Positions 1-64,000 of a stretch of 64,000 nt of DNA are shown piece by piece; the stretch's first letter is position 1, and each line of letters opens with the position of its first letter. The translations under genes were made by a program, and so were the position numbers. The notes below the pieces were generated by a model that did no database searches, was not told where the DNA came from, and worked only from the letters and a program-made list of their open reading frames with translations. The DNA comes from Candidatus Babeliales bacterium. GTDB taxonomy: Bacteria > Babelota > Babeliae > Babelales > RVW-14. The stretch is from contig JBAZSL010000002.1 of NCBI GenBank assembly GCA_041662445.1, forward strand, positions 35,423-99,422, given 5' to 3'.

Positions 1-1
1 G

Positions 2-820
2 CTTTTTTTGCAAAATGTTAAAGTAGTACTTGATTGTGCCAATGGGGCGGCTTATAAAATTGCGCCAGAAATTTTTCGTGCTTTGGGGGCGACGGTTATT
101 ACCATTGCCGATACGCCCAATGGTACCAATATTAACGACAACTGTGGTTCTCTCCATCCAGAGGAATTGGCGCGTGTTGTTGTGGCTCACGGTGCGGATG
201 CGGGATTTGCTTTTGATGGTGATGCTGATCGTGTTATTGCCGTCAATCGTTTGGGGATGATAAAGGATGGTGATGATATTTTGACGCTTTTATTGAATCT
301 TCCCTCATACCAAAATATTGCACATGTGGTGGGGACGCTTTTTACCAATAAAGGGTTTGAGGAATATCTGGTTGGACAGGGCAAGCATTTGTTCCGTACC
401 AAAGTTGGTGAAAAGTATGTTGCATCAAAGTTAGAAGAAGAAAATCTCCCTTTGGGCGGAGAAGTATCGGGACATATCATAACCAGGGATTATTCAGCTA
501 CCGGCGATGGTATTTTTGTGGCCCTGAAGGTTCTTGAAGCGATTATTGCTACTCATAATTGGGACATGGTTACTTTCAAGAAATTCCCCCAGGTTCTCAT
601 AAATGTGCCGGTACGTCACAAACATGATCTTGCATTGCAACCCTATGCAGCGCTTATTGAAGAATATGAACGAACAATGAGCCCAGGAAGAGTTATTGTG
701 CGTTATTCTGGCACTGAGCCGCTTCTTCGTGTTATGACAGAAGCTCCGACGCATGAACAAGCGCACTGTGTTGCCAAGAAGTTGGCAGAGGCGCTTCAAA
801 AGGCGCTCGAAACATCGTAA
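2..820 (+). CDS. glmM: phosphoglucosamine mutase, C-terminal ~270 aa (gene truncated by window start)
   Basis: Frame is open to base 2. Translation has the phosphohexomutase Mg-binding loop FDGDADR, the GGEVSGH sugar-binding loop and the C-terminal RYSGTEPLLRVMTE loop, in GlmM order. Confidence 0.9.
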   Translation, partial: LFLQNVKVVLDCANGAAYKIAPEIFRALGATVITIADTPNGTNINDNCGSLHPEELARVVVAHGADAGFAFDGDADRVIAVNRLGMIKDGDDILTLLLNLPSYQNIAHVVGTLFTNKGFEEYLVGQGKHLFRTKVGEKYVASKLEEENLPLGGEVSGHIITRDYSATGDGIFVALKVLEAIIATHNWDMVTFKKFPQVLINVPVRHKHDLALQPYAALIEEYERTMSPGRVIVRYSGTEPLLRVMTEAPTHEQAHCVAKKLAEALQKALETS

Positions 821-835
821 TGAAGGAGATCCTGT

Positions 836-1507
836 ATGGATATTGTTGAGAGCTTGAAAAAAGCTTTACACCTTGTTCGGTCAACATTTCTAAGTGGGTT
901 ATTTACTCTTATTCCTATTGCTGCAACCTTATTTTTTCTGCATTTTCTCTACAACCTTGTACTCAGAATGCTGGCGCCGGTGTACAAATTGGAGCCTACT
1001 TTTCTTAAGGTTATTCCAGGAATTGAATTTGTGATTGTTGTTGTTCTTATTTTGCTTCTTGGGGTGGTGCTTAAGGTTTTTATTGCCCATCAAATTATTC
1101 ATTATTTTGAGCGGCTTATTGCTCGTATCCCTTTGGTGCGCATTGTGTATTCATCTGCCAAAATAGTGGTCGACTTTTTTAAGGTGCCTGCTGTTTCTAC
1201 GACCGTTATTAAGGGGCAAAAAAAGGTTGTGCTTATTCCTTATCCCAAAAAGGGTCAGTATCACTTAGCATTTTTATTAGAAAGTGCAGAAGATTCTTAT
1301 CAAAAAATAATTCCAGCCTCTTTTAAAGAATATCCGGAACAAAAATTTGTTAAGGTTTTTATGCCACATTCGCCTAATCCAACAAGCGGTTTTTTCTTTA
1401 TCATGCCTGAAGAAGAGATCATCCAAACGGAGATAACCTTTGAAGAGGCTATCAAGACGCTTGTTTCATGTGGACTCATTACACCAGAAACGCTTAAAAG
1501 GTCATAA
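836..1507 (+). CDS. DUF502-family membrane protein
   Basis: AAGGAG lies 8 nt upstream of the ATG. Two N-terminal hydrophobic helices and the conserved SPNPTSGFF motif are typical of DUF502 proteins. Confidence 0.7.
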   Translation: MDIVESLKKALHLVRSTFLSGLFTLIPIAATLFFLHFLYNLVLRMLAPVYKLEPTFLKVIPGIEFVIVVVLILLLGVVLKVFIAHQIIHYFERLIARIPLVRIVYSSAKIVVDFFKVPAVSTTVIKGQKKVVLIPYPKKGQYHLAFLLESAEDSYQKIIPASFKEYPEQKFVKVFMPHSPNPTSGFFFIMPEEEIIQTEITFEEAIKTLVSCGLITPETLKRS

Positions 1508-1523
1508 AAAACAGATACCACCT

Positions 1524-2573
1524 ATGATGCTCTTCACGTACTTAGCGCGTAAATTTTCCCTCTATGTTTTTTCTATCGGCTTCCTACTCGCCTTCATTTT
1601 TAATTTCATCGAATTTTTCGAGAAAATGGTGCGGGTTAAGCAGGCTAACGCAATGGCAATAACGACATTTTTGAGTCTCAATTTTATTCCAACATTTTTG
1701 GATTTATTGCTTATTGGCGTGTGGCTTGCAACATGTTTTCTTATCAAAGAGTTATGTTGGCACCATGAATGGGAATTATTGCAACTATTAACCTACATAC
1801 CCAAAAAACTTTTTGTGTTTATGGCCATTATGGGCCTTGCCGTAAGTTCAACGGCTTTTGTTATTAATGAATACTGTGGCGCTACGTTGGCATTTAAGGC
1901 GGACAAATTTAAGCAAGAGCGATTAAAACAATCAATGGACCATGTCCTCATGACCACATGGCTTGAACTTGATAAGGGAAGGTTCTGTTACTTCAGCGTA
2001 CTTAATACCAGGACACTGCAAGGAGAAGATCTTTTGTTGATCACCATGTCCCCCCAGGGAATGTTGCAGTCCGTCATTAAAGCCCCACTGTTTAGTGTGG
2101 ATTTTAAAACGATGGCCATTCATGTGCCAAATGGATATGAGTTTGACCATGAAGAACGAGATGAAAAGAAGATACACAATAAGTTTTTTGTTGTGCCCGC
2201 TTTTTTTTCTCAGCTACGTATTAATCTTGAGATCCCAACTGTGGGCAATATGTTGAATAGAGTTACCTTTTATCGCCATGCCCTTCCGCAAGTGGTTTAT
2301 AACGAGCTCTTAGGTAAGCTTTTTGCCCGCATCAACTATTTTTTACAGATTTTACTCTGTCCTTTGCTGGTGCTGGCACTTTTTATGTGTACGCAACATC
2401 CATATCTACGGTGGGTTTTTGCACTTTCGGCCTATCCGTTGTGTATTATTGCGAGCCTTGTTGGTGATGCAGGGGTACGGCATGGACTACATGCAAGCTT
2501 TGTCTTTCTCACGTTTTTAATTATGATGTTGTTTGTTGGATGGTGCTGGGTGCGTTGTTTGAGCCGGGCTTAG
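1524..2573 (+). CDS. LptF/LptG (YjgP/YjgQ) family permease
   Basis: The track ORF starts at 1440 but overlaps the previous gene. The ATG at 1524 gives the usual family N-terminus (MMLFTYLARKFSLYVF..). About 350 aa with three N-terminal TM segments, a central soluble region and three C-terminal TM segments. Confidence 0.65.
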   Translation: MMLFTYLARKFSLYVFSIGFLLAFIFNFIEFFEKMVRVKQANAMAITTFLSLNFIPTFLDLLLIGVWLATCFLIKELCWHHEWELLQLLTYIPKKLFVFMAIMGLAVSSTAFVINEYCGATLAFKADKFKQERLKQSMDHVLMTTWLELDKGRFCYFSVLNTRTLQGEDLLLITMSPQGMLQSVIKAPLFSVDFKTMAIHVPNGYEFDHEERDEKKIHNKFFVVPAFFSQLRINLEIPTVGNMLNRVTFYRHALPQVVYNELLGKLFARINYFLQILLCPLLVLALFMCTQHPYLRWVFALSAYPLCIIASLVGDAGVRHGLHASFVFLTFLIMMLFVGWCWVRCLSRA

Positions 2574-2703
2574 TGCCGATTGTTCGTCTGGTTCATTGCT
2601 TGAAAAAACTTTTTATTTACTTAAAATGGGTAGTCTGCATGCAAAATGGGCCGTATTTTGTGGCGACAGGTGTTGAGAAAAACGGCGTTACGAGAGGAAT
2701 CTT

Positions 2704-3645
2704 ATGATAATTAAGGCGATGAATGGGATGCGGATAGCTCAGGGGGTACTGCTTGCTGCTGTGTGCATGTTGGGGCTTAATGCGTATCCAGAGTTCAAAA
2801 AAATTGACCAGCCATTTGTCTTTTTCAAGGCTGCCGATGGCTTTAAGTTCCCTTACATGATGGTATGCAATCCTGGCCTTAATCAGTGGAACATGGTGCT
2901 GTGTGGTACCGTCAAAAATGGCAAAACGCGCTTGGCCAAATCTGCAGAAGATCTTGAAAATTTAGTCCCGCTGAGAAATACAATCAAGTTTGCCGACAAT
3001 GGTTCACAGATTGATAAAAAATATCCCGGTTATCGCGATGCGAATCTTGCCATCATGCTTGAGGTTTTTTTCAGAGCTGTTGGGCTTATTCCTCAAGATG
3101 GCTATGCAGGCACCGTTTTGTTTGATGAGTACAAAGCTGGCCTGCCGATAAAAGCGGTTTTTGGCTCTATTGAGTACTTCAGAGCCTGGCGTAACTATAT
3201 GATCAAACACCTTGCGACAGCCGATTCCTCCATCTTTCCTCTCAAAAAACCATTATTGATGATGGAATTTCTTGATGGTAAAGCAACTTTTAATGAAGAT
3301 GATCTGCGCTTTTTGCGTAGTTGCTTTGTGATTCTTGACCCAACCGATGCCTCAGCTTGTGCATTCTTCGAGTGTGCTCAGTCCAAGCTTAACGATGTTA
3401 TGGACATGACGGATGAAGCTAGGTTTGTCAAAGAAAGCGTTGGCGAGATGTTTATGCGAAAAATTGAAGACTTTAGTAGTTTGGAAGCAAAAAAAGTAAC
3501 GCTAGCTCTATCAGCTGCTGTAGCTTTTTACTTCTTGATCGCACCTGTGACAGATATTATAAAGGATTGGGGCGCAAAATACGGACCAGTTGGTGGCCTC
3601 AAGTCTTTATTTAAGGACAAAATACCTGCTGCTGCCAAATCATAA
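2704..3645 (+). CDS. hypothetical exported/membrane protein (signal-peptide-like N-terminus, C-terminal hydrophobic anchor)
   Basis: 313-aa ORF with GAGAGGAA upstream. N-terminus MRIAQGVLLAAVCMLGLNA is signal-like and there is a hydrophobic stretch LALSAAVAFYFLIAPV near the C-terminus. I recognise no family motif. A strong terminator follows. Confidence 0.5.
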   Translation: MIIKAMNGMRIAQGVLLAAVCMLGLNAYPEFKKIDQPFVFFKAADGFKFPYMMVCNPGLNQWNMVLCGTVKNGKTRLAKSAEDLENLVPLRNTIKFADNGSQIDKKYPGYRDANLAIMLEVFFRAVGLIPQDGYAGTVLFDEYKAGLPIKAVFGSIEYFRAWRNYMIKHLATADSSIFPLKKPLLMMEFLDGKATFNEDDLRFLRSCFVILDPTDASACAFFECAQSKLNDVMDMTDEARFVKESVGEMFMRKIEDFSSLEAKKVTLALSAAVAFYFLIAPVTDIIKDWGAKYGPVGGLKSLFKDKIPAAAKS

Positions 3646-3680
3646 TAAGCTCAAATAATTTTGATATGTATTGAATGTGT

Positions 3681-3714
3681 AAGAGGGTCGCGTAAAAACC
3701 GACCCTCTTTTTTT
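3681..3714 (+). terminator. rho-independent terminator between convergent genes
   Basis: Perfect 10-bp stem aagagggtcg (3681-3690) / cgaccctctt (3700-3709) with a 9-nt loop, running into a 7-T tract (3708-3714). It lies 36 nt after the stop of the 2704-3645 ORF. Confidence 0.7.
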
Positions 3715-4453
3715 ACGCCTGCTCGAAGAGCCCAAGAAATTCTTTGTTTCCTGCAGTGCCCCCAAGAATAGGGGAATCGATAATCTTTGTGAGCGTAAAA
3801 CCGAATTCAGCCATACCGCGCGTGATTTTATCAATGACCTTTTGATGAATGGCTGGATCTTTGACGATACCTCCGCGGCTTACTTCTTCCCGCTCCGCCT
3901 CAAATTGTGGTTTGATGAGCGCGATAACTTTGCCATGGGGTGCGATAAGCTTTTTTATAGCGGGCATGACTTTAAGCAATGAAATAAACGATAAATCCAG
4001 CGTGACCAGATCAACAGGCTCTGGCAATATACCTAGATGTCGCAGATTAGTTTTTTCATAGAGTACGACCCGTGGATCGTTGCGAACTTTTTCGTGTACC
4101 TGACCGTACCCAACATCAATGCCATAAATGCGTTGAGCTCCACGTTGCAGGAGACAATCGGTAAAGCCACCCGTTGAAATACCAGCATCAAGAACGATGG
4201 CATTCTCAGCATTAATCTCAAAAGCATCAAGTGCTGCTTCAAGTTTAAAACCTGCTCGGCTGACGTATTTGGGGGCCATGGCGGTGAGGGTAATTTCAAC
4301 ATCGTCAGCAACCTGGGTTCCAGGCTTTGTGACCGGTTGGTCATCCACCAGCACTTTACCCTGCATAATAAATCCCTGAATCTGGTTGCGTGACAGTGTT
4401 GGATAACGTTCAAGGACCGCGGCATCAAGGCGTTTTTTTATTTTTTTGCTCAT
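3713..4453 (-). CDS. tlyA: TlyA-family 16S/23S rRNA (cytidine-2'-O)-methyltransferase
   Basis: N-terminal S4-like RNA-binding segment (RLDAAVLERYPTLSRNQIQGFIMQGKVLVDD) followed by an FtsJ-type SAM fold (VLDAGISTGGFTDCLLQRGA). Its start overlaps the upstream stop by 1 nt (TAATG). Confidence 0.85.
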   Translation of the reverse strand: MSKKIKKRLDAAVLERYPTLSRNQIQGFIMQGKVLVDDQPVTKPGTQVADDVEITLTAMAPKYVSRAGFKLEAALDAFEINAENAIVLDAGISTGGFTDCLLQRGAQRIYGIDVGYGQVHEKVRNDPRVVLYEKTNLRHLGILPEPVDLVTLDLSFISLLKVMPAIKKLIAPHGKVIALIKPQFEAEREEVSRGGIVKDPAIHQKVIDKITRGMAEFGFTLTKIIDSPILGGTAGNKEFLGLFEQA

Positions 4454-6108
4454 TATTCCACCGCAGGGTTACTTTTTGGGGTCCTGGGGGTTTGACCATT
4501 GATTTCAAGTTGTTTAAGAAGTGGCGATTTGTCGTAGAAGTAACGAGCTGTGAGCATCTCCTCTTCTTTGAGCATTTTATCTACCGAAAGTACCGCATAA
4601 AAATTTTCGTCGGTACGGATAGTGATGTAGCGTGATTTTTTGCTCTTGATAATTGCTGATCTGAAGTCGTCGAGCGTTTTGACTTTCTGATCATTGACCT
4701 CTTCGATGATTTGACCAAGGCGTAAAATGCGTGCGCGTGAGGCCTGGGAGTTAGGAAGAATATTGGTGATAACCAGCGCTGGCTCATGCTGAAGTTCGGT
4801 GTTGCCGTAACGCACGAGGCTGGGAACGCGTTGTATGAGTATCCCAACGTGACACAGCGAGAGAGGCATCACCACCATACCGCCAAGAATTTCATAATCG
4901 ATGGCGTCGCCCTCGAATTCTGGATAAATCATGCGTACTGGCGGCAGATAGGTGTGTTTAAACGAAGCTTTAAATTCTTTGCGGACGCCCTTGCGATAAA
5001 TGACGAAATTGAGCGTATCTCCGATCATGAGACGGTTTAAAAATTCGAGCAGTGATATCTTATCTTCGCTCCAAGGTACGTTAATGTCGCCATATAAATC
5101 GACATCGTATCCGTTAATTTGATACAGCATATCACCTGCTTTAACCCCAAGGTTTGCCAGAAGCGTTCCCTCAAAAATTTTAGCAATGTACCAACCGCCT
5201 TGTGGGGGATTGCCTAAGTATTGGACCATTTCTGGCGTTGCATGAGTAAAAATGCATCCTAGTGTTGGTTTACGCAAAAGTTTAACTTTATAAAGATCCT
5301 TGAGCGCGCTTTTTACCTCATTAATAGGAATGATATAACCAACGTTCTGGGCTTCCAAAATGCCGCGTGAATTGATGCCAATAACATCTCCATTGGTATC
5401 AAGGGCCGGTCCACCAGAATTACCAGGATTAAGGGGTGCGGTTATTTGAATGAATCCATGCTCGCGGCCGCTAACGATACCCAATGTGCTTTTGAGCCGC
5501 AGTTGACCGAGAGGATACCCGAGAGCCAAAACCTCTTGCGAGCGAAGAACAAGGTCAGAGTCACCCAGTTTTAACCACGATATTTTTTGGTTTTTCTGAA
5601 TAATGGTTTCGTGTGCGTCCTTCGTGAGACGCAAAAGCGCTATATCACGTTCGGGGCAAACGCCAATGATGGTGACATCAAAGCGTTCGAGTCCAAACGA
5701 CGGTATTTGAATTTCCATGCCGCACGACTGGGCTATGACATGATAATTGGTAATGATATCGCCTTTATCATTGATAAAAAAACCACTGCCAGCCGATTCA
5801 TTAATATCCGGGCTTTTGTAGGGCTCAAGCCAGTTAAACTCTGCTATATGTGAATAAACCTGTACGACGGTGTCCCGCACTTGTTTTTGTACGTCAAGCC
5901 ATGTGCCACCGGATTTGGATGAGATGATGCGGGCTGGAGCAAGAGCGCTGTTCTTTCTGCTGAGTTCTTCGCGATTGTTTTTTACCAGTGAGGTGAGTTG
6001 CGAGAGCGCTGCTGTGTGCTGTCGGTAGAGGCTAAAAATCCAAAAAACGACTCCGATTGAAGTAAGAAGTACTACCAATCCAGCTATTCTCCTCAAAGCG
6101 TTGTTCAT
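4453..6108 (-). CDS. htrA: HtrA/DegP-family (S1C) serine protease with N-terminal membrane anchor and PDZ region
   Basis: Catalytic triad context TNYHVI (His), DIALLRL (Asp) and GNSGGPAL (Ser). N-terminal TM segment IAGLVVLLTSIGVVFWIF and a long C-terminal PDZ-like region. Confidence 0.85.
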   Translation of the reverse strand: MNNALRRIAGLVVLLTSIGVVFWIFSLYRQHTAALSQLTSLVKNNREELSRKNSALAPARIISSKSGGTWLDVQKQVRDTVVQVYSHIAEFNWLEPYKSPDINESAGSGFFINDKGDIITNYHVIAQSCGMEIQIPSFGLERFDVTIIGVCPERDIALLRLTKDAHETIIQKNQKISWLKLGDSDLVLRSQEVLALGYPLGQLRLKSTLGIVSGREHGFIQITAPLNPGNSGGPALDTNGDVIGINSRGILEAQNVGYIIPINEVKSALKDLYKVKLLRKPTLGCIFTHATPEMVQYLGNPPQGGWYIAKIFEGTLLANLGVKAGDMLYQINGYDVDLYGDINVPWSEDKISLLEFLNRLMIGDTLNFVIYRKGVRKEFKASFKHTYLPPVRMIYPEFEGDAIDYEILGGMVVMPLSLCHVGILIQRVPSLVRYGNTELQHEPALVITNILPNSQASRARILRLGQIIEEVNDQKVKTLDDFRSAIIKSKKSRYITIRTDENFYAVLSVDKMLKEEEMLTARYFYDKSPLLKQLEINGQTPRTPKSNPAVE

Positions 6109-6207
6109 GAAACAATCCTTTTGCTCTCCACGCTCTTATTGATTCCTTATGCACACAAAGTGAAGCGAGTGTAACAGATTAAATTTGGGGTGGCTAAAAT
6201 TAGATGA

Positions 6208-6984
6208 TTAACGTTTGAATACGCAATGATTGCGGCGTAAATGTTCTTCAAGGGCGAATATAAAGTAGGCGATAAGAGAGATCAAAAGCGCCTGCGTGAT
6301 GCCGGCAACAATGGCCAACGCGAGCCACGAAAGTATTGCCAATGCATAATAACGACGTTGTGCGATATGTTTGAAAGTAGGGAATGGAATGGTGCTGATC
6401 ATGAGACCGGCAAGGACGGGCATGAGAACCAAAAAACAAGTGAGTGATACTGATGAAAGCAAGGGGGTATGCGTTGCAAGCAGAACGGCTGCAATCAAAC
6501 AACCTGCGATAGGAGTTGGCGTGCCGATGAAAGAATTTGTTTGCTGACTGTGCGTGATATTGAATCGTGCCAAGCGCAGGAGGCCTGCGGCAAGGAATGC
6601 GCCACAAGCAAAAAAACCAATGTATCCAAAGTTACTGAGCTGCCAGGTATATGCCAAAAGTGCCGGGGCAAGGCAAAAAGTGACGGCATCACTAAGGGAG
6701 TCTAATTGAAGCCCCAAATTACTCGTAAAGTTGGTATAGCGAGCGATGCGGCCATCAAGTGAATCCATGAATGCTCCAGCAAGTATACCTACTGCTGCAG
6801 CTTTAAAATTTCCACAACCTGCACAAATAATTGAACCAAACCCGCACAGGGCATTGCTCATGGTAAAAAGGTTAGGGAGGACGCGAAGGCTTTGAACAAA
6901 GCGATTACCAGGGAATGAAAAATGACCAAATTTCCGGTGCCGATGACGATGGGCGAAAATAATGATTTTTTTTGTCAAAGCCAT
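6208..6984 (-). CDS. pssA: CDP-diacylglycerol--serine O-phosphatidyltransferase (CDP-alcohol phosphatidyltransferase family)
   Basis: Complete CDP-alcohol transferase signature D-G-x2-A-R-x8-G-x3-D-x3-D in DSLDGRIARYTNFTSNLGLQLDSLSD. Polytopic and about 258 aa. Confidence 0.8.
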   Translation of the reverse strand: MALTKKIIIFAHRHRHRKFGHFSFPGNRFVQSLRVLPNLFTMSNALCGFGSIICAGCGNFKAAAVGILAGAFMDSLDGRIARYTNFTSNLGLQLDSLSDAVTFCLAPALLAYTWQLSNFGYIGFFACGAFLAAGLLRLARFNITHSQQTNSFIGTPTPIAGCLIAAVLLATHTPLLSSVSLTCFLVLMPVLAGLMISTIPFPTFKHIAQRRYYALAILSWLALAIVAGITQALLISLIAYFIFALEEHLRRNHCVFKR

Positions 6985-6999
6985 AATATCCCCCTGTGC

Positions 7000-7524
7000 T
7001 TATGACGCAACGCTTACTTGAGCATGCCTAAGTACTTTTCCCTTAAGCGTATATCCTTTGCGGAACTCCTGTACAATTTCACCGCTACGATGCTCAGGAC
7101 TTGTAACTTGCATAAGGGCTTCATGAAGTTCTGGGTTGAAAAGTCCCGCTGTTGAAATTTCTTCAACACCAAGCCCTGTAAGTGTTTTTTTAAAGTTTTT
7201 TGCGATCAGTTGGAAGCCTTCTAACCAGGCAATAGTTTCTGGCGTTGTTTGTTGCCCCGTATTAGAAAGTGCTCGCTCCAAGTCATCCAAAATAGGAATC
7301 ATTTTTTCAATGACGTCTATGTGGATAAGCGTTGCCCACTCGCTTCGTTCGCGCTCTGTTCGGCGTTTGAAATTTTGCAGATCGGCTGTTGTGCGTAAAA
7401 AGAGAGCTTTATAATCTGGTTGTTGCGTTTGCTCGACGGGCGCATCAGCTATTGGCGTCTCTGTTGTTGGAGCTTCTGGTTGGGTAGTATCTTTTTTAAT
7501 ATTGTTGTCGTCGTTGTTTGCCAT
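7000..7524 (-). CDS. grpE: nucleotide exchange factor GrpE
   Basis: Acidic low-complexity N-terminus, then the coiled-coil motif LRTTADLQNFKRRTERE and a C-terminal beta domain (GYTLKGKVLRHAQVSV) as in GrpE. Confidence 0.9.
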   Translation of the reverse strand: MANNDDNNIKKDTTQPEAPTTETPIADAPVEQTQQPDYKALFLRTTADLQNFKRRTERERSEWATLIHIDVIEKMIPILDDLERALSNTGQQTTPETIAWLEGFQLIAKNFKKTLTGLGVEEISTAGLFNPELHEALMQVTSPEHRSGEIVQEFRKGYTLKGKVLRHAQVSVAS

Positions 7525-7664
7525 GGCTTTTATTTTTTCGTTGTGTTGGTATTTGTACGTAATAAACTCTAAATTTCACCTTAACTCTAGCATAAAAAGT
7601 GTTGGCCCAAAAGCCAATATCTTGGGTAAAAACCTGTTTTAAATGAGCTAAAGAAGGGTATGTA

Positions 7665-8501
7665 ATGGATTTGTATGAGCACTATCTGTGTTTATGGGAG
7701 CAAGGTCTTGTTGGGAAGGGGTTTTCACGGCGGTTGCCCGACTATGCTACGCGTTCATGGTTCGGCTACCTTCAAAAAGCACTGCCTTGTGGTTCAGGTG
7801 CCTTTTTAGACGTTGGCGCCGGAGACGGAAGGCTCAGCCTTGTCCTGTTGACTGCAGGCTATAAGAAAGGGGTAGCCCTTGAGGTGTGTGTCGATCGATC
7901 ATCCTGGGATTATATTTGTACCCATTACAAAAATTTTCATCTCCACGAGGCAACGTTGCAAGATGCCATGAATTATCTTGATCAAAAATTTGATTTTGTG
8001 GTGATTGCCGAAGTTTTTGAGCACATTCCGTCCACGGATGTTGAACCATTTCTACATAAACTTTCTCAGGTCGTGGCTCCTGGCGGGACTGTTTTTTTAA
8101 CAACCCCCAATTTTTATGTTCAAGGTCCTGCACAGCAAAGTCCTCTGTGGTATGAACGTTGTTCGTATGGTCATTACAAGCATTATACAGCTGCAGAACT
8201 CACGCAGTTGTTAACAACTGCCGGTTTTTGTGTGCAACGATGTGATTTTGAATGTCATTGTTTGAAGAAAGTGCTTTATGATAAGTGTTTTTATCACGTG
8301 TCGCGCTGGGATGAACGTCTGAGCAGCTCGAAACGATTGCCGGCATATGCAAAAAAGGCATACCGTGTGATTTCTTGGCCAGCTATCATGATAATTCGCC
8401 TGTATTTTAGAGCTCTTGCGCGTGTTGTCTTTTTCATAGAGTCTTACAGAAGCAGTGAGCAATCATCTGCTACAATTATTATGACGGCTCGCAAGATGTA
8501 A
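7665..8501 (+). CDS. class I SAM-dependent methyltransferase
   Basis: SAM motif I FLDVGAGDGRLS, post-I/II FDFVVIAEVFEHIP and motif III APGGTVFLTTPN. Confidence 0.7.
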   Translation: MDLYEHYLCLWEQGLVGKGFSRRLPDYATRSWFGYLQKALPCGSGAFLDVGAGDGRLSLVLLTAGYKKGVALEVCVDRSSWDYICTHYKNFHLHEATLQDAMNYLDQKFDFVVIAEVFEHIPSTDVEPFLHKLSQVVAPGGTVFLTTPNFYVQGPAQQSPLWYERCSYGHYKHYTAAELTQLLTTAGFCVQRCDFECHCLKKVLYDKCFYHVSRWDERLSSSKRLPAYAKKAYRVISWPAIMIIRLYFRALARVVFFIESYRSSEQSSATIIMTARKM

Positions 8502-8702
8502 CCATCAAGATTCATTTTCGATAACTAGATTGAGTCGGTTTTTTCAAAAGCAAAGTAATCATCTTTTTAGTATTTGTCAGCATTTTTTTCTCAAGTTGAT
8601 CTCATTGTTGTTAGACCCGATTTTTTTCCTTTAAACTGTCAAAACCTAAATCGTCTTTTAAAAAAATATTGGTATGTATGAATTTGGGAGGAATGGGCCT
8701 TG

Positions 8703-9155
8703 ATGCATGGACGTATCAAACGTATCTGTACTTCATTTATCGACGTTCCGCATAAAATTGCGGTAGCAGTTTATTTTGCCGGATGTTCAATTCGCTGTAG
8801 TGGGTGCCAGAACAAGGCGTTGTGGGATCCCATGAGCGGTGAAGAGATGTCGGCTGATGATGTCATAAAAAATATTCGGCAGCATCCGCTTGCTGAATAT
8901 GTAGTGTTCTTGGGTGGTGAGCCAACTGACCAAATGGAATTTTTAATTCATGTCTGCGCGCGTATTGTACAAGAGGTGCACCTACCTATTGCACTTTATA
9001 CCGGACGTGAATTTGAAGTACTCCCACAAGCTCTTGTAACAACAGTTGATTTGATTGTATGCGGCCCTTACCGACAAGATTTGCATGTTGGTGGATGGCC
9101 AGCTTCGTCAAATCAGAGGATTTTTAAGAAGGAATTAGATCAATGGAAATTGTAA
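8703..9155 (+). CDS. nrdG: anaerobic ribonucleoside-triphosphate reductase activating protein (radical SAM)
   Basis: Radical-SAM cluster motif CSIRCSGC (CxxxCxxC) near the N-terminus. About 150 aa, GGGAGG 11 nt upstream of the ATG, and a 13-nt overlap with nrdD. Confidence 0.85.
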   Translation: MHGRIKRICTSFIDVPHKIAVAVYFAGCSIRCSGCQNKALWDPMSGEEMSADDVIKNIRQHPLAEYVVFLGGEPTDQMEFLIHVCARIVQEVHLPIALYTGREFEVLPQALVTTVDLIVCGPYRQDLHVGGWPASSNQRIFKKELDQWKL

Positions 9156-11068
9156 ATAAATTTGCAGCATTTTCGCAGGGGTTTAAGGATCTTTACGCCC
9201 AAACGGATCCAGAGCTTTTAAAGCTCGAGGGAATTTCTCCCGATCAATTAGATGTTTCTCTTATGGCCGAACGATATTTCACAGAACGCGTAGCGGATAT
9301 GTCAATTGATGACAACGCTAATCACTTGCAGGATGGAAGGTCGTATGGGAATTTTTTTGCGGAAATGGCAAAAAGTAGCCTCAAAATTATTGGCTATCAT
9401 GATCTGTTTGCCATCTTAGAGCAGCAATATGGTCTTGATCGTACGCGTAAAATTTTTACCTCGTTATGGAATGGTGATCTTTATTTCCATGATAGTACTG
9501 CTATTCAGGTTCCCTATTGCTGGGCTTATTCAACCGACTTTTTACTTCACGAAGGGAATTTCTGGGGACAGCTCCATTCATTTCCACCACATCGCGCGCG
9601 TTCATTTGTCGACCAAGTCAAAGAGGTTACTATTGAGCTTGCGCAGGAAGTTGCAGGTGCAGTTGCAATCGGCGATTTGTTTGTTAATTACGCCTATTTT
9701 ATAAAAAAAGAAAATCGCGACATCTATGATCCGACAGTGCGCAAGGAAGTTGAAAATGATTTCCAGTCATTGGTACACACGCTTAACAAAAAACTGCGTC
9801 CATCACATCAATCGCCGTTTACCAATGTGTCGATTTTTGATCGTCCAAATTTAGAGTTTCTGTTTGGAGAAATCCGTTTCCCAGACGGGTCCTCTCCAGA
9901 TTTCGGCATGGTCGAAGAAATACAAAAAATATTTTGTGATTGGTTTAGTAAGGGTGATCCTTTTTCAGGCCTGCCTTATCGTTTCCCCGTGGTAACACTA
10001 AATTTACGTGTGGATCATCAGGGGGAGATTATAGACAAAAAAGCTTTAGCGTATTTTTCTCGCATTAATCTTGATAAGGGATGTTTCAATATCTACATTT
10101 CATCAGGGAATAAAGTTGCCAGTTGCTGCCGATTAACCAATGATTTTGATCTCGCTGGTTGTGATAGTTTTGGTAACGGTGGTGTTTCTCTTGGTTCTCA
10201 TCGTATTGTGACCATTAATCTTGCGCGTTTGGGCAAGCGAGCACAAACCGCAGAGAATATTCATGGACTTTTATCAGAACAACTTGAGCTGGCTGAAGAT
10301 GCTCTTATTGCACATCGACAGCTCTTGGAAAAAAGAATTAAAGATGGTTTTTTACCTTTTTTTAGATACAACCTTATGTCCATGCGTCGGCTTTTTAGTA
10401 CGTTTGGTATAAATGGTGTTTATGAATGTGTTGAAGAGATGGGTTATTCCATGCTTACTGAAGCGGGAAGAGTTCTTGCTCGTGATATTCTTGAACATAT
10501 TCGTTCTTATGCAGCCGAATGCAGTAAAAAACATGGTTGTCCTTTCAATGTTGAGCAGGTTCCTGGAGAGAGTTTGGCGGTCAAGTTTGCAGCCAAAGAT
10601 AAGTATTTGTACAACATGAAATATCCCATCTATTCAAATCAATTTATTCCACTCTGGGTTGATTGTGATATTGTCGATCGCATTAAATTCGATGGTATGT
10701 ATTCAAAGGTGCTCACTGGAGGAGGTATTTCTCACCTCAATCTCGGAGAAAAATTGACGTCTCCTGAGCAAATGAAAAAACTGATAGAATATGCCGTTAT
10801 TTGTGGCTGCGAGCATATTGCGGTGAACTATAATTTCAGCAAATGTGAGCAAGGACATGTTACTGTTGCCGGTATTGCAACGATGTGCACGCTGTGCGGT
10901 AAACGCATTGTTGAACAATATACACGTATCATTGGTTACTTTACGCCAGTTTCTTCATGGAACAAGGGGCGACAGATTGAGCACAGTCAACGTATATTCA
11001 AGAAGCACATGAGCTCGGAGCGCAGTGACCAACCAACAAAGCTTACTGACGCTTCCTCGCTTCAATAA
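9143..11068 (+). CDS. nrdD: anaerobic (class III) ribonucleoside-triphosphate reductase, short form without ATP-cone
   Basis: 641 aa. C-terminal Zn-ribbon-like C-x3-H...CTLCGKR followed by the glycyl-radical motif TRIIGYFTP. Adjacent to nrdG. Confidence 0.9.
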   Translation: MEIVNKFAAFSQGFKDLYAQTDPELLKLEGISPDQLDVSLMAERYFTERVADMSIDDNANHLQDGRSYGNFFAEMAKSSLKIIGYHDLFAILEQQYGLDRTRKIFTSLWNGDLYFHDSTAIQVPYCWAYSTDFLLHEGNFWGQLHSFPPHRARSFVDQVKEVTIELAQEVAGAVAIGDLFVNYAYFIKKENRDIYDPTVRKEVENDFQSLVHTLNKKLRPSHQSPFTNVSIFDRPNLEFLFGEIRFPDGSSPDFGMVEEIQKIFCDWFSKGDPFSGLPYRFPVVTLNLRVDHQGEIIDKKALAYFSRINLDKGCFNIYISSGNKVASCCRLTNDFDLAGCDSFGNGGVSLGSHRIVTINLARLGKRAQTAENIHGLLSEQLELAEDALIAHRQLLEKRIKDGFLPFFRYNLMSMRRLFSTFGINGVYECVEEMGYSMLTEAGRVLARDILEHIRSYAAECSKKHGCPFNVEQVPGESLAVKFAAKDKYLYNMKYPIYSNQFIPLWVDCDIVDRIKFDGMYSKVLTGGGISHLNLGEKLTSPEQMKKLIEYAVICGCEHIAVNYNFSKCEQGHVTVAGIATMCTLCGKRIVEQYTRIIGYFTPVSSWNKGRQIEHSQRIFKKHMSSERSDQPTKLTDASSLQ

Positions 11069-11846
11069 GCATAAACCATCCAGCCCGATTCCATCCGCAC
11101 ATACAAGCCAGGCCGTAAGCGATCCATCGCAACGGCCTGGCTTTATAATATAAAAGATCATGTTGCGTTACAGGTGCTTTAAGCAAGACGATATCAAGAG
11201 GCAGCAATGCTATCATGCGCCTAATCTCTTTGAAGGTGAACGCCTTGGTGCCCGGGCTTTCTTGATGATAATAAAGCGTTTTACTTACGCTGCGCCATGG
11301 TTTGCCGCGGAGAAGCGAATGTTTAAGATAGCTATAAAATGCAAAAAGAGATGAGCGATGATAGACCATGAGTTTGATAGTTCCGCCTGGCTTGGTGACA
11401 CGTACAATTTCTGCAAGACTCTTGTGCGTATCGGGAGAATGATGAATAACTCCCCACGAATAAACCAGATCAAAACTGTTATTCGCATAGGGTATTATTT
11501 CAGCATCGCCAACTTTAACTTCTGTGGCTACAAGGCCATGTAGTGCCAAGCGATGAGTGGTGTGTGCGACCGCTTCGTCGGTGAGATCGATCCCGTAGCA
11601 ATACGCTCCAGCGCGTGCCCATTGCAGAAAATCTGTTCCAGCGCCAATGCCAACTTCAAGAACTTTTTTGCCATGAAAGCGCGTGAATTGAGCGAATGAG
11701 AATATTTCAGGCTCTGTGGTATAGCGAAAATCTTCAATTGCCTGAAAGTAGGCAGGTGAGAATTTTTGTTGGTGAATAAACTCGGTACCACAGGTTTGTT
11801 TGTTCCAATAGGCTTTTACTTTTTCCTTGAGTTGTTCTGTTGTCAT
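11043..11846 (-). CDS. class I SAM-dependent methyltransferase (last gene of glycan operon)
   Basis: VLEVGIGAGTD motif I, FDLVYSWGVIHH and KPGGTIKLMVY. ATGA-type overlap with the upstream GT gene. Confidence 0.75.
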   Translation of the reverse strand: MTTEQLKEKVKAYWNKQTCGTEFIHQQKFSPAYFQAIEDFRYTTEPEIFSFAQFTRFHGKKVLEVGIGAGTDFLQWARAGAYCYGIDLTDEAVAHTTHRLALHGLVATEVKVGDAEIIPYANNSFDLVYSWGVIHHSPDTHKSLAEIVRVTKPGGTIKLMVYHRSSLFAFYSYLKHSLLRGKPWRSVSKTLYYHQESPGTKAFTFKEIRRMIALLPLDIVLLKAPVTQHDLLYYKARPLRWIAYGLACMCGWNRAGWFMLIEARKRQ

Positions 11847-13072
11847 ATGTGTGCCTTTTCCTTTAAAGTTTGTTGATAGATGTTTTGGATCGCGTATACC
11901 TGGTGTTCAAGATTGAATTGTGTAGTACACCATGCGTAAGCGTCAAGCCCCATTTGTTTATTGCGCGAGCTGTCGGTCAAAAGAAGAAATAGTGCTTCAA
12001 CCCATGACTCTTCATCATCGTGCGACAGTAAAAAGCCAGTTTTTCCGTGAATAACAAGTTCATCCAAGGGCGCCATTTTTGAAGAAATAACCGGTTTCTG
12101 CATGAAACCAGCTTCAATTATAGGACGTGCAAAGTGTCCGACAGTTGCTGGAAATACAATAACAGAGCAAGCAGCCATTGCTGCGGGTACATCAAAGCAG
12201 GGGCCAATTATTTTGAGGGATGTTCCGCATGCATTGTGTAAAACCTGTACCTGTTGTTTGAACTGTTCTGTGGGAAATAATCTTTTGGGCGATAACCGTG
12301 ATGCCCCTTTTGTATCCCATGATCCGGCAATAATAAGTTGTGCTGAAGGTAAGCGTACGAGGAGCTTTTTGAAGACGGCAAGAATGACATGTGTGCCTTT
12401 TTCTGGCGATATGCCGCCAAGGTATAAAATTTTTGGTGTTGTGGCATCGAGGTGATGCTTTCGTAAAAAACTATGAGGCGATGTTTCTTGGTCAAACAAT
12501 TTTTCATCAACGGCATTGTAGACGACGTATGTTTTGGTGCTGGTGATCCATGGCTGTGCATTGTCGTGACAAATGGGAACAATAGCCGTTGCGTAACGTT
12601 GAACACATTTTGTAATCAAATTTTTTCTGATGCCAAAATAGCCGTCAGCAAGCGGTTCTCGTATGTGCCATATGACGGGAATATTTTTTTTGTGTGCCCC
12701 TAATGCCCACCCAATAAGTGAACTGGTATTAAGATGCACAATGTCGGGTTGATAGTGTGCGTAGATGCGTGGCGCACGAATCAAAATGGTACGCATGAGA
12801 TCGATAATTGCCCTGACGAGTGTGGCAATGTGGTACCAGCGTAGCCACCATATTTTGGTATGAGGAAAATCCATGAGGTTGACCGGGCCAATGGTGGTTA
12901 TTCCCTCGTTTTTAAACAGATCAATAACAACAGAATCGTGGAGAAAAAGGACCATCGGTTCAAATCGATTGCGATCGAGCGAGCGCACAAGATAGAGCAG
13001 ACTCAATGGTGCTCCGCCGAGTCCTTTTCCGTGGTGGATAAATAAAACACGTGTCTGATGTGGGTCAGTCAT
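11843..13072 (-). CDS. GT-B glycosyltransferase (family 4-like)
   Basis: N-terminal RVLFIHHGKGLGGAPLSLLYL and C-terminal nucleotide-sugar domain (IIEAGFMQKPVISSKMAPLDELVIHGKTGFLL). 4-nt overlaps at both ends. Confidence 0.7.
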   Translation of the reverse strand: MTDPHQTRVLFIHHGKGLGGAPLSLLYLVRSLDRNRFEPMVLFLHDSVVIDLFKNEGITTIGPVNLMDFPHTKIWWLRWYHIATLVRAIIDLMRTILIRAPRIYAHYQPDIVHLNTSSLIGWALGAHKKNIPVIWHIREPLADGYFGIRKNLITKCVQRYATAIVPICHDNAQPWITSTKTYVVYNAVDEKLFDQETSPHSFLRKHHLDATTPKILYLGGISPEKGTHVILAVFKKLLVRLPSAQLIIAGSWDTKGASRLSPKRLFPTEQFKQQVQVLHNACGTSLKIIGPCFDVPAAMAACSVIVFPATVGHFARPIIEAGFMQKPVISSKMAPLDELVIHGKTGFLLSHDDEESWVEALFLLLTDSSRNKQMGLDAYAWCTTQFNLEHQVYAIQNIYQQTLKEKAHI

Positions 13073-14466
13073 AAAATTTGTGTGTTTTCTGATACAAATG
13101 GGCTGTGAACCGCTGGTACGAAATGATCCTTTGTTGGTGATGCTGCATTCTTGCGTCCAACACAGAAGTAATTAACGCCGGCCTTTTTCATGAGGACTGG
13201 ATCAAAGCAATTTCTTCCATCAAAAACTGTTTTGTCGACAAGAGACAAAAAATCATGTGCATCACACGTGCTAAATTCTTTCCACTCAGTAAGGACAACC
13301 AGAAAATCTGTTTGTTGGAGAATTTCTTTCCATGTTGACGCAAAGGAGATTTTCTGGCCATATCGAGCTCCAATGTTATCCTGCGCTGCTGGATCGTAAG
13401 CAATGATGTGGCTGCCGCGTTGGATAAGCTCATCAATAAGATCAAGCGAAGGAGCATGGCGAATGTCGTCGGTATTGGGTTTAAAGGCGAGCCCCCAGAT
13501 TCCAACGGTCTTATGTGCGAGTGTTGGGCCGTAATGGGAACAAATGCGATTGATGAACCATTGCCGTTGATAGGCGTTGATATGATCAACTTCTTGTATG
13601 AGTGTCATAGGAAAAAGATTTTCAGTGCCCATATGAATGAGCGCTTTGACATCTTTAGGAAAGCAACTGCCGCCATAGCCAATGCCAGCATTGAGAAAGT
13701 GTTTCCCAATGCGTTGGTCGCCTGATATGCCACGTTTTATTTCTTCAATATCTGCCCCAACCTTATCTGCCAGTTGTGCAAGTTGATTCATGAAGCTTAT
13801 ACGCATTGCAAGCATCGTATTGGCTGCATATTTGGTTAGCTCCGCCGATTCAATACTCATCACAACAAATTGGTGTTCGTCAGTGATAAATGATTGATAG
13901 AGGTTGCGCAAGGTGGTGGCAGCCGCTTCGGTTTCGGTGCCAACAACGATGCGATCTGGGTGGTTAAAATCATTAACAGCATCGCCCTCTTTGAGAAACT
14001 CTGGATTAGAGGCGACATCAATGTTTAATACGAGATTGCGGAGGTGAAGCTCTCGCTCAATAATATTTTTTACGGTGCGTGCAGTGCCAACCGGTACGGT
14101 CGATTTATTAACGATGAGTGCTGGATGCGTAATGGTATGGCCCACCTCGTACGCAGCGTGTTCGACATAGGATAAGTCAGCTGCTCCATTGGAGAGTGAA
14201 GGAGTTCCAACGCAATTAAAAATAACCTCTGGATGCTGAGCCATTGCCTCTTGGATGCCTGTCGCAAATGTTATGGTTCCTTTGCTTAAGGCGTCCATAA
14301 CGATGGTATCGAGTCCTGGCTCAAAAAATGGAATAGTGCTGTGTATGAGTGCGTTGATTTTGTCCTGATTGTTGTCGATGATGATGACATTATGCCCTTT
14401 GTGGGCAAAACATGCACCGGTAACAAGTCCTACGTAACCAGCTCCAATGACTGCAAGCTTTGACAT
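13069..14466 (-). CDS. ugd: UDP-glucose 6-dehydrogenase
   Basis: The ATG at 14466 is preceded by GGAGAG. Rossmann motif VIGAGYVGLVTGACFA and catalytic region GYGGSCFPKDV. The upstream in-frame extension to 14565 lacks an SD and overlaps the preceding gene. Confidence 0.9.
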   Translation of the reverse strand: MSKLAVIGAGYVGLVTGACFAHKGHNVIIIDNNQDKINALIHSTIPFFEPGLDTIVMDALSKGTITFATGIQEAMAQHPEVIFNCVGTPSLSNGAADLSYVEHAAYEVGHTITHPALIVNKSTVPVGTARTVKNIIERELHLRNLVLNIDVASNPEFLKEGDAVNDFNHPDRIVVGTETEAAATTLRNLYQSFITDEHQFVVMSIESAELTKYAANTMLAMRISFMNQLAQLADKVGADIEEIKRGISGDQRIGKHFLNAGIGYGGSCFPKDVKALIHMGTENLFPMTLIQEVDHINAYQRQWFINRICSHYGPTLAHKTVGIWGLAFKPNTDDIRHAPSLDLIDELIQRGSHIIAYDPAAQDNIGARYGQKISFASTWKEILQQTDFLVVLTEWKEFSTCDAHDFLSLVDKTVFDGRNCFDPVLMKKAGVNYFCVGRKNAASPTKDHFVPAVHSPFVSENTQIL

Positions 14467-14488
14467 TGTGACTCTCCTTTTTTGTAAC

Positions 14489-15631
14489 TTACCTGCCGCT
14501 GATGTTCTGCCAGAATTCGTAGGTCTTATCAGCGATAGCTTCGTGTGAGTACTCCGTGTGGGCACGTAGGTGCCCGCGTTTTCCGAGCTCTTTTCTTAGT
14601 TCATCATCCTGCATTAAAGTCTGTAGTTTTGCAACCAAGTCAGACTCGTTACGTTGGGCAAAAATGAGCCCCGCATTTGCAACGACATGAGGAATCTCGC
14701 CGGCATTGCTTCCGATAACTGCCACACCCGACGCCATGGCTTCTATAAGGATATGGCCGAATTGCTCACGCCACTGTGGCGTGTCATATGAAGGAAGCAC
14801 CAAGATGTCTATTTTACGCAAATACTGGGCAACTGCCTCGTGCGGGACGGGGCTACAGAGTTCTATGCGATCGAGCATCTGCCGCGTGGCGACAAAACTC
14901 TGTAATCGATGGCTTGCTGGCCCCTTGCCGATAAAGGTGAGTTTCCATGCGGGAAAATCATGCGCCACCTTCATAAAGGCGCGAGCAAGATAAAAGATTC
15001 CCTTCTCTTCGGTGATGCGTCCTATGTAACCAATATATTTGTAAGAACGCGAAATTTTTTCTTCATCAGGCTTAAAAAGTTCACGATTGATGCCAAGCTG
15101 AGGCAAGACAAGAATGGGCTTGGTAAATCCCTTTTTACGCAGCAGTCCATCGGCGCCATTGTTTCCTGCGATTGCTCCGTCTGCGCGGCGCAAATTTATT
15201 TTTTCAAGCAGGGATAAATAGAGATGGCTTTTCAACGATAGTTTTGGCTTCCAATTGATCCAGGTGAAAAAAATACTGTGCGCTTTGATGCCCATAAGAC
15301 GGGTGAAAATATTAATCTGAAAATAGCAGAGCGCACCGGCTCCTTGTTCAACATGAACAATGTCAGGTTTAAAACTTCGGAGCACGTTATAGAGTGGTTG
15401 TGGTTTGTAGATATATACAAGTTCATTGCCGGCGCCAAAGGTGTCCAAAGCGATAAATGAACAATTTGGGAGAGGTGTTTCAGTTGTTGCTTGGTGTGAA
15501 AAAAGGCAGGACGGCCAGTGTCCCGGGTATGCCACCAGTAGGCTAACTGATGGGTGGCGACGAGCAAAAAATTTCCATTTATCGCGGTTGATAGGAGAAA
15601 TATAAGTATGGCTTACAACCAATACTTTCAT
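14489..15631 (-). CDS. glycosyltransferase family 4
   Basis: GT4 C-terminal signature ILVLPSY..EQFGHILIEAMASGVAVIGSNAGEIPHVV (E-x7-E). Confidence 0.8.
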   Translation of the reverse strand: MKVLVVSHTYISPINRDKWKFFARRHPSVSLLVAYPGHWPSCLFSHQATTETPLPNCSFIALDTFGAGNELVYIYKPQPLYNVLRSFKPDIVHVEQGAGALCYFQINIFTRLMGIKAHSIFFTWINWKPKLSLKSHLYLSLLEKINLRRADGAIAGNNGADGLLRKKGFTKPILVLPQLGINRELFKPDEEKISRSYKYIGYIGRITEEKGIFYLARAFMKVAHDFPAWKLTFIGKGPASHRLQSFVATRQMLDRIELCSPVPHEAVAQYLRKIDILVLPSYDTPQWREQFGHILIEAMASGVAVIGSNAGEIPHVVANAGLIFAQRNESDLVAKLQTLMQDDELRKELGKRGHLRAHTEYSHEAIADKTYEFWQNISGR

Positions 15632-16908
15632 ATAGCATCCTGATAAAGGGTGGAACGTGGTTTATGTGGCGTTGTCCCGCGGTGCTGATGATCACATTTT
15701 TCAAACCAAGATTTAAGCTCTGGGTAAACTGTGCTTAATCCATATTTAAAAAGCGTGAAGCTTTTGTTCGGCGAAAAATTTTTTTCAACAAATTCGCGTC
15801 CATTGCGTGAAAGCGTTTCTTGTAAAATTGGGTCGGTAAGTATTTTTTCAACGTTGGCGACCATTTCATTATCGTCATTTATTGGAACAAGATATCCGGT
15901 GATATTGTTAATGACATAATCGCTGGTGCCCCCGCAGTCGGTGGCAACAACTGGTGTTCCGTGAAGTAATGCTTCAAGGCCAACAATGCCAAGTCCTTCT
16001 TGATATGACGTGATGAGTAAAAGGCTCGCACGCCGGTACAGGGCGTAAAGATCCTCGGTTGCGATTTGTCCTGTAAAGATAGTATTGCGCAACGAGTCAT
16101 AGCGTTGAAAAGAGGCCATGATTTCTGGCGATGGTTTCATGCCGACAATGTAGAGTTTGATGGTCGGTATATGCCGATAAATTCTTTCAAAAACGCGTAA
16201 AAGCATAGGAAGATTTTTCCGTGGATCACTAAAGCGCCCAACGGCCATAATAATTTTTTCACCCGACTTTACGTACTGAGGTGTAATGCGGCTTCCATCA
16301 ATAGGGTAACTACAAACGACCATATTTTCGCGGGGATGTTTGATGATGTACTCAAACTTTGATTTGGCGTACGTGCTGAGAGCAAGAATAAAATTTGCTT
16401 TGGTTAAAATTTTCCGTTCGATGCGATTCATCCAAGGATGCGCAGCTGCGTTGATAAGAGCGCGTATCCCGCGTAATTGTTTGACTCTTTCTTGGCGATC
16501 TTCGTCATAAGGCGTGCTTATCCAGAGGACAAATTTTTTGTTCGTGGCGAGCAGCGAATGTGCTGCAATGCTGGTACCACTAACCACAAAAAAGTAGTCG
16601 TAATCTTTGAGCAGCTCTTGCCATGATTGCTGGGTAAAAATATAGTGCCCTGGCTCCCAAAACGACCATCGTGTACCTATTTCCACGCTATTCATGCCAA
16701 AGTGAGATAGAGGTTTTACCGCAGAAGTGAACTTGAAGGCACGCAATTTTGTAGCGACCTCGGGCTCAAATCCGAGAAAAAATACGCGTGGTTCAAAATA
16801 GTGTTCACAAAATTGGTAAGCGCTTTTAAGGCAAGCAAGTACGCCGCCATAATTGTACGTATTGCGCAGAGATAAAATTGCAATCTTGGGTTTTATTGGC
16901 GTGCGCAT
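15628..16908 (-). CDS. glycosyltransferase family 4
   Basis: LLLITSYQEGLGIVGLEALLHGTPVVATDCGGTSDYV (E-x7-E motif). 4-nt overlap with the downstream gene. Confidence 0.8.
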   Translation of the reverse strand: MRTPIKPKIAILSLRNTYNYGGVLACLKSAYQFCEHYFEPRVFFLGFEPEVATKLRAFKFTSAVKPLSHFGMNSVEIGTRWSFWEPGHYIFTQQSWQELLKDYDYFFVVSGTSIAAHSLLATNKKFVLWISTPYDEDRQERVKQLRGIRALINAAAHPWMNRIERKILTKANFILALSTYAKSKFEYIIKHPRENMVVCSYPIDGSRITPQYVKSGEKIIMAVGRFSDPRKNLPMLLRVFERIYRHIPTIKLYIVGMKPSPEIMASFQRYDSLRNTIFTGQIATEDLYALYRRASLLLITSYQEGLGIVGLEALLHGTPVVATDCGGTSDYVINNITGYLVPINDDNEMVANVEKILTDPILQETLSRNGREFVEKNFSPNKSFTLFKYGLSTVYPELKSWFEKCDHQHRGTTPHKPRSTLYQDAI

Positions 16909-17576
16909 GTTGTATCGGTCCTTTCACCATATTTATGTGCGACAAAGAAGAGGTCTGAAGATAAAATCTGTGCATTGAGTACATGTACTCTACGTAGTGC
17001 ACCAATAATTTTTTTTGCCACAGGACGTAGCCAGGGAATAAAAAACTCGGCAAAAACGCTTGGTGGGACTATGCCCTGGGCGCTGATATGATCAACGGAA
17101 AACGTCCCGCGTTCAAGTGCTATTCGTAAAGATTCTGGCGTGTAATATCTTTTGTGCGTAAGATCGGTTCGGTGATAAAAGGTCAGATTATAAGCGGGAA
17201 GAAATCCATCATTGTTATGCGGAACCGATCCGACCAGAACCCCGTTGGGTCTACAGATGCGATAAAGTTCATTGATAAGCGATGATTCAGCGGTTATGTG
17301 CTCGATAATATCAAATGCAAGGATGGTATCAAAGCAATTATCTTCAAATGGTAGTGGCTGTTCGAGGTTGATCCTCATAAAATCTGCTCCCTTAACTCCT
17401 GCTAGATCAAGCTGATCAATGGCAACAATGCGTAGATGCGGATTTTTTTCGGCCAGCCATTCGCTGTAATAGCCATATCCAGATCCGACATCAAGAATAT
17501 CAGAACCGGCTATATTTTTCTGGATCAAGCTCACTTTAATATCGGAGAGCTTGTGCTCGATGGGGCTGCGTTCCAT
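16893..17576 (-). CDS. class I SAM-dependent methyltransferase
   Basis: ILDVGSGYGYYS motif I, FDTILAFDIIEHI and RPNGVLVGSVP. The ATG at 17576 has AAGGA 7 nt upstream. The track start at 17609 has no SD. Confidence 0.75.
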   Translation of the reverse strand: MERSPIEHKLSDIKVSLIQKNIAGSDILDVGSGYGYYSEWLAEKNPHLRIVAIDQLDLAGVKGADFMRINLEQPLPFEDNCFDTILAFDIIEHITAESSLINELYRICRPNGVLVGSVPHNNDGFLPAYNLTFYHRTDLTHKRYYTPESLRIALERGTFSVDHISAQGIVPPSVFAEFFIPWLRPVAKKIIGALRRVHVLNAQILSSDLFFVAHKYGERTDTTCARQ

Positions 17577-18601
17577 GTTCCTATCCTTGTGCCCGAAAAA
17601 ACAGGACATGCGGTGAAATATTTTTGCAGTTGCCGAGAGAGCGTAAACTCTTGCGCACGCTGGTAACCCTGTTGTCTGATGTGTGCACGCCTTTCTTCAT
17701 GCCCTAGATACAAGGTAACCTTATTAACGAGTTCTTCAAGATTTCCAAAACAAGCAACGCTTTCTTCTTCTTTAAAGTACTCACAAGCTTGCTCCTGGGT
17801 TCGTTGCGTGAGTAGAAAAGTTGAACTTGCGGGTACTTCAAAAGTACGCATATTATGCGAGCCAACGTTCTGTATACGGATAAAATTAAGGACGATTTTT
17901 GATGAACGGAAAATCTTAATGAGGGTTTGATGATAAACGGCGGGACCGCGCACGCATTCCTTGAGATGTATATCAGTGCTCTGTTTTTCCCATTGATTAC
18001 CCCAGATTGCAAGCTTCATGTTTGGCAATGCGGCATGAAGAGCTGCAAGCCAGTATTCGCGTTCAGGCTCCCATGTGCCAACAAAACACACATCGGCGGT
18101 ATATTTTTTGTGTTCTTCTTCGGTGATGGTTATCGGCTGATTGAATATTGTCTCATCGTAGGCGAAGGGAAAATGGCATACGTGGCTGCAGCCTGCTGCA
18201 TGGAGGGGGGTAATAAGCATGTGAGACCAGGATAAAAAACAATCAAGTTCAGGGAGCCGCTCAAGAACGGTGGCCTTAGAGTTGTGGTTCCATAGCGTAA
18301 ATGGATTGTCGGTATAAAAATTTATTATTTTGCAGCGGATGTGGTGCTTGATAGTACGCAGTGTATGAGCGGAGATGTTTTCAGCTTTGATGAGAAAAAT
18401 GAGCTCGGGCCGAAATTTTTGAGCCGTATGTATAAACGCGTAATCATGGTATGCCGGTGGCGCGAACCGAATAAACCCTGTTGGTCGTGTGTTATATGGT
18501 ATAACGTTGTGCCCTTGCCCTATCAACGCGCGCAGAAACGATGTTGCGTAAGTGTATACCGATGGATCAGAGGCGAATGCTCCGGCGAGAAGTATTTTCA
18601 T
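17531..18601 (-). CDS. CgeB-like glycosyltransferase (Glyco_trans_1_2-type C-terminal domain)
   Basis: C-terminal pattern KIVLNF...NMRTFEVPASSTFLLTQ...EYFKEEESVACFGNLEELVNKVTLYLGHEERRAHIRQQGY resembles the CgeB/DUF3880 GT-B family. Confidence 0.55.
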   Translation of the reverse strand: MKILLAGAFASDPSVYTYATSFLRALIGQGHNVIPYNTRPTGFIRFAPPAYHDYAFIHTAQKFRPELIFLIKAENISAHTLRTIKHHIRCKIINFYTDNPFTLWNHNSKATVLERLPELDCFLSWSHMLITPLHAAGCSHVCHFPFAYDETIFNQPITITEEEHKKYTADVCFVGTWEPEREYWLAALHAALPNMKLAIWGNQWEKQSTDIHLKECVRGPAVYHQTLIKIFRSSKIVLNFIRIQNVGSHNMRTFEVPASSTFLLTQRTQEQACEYFKEEESVACFGNLEELVNKVTLYLGHEERRAHIRQQGYQRAQEFTLSRQLQKYFTACPVFSGTRIGTWNAAPSSTSSPILK

Positions 18602-19773
18602 GAAATCGCTTTCAGCACATCGGCGTAGGCCTGATATATCTTATTACCGTACGTGTTCCACGAAAATGATTGTATACGTGGTTGTCCTTGCATTCCCATT
18701 TCAACCGCCTCAGCCTGATGGCGATAACACCATTCAATTTTTTCAGCAAGGCCGGCAATGTCACCTGGTTGAATGAGAAAACCGTGAATATTATCAGTGA
18801 TAAGCTCTGGTCCTGCGCTGGCGGTGCTACAAATTACGGGCAGACCGCTTGCCATCGCTTCACCAATGACCATGCCAAATCCATCTTCAAGTGATGGCAA
18901 TACAAAAAGAGATGCCTGTTGGTAGAGCGTGCGCAATTTTTGGCGGTCAACCGGACCGGTAAAGATGACGTTGGCAGAAATACGAAGCCGTGGAGCAATT
19001 GAGGTAAAATCTTTTGTTAGTGCGCCAACAATAAGCAATTCACTTTCATGCTTAGGCACGTTGAGTTTATCCCACGCCTGAAGAAGATTCTGAATGCCCT
19101 TGCGCAAGGAAACGAGGCCGACAACAATGACACGAAATTTTTGTTTTTGCGGTGGAGTCATCATGTCGTGCGAAAAATACTTAGTATCAACACCACACGG
19201 CACCATGAGAACTTTTTGAGGCGATATGCCCTGATCAATAAAGCTTTGCCGTGCAAATGACGAAAGTGTCATGATGTAATCAGCCGTGTGATACTCAGTG
19301 CACATTTTTTCGATAGTCCGTTGATCAATCGGTGCATATGCAATGCCCCAACGACGATACTCCTCGTGCAAGATTCTTTGTTGCGCTGCTATATGACATG
19401 ATCCCGATTCGATAATGACTTTTGCTCCTGCTCTGCGTGCTGCCGGTATGGAATGTGCGGCATAATGTGCCCAGCCAATAAATAGATCAAAGGGCGCCAG
19501 AGCCTCGAGCCTTTTACTGACATGTTTATCAAAAAGATTGTCTTTAAAAACATTAAATCGTGATGTGTTAAAAAATCTACCAGCCTGTAGCTTTACAAAG
19601 CTGTCATTGAGCAGCTTGCTTATGTGCGCAACGTGGACAAACTGTTCGGGAATGTTTGTATCTTGTGCTGTGTAATCAAAGGTAAAAAATTGGCGCAAGC
19701 TGTGGCGTAAGGCTAATTGATGTGCTAGATGATGTGCATGAAATCGTCCGCCCGCAGAAACGACGATGTTCAT
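18598..19773 (-). CDS. glycosyltransferase family 4
   Basis: LFVLPSLEDGFGMVIGEAMASGLPVICSTASAGPELI (E-x7-E). 4-nt overlaps at both ends. Confidence 0.8.
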   Translation of the reverse strand: MNIVVSAGGRFHAHHLAHQLALRHSLRQFFTFDYTAQDTNIPEQFVHVAHISKLLNDSFVKLQAGRFFNTSRFNVFKDNLFDKHVSKRLEALAPFDLFIGWAHYAAHSIPAARRAGAKVIIESGSCHIAAQQRILHEEYRRWGIAYAPIDQRTIEKMCTEYHTADYIMTLSSFARQSFIDQGISPQKVLMVPCGVDTKYFSHDMMTPPQKQKFRVIVVGLVSLRKGIQNLLQAWDKLNVPKHESELLIVGALTKDFTSIAPRLRISANVIFTGPVDRQKLRTLYQQASLFVLPSLEDGFGMVIGEAMASGLPVICSTASAGPELITDNIHGFLIQPGDIAGLAEKIEWCYRHQAEAVEMGMQGQPRIQSFSWNTYGNKIYQAYADVLKAIS

Positions 19774-26881: not shown

Positions 26882-28626
26882 AATTTTTACAGCTCTTTAA
26901 TCAACTTCTTACGCGGCGTGATAGATGTGCGCTCACGGTGCTTTTGTTCTTTTCGATGCTTGTTTCTGTAATTGAGACAGTGAGTATAACCGCTGTTATG
27001 CTTTTTGTTTCGGCAGCAACCAATTTCGATTACATTCTTAAAAGTTCATGGGGCAGTTGGTTATATACAAGCAGCGGCTGCCAAACACCATCGGCATTTG
27101 TTATCGCGCTAGGGGTTATTCTCATTATTTTTTATCTCGTTCGCGGTGTCTTGGGTCTTACACATATTTATATGATGGCTCGGTATGCCCATACACGCTA
27201 TCACCGATTTTCAGTACTGTTTTTTTCGCATTTTTTGAAGTTTTCATATGGCGATTTTGTGAACAAAAATTCAGCAGTCGTGGGGCAAGTAATTTTTTCG
27301 CACAGCGGTGCTTTAACGCACATTATGACAGCATTGCTTACGCTTATGTCTGAGATTTTTACAGTGGCATGTATTTATATCATGCTTTTTTGGGTTCATT
27401 GGAAATTGACGCTCATATTAACGGTTTTTTTAAGTGTTAAGGGATTTTTGATTATAAAAGCTTTCGCAAAAGGTATTGCACGTGCTGGTAAACACACACA
27501 ATATCATTCACTTGAGAGTTCAAAAGTCTTTGGTGAGTCATTTGGAAATTTCAAACTTATCAAATTGAGTGTGTCTGAGTCGAGTGCTTCTCGGCGATTT
27601 TCGGAAGCAACATGGGGGCAAGCAAAGGCTCAAATTTCGTACGCAACTTTGCAAAATTCACCACGTTCTGTTCTCGAGACAATGGGCTTTTTATTGCTTA
27701 TTTGCGTTATGATCTATGCGGTATATTTCCACAATAATGCTGGTCTGATTATACCTATGGTCTCGATGTATGCCCTCGCATTCTACCGTCTTTTGCCCTC
27801 GATGAATAAAATTCTTACCACGATTCATCAGATTTCTTTTCACCAACATGCGCTGCAAGGGATTCATGATTTTCTAAAGTTGCCAACAGAAGCTTTAGGC
27901 GATGAACCAATTACCTTCGAACGCCGGGTATGTTTGCGTAATCTTTCGTTTGGCTATGATCCGGCCAGATCCGTTTTAAATGACATTAATCTTACGATTA
28001 CTAAAGGTGAAAGCGTTGCGTTTGTTGGAGCAAGTGGATCGGGGAAAAGCACACTCGTTGATATTCTTATGGGGCTTTATTGCCCACAATCAGGAGAGAT
28101 GCTTATTGATGGGTTGGCTCTTAATGATGCACATCGCCATTCATGGCAGCGTAAAATTGGCTATATTCCACAAACAATTTATCTCTTTGATGGCACGGTA
28201 AAAGAGAATGTTGTTTTTGGGCGGGCATATGATGAGCTCACGCTGACTGCTGTTCTTAAAAAGGCACAAATTTATGATTTTTTATGTACGCAACAACTTT
28301 TTGATACCCGTGTAGGTGAGGGCGGCGTTAAATTGAGCGGTGGCCAAAAACAGCGTATCGCGGTGGCACGAGCATTATATGGCAAGCCAGAGCTCTTAGT
28401 TCTTGATGAGGCAACTTCTGCACTTGATCATGATACCGAATCATGTATTATGGACGAAATTTATCAGCTCAAACGGACGGTGACACTCGTGATTGTTGCT
28501 CATCGAACAAGTACCATTTCCCGTTGCGATAAAGTATATAAAATCGAACAAGGATCTGTTGTCCCCATAACTTTTGATCACATAATGCAGGATAGTTTAC
28601 GAAGCAGGGCGGAACTGGAGCACTGA
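26878..28626 (+). CDS. ABC exporter, fused permease/ATPase (MsbA-like type I exporter)
   Basis: N-terminal six-helix region, Walker A GASGSGKST, signature LSGGQKQR and Walker B LLVLDEATSALD. Confidence 0.85.
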   Translation: MKFLQLFNQLLTRRDRCALTVLLFFSMLVSVIETVSITAVMLFVSAATNFDYILKSSWGSWLYTSSGCQTPSAFVIALGVILIIFYLVRGVLGLTHIYMMARYAHTRYHRFSVLFFSHFLKFSYGDFVNKNSAVVGQVIFSHSGALTHIMTALLTLMSEIFTVACIYIMLFWVHWKLTLILTVFLSVKGFLIIKAFAKGIARAGKHTQYHSLESSKVFGESFGNFKLIKLSVSESSASRRFSEATWGQAKAQISYATLQNSPRSVLETMGFLLLICVMIYAVYFHNNAGLIIPMVSMYALAFYRLLPSMNKILTTIHQISFHQHALQGIHDFLKLPTEALGDEPITFERRVCLRNLSFGYDPARSVLNDINLTITKGESVAFVGASGSGKSTLVDILMGLYCPQSGEMLIDGLALNDAHRHSWQRKIGYIPQTIYLFDGTVKENVVFGRAYDELTLTAVLKKAQIYDFLCTQQLFDTRVGEGGVKLSGGQKQRIAVARALYGKPELLVLDEATSALDHDTESCIMDEIYQLKRTVTLVIVAHRTSTISRCDKVYKIEQGSVVPITFDHIMQDSLRSRAELEH

Positions 28627-28662
28627 TTTTCTGCGCGTCAGAAAATTTGAGGAGAGATGAAG

Positions 28663-29826
28663 ATGAAGCGGGCGCTGATTACCGGTATTACCGGACAAGA
28701 CGGCTCGTATCTTGCGGAGTTTTTGATTGCTCAGGGATACTCGGTTCATGGTGTTATTCGGCGTGCATCGACGTTTAACACCCAGCGCATTGACCATTTG
28801 TACCGCGATCCGCACGATGGTAAATCAAGGCTGTTTCTTTATTATGGCGATATGACCGATACCGGCAGTATTACGAAATTTATTGATGGAATACAACCTG
28901 ATGAGGTGTACCATCTGGCCGCGCAAACGCATGTTAAAGTTTCGTTTCAGATGCCTGAATATACCGGTAATGTAACCGGTTTAGGGACGACAAGAATTCT
29001 TGAGGCTATCAGAGATACGCAACGGCCCATAAAATTTTATCAAGCGTCATCTTCCGAGATGTTTGGTGCCGCACCTGCGCCTCAAAATGAACAGACCACT
29101 TTCCAGCCGCGTAGCCCCTATGCAGCAGCAAAGTTATATGCCTATTGGATGACGGTTAATTACCGCGAAGCTTATGGCCTGTTTGCTTGCAACGGGATTT
29201 TGTTTAATCACGAAAGTCCACGGCGCGGAGAAACATTTGTAACGCGCAAGATTACGCGTGCTCTTGCTCAAATGCGACTGGGTAAACAAAAAAAATTATA
29301 TCTTGGCAATCTCGACACGAAACGTGATTGGGGTTTTGCCCCAGAATATGTTGAAGTGATGTGGCGTATGTTGCAGGTTGATAAACCTGATGATTATGTT
29401 ATTGGCACCGGGCAGAGCCAACCGGTACGTGCCTTTGTTGAAAAAGCCTTCACGTATGTTGGCATCACTTTAGATTGGGTTGGTACAGGAGTTAGTGAGC
29501 GTGCGTTGGTACGCTCTTGTACCGCTGAATGGAAGTCACTTTTCAAGCCTGGTGACTGTATTCTTGAAGTTGATTCGCATTATTTCCGTCCAACTGAGGT
29601 TGACCATTTGCAAGCTGATGCCAGCAAAGCGCGCACGCTTCTTGGTTGGCAGCCACGTATTACGCTGGATGAACTTGTGGCGATTATGATCGATTACGAT
29701 TTTAAATATGTAGGTCTTCCGATGCTTGGCGAGGGTTTTGCGACGTGCAAAAATAAAAATTTTTCTTACACAAATCACGATTTTACTTTGCAACAGCAAA
29801 CGCAGGATGTAGAGGGCTTGCCATGA
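28663..29826 (+). CDS. gmd: GDP-mannose 4,6-dehydratase
   Basis: [22 protein letters not shown] and [16 protein letters not shown] lies 8 nt upstream of the ATG at 28663. The in-frame ATG at 28657 is too close to the SD. Confidence 0.9.
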
Positions 29827-30917
29827 TGACCACGTCTTCAAAAATTTACGTTGCGGGCCATCAGGGACTGGTTGGATCTGCCTTGGTCCGTACATTGAGC
29901 AGTAACGGTTATAACAATCTTGTTGTTCGCTCATTTCACGAATTAGACTTGCGTAACCAGCAGCAGGTAACAAAATTTTTTGATGAGCAGCGTCCGGAAT
30001 ATGTTTTTTTAGCAGCGGCAAAAGTTGGTGGCATTGGTGCCAACTCAACGTATAAAGCTGAATTTATTTACGACAATATGATGATTGCCGCACATGTAAT
30101 TCATGCATCATATTGTTACGGCGTTAAAAAACTCATTAATTTTGGGTCCTCGTGTATTTACCCGCGACTCGCACCCCAGCCGCTTAAAGAGGAATATTTG
30201 CTGTCAGGCCCATTTGAACCGACCAATGAGCCATATGCCATTGCCAAAATTGCAGCGCTTAAACTATGCCGTTACTACAATGAGCAATACGGGACCAATT
30301 TTATTTCGCTTATGCCGACGAATTTGTATGGTCCTTATGACAACTTTAATCTTGAAACGGCGCATGTTCTTCCGGCGCTTATACGTAAATTTCATCTCGC
30401 TAAATTGCTGATGCAGGGCGATCATGATGCCGTGCGAGAAGATTTTAAACGCTATCCCGTTGGTTATGGTATAACCGCTGTTGATCTTTTGGATCCTGCC
30501 AGAATCACTTCTATTTTAGAACGTTGCGGTATTGCCGATGGAGCCGTAACGTTGTGGGGAAGCGGTACACCCTGCCGAGAATTTCTCCACGTTGATGACG
30601 TTGCACGTGCAGCAGTTATTCTAGCTGAGCACTATGATTATTGCGATGTTGGCGAATGCATTAATGTTGGGACTGGTACTGATTGTGCGATTTGCGAATT
30701 AGCCGATTTGATAAAACAAATTATTGGATTTAATGGGCGTATTGTATATGGCACGAAGGTGTTGGATGGTATGCCGCGCAAGTGCCTGAATATATCAAAA
30801 ATCGAGGCTCTGAATTGGAAGCCCTCAATTACTTTGGCAGATGGCCTCAAGAATGTTTATTCATGGTATGTGCATGCATGTCCAGATGAGGAGAGTTGTC
30901 ATCATGCTACGCTATAA
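29823..30917 (+). CDS. fcl: GDP-L-fucose synthase (GDP-4-keto-6-deoxymannose 3,5-epimerase/4-reductase)
   Basis: [26 protein letters not shown] and [12 protein letters not shown] overlap with gmd. Confidence 0.9.
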
Positions 30918-31938
30918 ATCAGTTTTAGTTACCGGAGGGACCGGTTCATTTGGAAAAGCCTTTGTCCGGACAATTTTGCAACGATATCCACATCTGGAGC
31001 GTGTAATTGTTTTATCTCGTGATGAGTTTAAACAATTTGAGATGTCCAATATGCCCGAGTTTAGAAATGATCAGCGGCTGAGGTTCTTTGTTGGCGATGT
31101 GCGAGACAAGGATCGACTTTATAGGGCATTTGATGCTGTTGATGTTATCATTCATGCCGCTGCACTCAAGCAGGTGCCGTCATGCGAATACAATCCTTTT
31201 GAAGCGATCAAAACAAATATTCTTGGGGCTCAGAATGTTATAGATGCGGCAATAGATAGAAATGTTAAACGAGTTATTGCGTTGAGTACTGATAAGGCCT
31301 GTGCTCCCATTAATTTATACGGTGCTACTAAACTGTGTTCGGATAAGTTGTTTATTGCAGGAAATGTTTATGTAGGTACACATGAGACACGTTTTGCGGT
31401 TGTGCGTTATGGTAACGTTGTAGCAAGTAGGGGATCAGTTATTCCCTATTTTCAGCAGCTTATCAATAATGGTGCACGTGAACTTCCGATTACTGATGTG
31501 CGTATGACGCGTTTTTGGCTTCGGCTGGAACATGCAGTAGACATGGTGATCCACGCATTGCAGGTTATGGATGGCGGTGAGCTTTTTGTTAAAAAAATCC
31601 CCTCAATGAGAATTGTGGACTTGGCACAGGCAATGGCCCCTGACCTTCCCATCATCGAAGTTGGTATTCGCCCAGGTGAAAAAATTCACGAGATGATGAT
31701 CTCTCGGGAAGATGCACGCAGTACGTATGATTTCGATTCATATTATGTTATTTACCAGCATGGAAATCGTGGCAAGGGAATTCCGGTAAATCCTGATTTC
31801 GAATATCATAGCGGCAATAATGCCGAATGGCTTTCGATTGAGCAAATGCGTTATATGCTCGGTTGTAAGAACGATGAATTATTCAGCAAAATTCACTCAC
31901 ATAAACGATTTACACAAACAGCGCAGGGTGGTGTCTAG
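30904..31938 (+). CDS. pseB: UDP-N-acetylglucosamine 4,6-dehydratase (inverting), PseB/FlaA1 type
   Basis: VLVTGGTGSFGKAFV, HAAALKQVP..EYNP, INLYGATKLCSDKLF, VVRYGNVVASRGSVIPYF and RPGEKIHE match PseB almost motif for motif. GAGGAG is upstream of the ATG at 30904. Confidence 0.9.
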   Translation: MLRYKSVLVTGGTGSFGKAFVRTILQRYPHLERVIVLSRDEFKQFEMSNMPEFRNDQRLRFFVGDVRDKDRLYRAFDAVDVIIHAAALKQVPSCEYNPFEAIKTNILGAQNVIDAAIDRNVKRVIALSTDKACAPINLYGATKLCSDKLFIAGNVYVGTHETRFAVVRYGNVVASRGSVIPYFQQLINNGARELPITDVRMTRFWLRLEHAVDMVIHALQVMDGGELFVKKIPSMRIVDLAQAMAPDLPIIEVGIRPGEKIHEMMISREDARSTYDFDSYYVIYQHGNRGKGIPVNPDFEYHSGNNAEWLSIEQMRYMLGCKNDELFSKIHSHKRFTQTAQGGV

Positions 31939-31941
31939 CGC

Positions 31942-33099
31942 ATGTTCGGAGCAACAAAAAAATACTCTTACGGTAAGCAAACGATATCATGTAGCGATAT
32001 GTGGGCGGTACTCAAAGCCCTACGGTCATCATGGTTGACGCAAGGTCCTAAGGTACGTGAATTTGAACAGGCTCTTTGCTCGTACACCGGAGCTCGTTAT
32101 TGTGTGGTGGTTGCCAATGCCACTGCGGCGCTTCATATCGCTCTATTGGCACTCAAGATTTCACCTCTTGATCGCGTCGTTACCTCTCCGATTACCTTTG
32201 TTGCTTCGGCCAACAGTATTTTACATGCAGGTGGCAATGTTCAGTTTGCTGACATTTGTCCCGAAACCGCATGCATAGATCCGTGTGAGATTGAAAAAAA
32301 TATTACGCAAGAAACCAAAGGAATAATGCCGGTCCATTTTGCTGGACAGTCGTGTGATATGGAGCGTATTGCTACCATTGCAAAATCTCGAAATTTATTT
32401 GTTGTCGAAGATGCCGCCCATGCCCTGGGCTCACATTATAAAGATGAAAAAGTTGGCTCCTGTCGTTATTCAGATGCGGCTATTTTTTCATTTCATCCCG
32501 TTAAAAATATTACGACAGGTGAAGGTGGCGCCATTACCACCAACCGAGAGGATCTATACGAAGTAATGTTGATGCTACGGACGCACGGCATTACGCGTGA
32601 TCCAGCACGTATGACGAAGAACGATGGAGCATGGTATTACGAACAACAGTTGCTCGGGTTTAATTATAGAATTACTGATATTCAGTGTGCGCTTGGTCTT
32701 TCGCAGCTCAAACGCCTTGATACCTTTGTGCAGCAACGAAGAGAATTGGTCGAAATGTATCGTGAAGAATTTAGGGATGATGCGCGCTTTTGCCTATTAC
32801 AGGAAAACAAATATTCACGAGCAGCATTCCATCTATTTCCACTGCTTATTGATTTTAACGAGATCAAAATAAATAAAAAAAATTTATGTGCTGCTTTGGC
32901 TCAAAAAGGAGTGCATACACAGGTGCACTATATTCCGGTTCATATACAGCCCTATTATAGAAATCTTGGGTTTGTTTCTGGGAGTTTTCCGCATGCAGAA
33001 TCGTATTATCAGCGAACACTCTCTCTTCCTCTCTATCCATTGCTAAGATCGCGTGATATCAAAAATATTGTAAAAATCATAAAAACAACAGCTGTGTAA
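31942..33099 (+). CDS. pseC: UDP-4-amino-4,6-dideoxy-N-acetyl-beta-L-altrosamine transaminase (DegT/DnrJ/EryC1 family)
   Basis: YGKQTIS N-terminus, ATAALHIAL and the PLP-lysine segment SFHPVKNITTGEGG. Its position is directly after pseB. Confidence 0.85.
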   Translation: MFGATKKYSYGKQTISCSDMWAVLKALRSSWLTQGPKVREFEQALCSYTGARYCVVVANATAALHIALLALKISPLDRVVTSPITFVASANSILHAGGNVQFADICPETACIDPCEIEKNITQETKGIMPVHFAGQSCDMERIATIAKSRNLFVVEDAAHALGSHYKDEKVGSCRYSDAAIFSFHPVKNITTGEGGAITTNREDLYEVMLMLRTHGITRDPARMTKNDGAWYYEQQLLGFNYRITDIQCALGLSQLKRLDTFVQQRRELVEMYREEFRDDARFCLLQENKYSRAAFHLFPLLIDFNEIKINKKNLCAALAQKGVHTQVHYIPVHIQPYYRNLGFVSGSFPHAESYYQRTLSLPLYPLLRSRDIKNIVKIIKTTAV

Positions 33100-33112
33100 A
33101 AATGAGGCGACT

Positions 33113-34375
33113 ATGTTTAAAATTGGGTTGAAACTTTGGTCGACGAATGAGCAGTATGTGAATGAAGCGATTCGTCTCTGCGAACATGGTTTTTGCGATT
33201 ATATTGAGCTTTTTGCTGTGCCGAAATCATTCGAGCACCATGTTGGTCTATGGGCGGCGGTCAAGAAAAAAACCAATATTATGATGATAATTCACGCGGC
33301 GCATTTGCGTGAAGGGGTAAATCTGGCTCAATCACCGTGCTTTGAGAATAATATGGTTGTTGCACGAGAAGCGCTTGCCTTTGCTGATGAACTTGGGGCC
33401 TTGTCGGTCATTTTTCATCCCGGAACAAATGGACAATGGCAGGAAACCTGTCGACAAATTTCTCATATTCGTGATGCACGCATTGTTATCGAAAATAAAC
33501 CATATTTTGTTTCTCCTGAATTGATTTGTAATGGTGCAACCTATGAAGAGGTTAAATCAATTATTGACACAACGAGAGCTGGTTTTTGTTGTGACATAGG
33601 TCACGCCGTTTGTGCTGCAAATGCGTTGCACCAAGATCAACTTGAGTACGTGAAAAAATTTTTATCATTGCAACCACGCATGTTCCATCTTGCTGACGGG
33701 GATTGGTGCGGCGTGTATGATCAGCATGATCATCTGGGACATGGATTATTCAAATTAAACGAGCTGCTGCGTTTATTGCCTGAAGATAGCATGATTACCT
33801 TGGAAACAGCGCACGATTCCGATCATAGTTTAGTCGATTTTGAATCGGATGTTGCATATGTGCGCATGCTAGAAAAGCAGTGGCTCCGAGAACGTACGAA
33901 TGCCGATATTACTATTGATCCAGCAACGTTGGACGATCTGCATGATATTTTTAATCTTTCAAATGATGATGAAGTTAGAAGAAATTCGATCAATATTCAA
34001 AAAATTGCCTGGAATGACCATGTTGCATGGTTCAACGAACAAATAAGAAGCAAAGAGGATTATTTTTTTGTGGCACGCAACAAAAATAATGATTTTGTTG
34101 GACAGGTACGTTTTGACAAGGTGCGCACTGAAAATTGTCTTCGTATCAGTGTAAGTTTGTGCAAAGAGTTCCGCAATAAGGGTCTTGGTGCTCATCTTAT
34201 AGCATTGAGCTCTCAAAGAGTCCTTCACAATACACAGGCAACAAAAATATGTGCTTATATCAAGCCTGAAAACGGAGCATCCATAAAAGCTTTTTCTAAG
34301 GCTGGTTATGTTGCCGTTGGTAGTGTAAAAGTTGATGGAGTTGAATTGTCGGTGTTTGAATGTACATTGCGATAA
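33113..34375 (+). CDS. fusion: xylose-isomerase-like TIM-barrel (AP_endonuc_2) domain + PseH-like GNAT N-acetyltransferase domain
   Basis: The N-terminal ~255 aa show the TIM-barrel pattern (IFHPG, VIENKP, CCDIGHA, HLADGD, ITLET). The C-terminal ~150 aa are GNAT-like (FVARNKNNDFVGQVRFD, RNKGLGAHL, ENGASIKAFSKAGY). The gene sits between pseC and pseI, where pseH and pseG are expected. Confidence 0.6.
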   Translation: MFKIGLKLWSTNEQYVNEAIRLCEHGFCDYIELFAVPKSFEHHVGLWAAVKKKTNIMMIIHAAHLREGVNLAQSPCFENNMVVAREALAFADELGALSVIFHPGTNGQWQETCRQISHIRDARIVIENKPYFVSPELICNGATYEEVKSIIDTTRAGFCCDIGHAVCAANALHQDQLEYVKKFLSLQPRMFHLADGDWCGVYDQHDHLGHGLFKLNELLRLLPEDSMITLETAHDSDHSLVDFESDVAYVRMLEKQWLRERTNADITIDPATLDDLHDIFNLSNDDEVRRNSINIQKIAWNDHVAWFNEQIRSKEDYFFVARNKNNDFVGQVRFDKVRTENCLRISVSLCKEFRNKGLGAHLIALSSQRVLHNTQATKICAYIKPENGASIKAFSKAGYVAVGSVKVDGVELSVFECTLR

Positions 34376-34397
34376 TGCAGTAAAAAAGAGATGAGAA

Positions 34398-35450
34398 ATG
34401 AGAGATATTGTTATCGACAGCATAAAAATTGGAAGGCAGCACCCACCGTTTGTTGTCGCTGAAATGTCGGGCAATCATAATCAGTCGTTGCAGCGGGCAC
34501 TTCAACTTGTTGAGGCTGCCGCATATGCAGGCGTTAACGCCGTTAAGCTTCAAACATATACCGCAGATACCATAACGCTTGATGTACAAAGCGACGACTT
34601 TATGATCAATGATGCAAAAAGTCTTTGGCGCGGGGCAACGCTACATGCACTGTATCAACAATCCTATACTCCTTGGGCGTGGCACAAGCAAATTATGGAG
34701 AAATGTAAGCAACATGGATTGTTGTGTTTTAGCACACCCTTTGACGAGACAGCAGTCGATTTTTTGGAATCACTGAATGTCCCCTGTTACAAAATTGCTT
34801 CTTTTGAAGTTGTTCATTTACCTTTGATAAAAAAAGTTGCCTCGACCGGTAAACCATTGATTATTTCGACGGGGCTTGCAAATGTTGCCGAGCTCTATGA
34901 GGCGGTTGCGGTTGCGCATTCGGCAGGTTGTCGTGATATTGTTTTGCTTAAATGCACAAGTACGTATCCAGCCGAGCCGGTGGATTCAAATCTTATAACT
35001 ATTCCTCATATGCAGACTCTTTTCGATTGCCATGTTGGACTGTCAGATCACACGTTGGGCTTGGGTGTTAGTGTTGCCAGTATTGCATTAGGTGCAACTT
35101 TTATAGAAAAGCATTTTACGTTATGTAGGGCTGATGGTGGTGCTGATGCTGAATTTTCATTAGAACCTGAAGAAATGAAAAATTTAGTTATTGAAATAAG
35201 CCGCGCATGGCAGGCGCTTGGAAATGTTGCTTATGGACCAACGTTACATGAAAAAAAATCACTTCAATTTAGAAGATCCATTTATGCTTCACGGGATATT
35301 ATGGCTGGAGAAATTTTAAGTGCAGAGAATTTGAAGATCATTAGACCAGGATATGGACTAGCTCCTAAGTATTTGGAAGTGATTGTTGGGAGAAAAGCTT
35401 TACGTGATATTACTAAAGGAACGCCTGTAGATTGGCAAATGTTTGTATAA
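34398..35450 (+). CDS. pseI: pseudaminic acid synthase (NeuB family with C-terminal SAF domain)
   Basis: PFVVAEMSGNHNQSL, VKLQTYTADT, YKIASFE, LLKCTSTYPA and GLSDHTLG, with a C-terminal SAF-like region (IRPGYGL). Confidence 0.85.
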   Translation: MRDIVIDSIKIGRQHPPFVVAEMSGNHNQSLQRALQLVEAAAYAGVNAVKLQTYTADTITLDVQSDDFMINDAKSLWRGATLHALYQQSYTPWAWHKQIMEKCKQHGLLCFSTPFDETAVDFLESLNVPCYKIASFEVVHLPLIKKVASTGKPLIISTGLANVAELYEAVAVAHSAGCRDIVLLKCTSTYPAEPVDSNLITIPHMQTLFDCHVGLSDHTLGLGVSVASIALGATFIEKHFTLCRADGGADAEFSLEPEEMKNLVIEISRAWQALGNVAYGPTLHEKKSLQFRRSIYASRDIMAGEILSAENLKIIRPGYGLAPKYLEVIVGRKALRDITKGTPVDWQMFV

Positions 35451-35469
35451 CAACTAAGGATGATTGGTA

Positions 35470-36483
35470 ATGAAAAGAGTAAAAATTCTTGAGACGACGC
35501 TCAGAGATGGAAGCTATGCCATAAATTTTTCTTTTACGATCAAGGATACGGCACTCATATGCAGAGAATTGGAGGCGGCAGGCCTTGAGTTTATAGAAAT
35601 TGGACATGGCGTTGGCCTCAACGCTTCGAATTGTGGCTATGGGCAGGCGGCGCAGACGGATGAAGAATATTTAGAAGCTGCTGCAAGCGTCTTGAGCAAG
35701 GCTAAATTTGGAATGTTTTGTATTCCTGGAATTGCGCGGCTTGAGGATATTGATATGGCTGCGCAGTACAAAATGGGGTTTATCAGGATAGGTACTAATG
35801 TTACCGAAGTTGCATCTTCGCAGCCTTTTATCCAAAGGGCCAAACAACACGGAATGTTCGTGTGCGCGAATTTTATGAAATCTTATGCTATGGCCCCTCT
35901 GGAATTTGCAAAAATGGTGAAACTTTCGGAGAGTTTTGGTGCAGATATGGTCTATGTTGTGGACTCTGCAGGCGGAATGTTCCCCGATGATATAAAAAGC
36001 TACTACCAAGCAATAAGGGAAGTATCGAATGTTCCTTTGGGGTTTCATGGGCATGACAATCTTGCATTTGCTGTGTACAACAGCATTTATGCTGCTGAGC
36101 AGGGTTTTGAAATTGTTGATAGTTCTTTGCAGGGACTGGGAAGAAGTTCCGGTAATGCGGCTACAGAAAATTTAATAGCAGCGCTTATGAAAAAAAAATA
36201 TTGCCTAGACATAGATTTTTTCAAAATTTTAGCCATCGGCCAGAAGTATATAAAACCATTGATAACTTCTAAAGGGAAGGGCGCCTTAGATATTGTTGCG
36301 GGCTTTTCGGAATTTCATTCAAGTTATATGTGTTATATCAACAAGTTCGCTGCACAGTACGAAATAGATCCGGCGCGCTTAATGATTGAGGTAAGCAATG
36401 TTGATAAAATTAATGTTACCGAAAAAATGGTTGAGCGTGTTGCTGCGCATATCGCCGAAGAAAAACCGCGGGATTTATATTGA
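35470..36483 (+). CDS. HMGL-like/DmpG-like aldolase (pyruvate carboxyltransferase TIM barrel)
   Basis: ILETTLRDGSYA, VVDSAGGMFP and GFHGHDNLAFAV follow the 4-hydroxy-2-oxovalerate aldolase pattern. AAGGA is upstream of the ATG at 35470. Confidence 0.7.
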   Translation: MKRVKILETTLRDGSYAINFSFTIKDTALICRELEAAGLEFIEIGHGVGLNASNCGYGQAAQTDEEYLEAAASVLSKAKFGMFCIPGIARLEDIDMAAQYKMGFIRIGTNVTEVASSQPFIQRAKQHGMFVCANFMKSYAMAPLEFAKMVKLSESFGADMVYVVDSAGGMFPDDIKSYYQAIREVSNVPLGFHGHDNLAFAVYNSIYAAEQGFEIVDSSLQGLGRSSGNAATENLIAALMKKKYCLDIDFFKILAIGQKYIKPLITSKGKGALDIVAGFSEFHSSYMCYINKFAAQYEIDPARLMIEVSNVDKINVTEKMVERVAAHIAEEKPRDLY

Positions 36484-37946
36484 TGAATGAATGTGTTAAG
36501 GCGGCTTTTTGTCGAATTTGGGATAAAGATTTTGTTGTTGATTCTTTGCATAATAAAAAACTTACCGGTAAAGATTTTTTTTCTGCTGTAATGCATTGCA
36601 AGCAACAACTTGAATCCCTTGGACTCTGCAAGCAGGATAAAATTTGTCTTCTGATGAACAACTCCCTTGATCTTGTTGTTATGTATTTTGCCTGTCTTTT
36701 TATGCAATTGATTATTATTCCTATTGATCCGCATAAAGGCCAAAGAGAAATAGATGAGATTTTAAAGATCGTAAACGGCAAAAAAATCTTTTGTGATAAA
36801 ACATCAGAATATCGTGGCACTGATGTCGTGGCGATTGAGTCAATAATGGATAAGTTTTATGCGAGCAACGGAGATGAGATAGGCGATATAAGTCTTATTG
36901 ATGCGCTTGATTTTAGTCATATTTATTTGATTACCTTCACCTCGGGGACGACTGGAGTATGTAAAGGGGTAAGGCATAGTTTTAATAATTTGGTAGCAAG
37001 TGCGAGGGCATTTAATAATCGATTTAACTTTGATCAGCAAAACATTTTTTACCATAATGTGCCGATGACGTATATGGCGGGAATTTTAAACCTCATCATT
37101 CTTCCCTTCGTCGCAGGAAGTACTATTGTTCTCGGTCCTCGCTTTGATGTTTCACAGGTGATGAATTTTTGGGACGTTCCTATTGGCCAAGGGGTGAACA
37201 CCTTTTGGTTTGTGCCAACGATGCTTTCGCTGCTTCTCAGGTTTGATCGTGGTAACAAGGGTGCTGATTATTTGAGAGCGGTAAAAGCGATTGGATGCGT
37301 GGGGACTGCGCCATTGAACGTGCTGGTTAAGAAGCAGTTCGAAGAGAAATATGGTGTGTGCCTATACGAAAGCTATGGACTTTCGGAAACCCTTTTTGTT
37401 GCAACAAATTCTGCCTCTTTGAATATGAATGGGAGCGTTGGTACCTTGCTTGATGGTGTGACGGTGTCTGTTGAAGATGATGGTGAATTGTTGGTATCGG
37501 TTCCGTGGATGTTTTTGGGTTACATGAACATGGACAGCAAGCAAGACTTTGTACGCAGTGGTTTCAAGTCTGGAGACATTGGTGCTTTTGGAGTACATAA
37601 ATTTTTATTCATAACGGACCGAAAAAAGGATTTAATCATTCGCGGAGGGATTAACATTAGCCCCGCGCGGTTGAATCGATTTATCAATGAAACAGGTTTT
37701 TTTGAAGAAAATGTTGTTGTGGGTGTGACTGATGACATCATGGGTGAAAAAAATGTTTGTTTTTTTGTTAAGGAAACGATATTTGAACGTGATCTTGAAA
37801 AAAAACTAAATATGAAAATTATGCATGATCTAGGGACCTCCTATTGCATAGATGAATTTATAAAAATGGATATTATTCCAAAAAATTTAAATGGAAAAGT
37901 TGATGCGCTGAAATTGAGAGAATTTTATTGTAAGAATCATTCATGA
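36480..37946 (+). CDS. adenylate-forming acyl/aminoacyl ligase (AMP-binding family)
   Basis: Core motifs TFTSGTTGVCKG, YGLSET, SGDIG and the RKKDLIIRGG hinge. ATGA overlap with neighbours. Confidence 0.8.
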   Translation: MMNECVKAAFCRIWDKDFVVDSLHNKKLTGKDFFSAVMHCKQQLESLGLCKQDKICLLMNNSLDLVVMYFACLFMQLIIIPIDPHKGQREIDEILKIVNGKKIFCDKTSEYRGTDVVAIESIMDKFYASNGDEIGDISLIDALDFSHIYLITFTSGTTGVCKGVRHSFNNLVASARAFNNRFNFDQQNIFYHNVPMTYMAGILNLIILPFVAGSTIVLGPRFDVSQVMNFWDVPIGQGVNTFWFVPTMLSLLLRFDRGNKGADYLRAVKAIGCVGTAPLNVLVKKQFEEKYGVCLYESYGLSETLFVATNSASLNMNGSVGTLLDGVTVSVEDDGELLVSVPWMFLGYMNMDSKQDFVRSGFKSGDIGAFGVHKFLFITDRKKDLIIRGGINISPARLNRFINETGFFEENVVVGVTDDIMGEKNVCFFVKETIFERDLEKKLNMKIMHDLGTSYCIDEFIKMDIIPKNLNGKVDALKLREFYCKNHS

Positions 37947-38653
37947 TCTTGGATATTGATCACATTGGATATTCATCAACAAACTTCGAAGATGATATTT
38001 GCCTTGTGCAGAGCCTTGGTTTTAACATTAGATTTGTGCAACGGGGAATCAAAAATCAGGATATTAAAAAAAAACTTCTCAGATCTTTTACGATGGAACA
38101 TCACATGGCCTTGTGCGCCCGTTCGTGTGACATAAGCATCGAGGTGGTGCACTACCCACAGGTAGGTCAAAAGCGTGTTGCACAAACATCATTTTTCCCA
38201 TTGGTAGGTAATCAAGAGGCGCAATTACTCAAACAGATCTCAGCACAAGATGATTTAAAACAGCTGAATATTTGCATTTCAGATATTCCCAAAACACTTA
38301 ATTTTTGGAAGGTTCTTGGATTTAATGCTGTTGAGCAGGGGGATGATTATCTTGCCTTTCGGTTCAGATCAATCCTTAACGGCAATGATTATTTTTTGTA
38401 CGCCAAATTGACAAATGCTGCTGTGCATAAAGTTTTTTTAGACGATATTGGGTTTACCTCATTGGCGTTGATTACGTCTTCGGCTTCAAGAGAAAGGGCT
38501 GCTCTTGAAAAACACAATTTTAAAGTAACGCCGATTGAACATGTTGCCATAGGAAATAAAAATTTGAGCATTTTTTTTAGCGAAAGTCCTGATGGACATA
38601 TTGTTGAATTTATTAGTCTTGAGGGTGAAAGTTTTGAGGGAAAATTGGCATGA
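37943..38653 (+). CDS. VOC (glyoxalase/dioxygenase-like) family protein, two modules
   Basis: IDHIGYSS at the N-terminus, a second module starting LNICISDIPKTLNFWKVLGF, and C-terminal GHIVEFISLE. The pattern is only suggestive. Confidence 0.4.
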   Translation: MILDIDHIGYSSTNFEDDICLVQSLGFNIRFVQRGIKNQDIKKKLLRSFTMEHHMALCARSCDISIEVVHYPQVGQKRVAQTSFFPLVGNQEAQLLKQISAQDDLKQLNICISDIPKTLNFWKVLGFNAVEQGDDYLAFRFRSILNGNDYFLYAKLTNAAVHKVFLDDIGFTSLALITSSASRERAALEKHNFKVTPIEHVAIGNKNLSIFFSESPDGHIVEFISLEGESFEGKLA

Positions 38654-39351
38654 AGGATAACTGTAGCATTTACGATGCAAAAAAAACGTGGACGACTTTT
38701 TTTATGCAAGCCGAGATGGCATATCCATGCGAATATGTCATTAGGATTTTCAAAGGAGAGTATCCACGATTAAATTTAAAGAAAGATTGTTTTCTCCACA
38801 AAAAAATATGCGATATTGGTTGTGGGGATGGAAGAAATCTGGTGCTCTTAAAGCAGGTTGGTTTGGATATTTATGGTGTTGAGATAACCAAGGAAATTGT
38901 TGATAAAGCTACCAATAATTTAAGGTCGGGTGGGATTCTTGATGCATCGGTAGTTGTTGGATCCAATAGAGACATCCCATTCGAAGCCGATTTTTTTGAT
39001 TTTCTTTTATCATGGAATGCCTGCTATTACATGGGTGCACGCATTGATTTCGATGCACATGTTGTAGAATTTGCGCGTGTGCTTAAGCCCGGGGGCCGTT
39101 TGATCCTGTCTATTCCCAAAAAATCCTGTTTTATTTATCACGAGAGTGAAACTTCAAGCCCTGGATACCAGGTCATTAAAAATGATCCATTCAATCTCAG
39201 AAATGGCGAGATTTTAAGGATGTTTGATGGTGAAAAAGACATACAAAAGACATTTTCGTCGCATTTTGAAAATTTTGTTTTCGGGTCGATAGAGGATGAT
39301 TGTTTTGGCTTTGATTATCATTGGCATTTAGTGGTGTGTACAAGGAAGTAG
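38650..39351 (+). CDS. class I SAM-dependent methyltransferase
   Basis: ICDIGCGDGRN motif I, FDFLLSWNACYY and LKPGGRLILSIP. Confidence 0.75.
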   Translation: MKDNCSIYDAKKTWTTFFMQAEMAYPCEYVIRIFKGEYPRLNLKKDCFLHKKICDIGCGDGRNLVLLKQVGLDIYGVEITKEIVDKATNNLRSGGILDASVVVGSNRDIPFEADFFDFLLSWNACYYMGARIDFDAHVVEFARVLKPGGRLILSIPKKSCFIYHESETSSPGYQVIKNDPFNLRNGEILRMFDGEKDIQKTFSSHFENFVFGSIEDDCFGFDYHWHLVVCTRK

Positions 39352-39353
39352 CA

Positions 39354-40523
39354 ATGATGTTGGCAACAAGACTTAAAGAGCTCAAGTTTTCTGCAACCAT
39401 AGGAGTTGCTGATAAAGTGAGAGAGTTAGAGGCGTGTGGCGAAAAAATAATTCAACTGAGTGTTGGGCAGCCACATGTGCCAACGCCTATTGAATTCAAA
39501 CAGGGTGCTATCAGTGCGCTTATGAATGATCATGTTTTTTATAGCCACAGCCGCGGTATTTTGGAACTACGAAAGTTAATTATCCAGCGCTACAACACAT
39601 TGTATGGAACATTGTTTGATGCCGAGAAAAATATTTTGATTACGCCCGGCGGAAAACAGGCCATTTATTATTTTATAATGTCGGTACTCAATACAGGTGA
39701 TGAGGTTATCATCCCAACGCCAAGTTGGGTGAGCTATGCAGAAATAGTGAAAATGGCCGGCGGGATGCCTGTTTTTGTTGAGTGTCCAAAAGATAAAAAT
39801 TTTGAAATTTGTTTTGATCTGATTGAGAAGGCGATTACCTCTCGGACTAAAGCAATCATTCTTAATAGCCCTAATAATCCCACCGGTGTTATGGTTAAAA
39901 AAGAAGTTCTTGAGGCGATCAACAATTTGTGTGTGAGTCGCGATATTTTCTTGCTCAGCGATGAAGTGTATGACCAAATTGTTTTTGATAATCAGTGCAA
40001 CGCTTCAATTGTTTCGGTTAACCATACCTTAAAAAATTGTGTAATGATTAACAGCTTTTCAAAAATGTATTCTATGAGCGGTTGGCGTATCGGATATATC
40101 TTAGGAGCCCCGGAGATAATTGGTGCCATGCTCAAATTTCAGCAAAATACCGTGACATGCCCAACAACATTTGCCCAATTTGGAGCTCTGGAAGCCATTA
40201 AGCATGGGGACTGGTTTACCACGCAACTTGTTGAAATGTATCAGGAAAATAGAAATTTTTTGATTGCTGGTTTGCAAAAAATGCGATCCTTTAATTTTGT
40301 ATGTCCCGAAGGGACGTTCTATTTATTCCTTGATGTTTCAAAAATCACTACAGATTCTGCTGCATTTTGTCTTGATTTGCTTTCCAGATGCAAGGTTGCA
40401 GCTGTTCCAGGAATAGCATTTGGCAACAATGGTGAAGGATTTATAAGAATTAGTTTTGCGACGGAAAAGTCAAATCTCGTTTTGTTCCTCCAAAGGTTAA
40501 ACGAAACTTATGAAAGTTGTTGA
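39354..40523 (+). CDS. class I/II PLP-dependent aminotransferase (aspartate aminotransferase-like)
   Basis: LSVGQP, NSPNNPTG and the PLP-lysine motif SFSKMYSMSGWRIGY. AAGGAAG is upstream of the ATG at 39354. Confidence 0.85.
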   Translation: MMLATRLKELKFSATIGVADKVRELEACGEKIIQLSVGQPHVPTPIEFKQGAISALMNDHVFYSHSRGILELRKLIIQRYNTLYGTLFDAEKNILITPGGKQAIYYFIMSVLNTGDEVIIPTPSWVSYAEIVKMAGGMPVFVECPKDKNFEICFDLIEKAITSRTKAIILNSPNNPTGVMVKKEVLEAINNLCVSRDIFLLSDEVYDQIVFDNQCNASIVSVNHTLKNCVMINSFSKMYSMSGWRIGYILGAPEIIGAMLKFQQNTVTCPTTFAQFGALEAIKHGDWFTTQLVEMYQENRNFLIAGLQKMRSFNFVCPEGTFYLFLDVSKITTDSAAFCLDLLSRCKVAAVPGIAFGNNGEGFIRISFATEKSNLVLFLQRLNETYESC

Positions 40524-41187
40524 TCTGACTATTGCTATTGAAGAGGGCATGCAAACATTTAATGCACCCTGGCATCCGGTTGTTGAAATTACTCAGCTTG
40601 GACGACATGGTGTTGAGGGGCGGCAGACATGCCGCTTCTCGTTAGGGTCGCATACAGGAACGCATATGGATGCTCCTTTGCATTTTGTACAGGGAGGGCA
40701 ACCAATAGATGCGATTCCATTTTCAAAAATATTTGGGGAGGTAACAGTTGTAGATTTTTCCTTTCTGCAGGAGGGCGATTGTGTGACGGTGGAACTTCTC
40801 GAAACTGTTGCGCTTACTCAGAAGATTATTTTTAATTTTGGCTGGTCGCGTTATTGGAATACACGGAAATTTTATAAAGGGTATCCATTTTTTTCACCAA
40901 ACGCAGCGCATTATTTAGTTCAAAAGCACGTAGAGCTTGTTGGGATGGATACTCCATCGCCTGATGATAGTCGTATAGTTTTATCTGGGGATATTCTGGG
41001 CGGAGATGATGATTCCCCTGTGCACAAAATTTTTCTGAAAAAAGGCATTGTGCTTTTGGAATATCTTGCAAATCTTGATAAAGTAAAAAAAGATTCTTGT
41101 GGCTGGAAACTTGTAGCCATGCCTCTCAAAATCAGAGGTGCTGACGGAGCTCCAGCTCGTGTTTATATCTATAAGGAAGAGCAGTAG
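40510..41187 (+). CDS. cyclase-family protein (kynurenine formamidase-like metal hydrolase)
   Basis: Signature GSHTGTHMDAPLHF (HxGTHxDxPxH) and about 225 aa. Confidence 0.75.
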   Translation: MKVVDLTIAIEEGMQTFNAPWHPVVEITQLGRHGVEGRQTCRFSLGSHTGTHMDAPLHFVQGGQPIDAIPFSKIFGEVTVVDFSFLQEGDCVTVELLETVALTQKIIFNFGWSRYWNTRKFYKGYPFFSPNAAHYLVQKHVELVGMDTPSPDDSRIVLSGDILGGDDDSPVHKIFLKKGIVLLEYLANLDKVKKDSCGWKLVAMPLKIRGADGAPARVYIYKEEQ

Positions 41188-41456
41188 TGAATCGATCAAC
41201 CGATGTTTCTGATTGGTTAATGCGCTGGTTTGAAGCAAATACAACTGCGACAAGGCAAGAGCTCAATAATTCTCATGACGCTAACTATTTTGAAAAGCGT
41301 TGGATGGACTCTCTCAAATTTGTCGTCTTTATCATGGATGTTGAAGCTCGTTTCAATATTAGTTTTTCAAATGAAGAGTTTCAAAATAGAGACTTTTCGA
41401 CTATAGATGGCCTAAAAAAAATTATTATTAACCACATTGAGTCTTTACATGAATAA
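41187..41456 (+). CDS. acyl/aminoacyl carrier protein-like (89 aa)
   Basis: GTG start overlaps the upstream stop (TAGTG), with AAGGAAG upstream. A DSL serine motif (WMDSLKFVVFIMDVEARF) sits at the helix II position typical of carrier proteins. Confidence 0.55.
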   Translation: MNRSTDVSDWLMRWFEANTTATRQELNNSHDANYFEKRWMDSLKFVVFIMDVEARFNISFSNEEFQNRDFSTIDGLKKIIINHIESLHE

Positions 41457-42225
41457 ATACGATTATTCTTTGCCCAGTATTGTTAATGCTTTACAGCGTG
41501 TTGGTATCACACGTGGGAGCACTATTTTTGTTCATAGCAACCTTGGATTTTTCGGCATGCTTCAGAATGCCATCGAGCCATCTGATTATTACACTATTTT
41601 CAAGGAAGCGATTTTTGACGTGATTGGCGACACTGGAACTTTAGTTCTTCCGACATTCAGTTACAGCTTTTGTAAAAAAGAAATTTTTGACCCGGAAAAA
41701 ACGCCCGGTGTCTGTGGCCTTTTGTCAGAATGTGCGCGCTTAGATGAACATGCGAAGCGATATAATGATGCAAATTTCTCTGTGGTTGCTCTTGGGAAGA
41801 ATGCAGATCTTTTTACGCACGATGCCACAGAATATTCATTTGGCCCCGGTTCATTTTGGGATCGTTTTCTTAAGCAGAATGGCATTTTTTGCAACTTCAA
41901 TTTTGATGCAGGGTCGACTTTTATTCACTATGTCGAAAGAGAATTGGGTGTTGGTTATCGGTTTGATAAGGCTTTTTGCGGGGTTACTCGTTCAGGAAAC
42001 GTTTTACACGAGCGAGTTTTTTATCATTTCTGTTATGACCTTACAAAGCCTGAACATGGCCCTGAATTTTCCAAGTTTGATAAAAGGGCCAAGGCTACTG
42101 GGCTTGCACGTGTTGCCAATCTTGGGCGTGGGCAAATAGTGGCTATTTCTGCGGGTGATACGTTCACGCTCATTCGGCAGGAACTGATATTGGATGGTGG
42201 ATTTTTGACTAAAGGTTGGATGTAG
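41449..42225 (+). CDS. AAC(3)-family (Antibiotic_NAT-like) N-acyltransferase
   Basis: LQRVGITRGSTIFVHSNLGFFG, GTLVLPTFSYSF and STFIHYVE match the aminoglycoside 3-N-acetyltransferase fold family. The start could be ATG 41449 or TTG 41437. Confidence 0.7.
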   Translation: MNKYDYSLPSIVNALQRVGITRGSTIFVHSNLGFFGMLQNAIEPSDYYTIFKEAIFDVIGDTGTLVLPTFSYSFCKKEIFDPEKTPGVCGLLSECARLDEHAKRYNDANFSVVALGKNADLFTHDATEYSFGPGSFWDRFLKQNGIFCNFNFDAGSTFIHYVERELGVGYRFDKAFCGVTRSGNVLHERVFYHFCYDLTKPEHGPEFSKFDKRAKATGLARVANLGRGQIVAISAGDTFTLIRQELILDGGFLTKGWM

Positions 42226-42226
42226 G

Positions 42227-43552
42227 ATGCGGGATCTTCAGATGTATCGACTTATGCAAAGGCTCTATCCAATCTGCAGAAGTATTACCGGTGACGGGGT
42301 TAGGCAAACGCTACGAATTATCCAGGAATATATTCCAATAAAAATTTCAGAAGTATCTACGGGAACGAATGTTTTTGATTGGACCGTCCCCAGAGAATGG
42401 AATATCAGAGATGCATATATAAAGAATTCGCGGGGAGAAAAAATTGTTGATTTTAAAGAATCCAACATTCACGTGCTCAATTACAGTATTCCTGTGAACA
42501 AAAGAATGGGACTTGAAGAACTGAAACAGCATCTTTTTTCGTTGCCAGAACACCCAGAATGGATTCCCTACTTAACGTCATATTATAAGGACAATTGGGG
42601 GTTTTGTTTAAGCCATAAGCAGTACGAATCACTTCAAGAAGATACTTATGAGGTGGTTATAGATTCAAGCCTAGAGAATGGATCGTTAACTTTTGCAGAG
42701 CTCGAAATACCAGGGCAATCTGAAAAAGAAATTTTGTTTACGTGCTATGTTTGTCATCCATCATTGTGTAATGACAATTTGAGCGGTGTTGTTTTATTGA
42801 CCTTCTTGGCGCAACATATGCTTGGCACAAGCCTGAAATATTCATATCGATTTTTATTTATTCCTGAAACCATTGGTGCTATTGCATGGTTAGCAATCAA
42901 CGAGCAGAAAGTACGTAATATCCAGTATGGACTTCTTGCAACTTGTGTAGGTGACGATGGATTTTCAACATACAAAAAAACGCGAAATGAAAATTCATTC
43001 ATCGATAGAGTTGTTGAAAAGGTTTTGATCGACAGTGGTGAACCTTATAAAATACTGCCCTATTCTCCTTACGGAAGCGATGAACGACAATTTAGTTCGC
43101 CAGGTTTTGCAATCCCGATGGGTTCTTTGATGCGAACGTCCTATGGCTGTTTCCCTGAATATCATACATCTGCAGACAATCTGGACTTTATAAAACCAAT
43201 GTCGTTAGAAAACTCATTAAATAAGTATCTGCGTACTATTTTTGTTGTAGAAAACAATAGGTTGCTTATCAGCACAAACCCAAAATGTGAGCCACAGCTC
43301 GGTAAAAGAGGTCTCTATAAAGACATTGGAAGCAGAAAAAAATCAGAATATTTGGAGGAAGCAATTTTTTGGCTTCTGAATTTGTGCGATGGATCGTGTT
43401 CACTTCTGGATATTGCGATTCGTTCTAAGTTGCCATTTGAAGATGTCAAAGAAGCGGCCATGCTTTTATGTGAGCATGGGTTACTTAATGAAATAACCGA
43501 GCAAGGTTATGCACATGAAATGTTTGGCAATCATTCCTGCACGTGGCGGTAG
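42227..43552 (+). CDS. DUF4910/M28 aminopeptidase-like domain protein of polysaccharide loci
   Basis: The N-terminal pattern LYPICRSITGDGVRQTL...VFDWTVPREWNI...HVLNYSIP...IPYLTSYYKDNWGFC is characteristic of the DUF2172/DUF4910 aminopeptidase-like family. There is a C-terminal wHTH-like tail. Confidence 0.65.
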   Translation: MRDLQMYRLMQRLYPICRSITGDGVRQTLRIIQEYIPIKISEVSTGTNVFDWTVPREWNIRDAYIKNSRGEKIVDFKESNIHVLNYSIPVNKRMGLEELKQHLFSLPEHPEWIPYLTSYYKDNWGFCLSHKQYESLQEDTYEVVIDSSLENGSLTFAELEIPGQSEKEILFTCYVCHPSLCNDNLSGVVLLTFLAQHMLGTSLKYSYRFLFIPETIGAIAWLAINEQKVRNIQYGLLATCVGDDGFSTYKKTRNENSFIDRVVEKVLIDSGEPYKILPYSPYGSDERQFSSPGFAIPMGSLMRTSYGCFPEYHTSADNLDFIKPMSLENSLNKYLRTIFVVENNRLLISTNPKCEPQLGKRGLYKDIGSRKKSEYLEEAIFWLLNLCDGSCSLLDIAIRSKLPFEDVKEAAMLLCEHGLLNEITEQGYAHEMFGNHSCTWR

Positions 43553-44243
43553 TTTAAGAATTCCGCGTAAGAATATAAAAGCATTTTGTGGCCAGCCAAT
43601 TATTGCCTATTCAATTGCAGCCGCGCTGAGATCTGGATGCTTTAGTGAAATTATGGTTTCAACTGAAGATGATGAGATAGCTGCGGTTGCTGCGCATTGT
43701 GGTGCAAAGATTCCCTTTAAGCGGTCGTTCAGGACCGCGGATAATTACGCAACACTTGTTGATGTCGTTGAAGAGGTGGTTAGAGACTATCGAAAGATTG
43801 ATATTTATTTTGATTATGTTTGTTGCATTTTAGCGACCGCGCCCTTTATTACGACCGGTATGGTGCAACAAAGTTATGAGATTTTAATTAATCGCTCAGC
43901 TGATGCGGTTATTTCGGTTGTCCGCTTCGACTATCCCATTCAACGAGGACTAAAGCTTGAGGATGGTTTTATAAGAATGATGTGGCCAGAAAATTATGAA
44001 AAACGGTCACAAGATTTGGAGTCGGTCTACCATGATGCCGGATTATTCTATTGGCTACGGACTGAAAGTCTGTTGAGGCAGAAGCGCTTTTATATGGAGA
44101 GGAGTATTCCCTTTGAATTATCACATGCCAATGTACACGATATAGATACGTTGGAAGATTGGCAAATTGCAGAATTCAAATATATGTTTTTTCACAACGC
44201 AAACAAACTGAAGCAGGCGAACGATGGCGCAGCTTATAAGTGA
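43515..44243 (+). CDS. pseF: pseudaminic acid cytidylyltransferase (CMP-Pse synthetase)
   Basis: AIIPARGGSLRIPRKNIK, VSTEDDEIA, ATAPF and HDAGLFYW match the PseF/NeuA-type cytidylyltransferase pattern. Confidence 0.85.
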   Translation: MKCLAIIPARGGSLRIPRKNIKAFCGQPIIAYSIAAALRSGCFSEIMVSTEDDEIAAVAAHCGAKIPFKRSFRTADNYATLVDVVEEVVRDYRKIDIYFDYVCCILATAPFITTGMVQQSYEILINRSADAVISVVRFDYPIQRGLKLEDGFIRMMWPENYEKRSQDLESVYHDAGLFYWLRTESLLRQKRFYMERSIPFELSHANVHDIDTLEDWQIAEFKYMFFHNANKLKQANDGAAYK

Positions 44244-44844
44244 ACAAGAAAAATTTTGGGTAGATACATTCGGTGACGAATATACTGATAGAAATCAGGG
44301 GGCTGAGTTGTTGGCAAGCAATATTGCATTGTTTGCTCGTATAGTTCGTAGTACCGGAAGAATTAATTCTATTTTGGAAATTGGTGCCAATAGAGGACTT
44401 AATTTACAGGCGCTAAAAATTTTGATTCCGCATGTCCAATTGGCGGCGGTAGAAATTAATTCATATGCGTGCAAAAAACTTGCAACGATAAGTGATGTAG
44501 AGATTTATAATCAATCAATTGTTGAATTCTCTGTGCAAAAAACGTACGACGTTGTGTTGTCCAAAGGCGTTTTAATTCATATAAATCCGGAACAACTGCC
44601 ACATGTTTATGATGTTATGTATCGTAGCTCACATAAATACATCTGTGTGATCGAGTACTATAATCCAAAGCCAGTATCGCTTGAATATCGCGGATATGCG
44701 CAGAAGTTGTTTAAGCGTGATTTTGCAGGTGAAATTTTAGACAGATTTCACGATGTGGCGCTTGTTGATTATGGTTTTGCCTATCACCGCGATACATACT
44801 TTGCGCAGGATGATATAACATGGTTTTTATTGGAAAAAAAATAA
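44224..44844 (+). CDS. pseudaminic acid biosynthesis-associated methylase-like SAM methyltransferase
   Basis: N-terminus EQEKFWVDTFGDEYTDRN, ILEIGANRGLNL and YDVVLSKGVLIHI. It lies directly after pseF. Confidence 0.65.
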   Translation: MAQLISEQEKFWVDTFGDEYTDRNQGAELLASNIALFARIVRSTGRINSILEIGANRGLNLQALKILIPHVQLAAVEINSYACKKLATISDVEIYNQSIVEFSVQKTYDVVLSKGVLIHINPEQLPHVYDVMYRSSHKYICVIEYYNPKPVSLEYRGYAQKLFKRDFAGEILDRFHDVALVDYGFAYHRDTYFAQDDITWFLLEKK

Positions 44845-44863
44845 AGAAATGAGGAGAGGTACT

Positions 44864-46090
44864 GTGAAGTACTGCGTAAAATGCGTTATGCCGGACACCA
44901 AGCCTGATTTAAAATTTAATAAAGATGGTGTTTGCAGTGCGTGCGAATACTACGAAAAACGAAGAGATATCAACTGGCAGGAACGACGCAAAGAGCTCAT
45001 GAAGGTTTTAGAAAAATATAAATCAAAAGATGGCCACAATTGGGATTGCATTGTTCCGGTGAGCGGCGGTAAGGACAGTACGTATCAAGTTGTTAAGATG
45101 TTGCAACTGGGCATGAGTCCTTTGTGCGTTACTGCAACGACCTGCCATCTGTCAGATGTGGGGAGAAAAAACATTGAAAATCTCAAGAACTTAGGTGTTG
45201 ATTACGTGGAGTTTTCCACAAACCCCATCGTGCGAAGAAAGCTTAACAGAATTGCATTATCACGCGTCGGTGACATTTCGTGGCCTGAGCATGTGAGCAT
45301 TTTTACCATTCCGGTTCAGACTGCTGTTAATTATCGTATTCCTTTGATCATTTGGGGCGAAAATCCACAAAATGAGTACGGCGGTCCTGCTGCAGCTGGC
45401 AGTAATAATGTTCTTGATCGTAAATGGTTAATGTCATTTGGCGGCCTACTGGGGATGAATCTTTCCGATTTTGAGGGCAAAGAAGGTATAGAAGGAAAAG
45501 ATCTTATTGCCTATACCTATCCCTCAGATCAGCAATTAAAAGATGGTGGAGTTACGGGCTTGTTTTTGGGCCACTATTTTCCTTGGGATGGTCTTTCAAA
45601 TGCCTTGTTTTCAACGGCTTTTGGTTTTACCTCTTATTCGGGCGCGATCGAAGGATCGATGGCGAATTATGAAAACGTTGACAACTATCAAACAGGAATT
45701 CATGACTATTTCAAATATTTGAAATATGGTTTTGGACGTGTTACTGATTTTGCGTGTTTGCATCTGAGACGTGGACGATTATCTAGGGAAGATGCCCTTC
45801 AGATTGTACAGCGCCTTGATGGCAAGTTTCCGTGGAGTTATTTGGGAAAACCATTACAAGAAATTCTGTCGCCACTTTCACTGAGCATCGATCAATTTAT
45901 TCAAATTTGCGACAAGTTTACTAATAAGAAAATTTTTAAGACGGACACACAAGGGAATTTGGTTAAGGACGCGGATGGTAATCTTATCAAGCTTTACCAT
46001 CCGATTGAACTATCTCAGCGCACAGCAGCTGCTTACTACCCACAAAGTACCGTGGTTCGAAGTTATGAAGATATTTCTTCTGCCATTTAA
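44864..46090 (+). CDS. N-acetyl sugar amidotransferase (PP-loop ATPase; PseA/WbuX-like)
   Basis: N-terminal Zn-ribbon CVKCVMP...GVCSAC and PP-loop VPVSGGKDST. The GTG at 44864 has AGGAG 7 nt upstream. The alternative in-frame ATG at 44849 lies inside the SD. Confidence 0.8.
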   Translation: MKYCVKCVMPDTKPDLKFNKDGVCSACEYYEKRRDINWQERRKELMKVLEKYKSKDGHNWDCIVPVSGGKDSTYQVVKMLQLGMSPLCVTATTCHLSDVGRKNIENLKNLGVDYVEFSTNPIVRRKLNRIALSRVGDISWPEHVSIFTIPVQTAVNYRIPLIIWGENPQNEYGGPAAAGSNNVLDRKWLMSFGGLLGMNLSDFEGKEGIEGKDLIAYTYPSDQQLKDGGVTGLFLGHYFPWDGLSNALFSTAFGFTSYSGAIEGSMANYENVDNYQTGIHDYFKYLKYGFGRVTDFACLHLRRGRLSREDALQIVQRLDGKFPWSYLGKPLQEILSPLSLSIDQFIQICDKFTNKKIFKTDTQGNLVKDADGNLIKLYHPIELSQRTAAAYYPQSTVVRSYEDISSAI

Positions 46091-47510
46091 TCCTGCCTGG
46101 ACGCCTCATTTTGAAACTGAATTGGAACTTATCGTACAACACCAAGAGCGTGGTGATGATGTTTATCTTTTAGTCGATGATGGAAGATTAACGTTTACCG
46201 TTTCTGATCCGTATAATTCTTACGATATGAAAAAGGTTTCAAAGTCTCGGCTACAACAAGGATTGGATCTCATAAAATTTCCGAAAAAAAACATAATTAA
46301 AATCAAAAAAAAGCCTCGTGATGCCGATGTGATTCCACAAAGTTTTTGTAGTTATGAAGAACTCCACAAATTTAAAATAGCCGATGCCGAACTTGGCAGG
46401 GGGGTTATCTCAACAATAACCTCTTTTGCCCGCGACAATCGTTTTGATGTTGAAGCATATGCTGATTTCATTCATAGGGGATTATGGTCATCATTGCTTG
46501 TCTATGAGTCGGTTGTTGAGGCCATTGCCGCATACACACCCGATGTGGTTTATATTTTTAATGGAAGGTTTGCTGAGCTTTGGGCGGCCGCAGAGGCCTG
46601 CAAGAAGTGCAAGGTGACTTTTAGGACGCACGAAAGAGGTTGTGACATACATTCTTACGCCGTTTATGAAAATAGCTCATTGCATGATATTGAAACCCTC
46701 AAAAAGGAAGTTGCTTCTATTGGCCTTGCATATGAAAAAAATATTGCTGAAAAATGGTTTTTTGACCGGCGATTAGGAAAGGATCAAGGATGGTTTTCAT
46801 ATGTGAAGGAGCAGAAAAAACAACAACTCCCGCAGAATTTTGATGCGTCCAAAATGAACATAGCGATTTTTAATTCTTCACTTGATGAATATGAAAGTTT
46901 TTCTGCGTGGAATACTCCTTTCTATGGGAATGAAAATGAAGGAATCAGAATGATTTTTGACTCCTTTATGCATCGTTCAGATATTCATTTTTATGTGAGG
47001 ATGCATCCAAATCTCAAGGGGCTTGATAATACTCAGGTAAGAGAGTTGTATGCCCTGCGCTATTCTAATGTGACCATTATTGATTCGGATGCTGCTATCG
47101 ATAGCTACGCATTACTTGATGCGTGCGACAAGCTTGTAACTTTTTCATCTACCATTGGTGTAGAGGGGTGTTATTGGGGCAAGCCGGTTATTCTTGCCGG
47201 TCGTGCCATTTACGAAGATTTGAACTGTTGCTATAGACCATCAACGCACCAGCAACTTGTCGATTATCTCTCGTCCGATCTTGATCCGTTGCCACGACAG
47301 GGGGCTCTTCAGTATGCGTATTGGCAATCGACCTATGGCCGGCCATTTAAACATTTTAATGCAACAGGTTATTTTCAAGGAACATTCATGGGCCAAAAAA
47401 TTGTTCCTCGATTTAGTATCAAAGACAGAATTGATTTTAAATTGCATTATCTTGCACAACGGATAAAAAAATATGCAGCTTCAGTGTCCAATTCTTTTTT
47501 TGATTTTTAA
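46065..47510 (+). CDS. hypothetical protein; possible CMP-sugar (capsule-synthesis/sialyltransferase-like) glycosyltransferase
   Basis: 481 aa from the ATG at 46065. It contains an HP motif (YVRMHPNLKG) and a GT-B-like C-terminal segment (DKLVTFSSTIGVEGCYWGKPVILAG). The family assignment is tentative. Confidence 0.35.
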   Translation: MKIFLLPFNPAWTPHFETELELIVQHQERGDDVYLLVDDGRLTFTVSDPYNSYDMKKVSKSRLQQGLDLIKFPKKNIIKIKKKPRDADVIPQSFCSYEELHKFKIADAELGRGVISTITSFARDNRFDVEAYADFIHRGLWSSLLVYESVVEAIAAYTPDVVYIFNGRFAELWAAAEACKKCKVTFRTHERGCDIHSYAVYENSSLHDIETLKKEVASIGLAYEKNIAEKWFFDRRLGKDQGWFSYVKEQKKQQLPQNFDASKMNIAIFNSSLDEYESFSAWNTPFYGNENEGIRMIFDSFMHRSDIHFYVRMHPNLKGLDNTQVRELYALRYSNVTIIDSDAAIDSYALLDACDKLVTFSSTIGVEGCYWGKPVILAGRAIYEDLNCCYRPSTHQQLVDYLSSDLDPLPRQGALQYAYWQSTYGRPFKHFNATGYFQGTFMGQKIVPRFSIKDRIDFKLHYLAQRIKKYAASVSNSFFDF

Positions 47511-48399
47511 CCGTCCGGATACAACAAACGTTGTTTTTGAAGAAATACGCAAGCAACGTCCGCGCCTGCTTTTTATTGCTGCCGACGGTCCACGTCCAAC
47601 ACATGTTGATGATAATGTTCGTTGTGCACAGGCCCGTTCCATTCTCGATCGTATTGATTGGCCGTGTACGGTTCACACGCTTTTTCGTGATCAGAATCTT
47701 GGGTGCGGCAGTGCGGTAAGTGAATCTGTAACGTGGTTTTTCGCACATGTTGAAGAGGGAATTGTACTCGAAGATGATTGTGTTCCCGACCCAACATTTT
47801 TTGATTTTTGTGCCGCGATGCTTGATCGCTATCGCGATAACCCAAAGATTATGATGATTGCAGGTACGAGTTATTTGTTTAATACGGTGCAATCACGAGA
47901 ATCATACTTTTTTTCGCGTTATTATCCGGTGTGGGGATGGGCGACATGGCGCAGGGCGTGGCAGTTGTATGATTTTGATCTTAGAGAATGGGCAGAATGT
48001 CGTCCAACGCATATGCTAAAAAAAGTTTTTAATAACAAAAAAATCGTAAATTTCTGGACACAATATTTTGATCGGATTGTCAGAAAAGATCTCGATACGT
48101 GGGATATTCAGTGGACATATGCCTGTATTAAACATCAAGCTCTTTGCGTGGTTCCATTTAATAATCTTATATCAAATATTGGATATTTTGGATTGCATGC
48201 AACGGGCGAAAAGAGTTTTGATCACGGTATAGAACTTCGGCCACTTGATTGCATATCCATGGTCCATTCAGAAACAGTTAATATTTCAGCGCATTTGGAT
48301 CTTTTCATATATAAAAAGATCGGGGTGGTGACTCATTATGGGCTGCTGCGGCGTATACGCTCCTTGAGCTCAGCGGTTAAAGCGAGATTGATGCCATGA
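47473..48399 (+). CDS. GT-A fold nucleotide-diphospho-sugar transferase (GnT-I/HlpA-like)
   Basis: ILFLIFNRPDTT, FIAADGPR and an acidic motif VLEDDCVPDPTFF (DxD-like). No TM segments. Confidence 0.5.
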   Translation: MQLQCPILFLIFNRPDTTNVVFEEIRKQRPRLLFIAADGPRPTHVDDNVRCAQARSILDRIDWPCTVHTLFRDQNLGCGSAVSESVTWFFAHVEEGIVLEDDCVPDPTFFDFCAAMLDRYRDNPKIMMIAGTSYLFNTVQSRESYFFSRYYPVWGWATWRRAWQLYDFDLREWAECRPTHMLKKVFNNKKIVNFWTQYFDRIVRKDLDTWDIQWTYACIKHQALCVVPFNNLISNIGYFGLHATGEKSFDHGIELRPLDCISMVHSETVNISAHLDLFIYKKIGVVTHYGLLRRIRSLSSAVKARLMP

Positions 48400-49184
48400 T
48401 CTGTAAAATTTGTGGTGCGCAAACTCGTGAAATTTTTAAGACGCTTGTTTTAGGATGCCACACCGTTGCGTACTTTCATTGCGATCGCTGTGAGTTTGTG
48501 CAAACAGAAGAACCCTATTGGCTTGCCGAAGCATATCGTAATCCCATAAGCCAGGCAGATACTGGTATCTTAGCCCGTAATATGGCTCTTGCCCGCATTG
48601 TTGCAGTACTTATTTATTTTTTACATAACAAACAGGGTGCGTTTGTTGATTATGCTGGCGGTTATGGAGTTTTTACGCGCCTGATGCGTGATGTGGGGTT
48701 TGATTATTATTGGTGTGATCCTTATGCGAAGAATATTTTTGCGCAGGGATTTGTTTATACACCGGAGTTAAAAGCAGGGCTGGTTACCGCATTTGAATGT
48801 TTTGAACATTTTGTAAATCCATGCGTTGAAATAGAGGCCATGCTCAAAATTGCGCCGTGCATTTTATTTACCACGGATTTTCTTCCTTCTCCGATACCAG
48901 CTCCAGATGTGTGGTGGTATTACGCTTGTGAACAGGGGCAACATATTGCTTTTTACCGACCGCGTACCTGTAAATATATTGCTCAGCACTACGGACTTCA
49001 GTTTTATTCCCACTGGGGCATTCATTTTCTAACGCGCGAACGAATCAGTGAACTACGTTTTCGTATGCTTATTGAGTGGTGCAATCGAGGCCTTTTTTCA
49101 TTCGTAAAACGTTCCATGAAATGCAGGACGATGGAGGACAGGAATGTCTGCATGCGTGAAAAAAATACTTTGGATACGCCCTGA
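48396..49184 (+). CDS. SAM-dependent methyltransferase with N-terminal Zn-ribbon
   Basis: CKICG...CDRC ribbon, then FVDYAGGYGVFT (motif I-like) and VTAFECFEHF. ATGA overlap upstream. Confidence 0.6.
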   Translation: MICKICGAQTREIFKTLVLGCHTVAYFHCDRCEFVQTEEPYWLAEAYRNPISQADTGILARNMALARIVAVLIYFLHNKQGAFVDYAGGYGVFTRLMRDVGFDYYWCDPYAKNIFAQGFVYTPELKAGLVTAFECFEHFVNPCVEIEAMLKIAPCILFTTDFLPSPIPAPDVWWYYACEQGQHIAFYRPRTCKYIAQHYGLQFYSHWGIHFLTRERISELRFRMLIEWCNRGLFSFVKRSMKCRTMEDRNVCMREKNTLDTP

Positions 49185-50310
49185 TGCCCTAGGTGATGCT
49201 GTTCTTTCTGCCTCGATGCTGCCGGCAATTACACAGCATTTTGCCCCCTCAAAACTTATAGTTGTTTGCCAGCATCATGCAACTGATTTTTATAAGTCGT
49301 GCCCCTATGTTGACGAGATTATTTCATGTAACAAAAATCTTTTTATGCTGCATCGGCCCTATCGCTCATCTATTCTTGATAAGATTCGTTGTCATTCGAT
49401 AGATATTGTTTTCAACACGATGTTTTCACGCGAGCTTGCTTTCGATTGTTGTGCGTTTCAATGTGGTGCGCCGATGTCAGTTGCATTCAAGATCAATCAT
49501 CCAAGAGGCCGCTGGGATGTTCCATTCCGGTATAATCACGGTTATACGCGATTAATTGATTCTCCTGGCCATTGGAAACTTGAACTTGAGCGTTACAAAG
49601 ATTTTTTGGATGCACTTGGTATCACGCATGATGTTCTGGCGCCACATATATGGATCAACGGAGATGATGAAGTATTCGCTGATCGTATTTTCGCATCACA
49701 CAAATTGATTCCAAATAAGACGTTTGCATTTTTTGCCGGGGCGCAGTCATTATCTCGTGTATATCAGCAGTATGATGTTGCTTTGAATGCGTTACCGTCA
49801 GATGATGTGACTATTGTAGCGCTTGGTACGAATAATGATGCGATGGTCAATGAGCGTGCATTGGCTCACGTTAAGCATCGAGTAATTAATCTTTCTGGTA
49901 TGACAACAATCCGGCAAGCTGCTGCTATTATTAAGCGTTGCAGATTGGCTCTTGGGGCAGAAACTGGTTTGGCTCACGTTGCCTGTGCCGTCGGTACGCC
50001 CAATATTATTATTCTTGGTGGCGGGCATTTTGGGAGATTTATGCCATATTCACCCTTAACTGCGGCAGTTGTAGCGCCGCATGCGTGCTATCGATGCGAT
50101 TGGCGTTGCAAGGATGGCGATGCTCGATGTGTGCAATCTATTCATCCTCATGTTGTGGCATATGCTGTAAAACGGGTACTGGAATGCCGTGATAGTCATG
50201 CAAAGCCATTGCTGGTGATGCAAAAAAATTGCGCTGGTGCTCTTCACCTTGATCGTGAGGAGTATGACATGGTGGAAATTGCCACTACAGCGGAGAGCGT
50301 GGGTTCATGA
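49144..50310 (+). CDS. glycosyltransferase family 9 (heptosyltransferase-like)
   Basis: KILWIRPDALGDAVLSASMLPAI N-terminus and C-terminal LSGMTTIRQAAAIIKRCRLALGAETGLAHVACAVGTPNIIILGG. Confidence 0.75.
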   Translation: MSACVKKILWIRPDALGDAVLSASMLPAITQHFAPSKLIVVCQHHATDFYKSCPYVDEIISCNKNLFMLHRPYRSSILDKIRCHSIDIVFNTMFSRELAFDCCAFQCGAPMSVAFKINHPRGRWDVPFRYNHGYTRLIDSPGHWKLELERYKDFLDALGITHDVLAPHIWINGDDEVFADRIFASHKLIPNKTFAFFAGAQSLSRVYQQYDVALNALPSDDVTIVALGTNNDAMVNERALAHVKHRVINLSGMTTIRQAAAIIKRCRLALGAETGLAHVACAVGTPNIIILGGGHFGRFMPYSPLTAAVVAPHACYRCDWRCKDGDARCVQSIHPHVVAYAVKRVLECRDSHAKPLLVMQKNCAGALHLDREEYDMVEIATTAESVGS

Positions 50311-51377
50311 GAAGTGTTATTGTTGCGTGGTCGCAGGGCGATGCTCAAAGTTTTGAAGAGAAAGTCCCGTTGCTTTTTGTGGGACAACGTAATCAGCGAT
50401 TAGGTTTCACATCGCGTATTGATGTTGTGTTTCTCGATGGTATGCACCGTCTCGATCAACATTATCAATCTATGCTTGGTGAACGTGGCTATGTTTTGCA
50501 TGATGCTTCAGCTTTATATGCTATGTACGCAAAAAAATACGAAGTATTATCCCGTTTTGGTGATTATGAAAAAAAGTGTTTCCTTCGTTGGCTTGTTATA
50601 AAAGAGCTTTTTTCGGGAGAATCACTTATTCACTACGACGGTGATATTGTTTTTAATGAGGATCCAGATAGTATCGCAAAAAAAAATTCCGGAAAAACAT
50701 TTGTTTTACAGGGATGTCCTGCATTTACGTCAATTTCTGACGCCAGTTGGTTTGATTACTATACTGCTGAACTGGATGCTTTTAGTGCCGATATTCATAA
50801 TTATTCTCACCGCGCATGGCAAGAACGTGCTGGCTGGCAAATAACGTTTGCAACTCGTTGGGCGGGATCACGTTTCAGGCCCATTATATCGAGCGATCAA
50901 GATTTATTATCGCATCTCGTGCATACCCAAAAAATACGGCAAGATTCTGTAGAGGACATAATGCGTGCGCTTGACGATTACATTGTGTTCCAAAATCCAC
51001 TTTTGTTTCATATGTACAATTGCCATATTCCCTATGCATATACACGAGAAAATGGCGTTGATTTTTGTTCGTATGCGCGAGCAGACGGCACTGATCTTTG
51101 CTATAAAAAAAAGATTTTGCTGTGGCATATGCAATCATGTTTCAATTTTTATGCAAGCAAGCGTTTATTTATGGAAAAATATGTTCCCATGAGTCGTTTT
51201 GTGCGGACCAATTACAACCCATCGGGGCGGTTATGGAGTGATACGTTCAATAAACAGGCTATGCGTGTTACACACCACAGCAATCGTTTGGCTGTTTATC
51301 GATACTTTTTTGAGCAACATGATTTTTCGTGTCTCATGAACGGTCGTGCGTGGTGGAAAAAAGGCGTTTTTGTTTAG
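50307..51377 (+). CDS. hypothetical protein, possibly GT-A/GT8-like transferase
   Basis: 356-aa ORF, translationally coupled (ATGA). The only suggestive element is a DxD-like HYDGDIVFNEDP after a KxxxLRWLVIKEL segment. Confidence 0.3.
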   Translation: MRSVIVAWSQGDAQSFEEKVPLLFVGQRNQRLGFTSRIDVVFLDGMHRLDQHYQSMLGERGYVLHDASALYAMYAKKYEVLSRFGDYEKKCFLRWLVIKELFSGESLIHYDGDIVFNEDPDSIAKKNSGKTFVLQGCPAFTSISDASWFDYYTAELDAFSADIHNYSHRAWQERAGWQITFATRWAGSRFRPIISSDQDLLSHLVHTQKIRQDSVEDIMRALDDYIVFQNPLLFHMYNCHIPYAYTRENGVDFCSYARADGTDLCYKKKILLWHMQSCFNFYASKRLFMEKYVPMSRFVRTNYNPSGRLWSDTFNKQAMRVTHHSNRLAVYRYFFEQHDFSCLMNGRAWWKKGVFV

Positions 51378-51389
51378 TTTGGTTGTGAC

Positions 51390-52301
51390 ATGGATAAACC
51401 AATAGTCTCTGTTGTTCTGGGTACCTACAATCGACTTCCATTTTTGCAACTTGCTTTTGCTAGTATTCGGGCAGAGCTTGCATCGTGTGCCCATGAAATT
51501 TTTGTTATCGATGGAGGTTCTGATGATGGAACGTTGCCATGGCTCTGTGCACAAAAAGACGTTATTACCATAGTGCAGCACAACCGCGGTGAATGGCAGC
51601 GCAAATCCATTGAACGTAGATCATGGGGATATTTCATGAATTTGGGTTTTCGAGCCGCCAATGGAACCTATATATGCATGCTGAGTGATGATTGTGTGGT
51701 TGTCCCTGGTGCAATAAACAAAGGGGTTGCCTATTTTGATGAGCTGAGAAAACGAGGGAATCCTGTTGGCGCACTTGCGTTTTATTGGCGTGATTGGTCT
51801 AAAAGCGAACCGTATCATGTTGGCTACACATTGGGTGATAAGCTTTATGTCAACCATGGCATGTTCTTGCGTTCTGCATTGCAGGCCGTTGATTATATCG
51901 ATGAGGATAACTTCTTTTTTTATAATGCCGATGGAGATCTATGTCTTAAATTGTGGCAGCACGGTTATCAGGTGCTTGAAAGTCGCGATTCATATGTTGA
52001 ACACTATCCTCATGCTAATGTTGCAGTTCGTTCAAGCAATTATGTGCGCTTTAAAAGCGATCTAAAAAATTATTTGTCAAAATGGGAGGGGACTTTTTAT
52101 GATCGGCGCAAAAATAATTGTGGGCATATTGCGGAACGAGCATTTAAAGATGTGACGGCAACGGGCGATATTTTTTTATCACTCCATCGCTTAGTTCTGC
52201 AGAAAAATCCCCGTCTTGAAAAACCGGTGCCTGCCTGGAAGCGCAATTGGCGCGCTCTATTGTCAAAAACACGGTCGGTGATGCGCAGGATGATGCCATG
52301 A
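51390..52301 (+). CDS. glycosyltransferase family 2
   Basis: VSVVLGTYNR, FVIDGGSDDGT and MLSDDCV (DxD). Confidence 0.8.
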   Translation: MDKPIVSVVLGTYNRLPFLQLAFASIRAELASCAHEIFVIDGGSDDGTLPWLCAQKDVITIVQHNRGEWQRKSIERRSWGYFMNLGFRAANGTYICMLSDDCVVVPGAINKGVAYFDELRKRGNPVGALAFYWRDWSKSEPYHVGYTLGDKLYVNHGMFLRSALQAVDYIDEDNFFFYNADGDLCLKLWQHGYQVLESRDSYVEHYPHANVAVRSSNYVRFKSDLKNYLSKWEGTFYDRRKNNCGHIAERAFKDVTATGDIFLSLHRLVLQKNPRLEKPVPAWKRNWRALLSKTRSVMRRMMP

Positions 52302-52306
52302 TTGCG

Positions 52307-54046
52307 TTATAGACTATGAAGTTCAATGAGGCATGCTTCGTCTAAAAAGAGAGCAAGTATATTTATGTCGGGACGGTAATATCCCGGCTTAAAAATGAAC
52401 TCTATGTCCGATATCTTATCGTTGGTCTGTTGATGAATGATGGTGTGGTCGATATAAAAGTGTTTTTGTTCGGCCAAAAGCTCCTCTCCTGGCTTGAGCG
52501 AAAATGTAACCAATTCACGACTGCGTGAAACAAAGCGCAGGCCATCTTTAGTTTTTATAATATCAATGAGCGTGCAGGCCCTGTGGGCTTCAATCTGAGT
52601 AGAGATAGTGAGGCCCGCACAAAAATATAACGGGCGGGTAAGCCCTATGCCATACAGATGTATGGCCTGAATGAGTCCTGTGGCTGTCAGTGGGCTGGGG
52701 GCATTAAAAACAAAAAGGGGCGTTCGCTGGTATTTTGTTCCATTGATATTTCTGAAGTTACGCAGTGTTGTGGTGATGCGACAAGGAGTTTTCATGATGG
52801 AATGCATGCTTTGTATTACATGAACGCCATTGATGCTTATCGATACTACAAGTACTCCGTAGATAAGGCCGCGTACAAGATTGTTTCTCGTGCTGCTTGA
52901 GAAGTGTATGAGGCATGCGAGTGCGAGCGCGCAGAATGGTAGCCCCTCATAAGCAAACCGATATCCACCATAGGACGTAAACAATAATGGCCATAACAAC
53001 GCAAGTATTGAAAAAATCGCGAAGATTATAAATTTTTTCTGAGTATTGGTTATGAATAATGCGGTAACGGTTAAGAGTATGATTGCCTTGATTACGCGAT
53101 AAAGCGTGAGCATAGTATGGCGACAAAAAAAGTCGTATGTACTCCAGGGAAACCATTGGCACCAGAAAAAATCATAAAGAAATTGTGCGAACTTCCCGAG
53201 GATGGCATAGGCGGATTGGCGTATACCAGTGATGATTATTGTTGGGTGGGAGATGGTAAATGCTTGTTGCGAACAGGCCATTGTTCGCATAGTAATGTAG
53301 AGGAGGGTGATTATGACGCAAGCAGTTAATAGCCTGCAATGGTGCTTGGCCGTCGATGTGCTGTTATTACTTCTGAAGATCACTAATGCCAACACGATAA
53401 TGAGAGGCAGAATCAAAAATGTTTCACGCATGAGAAGACTGGATAAAAATAACATGCATACAAGCCCATATGTACGTAACTGGGGTTTTTGCCTGTTTCT
53501 GATCCATACAAGAAATGCTGCAAGCATTAAGAAAAGTGTTATTTGATGCTGTTGCATATCAATTTTGCCAAGCCAGCCATAGAGAAGTTGATGAAAGGCA
53601 AAAAAGAGTGAGCACAAAAATGATAATACTATATCGCTTGTGATAAGCATGAGCAGGTACATGATAGTGGCAGCATTGAGTGCATGTACGATGATAATAA
53701 ATATAAAATAGGCGTATGATTCAAGCCCAAACGCGTTGAATTGAAGGGTGTGTAAGACAAGAAATAGGGGCCTGTAGTACGTAGTCGTTTGAGTGTAGTC
53801 TTGGGTGGGTAAATTTTTAATAAGCGAAAAAGAGGAGAGGTTGCAGACGTTCCCGTTGATAAAAAAGTCCCAGAGATCTCTTAACGATTTACACTGGGAA
53901 ATTCGAAGCACAAGTCCATAATCCTCACCATCAAAAAACCATTCTGGGCACGATAACAGGTACGTGGTAACAACAATGACAAAAAGCAACAATGCGCTCA
54001 GTAAAATTTTGTAACGATGCGTTAACGTGTGTGTAGTGTTGAGCAT
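52307..54046 (-). CDS. GT-C-like polytopic membrane glycosyltransferase, paralogue 1 of 3
   Basis: First-loop acidic motif FFDGEDYG, then YYRPLFLVLHTLQFNAFGLESYAYF..VHALNA. More than 10 hydrophobic segments and a ~150-aa non-hydrophobic C-terminal domain. Confidence 0.55.
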   Translation of the reverse strand: MLNTTHTLTHRYKILLSALLLFVIVVTTYLLSCPEWFFDGEDYGLVLRISQCKSLRDLWDFFINGNVCNLSSFSLIKNLPTQDYTQTTTYYRPLFLVLHTLQFNAFGLESYAYFIFIIIVHALNAATIMYLLMLITSDIVLSFLCSLFFAFHQLLYGWLGKIDMQQHQITLFLMLAAFLVWIRNRQKPQLRTYGLVCMLFLSSLLMRETFLILPLIIVLALVIFRSNNSTSTAKHHCRLLTACVIITLLYITMRTMACSQQAFTISHPTIIITGIRQSAYAILGKFAQFLYDFFWCQWFPWSTYDFFCRHTMLTLYRVIKAIILLTVTALFITNTQKKFIIFAIFSILALLWPLLFTSYGGYRFAYEGLPFCALALACLIHFSSSTRNNLVRGLIYGVLVVSISINGVHVIQSMHSIMKTPCRITTTLRNFRNINGTKYQRTPLFVFNAPSPLTATGLIQAIHLYGIGLTRPLYFCAGLTISTQIEAHRACTLIDIIKTKDGLRFVSRSRELVTFSLKPGEELLAEQKHFYIDHTIIHQQTNDKISDIEFIFKPGYYRPDINILALFLDEACLIELHSL

Positions 54047-54059
54047 AAGGTGTTATGTT

Positions 54060-55853
54060 TCACAAAGTTTTGAATAGACCATGTACAGCATCCCACGCTA
54101 AAAAACAGGGATTCTCCTTGATGAGTTGTCTCTCGATATGAATCGTGAAATCTTGGACGCCCTCTTGCGTAATAAAATATATTTTATCTGGTTTATGAAT
54201 ATGGTAATGAACCCCTTCTGGGGTTGGCGTAATGGTCGCGAAATTTTCATTGTAATAATCACTACTTACATTGCGCCATGTTGATGGCGTAACAATGTGT
54301 GCTCCAATTTGAACAAATGCCGCTGCAGGGGTTGTATAAATTACCGCAGCGGCATTATTGAGCATGGCGCGTATAATGTCGGTCGGCTGATCACCAAGGC
54401 CATCCATGGGATAAGAGAGAAGGTACAGCGGCTTGTTCCTGATGCCAGGATAGTTTGTGAGGTTATGTAATGCCTGAGCAACAACATGCATTTTGCGCTC
54501 GCGATGTTGCATATTGTCGAGCGTAAGCACCATGAAAAAAACAACTGCGATGGGGAGGAGCCCGAACCCTATTTTTTTGAAGTGTTGTAGTGGTAGTGGT
54601 GCCCACTGAAAGCATCCAATAAAAAATAAAAGAATAAACGGAAGTGCTTCATAGATATAACGAGGGCTGTAGCAACCAACATATGCCGGCCAGAGCATGA
54701 GGGTTGCGCTTATCAAAAAACAAGTTAAAAATTTTTTTCGTGTGTTCGTGACAAAAAGCCACATAAAAAGTGTAATTAAAATCGCCAGAAGAGCTCCACG
54801 AAGTATCGGATGACCCCATGGCAACCATGAGAGCCAGAAGGCATCATAGAGAAAGACTAAGCCCTCGTTGAATTTTGTTCGAAAGAATAGCGCAAGGGAT
54901 GGCGAAGTGGTTGTTACAAAATGCAGCGGAAAGAGTGACACCCTGAGAAGTAAAAATGAAATTGCGATGATCCAGAAACCAGCTGCTTTTTTGATCGCGC
55001 ACCACAGGCTGTTTCTATTGTCATAGACATATGTACCAAGTGTGATGATTGCCGGAAATACTAGTGATGATTCTCGTGTAAAAAGTGAGCATGCAAACAA
55101 CCAACAGGAGAGCGCATAGGGCCATATGTGTTGCTGATCTAGATATCTTTTGTAAAAAATTAATGCGCCGAGTATACATGACACGCTGACATAATAATGA
55201 AGATTGACGATTGCCCCAAAGCGATAGCCTATTTGAGGATGAAACGCGAAAAGCAGCGCGGCACAAAGTGCGGGTAGGAGTGATGTGAGCCATGAAAAAA
55301 TCAAAACGAGCAAAGAAGTATTAAGTGCATGAAAAAATACGTTACACAAAAAATATCCATAGGCATTAAGGCCAAAGAGCCAATATTGAAGTGTTATAAA
55401 AATGAGATACACCGGTCGGTAATAGGCATTAAAGAACGTAATTGTTGCTTGTTGGTGCGGTAGATTTGACGGGCCTAGAGCTTGGTTGATGTGACCGTTA
55501 ATGAAAAAATAAAAAAGCTGGCGCCATGTTTTGGTTACAAATCCAATGTACGCGCCGCCAAAATCATCGCAGCCGTTAAACCACCAATGAGTAAAAGGGA
55601 TGCCGAGAATGCAAAAGACAAACACGCCGGCCAGCGTTGCTATGATGATTGGTGGTTTTGTGGTGTGTGAAAATTTAATTCCGTTCGTGGTGAGTGTCCT
55701 CCGAAGCTTTAGCGTAGGAGGATGTATCGAACCATGAACACCATAAATTTTTTTGAGTTCATCCTTCGATACTTTTTGCTTCGCTTTGCTACGCAAAAAA
55801 CTCAGGACGAACGGGATGTGAAAAATTTTGCCTATTTGAGTGCATTTAGCCAT
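54060..55853 (-). CDS. GT-C-like polytopic membrane glycosyltransferase, paralogue 2 of 3
   Basis: GIPFTHWWFNGCDDFGG, then YYRPVYLIFITLQYWLFGLNAYGYF..FHALNT. The architecture matches both neighbours. Confidence 0.55.
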   Translation of the reverse strand: MAKCTQIGKIFHIPFVLSFLRSKAKQKVSKDELKKIYGVHGSIHPPTLKLRRTLTTNGIKFSHTTKPPIIIATLAGVFVFCILGIPFTHWWFNGCDDFGGAYIGFVTKTWRQLFYFFINGHINQALGPSNLPHQQATITFFNAYYRPVYLIFITLQYWLFGLNAYGYFLCNVFFHALNTSLLVLIFSWLTSLLPALCAALLFAFHPQIGYRFGAIVNLHYYVSVSCILGALIFYKRYLDQQHIWPYALSCWLFACSLFTRESSLVFPAIITLGTYVYDNRNSLWCAIKKAAGFWIIAISFLLLRVSLFPLHFVTTTSPSLALFFRTKFNEGLVFLYDAFWLSWLPWGHPILRGALLAILITLFMWLFVTNTRKKFLTCFLISATLMLWPAYVGCYSPRYIYEALPFILLFFIGCFQWAPLPLQHFKKIGFGLLPIAVVFFMVLTLDNMQHRERKMHVVAQALHNLTNYPGIRNKPLYLLSYPMDGLGDQPTDIIRAMLNNAAAVIYTTPAAAFVQIGAHIVTPSTWRNVSSDYYNENFATITPTPEGVHYHIHKPDKIYFITQEGVQDFTIHIERQLIKENPCFLAWDAVHGLFKTL

Positions 55854-55867
55854 AAGTATTAAACATG

Positions 55868-57331
55868 TTATATGTTTGATCCAATCACAAATTTATGACG
55901 CTTGTCATCCCAGGTAATAATGAGCGGTTTTTCTCGTGCGATCTCTGAAGGCAATGTAGTGCCGCCAATTTGGAAAACTGGCTTACTATCGTCATTACGG
56001 AGCATCCAGACTGCTTGCGATGTTCCCTGGCCAAACCAATGGGATGGTATGTCGACAAAACAGAGACTGCGTCCTCTGGTAACCGGTGTGGCGACAAGTT
56101 GTTTGAACGCCGTTGTAATCATATGCAACGTCTTTTCGCGTTGCGCCATGTGGTGAACCAAAAATCCTGCATTCCAGATGACAAAAATCCAGCAGATCAC
56201 CATCCACCTGGTGCGCATGCGATCAATAATCAGTGCTGCACTGGTTATCAAAAGTGGTAATGCCATATAGATATAGCGTGGTTGAAAATGCATGAGAATT
56301 GCTGGCCAACTGAATAAGGGGATACTGCAGAATAAAAAGAGAATGTATTTTTTGTAGGGGCTATGGAGGCAAAATATTCCAAGCGAGGCACAGGCACATG
56401 CGATGAGCAAACCCTTGAATACTTGATGGTTGAGGGGAAGCCACGAAAATCCTAAAAATTCGTTACCGTAACTTACTGCATCATAAAATCGTGAAGCGAT
56501 GCGTGTGATGAATGATTGCCAGGTTGGTTGGAAGGTGAGGGTTCCCGTTTGTGCCGTGAGTGGGTAGAGGTAGAGACGTATGGTGAGATAACAGAGATTG
56601 ATCAACCAAAAGCCACTAGAAAGTCTTAACGCTTTGTGTAGTTTTGTTTTCCATGAATGTGCTGCATCTTGAGTTGTCTGGTACATGTAAAATGCACCCA
56701 CGAGCCAAAGTGGCAAAAAAATAGTTTGTTCTTTGAGTAGAAGATTAAGTGCATACAGCAGGCATCCTAAAAGATAAAAGAAAAAATTTTGCGTTCTGAG
56801 ATACTCCAAAAGTGCATATATGAGCATGAATAAAACAAATAACTCGATAAAGTACGTTTGTGCGCTCGTCCAGCCAAACCAGATCCATAAACTTGGATGA
56901 AAACCAAAGTATGCAGCGGCCAAAAATGCTGTTGAGGTGGTGACACACAAACTAAGGAGATTGAAAAACGCTACGGCATTGAGTGCATGAAAGCATGCGC
57001 TTACCAGGAGAAAGCCATAAGGCGTTGTACCAAAAATACAATATTGTAAGTAGTAATACACAAATGACATAGGACGATAAAGGCCTTGAAAAAATGCCTG
57101 ATCTGGAGGGGTAACATTGCAGGGTATGCATACTTTCTCGCTATTACCTTCGGTGAAGAAAGCGCATAAATTTGACCAGCTTTTGATAATGCAATGATAT
57201 ATATTTCCCCAGTCATCAGTCTTGAATCCCCAATGTGTGAATGGAATTCCAAGAATACAAAAGATGAGAAGAAAAAGCATGATGCTGAGGATGAGTTTAG
57301 CGTGAGCTGTGCATAAATTTTTGAGGCTCAT
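55868..57331 (-). CDS. GT-C-like polytopic membrane glycosyltransferase, paralogue 3 of 3
   Basis: GIPFTHWGFKTDDWGN, then LYRPMSFVYYYLQYCIFGTTPYGF..FHALNA. The ATG at 57331 has AAAGG upstream, whereas the track start at 57361 is TTG. Confidence 0.55.
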   Translation of the reverse strand: MSLKNLCTAHAKLILSIMLFLLIFCILGIPFTHWGFKTDDWGNIYHCIIKSWSNLCAFFTEGNSEKVCIPCNVTPPDQAFFQGLYRPMSFVYYYLQYCIFGTTPYGFLLVSACFHALNAVAFFNLLSLCVTTSTAFLAAAYFGFHPSLWIWFGWTSAQTYFIELFVLFMLIYALLEYLRTQNFFFYLLGCLLYALNLLLKEQTIFLPLWLVGAFYMYQTTQDAAHSWKTKLHKALRLSSGFWLINLCYLTIRLYLYPLTAQTGTLTFQPTWQSFITRIASRFYDAVSYGNEFLGFSWLPLNHQVFKGLLIACACASLGIFCLHSPYKKYILFLFCSIPLFSWPAILMHFQPRYIYMALPLLITSAALIIDRMRTRWMVICWIFVIWNAGFLVHHMAQREKTLHMITTAFKQLVATPVTRGRSLCFVDIPSHWFGQGTSQAVWMLRNDDSKPVFQIGGTTLPSEIAREKPLIITWDDKRHKFVIGSNI

Positions 57332-58244
57332 ACGAAAACCTTTGCATAATAGCTGATGCAATACGATCTGGAGTTAATCCATACAGCTGCTTGAGCTCGT
57401 TGCGTGACCCGCATTCATGTTCATAACAATCTGGAATGCCAAATGCTTGAAAAGTAATTGGTGAGCCTTTCTCACATAAAAGATGCGCCACTGCTTGCCC
57501 TAGCCCGCCGATAACTGAATGTTCTTCGATGGTAAAGACAGAGCGTAGGCTTTTGGCGCTGAAAAAATTATGATCAAGTGGCTTTATGGTATGGACGCTT
57601 GCAAGACCGAAATTTACACCTTTTTGACTAAGAATCTGTTGAACTTGATAACCAAGATCTAAAGCATTACCTGTTGCCATAATGTAGTGTTCCTGATGGC
57701 TGACGAGATCTGCGATAGATCCAAGTGAAAGTGTGTAATTGGTAATTGGCAAGAGTTCTTCTTTGTTTGAGAGTCGTACAAATACGGGACATTGGCAGGT
57801 ATCGATCTGCGGTAAAAGTGTCCCCAATTCATACTGTGTGGCCGGCGCGACAACCGTCATGTTTGGCACTGATCGCATAATTGCTATATCTTCGATTGCA
57901 TGATGAGTTGCTCCTTCTGCACCATAAACAAATCCGCCACCAGCTCCAATGAGTTTGACGGGAAGCTTTTGATAACAAAGATCAATACGGATCTGTTCAA
58001 AACAGCGCATGGTTAAGAATGGAATGATTGAGTAGACATAGACATTTTTTCCCGCCATGGCAAGCCCAGCGGCAACGCCAATCATGTTCTGTTCTGCAAT
58101 GCCTGCGTTGATAAATCGTTCAGGAAATTTTTGTTCAAACTCTTGGGCGAAAGGAAAACCAAGGTCTCCGGTAACCAGATAAAGATTTGGATCGATTGCA
58201 GCTTGCCGTACCATGTACGTGAAAAATGTTGCCTTCATATACAA
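57297..58244 (-). CDS. transketolase, C-terminal (pyrimidine-binding) subunit
   Basis: FINAGIAEQNMIGVAAGLAMAGK, and about 315 aa as in two-subunit transketolases. 10-nt overlap with the N-terminal subunit gene. Confidence 0.85.
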   Translation of the reverse strand: MYMKATFFTYMVRQAAIDPNLYLVTGDLGFPFAQEFEQKFPERFINAGIAEQNMIGVAAGLAMAGKNVYVYSIIPFLTMRCFEQIRIDLCYQKLPVKLIGAGGGFVYGAEGATHHAIEDIAIMRSVPNMTVVAPATQYELGTLLPQIDTCQCPVFVRLSNKEELLPITNYTLSLGSIADLVSHQEHYIMATGNALDLGYQVQQILSQKGVNFGLASVHTIKPLDHNFFSAKSLRSVFTIEEHSVIGGLGQAVAHLLCEKGSPITFQAFGIPDCYEHECGSRNELKQLYGLTPDRIASAIMQRFSYEPQKFMHSSR

Positions 58245-59077
58245 AGCTCCTGTTGTGCTTGTGCGTATTGATCCGGTTTAAGCGAGCGATAGTGCCATTC
58301 CAACTTGTCTTGTGCGAATGAAAGCCCCTTTCCTAAGACAGTGTGAGCAATAATGACTGAAGGGGTAGTATGCGTGCTACAGCTGTTGATGCTTTGTGTA
58401 AGCGCATTGTAATCATGTCCATCGATTGCACAGGTACAACAACCAAATGCTTTGAATTTATCTTCTAAGGGAAGTGGATCGATAGCTTGTGTGCGATTCA
58501 ATGCCTGCAAGTTATTGGCATCGATGATGACGATGAGGTTGTTAAGCGCAAACCGTGAGGCCATCGTGAGCGCTTCCCAGTTTGATCCTTCCTGACATTC
58601 GCCATCTCCCATAATGACGTAAACACGTGATAAGCGTTGATCGTCCTGTGCTGCACGGGCAAGTCCAACACCAAGAGAAAGTCCATGGCCAAGCGATCCC
58701 GTGCTTGCTTCAACACCATGGCGAATACTGCGCATGGGATGTCCTGCTAATATGCCGTGGTGAAATTTTTTAAGAAGCATATCGCGTTCAATAAGGCCGA
58801 CAGAACCAAGTGTTGCATAAAGGGCTGCCGCCCCATGCCCTTTGCTCAAAATGACGTAATCGCGATGAGGACTTTGTTGTTGTATGAGCTCGATATTAAG
58901 GACTTGATGATAAAGAACAACCAAAATGTCGATGAGTGAAAAGCAACTCCCCAGGTGTGAGCTTTGTGTATGGGTAAGCATTTCAATAATATCTAAACGA
59001 CATAAGCGTGCGACTTCTTGAAGATGTTCAAATGTTGGGCGTGGAGTGTTTCGGTTGGTAGTTTGTGTTTGTGTCAT
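58235..59077 (-). CDS. transketolase, N-terminal (ThDP-binding) subunit
   Basis: SHLGSCFSLIDILVVLY, GSLGHGLSLGVGLA and the ThDP motif GDGECQEGSNWEA. The ATG at 59077 has AAGGA upstream. The track ORF extends 73 codons further in a region that overlaps the SDR gene. Confidence 0.85.
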   Translation of the reverse strand: MTQTQTTNRNTPRPTFEHLQEVARLCRLDIIEMLTHTQSSHLGSCFSLIDILVVLYHQVLNIELIQQQSPHRDYVILSKGHGAAALYATLGSVGLIERDMLLKKFHHGILAGHPMRSIRHGVEASTGSLGHGLSLGVGLARAAQDDQRLSRVYVIMGDGECQEGSNWEALTMASRFALNNLIVIIDANNLQALNRTQAIDPLPLEDKFKAFGCCTCAIDGHDYNALTQSINSCSTHTTPSVIIAHTVLGKGLSFAQDKLEWHYRSLKPDQYAQAQQELCI

Positions 59078-60035
59078 TGGTATCCTTGTGTTCATAACTT
59101 GATATGTGCTGCGCAAACCATACAAGCGATGCTGCAAGTCCCTCGCGGAGTGTGAAGCGTGGTGACCATCCTGTGGCAGCTTGCGTGTGTGCGCTGTCAG
59201 CTTGCCATGAGCGTGGCTCCCATGGACGAGGGGCGCTCGTGCCCCAGTGGACATCCAATGTTTTACCCACGCATTCTTCAATGATAGCAATAACACCGCC
59301 TATTGAAGATTGTGTTCCGGTGCCGCCATTCAAAATGTACATGCCACGAGGTGGTCTTTGCGCAATGGCATCGTAAAGAGCAACCATGTCTTCAATGTAA
59401 ATAAAGTCGCGTACTGAATGTTGTGACGACAGATTGATTGATGTGTTTCGTAGTGCATTGACTAAAATAGTAGGTATAAGCCGTGTGGGCATTTCATAAT
59501 TACCATAGACTGAAAATGGACGAACGGTGTAGACCGGAAGTTTGTTAAAGAGAGCTTCCTTGAGGCAAAACTGCGTTGCGGCCGCTTTGGCAACGCCATA
59601 ATCACTGACTGGTTCAAGGAGTGTGTTTTCATTCATGGGCGTATCTTTGATCCCATATTCCGATGAACTACCCGTATTGATAAAGCATGCAAATCCGACA
59701 GCTTTGCAAGCATTGAGCAGATTAATCGTTCCGTAAAAATTAACGTCATAAATAGTTTTCTGATCATTTTGGTGTGGCATGCCACCGTAGGATGCTAAAT
59801 GGAAGATATGTGTTGGTTGTATGGTGTGCACAAGATTTTGTATGCAAACATGGTCGGTAAGACTTGATTCATGGATGTGCACATGGTTCATTACCGGCTG
59901 CAATCGCCATAGATTCGAATTCTTTTCAACAAGCACATGAAGCTTGGTATAGCCGTCACGTATGAATTTGTGTACGAGGTTAGCACCGATAAATCCGGCG
60001 CCGCCAGTAATAAAAATGGGTGTTGTTTGATGCAT
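59028..60035 (-). CDS. NAD-dependent epimerase/dehydratase (extended SDR)
   Basis: IFITGGAGFIGANL, GSSSEYG and YGVAKAA (YxxxK). GAGGAGAG lies 7 nt upstream of the ATG at 60035. Confidence 0.8.
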   Translation of the reverse strand: MHQTTPIFITGGAGFIGANLVHKFIRDGYTKLHVLVEKNSNLWRLQPVMNHVHIHESSLTDHVCIQNLVHTIQPTHIFHLASYGGMPHQNDQKTIYDVNFYGTINLLNACKAVGFACFINTGSSSEYGIKDTPMNENTLLEPVSDYGVAKAAATQFCLKEALFNKLPVYTVRPFSVYGNYEMPTRLIPTILVNALRNTSINLSSQHSVRDFIYIEDMVALYDAIAQRPPRGMYILNGGTGTQSSIGGVIAIIEECVGKTLDVHWGTSAPRPWEPRSWQADSAHTQAATGWSPRFTLREGLAASLVWFAQHISSYEHKDTNDTNTNYQPKHSTPNI

Positions 60036-60121
60036 GCCCCTACTCTCCTCAAGGTCTTTTCCGTGCCAAGATACCATCAATGCACGGCAAAATAAATGGC
60101 GCACATAAAAATGAAATGGTC

Positions 60122-61456
60122 TTAAGCGCAAGCTCTTAGCGATTGGGCTTCTTCTTTATAAGCGTAAATATCCATTGATGGGCCGTGTATTTCCCTGCTG
60201 AGGTTATCTAACAAGTGTGGCGTATTACTTAGCGTAATCATCTTGAAATAAGTTTTTGGTAAAATTTCACGCAAAATATCGGTTACTTCTTTGTATGTTT
60301 CTTGGTCAACTTTGACAGCGCATTTCATATCAAGACGTACGTGAGATTTATGTTTTTCAGCCAAAGAGCCTGCGTCTTCGAGAGCTTTTTCTGGTATTTT
60401 CCAATATGCATCAAAAAATTTAATGGTTATGTTGTTGCCATCATAAGCCATGCCAAAAACGACGCGCATGGTGGCGTCATATTGCTTATCATTTACCATG
60501 ATTGGTTGAGACGGCTCAAATGATTCGACGAGCAAAAAATTTTTCCGGTATTTTTTCCAGAACAGATAGTCTTTTTTCGATGAAGTAATTTTGATTGGAT
60601 TGAGTATAAGATAAAGCGCGTACGCCAAGTGCTGTCGTTCTACAAAAATTACTCCCTTGCCACAGCATGAGTCTATTGGCTTAATTACATAGCACGCGCT
60701 AGGTATCGCAGTAATTATTTTTTGGGCCAAATGTGGCGTATATTTTTTCGAAAGTATGCAACAGCGGGGGCGGTACTTTTCTATTGATGAATCATGCGCA
60801 AAAAGAAGATGCGTAAATAATTTATTTTGTACCAATCTGCTTGTTGCATAGTCGAGAAGAATTAAATTTGGATATTTTTCTCTGAGCATATGATAATGTG
60901 CCGCTAGAAAACGTAAATCTTTTGCGATGAGAATTCCTGATAGGTCCATAATATTTGTCGGCTGATTTTGTTTGAATGTAGATATGGATTCGCTCCTATC
61001 TATGAAGTCATCGAGGGTGTCATAAAACACATTTTGTGATTGAGTGAGATGTGCAGGTGCTCTATGTGGCTTATTATAGAAATTATTTGATACAATAAAA
61101 TCCCAAAAAAATCCTGATAATACATATTTTGCGTATGTTGTTGGGCGTGAAAACTGTTCGCGTGGCTTGTCTGATGTTACGAGGAAAAGTGGAATCTTCA
61201 GTGACTGGAAAAAATCACCAAAATAAGTACACAATCTTTCTTTAGTATGAATTTCAAAATATGGTGAGAGATCGCAGTAAAATGCTTCACCAAATTCGCA
61301 AATTTTTAGATTTCCGTGATCGTACTTAAGATCTATGATAGCGAATGACACGTCAGGCGGGTATTTCTGATTGACATCTATGTTCAAATTTAGATCAAAA
61401 GCTTGTGTAGAAGTGAACAGAGTACTGGCGAAAATTAAAATTGGCATAAGGCGCAT
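60122..61456 (-). CDS. signal-peptide protein with TTL/ATP-grasp-like motif pattern, paralogue A
   Basis: N-terminus MRLMPILIFASTLFTSTQA. YVIKPIDSCCGKGVIFV, LLVESFEPSQPIMVNDKQYDATMRVVF...IKFFDAYWKIP and KSHV parallel the ATP-grasp/tubulin-tyrosine-ligase motif order. Clearly paralogous to the next gene. Confidence 0.45.
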   Translation of the reverse strand: MRLMPILIFASTLFTSTQAFDLNLNIDVNQKYPPDVSFAIIDLKYDHGNLKICEFGEAFYCDLSPYFEIHTKERLCTYFGDFFQSLKIPLFLVTSDKPREQFSRPTTYAKYVLSGFFWDFIVSNNFYNKPHRAPAHLTQSQNVFYDTLDDFIDRSESISTFKQNQPTNIMDLSGILIAKDLRFLAAHYHMLREKYPNLILLDYATSRLVQNKLFTHLLFAHDSSIEKYRPRCCILSKKYTPHLAQKIITAIPSACYVIKPIDSCCGKGVIFVERQHLAYALYLILNPIKITSSKKDYLFWKKYRKNFLLVESFEPSQPIMVNDKQYDATMRVVFGMAYDGNNITIKFFDAYWKIPEKALEDAGSLAEKHKSHVRLDMKCAVKVDQETYKEVTDILREILPKTYFKMITLSNTPHLLDNLSREIHGPSMDIYAYKEEAQSLRACA

Positions 61457-61473
61457 AGAAAACAACCTCTTTT

Positions 61474-62688
61474 TTAGGGAATATTTTTTGAGCTTAGCCC
61501 ATGCTTCAAATACGTAAACAATTCTTTAGAGTGTCGAGCTGCGATCATTTTGAGATACACACGAGGAAGTATCTTACGCAGAATTGAAGTAACCTCTTGA
61601 TAGGTTTTGGGATCAACTTTTGCAGAACATTCTTTGCCCATACGTATGTGCGACTGACTTTTTTGAGCAATAGACCCAGGGCCCTCAAGTGCTCTTGTTG
61701 GCAGTTTCCAGTAAGCGCCAAAAAATGTGATATCGATAATGCCTTGTTCATAGGTAATGCCAAAGGCCACGCGCATAGTTGCATCATAATGGTTGCCCTC
61801 AACCTCGATGGGTTGAGATGTTTCGCATGATTCAACCATGGCATACTTCCCCTTTTCGTGGCGCCAGTAGCCATATGGCTGTCCATGGGGCAGCTCTTTT
61901 GTATGAACATCGAACATTTTGTCAGGTTGCAAGATTACCGCGAGCGTTGTTTCAAGGTCTTTTGCGGGAACAAACAGTATCCCGCGTCCCTTGTAGGCTC
62001 CAGTTGGCTTTATAACGCAATATTGGCTCTTGAGCTTGTTTATAATTTGTTTCGCCATGCCCTTAGTGTATCGTTTAGGAACGATAACGCATTGAGGGCG
62101 GTATCGTTCTAGTTCAGGATCATCGATGAAAAGTAATTGCGTCATCAGTTTGCTCAAAACAAATGTACGTGTGACGTCATCAAGAATAATCAAAGAAGGG
62201 TGTTTCTTCTGGAGTGATCGAGCAACGTGATGAGGAAATTCTGATATCACCAGGCCAAGTGCATCAGTGATATTTTTCGATGGCCCTTTGTTTTTTTCGT
62301 CTGAGCACAATGCTTGGAATAATGCGTTGTCTTCAAGCATCGAGAGATCTCTGCAAACAATAGTTGTAAGCCGTGTAGTTGTTGCGCAGTAATCTTTTTT
62401 CTTCTTGCACTTTTTATTAAGAAAAAAAAGAGGGATATTTTGTGATTTTAAAAAATTTCGAAAATGTTTCCACATGCTCGCCTTGCCCATGAGGCAATCG
62501 TAGCCATAAAAGCCAGAATAGATCCCCTCCCCAAATTCGCAAATTTTGAGGTGCGGTTTATTGTATTTTAAATCGACGATGCAAAAAGAAATGTCCACTG
62601 GATATTCTTGAAGCAACTTAACGTTCAATGCGAAAAGGTGTGCATGAAAAATACTCATAAAAAATATGGTGTGATACAGATATTTCAT
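61474..62688 (-). CDS. signal-peptide protein with TTL/ATP-grasp-like motif pattern, paralogue B
   Basis: N-terminus MKYLYHTIFFMSIFHAHLFA. YCVIKPTGAYKGRGILFV, AMVESCETSQPIEVEGNHYDATMRVAF...ITFFGAYWKLP and QSHI. AAGGA lies 7 nt upstream. Confidence 0.45.
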   Translation of the reverse strand: MKYLYHTIFFMSIFHAHLFALNVKLLQEYPVDISFCIVDLKYNKPHLKICEFGEGIYSGFYGYDCLMGKASMWKHFRNFLKSQNIPLFFLNKKCKKKKDYCATTTRLTTIVCRDLSMLEDNALFQALCSDEKNKGPSKNITDALGLVISEFPHHVARSLQKKHPSLIILDDVTRTFVLSKLMTQLLFIDDPELERYRPQCVIVPKRYTKGMAKQIINKLKSQYCVIKPTGAYKGRGILFVPAKDLETTLAVILQPDKMFDVHTKELPHGQPYGYWRHEKGKYAMVESCETSQPIEVEGNHYDATMRVAFGITYEQGIIDITFFGAYWKLPTRALEGPGSIAQKSQSHIRMGKECSAKVDPKTYQEVTSILRKILPRVYLKMIAARHSKELFTYLKHGLSSKNIP

Positions 62689-62723
62689 TGTCCTATCCTT
62701 TTTCCGATAACGTTTTTTTTAAC

Positions 62724-62746
62724 TAATTATTTACAATAAATAATTA
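62724..62746. promoter_or_regulatory. perfect 23-bp palindrome TAATTATTTA-CAA-TAAATAATTA in a divergent promoter region
   Basis: 10-bp arms at 62724-62733 and 62737-62746 are exact reverse complements. It sits midway between divergent start codons at 62688 (-) and 62795 (+). Confidence 0.3.
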
Positions 62747-62794
62747 TATTTTTTAGTATCAAGTTCAATGGTGACAAAAAAAGGAGAAAAAAGA

Positions 62795-64000: not shown

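Follow-up and report, generated by a model that had tools for sequence, protein, structure and literature searches.

A TIM barrel-acetyltransferase fusion in the PseG position of a Babeliales pseudaminic acid locus as a candidate non-orthologous UDP-sugar hydrolase

A gene that joins an endonuclease-IV-like TIM barrel to a GNAT acetyltransferase was identified in the pseudaminic acid (Pse) locus of a Candidatus Babeliales bacterium, in the place where the UDP-sugar hydrolase PseG is expected. The barrel is, with good probability, a non-orthologous UDP-sugar hydrolase that replaces PseG, for which metal-dependent phosphoester hydrolysis is the predicted chemistry and a UDP-sugar of the Pse pathway the predicted substrate. 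A non-orthologous replacement had been one of the explanations offered by a sequence-only reading of the window (the whole 64,000-nucleotide stretch of DNA analysed), and it is now strongly supported by gene order, by a distribution complementary to that of PseG, and by a GNAT subtype common to both enzymes. The pathway is already known; what is new is an enzyme family for one of its steps. The features of the locus are the following:

30841..31938, + strand: pseB, UDP-GlcNAc 4,6-dehydratase (inverting); TIGR03589, 493 bits, cut-off 408
31942..33099, + strand: pseC, aminotransferase; TIGR03588, 506 bits, cut-off 423.5
33113..34375, + strand: TIM barrel::GNAT fusion gene, intact 420-aa ORF with ATG start
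33113..33898, + strand: TIM-barrel domain, candidate UDP-sugar hydrolase, aa 1-262; AP_endonuc_2, 41.7 bits
33293..33805, + strand: span of the nine predicted metal ligands H61, H102, E127, D161, H164, H192, D203, H205 and E231
33908..34375, + strand: GNAT domain, PseH-type N-acetyltransferase, aa 266-420; Acetyltransf_3, 53 bits
34398..35450, + strand: pseI, pseudaminic acid synthase; TIGR03586, 487 bits, cut-off 340
43509..44243, + strand: pseF, CMP-pseudaminic acid synthetase; TIGR03584, 286 bits, cut-off 205.7

PseB, PseC, PseI and PseF of this genome all scored above their equivalog cut-offs, and the true start of pseB may lie near 30904, where the TIGR03589 match begins (ORF residue 22). 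The fusion gene is separated by 13 nt from the end of pseC and by 22 nt from the start of pseI, and the order PseB-PseC-fusion-PseI places it in the PseG slot, between the PseC/PseH and PseI steps. Downstream in the window, a Pse-associated methylase, a WbuX-type amidotransferase and many tailoring genes were observed.

The source genome is a 94% complete draft of 1.43 Mb in 32 contigs. The PseG equivalog model TIGR03590 (cut-off 153.55 bits) produced no match with the fusion protein, nor any when all six frames of this 94% complete genome were searched, which speaks against a pseG elsewhere in the genome. The sequence-only reading had seen no recognisable PseG in the window and had proposed this profile scan; its observation holds and extends to the whole 94%-complete genome, while its suggestion that pseG lies elsewhere found no support, as 46 of 50 other barrel-carrying genomes also had no full-length PseG-like gene. 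A hydrolysing epimerase of the NeuC/LegG type was ruled out as a substitute: the sole Epimerase_2 gene of the genome, located beside WecC, encodes the non-hydrolysing WecB (323 bits, against 80 with the NeuC model). No second PseH-like sequence was found in the genome, the GNAT of the fusion being the only one.

Within the fusion protein, the AP_endonuc_2 match (PF01261, aa 29-238) scored 41.7 bits against a Pfam gathering score of 31.1, which places the domain in PF01261, and the Acetyltransf_3 match (aa 266-399) scored 53 bits against a Pfam cut-off of 25.4. The motifs VIFHPG, IVIENKP, FCCDIGHA and FHLADGD were all present in the translation. An AlphaFold2 (AF2) model of the fusion, based on 56 homologues, had a mean pLDDT of 94; in it, the barrel spans aa 1-262 and the GNAT aa 266-420. 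The earlier description of a 420-aa ORF joining a TIM barrel to a GNAT domain was thereby confirmed in its exact coordinates, Pfam domains and quoted motifs. The first part of its label "AP_endonuc_2/xylose-isomerase-like" is borne out by Pfam; the second is a Pfam clan name only and can be refined, the domain being specifically endonuclease-IV-like.

Fused homologues of 420 aa (93% identical) and 419 aa (62%), as well as dozens more, were found in independent metagenomes. Their sizes ranged over 400-445 aa and their identities from 93% down to about 35% (35-40% at the lowest), whereas the unfused barrel orthologues were of ca. 254 aa and 45-54% identical to the window barrel. Because fused homologues recur across many independent assemblies, the fusion is real, and an assembly artefact is ruled out. 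The taxonomic survey of the fusion proposed in the sequence-only reading thus returned dozens of independent assemblies for the fusion, and more than 12 phyla for the barrel family.

The nine predicted ligand residues of the barrel were invariant in 56 of 56 family members. In hhalign alignment with E. coli Nfo (K-12 record), eight of them correspond to H109, E145, D179, H182, H216, D229, H231 and E261, and H61 of the barrel corresponds to the H69 position of Nfo via the alignment with T. thermophilus endonuclease IV; the Nfo sequence has H, D or E at each of these nine positions. The nine Nfo residues H69, H109, E145, D179, H182, H216, D229, H231 and E261 are the ligands of the trinuclear zinc site of the enzyme, and a three-metal site is predicted as probable in the barrel as well.

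The solved structures nearest to the barrel were MJ1311 (3wqo, Z 25.1) and TTHB071 (3ayt/3ayv, Z 24.4), followed by the endonuclease IV structures 4hno and 3aam (Z 21.9 and 21.7, ca. 240 residues aligned). Ketose 3-epimerases reached Z 20-22, level with endonuclease IV, so fold similarity alone does not separate the two; sequence identity was 11-15% to the epimerases and 18-22% to endonuclease IV. The E-D-H-E single-metal residues of the epimerases are also present in the barrel, where they belong to the larger set of nine. Ketose epimerases have this four-ligand site, whereas the five further invariant ligands of the barrel are specific to endonuclease IV.

The barrel scored only 20.1 bits with the nfo model TIGR00587 (17.9 bits in the genome search; cut-off 129.65), and two true nfo genes, with 299 and 167 bits, are located elsewhere in the genome. 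A housekeeping endonuclease IV is ruled out by these two genes and by the 18-20 bits of the barrel, which is therefore not a repair enzyme. Judged by its residues and profile scores, the barrel is a diverged enzyme nearer to endonuclease IV than to the isomerases, and not the repair nuclease. With the CbiR model NF041277 it scored 19 bits (cut-off 105), and its genomic context consists of Pse genes, not cobamide genes. No NCBIfam model was found to cover the barrel family.

For the GNAT half, the PseH model TIGR03585 was the best among the NCBIfam models, which agrees with the earlier designation as PseH-like, though the score of 30.7 bits is below the cut-off of 93.1; the GNAT fold was confirmed by structure comparison (Z 20-21). 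In the Pse cluster, the domain adjoins the step of the UDP-sugar hydrolase. In Deferribacterota, true PseG (194 and 298 bits) carries a GNAT fused at its C-terminus, in frames of 512 and 555 aa, and these GNATs scored 27.8 and 34.9 bits with the PseH model, also below its cut-off. The window GNAT and the GNAT of a true PseG fusion of Deferribacterota were 28% identical (E 1e-19), and this homology indicates that one and the same acetyltransferase subtype is preceded by PseG in some fusions and by the barrel in others. By these scores, neither the window GNAT nor the GNATs fused to true PseG belong to the curated PseH equivalog, and the window GNAT represents a separate subtype.

Other architectures of the barrel included GNAT::TIM, TIM::formyltransferase, and PseF-like cytidylyltransferase::TIM. 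In the barrel-domain tree, fused and stand-alone forms were interspersed, the best tree requiring 13 changes, of which at least 6 were forced by well-supported branches. The interspersed forms point to recurrent fusion and fission, and rule out a single ancient fusion.

When 1.84 billion representative proteins were searched exhaustively with a profile, 418 clusters of the barrel family were obtained at E ≤ 1e-30, and 279 stretches encoding a barrel relative were found in GTDB contigs (one genome per species). Gene neighbourhoods were surveyed in the best 80 of these 279 loci, which came from genomes of more than 12 phyla, with the taxa Babeliales/Dependentiae, Planctomycetota, Spirochaetota, Brevinematales, Mucispirillum (including M. 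schaedleri), Saganbacteria/Margulisiibacteriota, Vulcanimicrobiota, Geobacteraceae, Synergistia, Nitrospirae, Elusimicrobia, Chlamydiales, Omnitrophota, Gastranaerophilales, Pelotomaculum and Treponema. The barrel gene adjoined PseB, PseC, PseI or PseF in 51 of the best 80 loci, and no PseG match was found in any of the 80. Together with the PseB-PseC-fusion-PseI order of the window, these neighbours bear out the assignment of the fusion to the expected PseG position. Among the minimal clusters were PseB-PseC-TIM-PseI-PseF (locus L039), PseC-TIM-GNAT-PseI-PseF with barrel and GNAT as separate genes (L014), and PseC-TIM::GNAT-PseI-PseF (L083).

Against the replacement of PseG counts that the barrel gene is located outside the Pse cluster in Spirochaetota and Mucispirillum; it follows pyrG-glmS in locus L085 and lies amid housekeeping genes in L017. 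In M. schaedleri, the barrel gene is downstream of pyrG and glmS, and the Pse cluster has the order PseB-PseC-cytidylyltransferase-formyltransferase::GNAT-PseI-Maf-like. A divergent PseG was looked for in the Mucispirillum cluster and not found: no GT-B gene was present, and the interval from PseC to PseI is made up of the cytidylyltransferase and the formyltransferase::GNAT.

The distribution of the barrel was compared with that of PseG across genomes, and since kinship among these genomes makes the counts overstate their statistical weight, they are treated as a pattern, not as a statistic. A NeuB-family synthase was present in all 50 barrel-carrying genomes, with PseI above the strict cut-off in 30 of them and only a NeuB below the PseI cut-off in the other 20, in which the substrate may differ from the Pse precursor. 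PseG was above its cut-off in one of the 50 genomes, and three had a sub-threshold, full-length PseG-like gene; in three of these four (G050, G036 and G040) the PseG-like gene adjoins a second NeuB paralogue, not the barrel cluster.

Among 201 Dependentiae genomes, true barrel orthologues scoring 350-401 bits were found in 11, the next-best match being at 57 bits, presumably the repair nfo. All 11 barrel genomes were among the 16 NeuB-positive ones, the barrel was found in none of the 185 others, and no PseG was found in any of the 201. Of the 68 Deferribacterota genomes, 49 had PseI above the cut-off; 26 of these had only a full-length PseG-like gene, which usually adjoins PseI, 18 had only the barrel, four had neither, and one (G300) had both. 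Of the two PseI genes of G300, the first adjoins PseG::GNAT-PseF and the second is part of a PseF-TIM-PseI block, and it looks as if there is one hydrolase type per copy of the Pse pathway. The few PseI-positive genomes with neither PseG nor barrel count against the replacement of PseG, and imply other solutions or assembly gaps. One Pse cluster (locus L097) was observed to have neither enzyme, and in it a HAD hydrolase gene adjoins PseI.

In the proposed course of the reaction, the GNAT of the fusion would N-acetylate the 4-amino group of UDP-4-amino-4,6-dideoxy-AltNAc (the PseH step), the barrel would strip the nucleotide from the resulting UDP-2,4-diacetamido-2,4,6-trideoxy-beta-L-altrose, and the free sugar would be condensed with PEP by PseI, so that one polypeptide would catalyse two consecutive steps of the pathway. 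By analogy with endonuclease IV and CbiR, a metal-activated water (a metal-bridged hydroxide) would attack the phosphorus, an attack that is expected because the site is of the endonuclease IV type. The simplest products would be UDP and the free sugar; alternatively, UMP and sugar-1-phosphate would be formed, followed by dephosphorylation.

This alternative amounts to a variant that differs from the main reading in its chemistry: the barrel would be a nucleotide-sugar pyrophosphatase converting the UDP-sugar to UMP and sugar-1-phosphate, and a separate phosphatase, or a monoesterase activity of the barrel itself, would free the sugar. The barrel site is of the endonuclease IV type, and such sites handle both phosphodiesters and 3'-phosphomonoesters, which suits the variant; the HAD hydrolase next to PseI in L097 also suggests that phosphatase-type solutions may exist in the Pse pathway. 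It is nevertheless unlikely, as the minimal barrel clusters L014, L039 and L083 contain no phosphatase gene, and a one-for-one exchange with PseG is most simply explained by the same net reaction.

Still less probable is an accessory role for the barrel, in which it would tailor the intermediate as a sugar isomerase, epimerase or dehydratase and leave the release of UDP to an enzyme not yet recognised or to a promiscuous housekeeping hydrolase. The Pfam clan of the barrel is rich in ketose epimerases and isomerases, whose structural Z-scores equal those of endonuclease IV, the E-D-H-E ligands of the epimerase type are among the nine conserved residues, and many tailoring genes follow downstream in the window; yet the other five ligands, which are specific to endonuclease IV, are invariant as well. 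Moreover, the barrel is near-exclusive with PseG, with one hydrolase type per PseI cluster in G300, six-gene minimal clusters leave no other hydrolase candidate, and PseI above the strict equivalog cut-off in 30 of the 50 barrel genomes argues for an unchanged hexose substrate. The extra isomerisation step that the sequence-only reading had put forward is accordingly the less likely of its two roles for the barrel, since the barrel has the full nine-residue endonuclease IV site, of which the ketose epimerases use only four ligands.

It is very improbable that a canonical pseG resides in the unassembled ca. 6% of this 32-contig, 94% complete draft and that the barrel is an endonuclease IV repair paralogue accidentally fused to a GNAT, considering the two true nfo genes (299 and 167 bits, against 18-20 bits for the barrel), the link of barrel and Pse genes without PseG in dozens of genomes of many phyla, including single-contig assemblies, and a fusion kept down to 35-40% identity.

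Replacement of PseG by the barrel, the preferred reading, may be set against the systems already described. PseG works without metal, as a hydrolase of the GT-B fold, and breaks the C1-O bond. The fusion and PseG (Cj1312/HP0326B/FlmD; TIGR03590) have the same pathway and cluster slot and the same C-terminal GNAT partner of the PseH type, and are nearly mutually exclusive across genomes, but there is no sequence or fold relationship between them, the fusion being a TIM barrel with a GNAT according to the AF2 model and not a GT-B protein. By analogy with endonuclease IV, the bond cut by the barrel is expected to be P-O, in contrast to the C-O bond cut by PseG. The window GNAT, for its part, is homologous to the PseG-fused GNAT of Deferribacterota, and, as with PseH, it directly adjoins the hydrolase step.

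With endonuclease IV (E. coli b2159, T. maritima 2x7v/4hno, T. thermophilus 3aam) the barrel has in common the TIM-barrel fold and the nine ligand positions. It differs in being only 18-22% identical, ca. 30 residues shorter and located in sugar-biosynthesis operons, and its predicted substrate, again by analogy, would be a nucleotide sugar instead of DNA. MJ1311 and TTHB071 are the closest structures (22% identity), and their second-half metal-ligand motifs align with those of the barrel, but they are not its orthologues (E ca. 1e-4); no function for either was found in the full-text literature search. CbiR of Akkermansia muciniphila, a member of the same superfamily, hydrolyses the cobamide phosphoribosyl bond, a small-molecule phosphodiester, and is metal-dependent and inhibited by EDTA (PMC7733943); it is a precedent for small-molecule phosphodiesterase activity in this superfamily. 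CbiR and the barrel each seem to stand in for a canonical enzyme to which they are unrelated, CbiZ and PseG, respectively, but the barrel belongs to another clade and has another predicted substrate and another genomic context.

In full-text literature searches, no paper was found that links the barrel family to pseudaminic acid or describes an exchange of PseG. The sole match for PseG together with a TIM barrel was PMC7591256, in which the TIM barrel is NeuB. It is reasonably likely that the barrels constitute an undescribed family that performs the PseG step with a three-metal TIM barrel of the endonuclease IV type, and that cleavage of a phosphoester bond in a UDP-sugar is a new type of reaction for the AP endonuclease 2 superfamily. 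Such a family would cleanly exemplify non-homologous isofunctional displacement in more than a dozen phyla, with the PseH and PseG-equivalent steps coupled in the fused forms.

Pseudaminic acid decorates flagellins, pili, capsules and LPS, and genome surveys call the six-enzyme pathway from the presence of PseB, PseC, PseH, PseG, PseI and PseF. As the surveys score by those six enzymes, pathways that use the barrel are counted as incomplete, and a rule by which an endonuclease-IV-like barrel next to PseC or PseI stands for the hydrolase step would set these annotations right in Mucispirillum and in hundreds of other lineages, most of them uncultured. If the proposed function is true, a nucleotide-sugar substrate would be added to the endonuclease IV clade, and chemoenzymatic synthesis of pseudaminic acid would gain a second, mechanistically different catalyst. 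Organisms relying on the barrel would not be expected to respond to inhibitors of PseG, and the replacement would, if true, extend to a cultured gut bacterium, Mucispirillum schaedleri.

Within the window, the fcl ORF (29823-30917) and the longest pseB ORF (30841-31938) overlapped by 77 nt. As the PseB model match begins at residue 22 of the latter, the true pseB start probably lies near position 30904; from there, pseB would overlap the fcl end only slightly. Two ORFs were located antisense to the pseI gene and the gene for the TIM barrel-GNAT fusion, and they look like shadow frames:

33959-34474, minus strand, ORF of 171 aa
34296-34589, minus strand, ORF of 97 aa

Besides the endonuclease-IV-like barrel of the fusion, the 1.43-Mb genome (G000) contains two endonuclease IV genes, both outside the window, which were identified with the nfo model:

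G000:C19:20498-21328, endonuclease IV gene, 299 bits
G000:C24:4180-4965, endonuclease IV gene, 167 bits

A DUF559 (Vsr-like endonuclease) domain is present in two barrel-family proteins of 405 aa each, P0141 and P0160. Two barrel match stretches flank this domain in P0160, as though it were an insertion in the barrel.

In Mucispirillum schaedleri, the stand-alone barrel gene is distant from the Pse cluster (locus L103), and directly follows pyrG (CTP synthase) and glmS (L085:6502-10774), i.e. suppliers of CTP and of UDP-GlcNAc precursor. A formyltransferase domain was a recurrent partner, being found in the Pse cluster of M. schaedleri as Formyl_trans_N::GNAT (L103:11065-12159) and in the barrel-family protein P0172 as TIM::Formyl_trans_N. 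This recurrence hints at pseudaminic acid variants that are N-formylated, not N-acetylated.

Both PseG and the barrel were missing from three further clusters. In two NulO clusters from different phyla, a DUF218 gene directly adjoins the NeuB/PseI gene, with a formyltransferase and a transposase also adjoining in genome G273:

L098:11209-11847, DUF218 gene of genome G067
L104:9042-9623, DUF218 gene of genome G273

The third is a Dependentiae Pse cluster (L097, G235:C1:24000-43900), at about 13349-19631 of the locus, with the gene order PseB, PseC, methyltransferase, GNAT, SDR epimerase::ATP-grasp fusion (646 aa), HAD hydrolase (233 aa) and PseI. The HAD hydrolase adjoining PseI may provide a third way of removing the nucleotide.

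Follow-up and report, generated by a model that had tools for sequence, protein, structure and literature searches.

The 64,000-nt stretch of DNA analysed here (the window) is part of the genome of a Candidatus Babeliales (Dependentiae) bacterium and carries nine tightly packed plus-strand ORFs at 35464-43552, flanked by pseI and pseF. In order, they encode an HMGL-like/DmpG-type aldolase (35464-36483; PF00682, NF006049), an AMP-binding ligase (36480-37946; PF00501, 164 bits), a two-domain VOC (glyoxalase I-like) metalloenzyme (37943-38653; AF2 and Foldseek), a SAM-dependent methyltransferase (38650-39351; PF08241, 62 bits), an AspAT-like class I aminotransferase (39321-40523; PF00155, 224 bits), a PF04199 cyclase (40510-41187; 102 bits), an 89-aa carrier protein (41187-41456; PP-binding 18.2 bits, below the cutoff of 20.8), an AAC(3)-like N-acyltransferase (41437-42225; PF02522, 79.8 bits) and a DUF4910 + DUF2172 + HTH_47 protein (42227-43552; PF16254, 355 bits). 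Neighbouring ORFs overlapped by 1-44 nt or were separated by a 1-nt gap, and probable starts differed from the ORF starts for the aldolase (ATG at 35470), the aminotransferase (~39354) and the AAC(3)-like gene (~41449). All nine co-directional ORFs that a first-pass annotation had placed between pseI and pseF were recovered, each motif it listed was located in the gene to which it had been assigned, and its gene identifications were borne out by Pfam and NCBIfam scans or, for the VOC protein, by AF2 and Foldseek.

The flanking genes, all on the plus strand, formed an upstream Pse core (30841..35450) of pseB (30841-31938), pseC (31942-33099), a fusion of a TIM barrel with a PseH-like GNAT (33113-34375) and pseI (34398-35450), and a downstream group (43509..47510) of pseF (43509-44243), a Pse-associated methylase (44224-44844), a WbuX/PseA-like amidotransferase (44849-46090) and a Capsule_synth-type putative Pse transferase (45975-47510; PF05159, 35 bits). 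Curated NCBIfam cutoffs were exceeded by PseB (equivalog, 493 vs 408), PseC (equivalog, 506 vs 424), PseI (equivalog, 487 vs 340), PseF (TIGR03584 equivalog, 286 vs 206), the methylase (TIGR03587, 287 vs 112) and WbuX (TIGR03573, 334 vs 203), while the GNAT half of the fusion stayed below the NCBIfam PseH cutoff (30.7 bits vs 93). The window additionally codes for gmd/fcl and many glycosyltransferases.

Many bacteria and archaea have this uncharacterised cassette beside genes for sialic-acid-like sugars. Methanobacterium ferruginis carried all nine genes in identical order, followed by PseB-like, DegT and CTP_transf_3 genes, with protein identities to the window of 34-65% across all nine, and a complete locus was also present at L082. 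In a Thermoproteota archaeon, NeuB, aldolase, ligase, VOC, methyltransferase, cyclase, ACP and AAC3 genes lay in series, while the opposite strand carried DUF4910, DegT, CMP-transferase and PseB-like genes; other close variants were found in a gammaproteobacterial MAG and an Omnitrophota bacterium. Metagenomes yielded 509 related stretches, with the cassette on dozens of contigs. The gene set is not a lineage-specific insertion without precedent: the identical gene order in M. ferruginis and the 509 metagenome stretches mark a widespread conserved cassette. The claimed Pse link held, as the cassette was syntenic with NeuB, PseB, PseC and CMP-transferase genes in bacteria and archaea; the lack of any such synteny with pse genes among relatives, named beforehand as a refutation, is clearly not what was seen.

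Among the 22 full loci (metagenome loci flanked by 6 kb or more on either side), the ligase and the cyclase were universal (22/22 each), followed by ACP (20/22), the AAC(3)-like gene (17/22), VOC (14/22), DUF4910 (13/22) and the aminotransferase (6/22). At least one nonulosonic-acid core gene was present in 19/22, and no such gene occurred within 10 kb in 3/22. These three loci would fit a product destined for another sugar, lipid A, protein or a free metabolite, the cassette merely sharing an operon with pse genes, and so would the gmd/fcl and glycosyltransferase genes of the window and the frequency of DUF4910 in CDP-hexose loci (see below). Such a target is nevertheless very unlikely, given the 19 loci with nonulosonic-acid genes, in which NeuB often lay directly upstream of the aldolase gene, the placement of the cassette between pseI and pseF inside the pse operon in two Babeliales-type loci, and the Pse- or Leg-type genes adjoining it in archaea and bacteria.

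The aldolase matched PF00682 (133 bits) and passed NF006049 (297 bits, cutoff 229), missing the TIGR03217 equivalog (269.7 vs 286); the DmpG communication domain was faintly detectable, and the best PDB matches were DmpG-type aldolases. Three residues that we take to be metal ligands, the RDG Asp and the two His of GFHGHDNL, were invariant in the aldolase clade and the same in the solved aldolase 8ih7. The Tyr of RDGSY was also invariant, and the aligned position in 8ih7 is a His, presumably the catalytic base of DmpG/BphI; with Tyr in its place, the reaction or substrate may differ. The protein belongs to a distinct clade of DmpG-family class II pyruvate aldolases, and its predicted product is a 4-hydroxy-2-oxo acid. 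It shares fold and subfamily with the DmpG/BphI 4-hydroxy-2-oxovalerate aldolases (NF006049 passed), but differs from them in falling below the equivalog cutoff, in the invariant Tyr, in having no DmpF dehydrogenase partner, and in its context of glycan biosynthesis rather than aromatic catabolism.

The ligase contained the motifs TSGTTGVCKG and YGLSET and a C-terminal region PKNLNGKVD, and was identified as an adenylate-forming acid-carrier protein ligase. Its gene and that of the aldolase were direct neighbours in 39 of 59 metagenome loci that had both. This adjacency or translational coupling argues against an aldolase acting on the nonulosonic acid itself, as a lyase or a C4-epimerising aldolase, instead of in donor synthesis. 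Nonulosonic acids are 4-hydroxy-2-oxo acids and a chemically fitting substrate class, NeuB is often the immediate neighbour, and the Tyr at the 8ih7 His position hints at an altered reaction; yet the aldolase gene also groups with cyclase and ligase genes in compact sets, with or without the aminotransferase (L150-L152, L159), and action on the sugar would leave ligase and carrier with no evident source of acid. We regard it as most improbable.

For the protein at 37943-38653, no Pfam match above threshold was found; its VOC-like fold was backed by an AF2 model (pLDDT 91.6) and a Foldseek match to GLOD4 (E 2e-11, TM 0.68). H7, E67 and E222 were invariant across 55 sequences, and homologues numbered 611 representatives at E<=1e-10. 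This metalloenzyme co-varies with the methyltransferase and is a putative tailoring enzyme. The methyltransferase was 55-65% identical to archaeal and bacterial cassette orthologues and probably targets the acyl unit by O- or N-methylation. The aminotransferase, whose closest PDB matches were aspartate aminotransferases (47% identity with the M. ferruginis orthologue), is an optional member that would turn the 2-oxo into a 2-amino group. Because it is optional, an amino-acyl product would be a feature of this variant alone, not of the whole cassette.

The carrier gave DltC-like matches besides the sub-cutoff PP-binding one, its M. ferruginis orthologue contained PF00550, and the serine of its DSL / W(I/M)DS motif was conserved in 5/5 aligned orthologues, all consistent with an acyl or aminoacyl carrier protein. 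Its gene abutted the AAC(3)-like gene in 29/34 loci. The AAC(3)-like protein missed the AAC_3 equivalog (45.5 vs 270), and its matches of known function, AAC(3)s and FrbF, are acetyltransferases that use acetyl-CoA. The cassette enzyme is predicted to be an AAC(3)-fold N-acyltransferase taking acyl-carrier protein as donor; we know of no other enzyme of this fold with such a donor, which counts against the prediction.

The DUF4910/DUF2172 protein matched PDB 3K9T (541 bits) and is M28-peptidase-like with a winged-helix C-terminus; it has 'PE' at what we tentatively take to be the place of the 'EE' motif of M28, a difference that counts against the remodelling model given below. It is a candidate de-N-acetylase partnering the acyltransferase, by chemistry that we infer. 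Two proteins (P0004, P0041) were AAC(3)-DUF4910 fusions and a third (P0087) a DUF4910-GNAT fusion. One lineage, L118, retained the cyclase and was devoid of AAC(3) and DUF4910; its ACP gene was followed by a GNAT-like gene and, after that, a Polysacc_deac_1 (CE4) gene, so that a GNAT and a CE4 deacetylase occupied the usual AAC(3) and DUF4910 position. DUF4910 was also found in CDP-hexose-type loci without AAC3 (78/80 GTDB loci), with copies matching the window protein (median 56%) as closely as cassette-linked ones did. Since it is not specific to nonulosonic acids, its role may be more generic than Pse de-N-acetylation.

The first-pass annotation could name no characterised cluster with this exact gene set. 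A literature search found no paper describing the nine-gene cassette, and the Campylobacter jejuni Cj1295 locus is its closest, partial precedent. In C. jejuni NCTC 11168, the aminopeptidase-like polysaccharide protein Cj1295 is required for Pse5(2,3-di-O-methylglyceroyl)7Ac on flagellin, adjoins the N-acetyltransferase gene Cj1296/7, decides by its ON/OFF state whether the Pse5(di-O-methylglyceroyl) glycoform is present, and was proposed by the authors to cleave the C5 acetamido group, that is, to de-N-acetylate C5 (PMC3068675). The resemblance is that in C. jejuni the gene of a 435-aa aminopeptidase-like 'polysaccharide biosynthesis protein' (PIRSF015244) adjoins an N-acetyltransferase gene, next to pseB and pseC, and that this protein controls the replacement of a Pse N-acetyl by a methylated hydroxy-acyl group, the homology of Cj1295 and Cj1296/7 to the DUF4910 and AAC(3)-like proteins being one of annotation, not alignment. 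In both flagellin variants of this strain, the AAC(3)-like Cj1296/7 was frameshifted, and the acyl glycoform needed Cj1295 alone (PMC3068675, Table 1), which counts against the model proposed here. Unlike that of the cassette, the C. jejuni acyl unit is glycerate-derived. We take it to be made with HAD/FkbH-like and FabH-like genes and with no aldolase, ligase, VOC or cyclase; by the genome annotation, genes for acyl carrier proteins and for a SAM methyltransferase presumably lie near Cj1295.

The cyclase contained the HTGTHMDAPLHF motif and missed the NCBIfam arylformamidase equivalog (73.8 vs 223), and it is a metal hydrolase of the kynurenine-formamidase/isatin-hydrolase fold and a core member tied to the acid branch. 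It had been suggested earlier that this formamidase-like enzyme frees the Pse amine for carrier-protein acylation, which would give DUF4910 some other role. PF04199 relatives are indeed amide and lactam hydrolases (kynurenine formamidase, isatin hydrolase), and the cyclase was universal among full loci. Its presence with aldolase and ligase in 22/22, tighter than with AAC3 (17) or DUF4910 (13), and its retention in L118 alongside a dedicated CE4 deacetylase at the usual DUF4910 site nevertheless make this function unlikely; moreover, the N-acyltransferase fusions involve DUF4910 and not the cyclase, and the Cj1295 genetics favour DUF4910, the better deacylase candidate.

We consider it fairly probable (roughly 60%) that the cassette is an N-acyl remodelling module for a nonulosonic acid, here pseudaminic acid, in which an acid is made, loaded on a carrier and swapped for acetyl. 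We infer every chemical step, and likewise which acid is made, whether N5 or N7 accepts it and at what stage it is transferred. The DmpG-type aldolase would condense pyruvate and an aldehyde to a 4-hydroxy-2-oxo acid, which in this variant the AspAT-like aminotransferase would convert to a 2-amino acid. Tailoring of the acid would fall to the SAM methyltransferase, the PF04199 metal hydrolase and the VOC metalloenzyme; the options include methylation, the handling of a lactone or lactam, and epimerisation or isomerisation beside the carbonyl. Once complete, the acid would be joined to the 89-aa carrier through a thioester by the adenylate-forming ligase. The expected tendency of a 4-hydroxyacyl thioester to lactonise counts against the model. 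DUF4910 would remove an N-acetyl from Pse5Ac7Ac, or from its CMP or UDP precursor, and the AAC(3)-fold enzyme would acylate the freed amine from the carrier. The other N-acetyl would probably become an acetamidino group through the downstream WbuX/PseA-like amidotransferase, before PseF and the Capsule_synth-type transferase pass the sugar to a surface glycan.

Three features speak for a replacement of acetyl by acyl: the carrier gene usually abuts the AAC(3)-like gene, some proteins fuse AAC(3) to DUF4910, and one lineage has the GNAT and CE4 pair instead. Alternatively, the AAC(3)-like enzyme could directly acylate the 4-amino group of UDP-4-amino-4,6-dideoxy-AltNAc in place of PseH and with no deacetylation, DUF4910 later, for example, trimming a protecting residue off an aminoacyl or dipeptidyl group (cf. 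BtrG in butirosin) or serving as a non-catalytic partner. The PseC product already has a free amine, the DUF4910 fold is that of an aminopeptidase (M28-like), this variant would make an alpha-amino acid, and DUF4910 occurs also in loci with no obvious N-acetyl-swap logic. This alternative is possible but doubtful: the locus retains a PseH-like GNAT, L118 has a CE4 de-N-acetylase where DUF4910 usually lies, and DUF4910 persists in cassette variants without the aminotransferase.

The logic of ligase, carrier and acyltransferase noted at first pass stood. Vibrio cholerae O1 RfbK-O (tetronate on perosamine) and butirosin BtrI/J/H/G likewise combine a ligase, a dedicated carrier and an acyltransferase to acylate a sugar amine with an unusual hydroxy- or amino-acyl group, which in butirosin is then trimmed. 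Their acyltransferase folds and sugars differ from those of the cassette, and DUF4910 and AAC(3)-fold enzymes are not known from either. A Pse-type sugar of T. denticola bears an acyl group resembling a reduced, O-methylated 2-keto-3-deoxy acid, according to the structure as cited in PMC13439194. As described there, this group looks, in our biosynthetic reading, like a pyruvate-aldol product, as from a cassette of aldolase, methyltransferase and ligase. The T. denticola acyl group, so described, is a 2-methoxy acid, whereas a 2-amino acid would be expected here because the window has an aminotransferase.

The nine genes that the first-pass annotation had placed between pseI and pseF were recovered as genuine ORFs on the forward strand (35464–43552), with overlaps of 1–44 nt or a gap of 1 nt between neighbors, as in a translationally coupled operon. 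All seven motifs cited for them were found in these ORFs, and Pfam and NCBIfam HMM scans agreed with the gene identities, the VOC-like ORF giving only sub-threshold Pfam matches. In order, this cassette encodes an HMGL-like/DmpG-type aldolase, an AMP-binding ligase (PF00501, 164 bits, with core motifs), a VOC-like protein of 236 aa, a SAM methyltransferase, an AspAT-like class I/II aminotransferase, a PF04199 ‘cyclase’ (102 bits), an 89-aa carrier protein (PP-binding 18.2 bits, below the cutoff of 20.8), an AAC(3)-like protein (PF02522 79.8 bits, cutoff 25) and a 441-aa DUF4910/DUF2172/HTH_47 protein with a weak M28 match. The AMP-binding core motifs and the conserved phosphopantetheine serine were those of an adenylate-forming ligase and a stand-alone carrier, and the DS(L/I/F) serine was retained in all five aligned carrier orthologues. 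Around the cassette, PseB (TIGR03589, 493 vs. a cutoff of 408), PseC (TIGR03588, 506 vs. 424), PseI (TIGR03586, 487 vs. 340) and PseF (TIGR03584, 286 vs. 206) all passed their NCBIfam equivalog cutoffs, indicating that the flanking genes form a genuine pseudaminic acid (Pse) pathway.

Directly 3′ of pseF (44224–46090, +) lay a TIGR03587 Pse biosynthesis-associated methylase gene and a WbuX/PseA-like N-acetyl-sugar amidotransferase gene, both well over cutoffs, followed by a putative transferase gene of the Capsule_synth type. The amidotransferase suggests that the second sugar nitrogen probably carries an acetamidino group. For the GT-B UDP-sugar hydrolase PseG, no PseG or Glyco_tran_28_C match was found in any ORF between 26.9 and 52.3 kb of the window. 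At 33113–34375 (+), a xylose-isomerase-like TIM barrel was fused to a PseH-like GNAT domain, the latter scoring 30.7 bits against the TIGR03585 (PseH) cutoff of 93.1. The barrel belonged to AP_endonuc_2, with a faint likeness to the Nfo and CbiR phosphodiesterases, and may be a candidate non-orthologous replacement of PseG. The same fusion occurred in seven further loci (L082, L089, L093, L114, L116, L144, and L156), being located beside NeuB in several unrelated metagenome loci.

The aldolase passed the DmpG subfamily model (NF006049, 297 vs. 229) and missed the equivalog TIGR03217 (269.7 vs. 286), so that a catabolic DmpG was rejected; no DmpF partner or acylating dehydrogenase was found in the locus. 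Within its clade, the Asp of RDG and both His of GFHGHDNL, which we take to be metal ligands, were invariant and matched the solved DmpG-type aldolase 8ih7. Tyr18 (RDGSY) was also invariant, and the aligned residue of 8ih7 is a His, presumably the catalytic base of DmpG/BphI. Members of this clade with 60–66% identity were found in Woesearchaeota, Methanolobus, Methanoregula, Thermotogota, CPR bacteria and Dependentiae.

Structure prediction and Foldseek bore out the VOC assignment made from the sequence. The AF2 model had a two-domain VOC fold, with a pLDDT that depended on alignment depth (91.6 with 55 sequences vs. 48 with five), and matched GLOD4 (E 2e-11, TM 0.68) and the maize two-domain glyoxalase I. 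The paired beta-alpha-beta-beta-beta modules of the VOC superfamily and its metal site were both recognised, H7, E67, and E222 being invariant among the 55 sequences, and PF00903 was detected at E ≤ 0.1 in 12 of 17 aligned members (best 1e-5). An exhaustive HMMER search recovered about 611 representatives at E ≤ 1e-10, against five hits by a word-indexed search; thus, the family is not rare. Among solved structures, the cyclase was closest to metal hydrolases that are themselves uncharacterised, with kynurenine formamidases and isatin hydrolases ranking next. Its membership was at the level of the PF04199 fold, and identity with kynurenine formamidase (KynB) was rejected (TIGR03035, 73.8 vs. 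223).

The AAC(3)-like protein had only weak PDB matches (E ∼1e-6). An aminoglycoside-resistance enzyme was rejected, given scores of 45.5, 37.9, and 23.9 for NF033082, NF033081, and NF033080, whose cutoffs are 270, 420, and 480. In 29 of 34 loci, including ones whose gene order was otherwise shuffled, the carrier gene directly adjoined that for the AAC(3)-like protein. Two proteins (P0004 and P0041) were natural fusions of an N-terminal AAC(3)-like domain with a C-terminal DUF4910, and in a third (P0087) DUF4910 was followed by a GNAT domain. The lineage of loci L118 and L119 was devoid of AAC(3) and DUF4910 and retained the cyclase; in L118 (16879–20598), genes for a 405-aa methyltransferase, a GNAT-like acyltransferase and a CE4 polysaccharide deacetylase lay 3′ of the carrier gene. 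Together, the adjacency of carrier and AAC(3) genes, the fusions and the GNAT/CE4 genes of L118/L119 point to an N-acyltransferase working as a pair with a de-N-acetylase. The first-pass annotation had instead tentatively assigned release of the amine to the formamidase/cyclase, which is at odds with a lineage that keeps the cyclase and yet has a CE4 deacetylase in the position of DUF4910. Judged from sequence, DUF4910 would be the deacetylase, and the cyclase a member of the branch that builds and loads the acyl acid. We know of no AAC(3)-fold enzyme that uses an acyl-carrier donor. The L118/L119 variant also had a ferredoxin-like ORF just before its B12-radical-SAM gene.

DUF4910 matched PDB entry 3K9T, an orphan structure described as a ‘putative peptidase’, at 541 bits, and was highly conserved, with 53–68% identity across domains. 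Proteins 50–60% identical to that of the window were spread over many phyla (GTDB loci L002–L081 and plasmid hits H1–H25). In a scan of GTDB representatives, the best match was 60% identical, and 78 of 80 loci were of a CDP-hexose type without AAC(3), comprising glucose-1-phosphate cytidylyltransferase, C-methyltransferase, 3,5-epimerase and LmbE genes. As most GTDB matches thus lie in CDP-hexose loci without the cassette, DUF4910 is a poor cassette marker. Cassette-linked and CDP-hexose-linked copies did not separate into identity classes, both having a median of 56% to the window protein, and the chemistry of DUF4910 is therefore probably generic. A plasmid tblastn search with DUF4910 returned rhizobial and Streptomyces replicons only, with a rfbC-type 3,5-epimerase as the sole annotated neighbor.

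The only genetics available for such a system come from Campylobacter jejuni NCTC 11168, in which phase variation of Cj1295 toggles a Pse5(2,3-di-O-methylglyceroyl)7Ac glycoform (PMC3068675). The Cj1295 product, 435 aa long, is described as an aminopeptidase-like protein of polysaccharide biosynthesis (PIRSF015244), and its authors proposed that it cleaves the C5 acetamido group and so permits substitution. Both variants examined carried the AAC(3)-like Cj1296/7 out of frame (PMC3068675). In 2026, Cj1295 was still listed merely as a putative transferase (PMC13130089). By description, Cj1295 may be a counterpart of the 441-aa DUF4910/DUF2172 protein encoded beside the pse genes of the window, and a deacetylase role for DUF4910 would match the C. 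jejuni genetics. The acyl group of C. jejuni is glycerate-derived and di-O-methylated, whereas the aldolase, ligase and aminotransferase of the window predict another acid; the C. jejuni locus is therefore a partial precedent. The flagellin sugar of Treponema denticola carries a 2-methoxy-4,5,6-trihydroxyhexanoyl group (PMC13439194). In our own reading this is formally a reduced, O-methylated aldol product of pyruvate and glyceraldehyde, a suggestive parallel. Pse5Am7Gra of Tannerella is a comparable case to a Pse with acetamidino and novel acyl groups (PMC5378307). Shared with known systems are a dedicated ligase, carrier and acyltransferase decorating a sugar amine, and diverse N-acyl groups on nonulosonic acids (NulO, sialic-acid-like sugars).

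Confinement of the cassette to one genome was contradicted by its occurrence across bacteria and archaea beside NulO genes. At 79% identity, the relative L082 shared the locus in its entirety. Methanobacterium ferruginis, a methanogen available in culture, had the nine genes in identical order (AP027738.1, ∼2.337–2.358 Mb), at 34–65% protein identity to the window, with PseB-like, DegT and CTP_transf_3 genes following. A Thermoproteota archaeon had a run of NeuB, aldolase, ligase, VOC, methyltransferase, cyclase, carrier and AAC(3) genes, with DUF4910, DegT, CMP-transferase and PseB-like genes on the opposite strand and a Maf-like MptE gene alongside. The cassette was reshuffled in a gammaproteobacterial MAG, where it included a B12-radical-SAM gene and adjoined Leg-type genes (Epimerase_2). 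The version in an Omnitrophota MAG included a 2-hydroxyacid dehydrogenase, with both aldolase and aminotransferase undetected. Within a gammaproteobacterial lineage (L085, L091, and L092), the cassette was joined to Leg-/Neu-type genes (Epimerase_2 and a LegB-like dehydratase), implying that it serves more than one NulO backbone. The dehydratase of this lineage was only ∼26% identical to the window PseB.

A metagenome scan with the aldolase-clade alignment gave 509 related stretches, of which the best 80 were scored with family HMMs made from five reference loci. Among the 22 of these 80 with at least 6 kb on either side of the aldolase, ligase and cyclase were present in all (22/22), followed by the carrier protein (20/22), AAC(3)-like (17/22), VOC-like (14/22), DUF4910 (13/22), methyltransferase (11/22), B12-radical-SAM (7/22) and aminotransferase (6/22) genes. 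Nineteen of the 22 had a NulO core gene, and 15 had NeuB. At its smallest, the cassette comprises aldolase, ligase, cyclase, carrier and AAC(3) genes, and DUF4910 may be present or absent. The methyltransferase and VOC protein are a co-travelling tailoring pair, and the aminotransferase, 2-hydroxyacid dehydrogenase and B12-radical-SAM enzyme are lineage-specific options. In the window, G+C was ∼0.38–0.40 over the cassette and downstream Pse genes (36001–46000) and 0.42–0.45 in the adjacent upstream genes. This lower G+C, with the 50–65% identity of most cassette proteins to archaeal orthologues, is compatible with horizontal acquisition.

For the window variant, pyruvate and a short aldehyde would be condensed to a 4-hydroxy-2-oxo acid, which transamination would turn into a gamma-hydroxy-alpha-amino acid, followed by methylation and VOC-catalysed proton chemistry; the cyclase would handle a lactone or lactam, or protect the gamma-hydroxyl. 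Judged by gene content, the pathway would plausibly end in a Pse bearing one novel acyl group and one acetamidino group, the latter indicated by the WbuX-like amidotransferase. Our joint reading, tentatively given a probability of about 0.4, is that a cassette found in both prokaryotic domains swaps N-acetyl for a custom acyl group on sialic-acid-like sugars. The M28-like DUF4910 would be the de-N-acetylase, and the AAC(3)-fold enzyme the first of its fold with an acyl-carrier-protein donor. The acyl would be a previously unseen pyruvate-aldol acid (gamma-hydroxy, alpha-amino or alpha-oxy, methylated, possibly lactone- or lactam-forming).

Much of the biological specificity of NulO lies in their N-acyl groups, which influence antigenicity, recognition by phages and antibodies, and the assembly of flagella, and to our knowledge their genetic basis is largely unknown. 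Workers on Tannerella described tracing the basis of acetimidoyl and glyceroyl substitutions as a major challenge, knowledge of NulO-modifying enzymes being scarce (PMC5378307). While the logic of ligase, carrier and acyltransferase and the N-acyl diversity of NulO were already known, the set of Tyr-variant DmpG aldolase, VOC enzyme, cyclase, AAC(3)-fold transferase and DUF4910 appears to be new, no description having been found in the literature searched. The searches found no paper linking pseudaminic, legionaminic or nonulosonic acid with 4-hydroxy-2-oxovalerate aldolase or with acyl carrier protein and aminopeptidase, and none of the papers listed by a search for DUF4910 with pseudaminic acid mentioned DUF4910. 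The cassette is of interest because it is widespread, modular, present in both prokaryotic domains and experimentally tractable. As a portable, conserved unit of six to nine genes, it offers a testable system in which the genes are defined, the host M. ferruginis can be cultured and the structure of a DUF4910 protein (3K9T) is already solved. If true, our reading would assign a first function to DUF4910, with the orphan 3K9T among its members, as well as to the ∼600-cluster VOC family and the Tyr-variant DmpG clade, and would predict new NulO in methanogens, candidate phyla and amoeba-associated Dependentiae. It would also annotate hundreds of ‘4-hydroxy-2-oxovalerate aldolase/acyl-CoA synthetase/VOC/cyclase/AAC(3)/DUF4910’ runs in environmental genomes, and might provide enzymes with which analogues of Pse and Leg could be made chemoenzymatically.

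NCBI annotates an identical copy of the 236-aa VOC-like protein in a MAG of Candidatus Babeliales (Dependentiae), the group from which the window comes. The cassette shows heavy investment in a decorated surface sugar by a member of the Dependentiae, whose genomes are reduced. Surface-glycan synthesis took up ∼40 kb of the window, including gmd/fcl, UDP-glucose dehydrogenase, at least eight glycosyltransferases, an ABC exporter and LptF/G. A tRNA scan found no tRNA genes in the 64-kb window. Elsewhere, an anaerobic ribonucleotide reductase was encoded at 9143–11068 and a DUF4143 AAA ATPase at 21131–22483. Three consecutive large ORFs with no Pfam match (579, 597, and 497 aa; 52307–57361, −) were located just downstream of the glycan locus, beside split transketolase genes (57297–59296).
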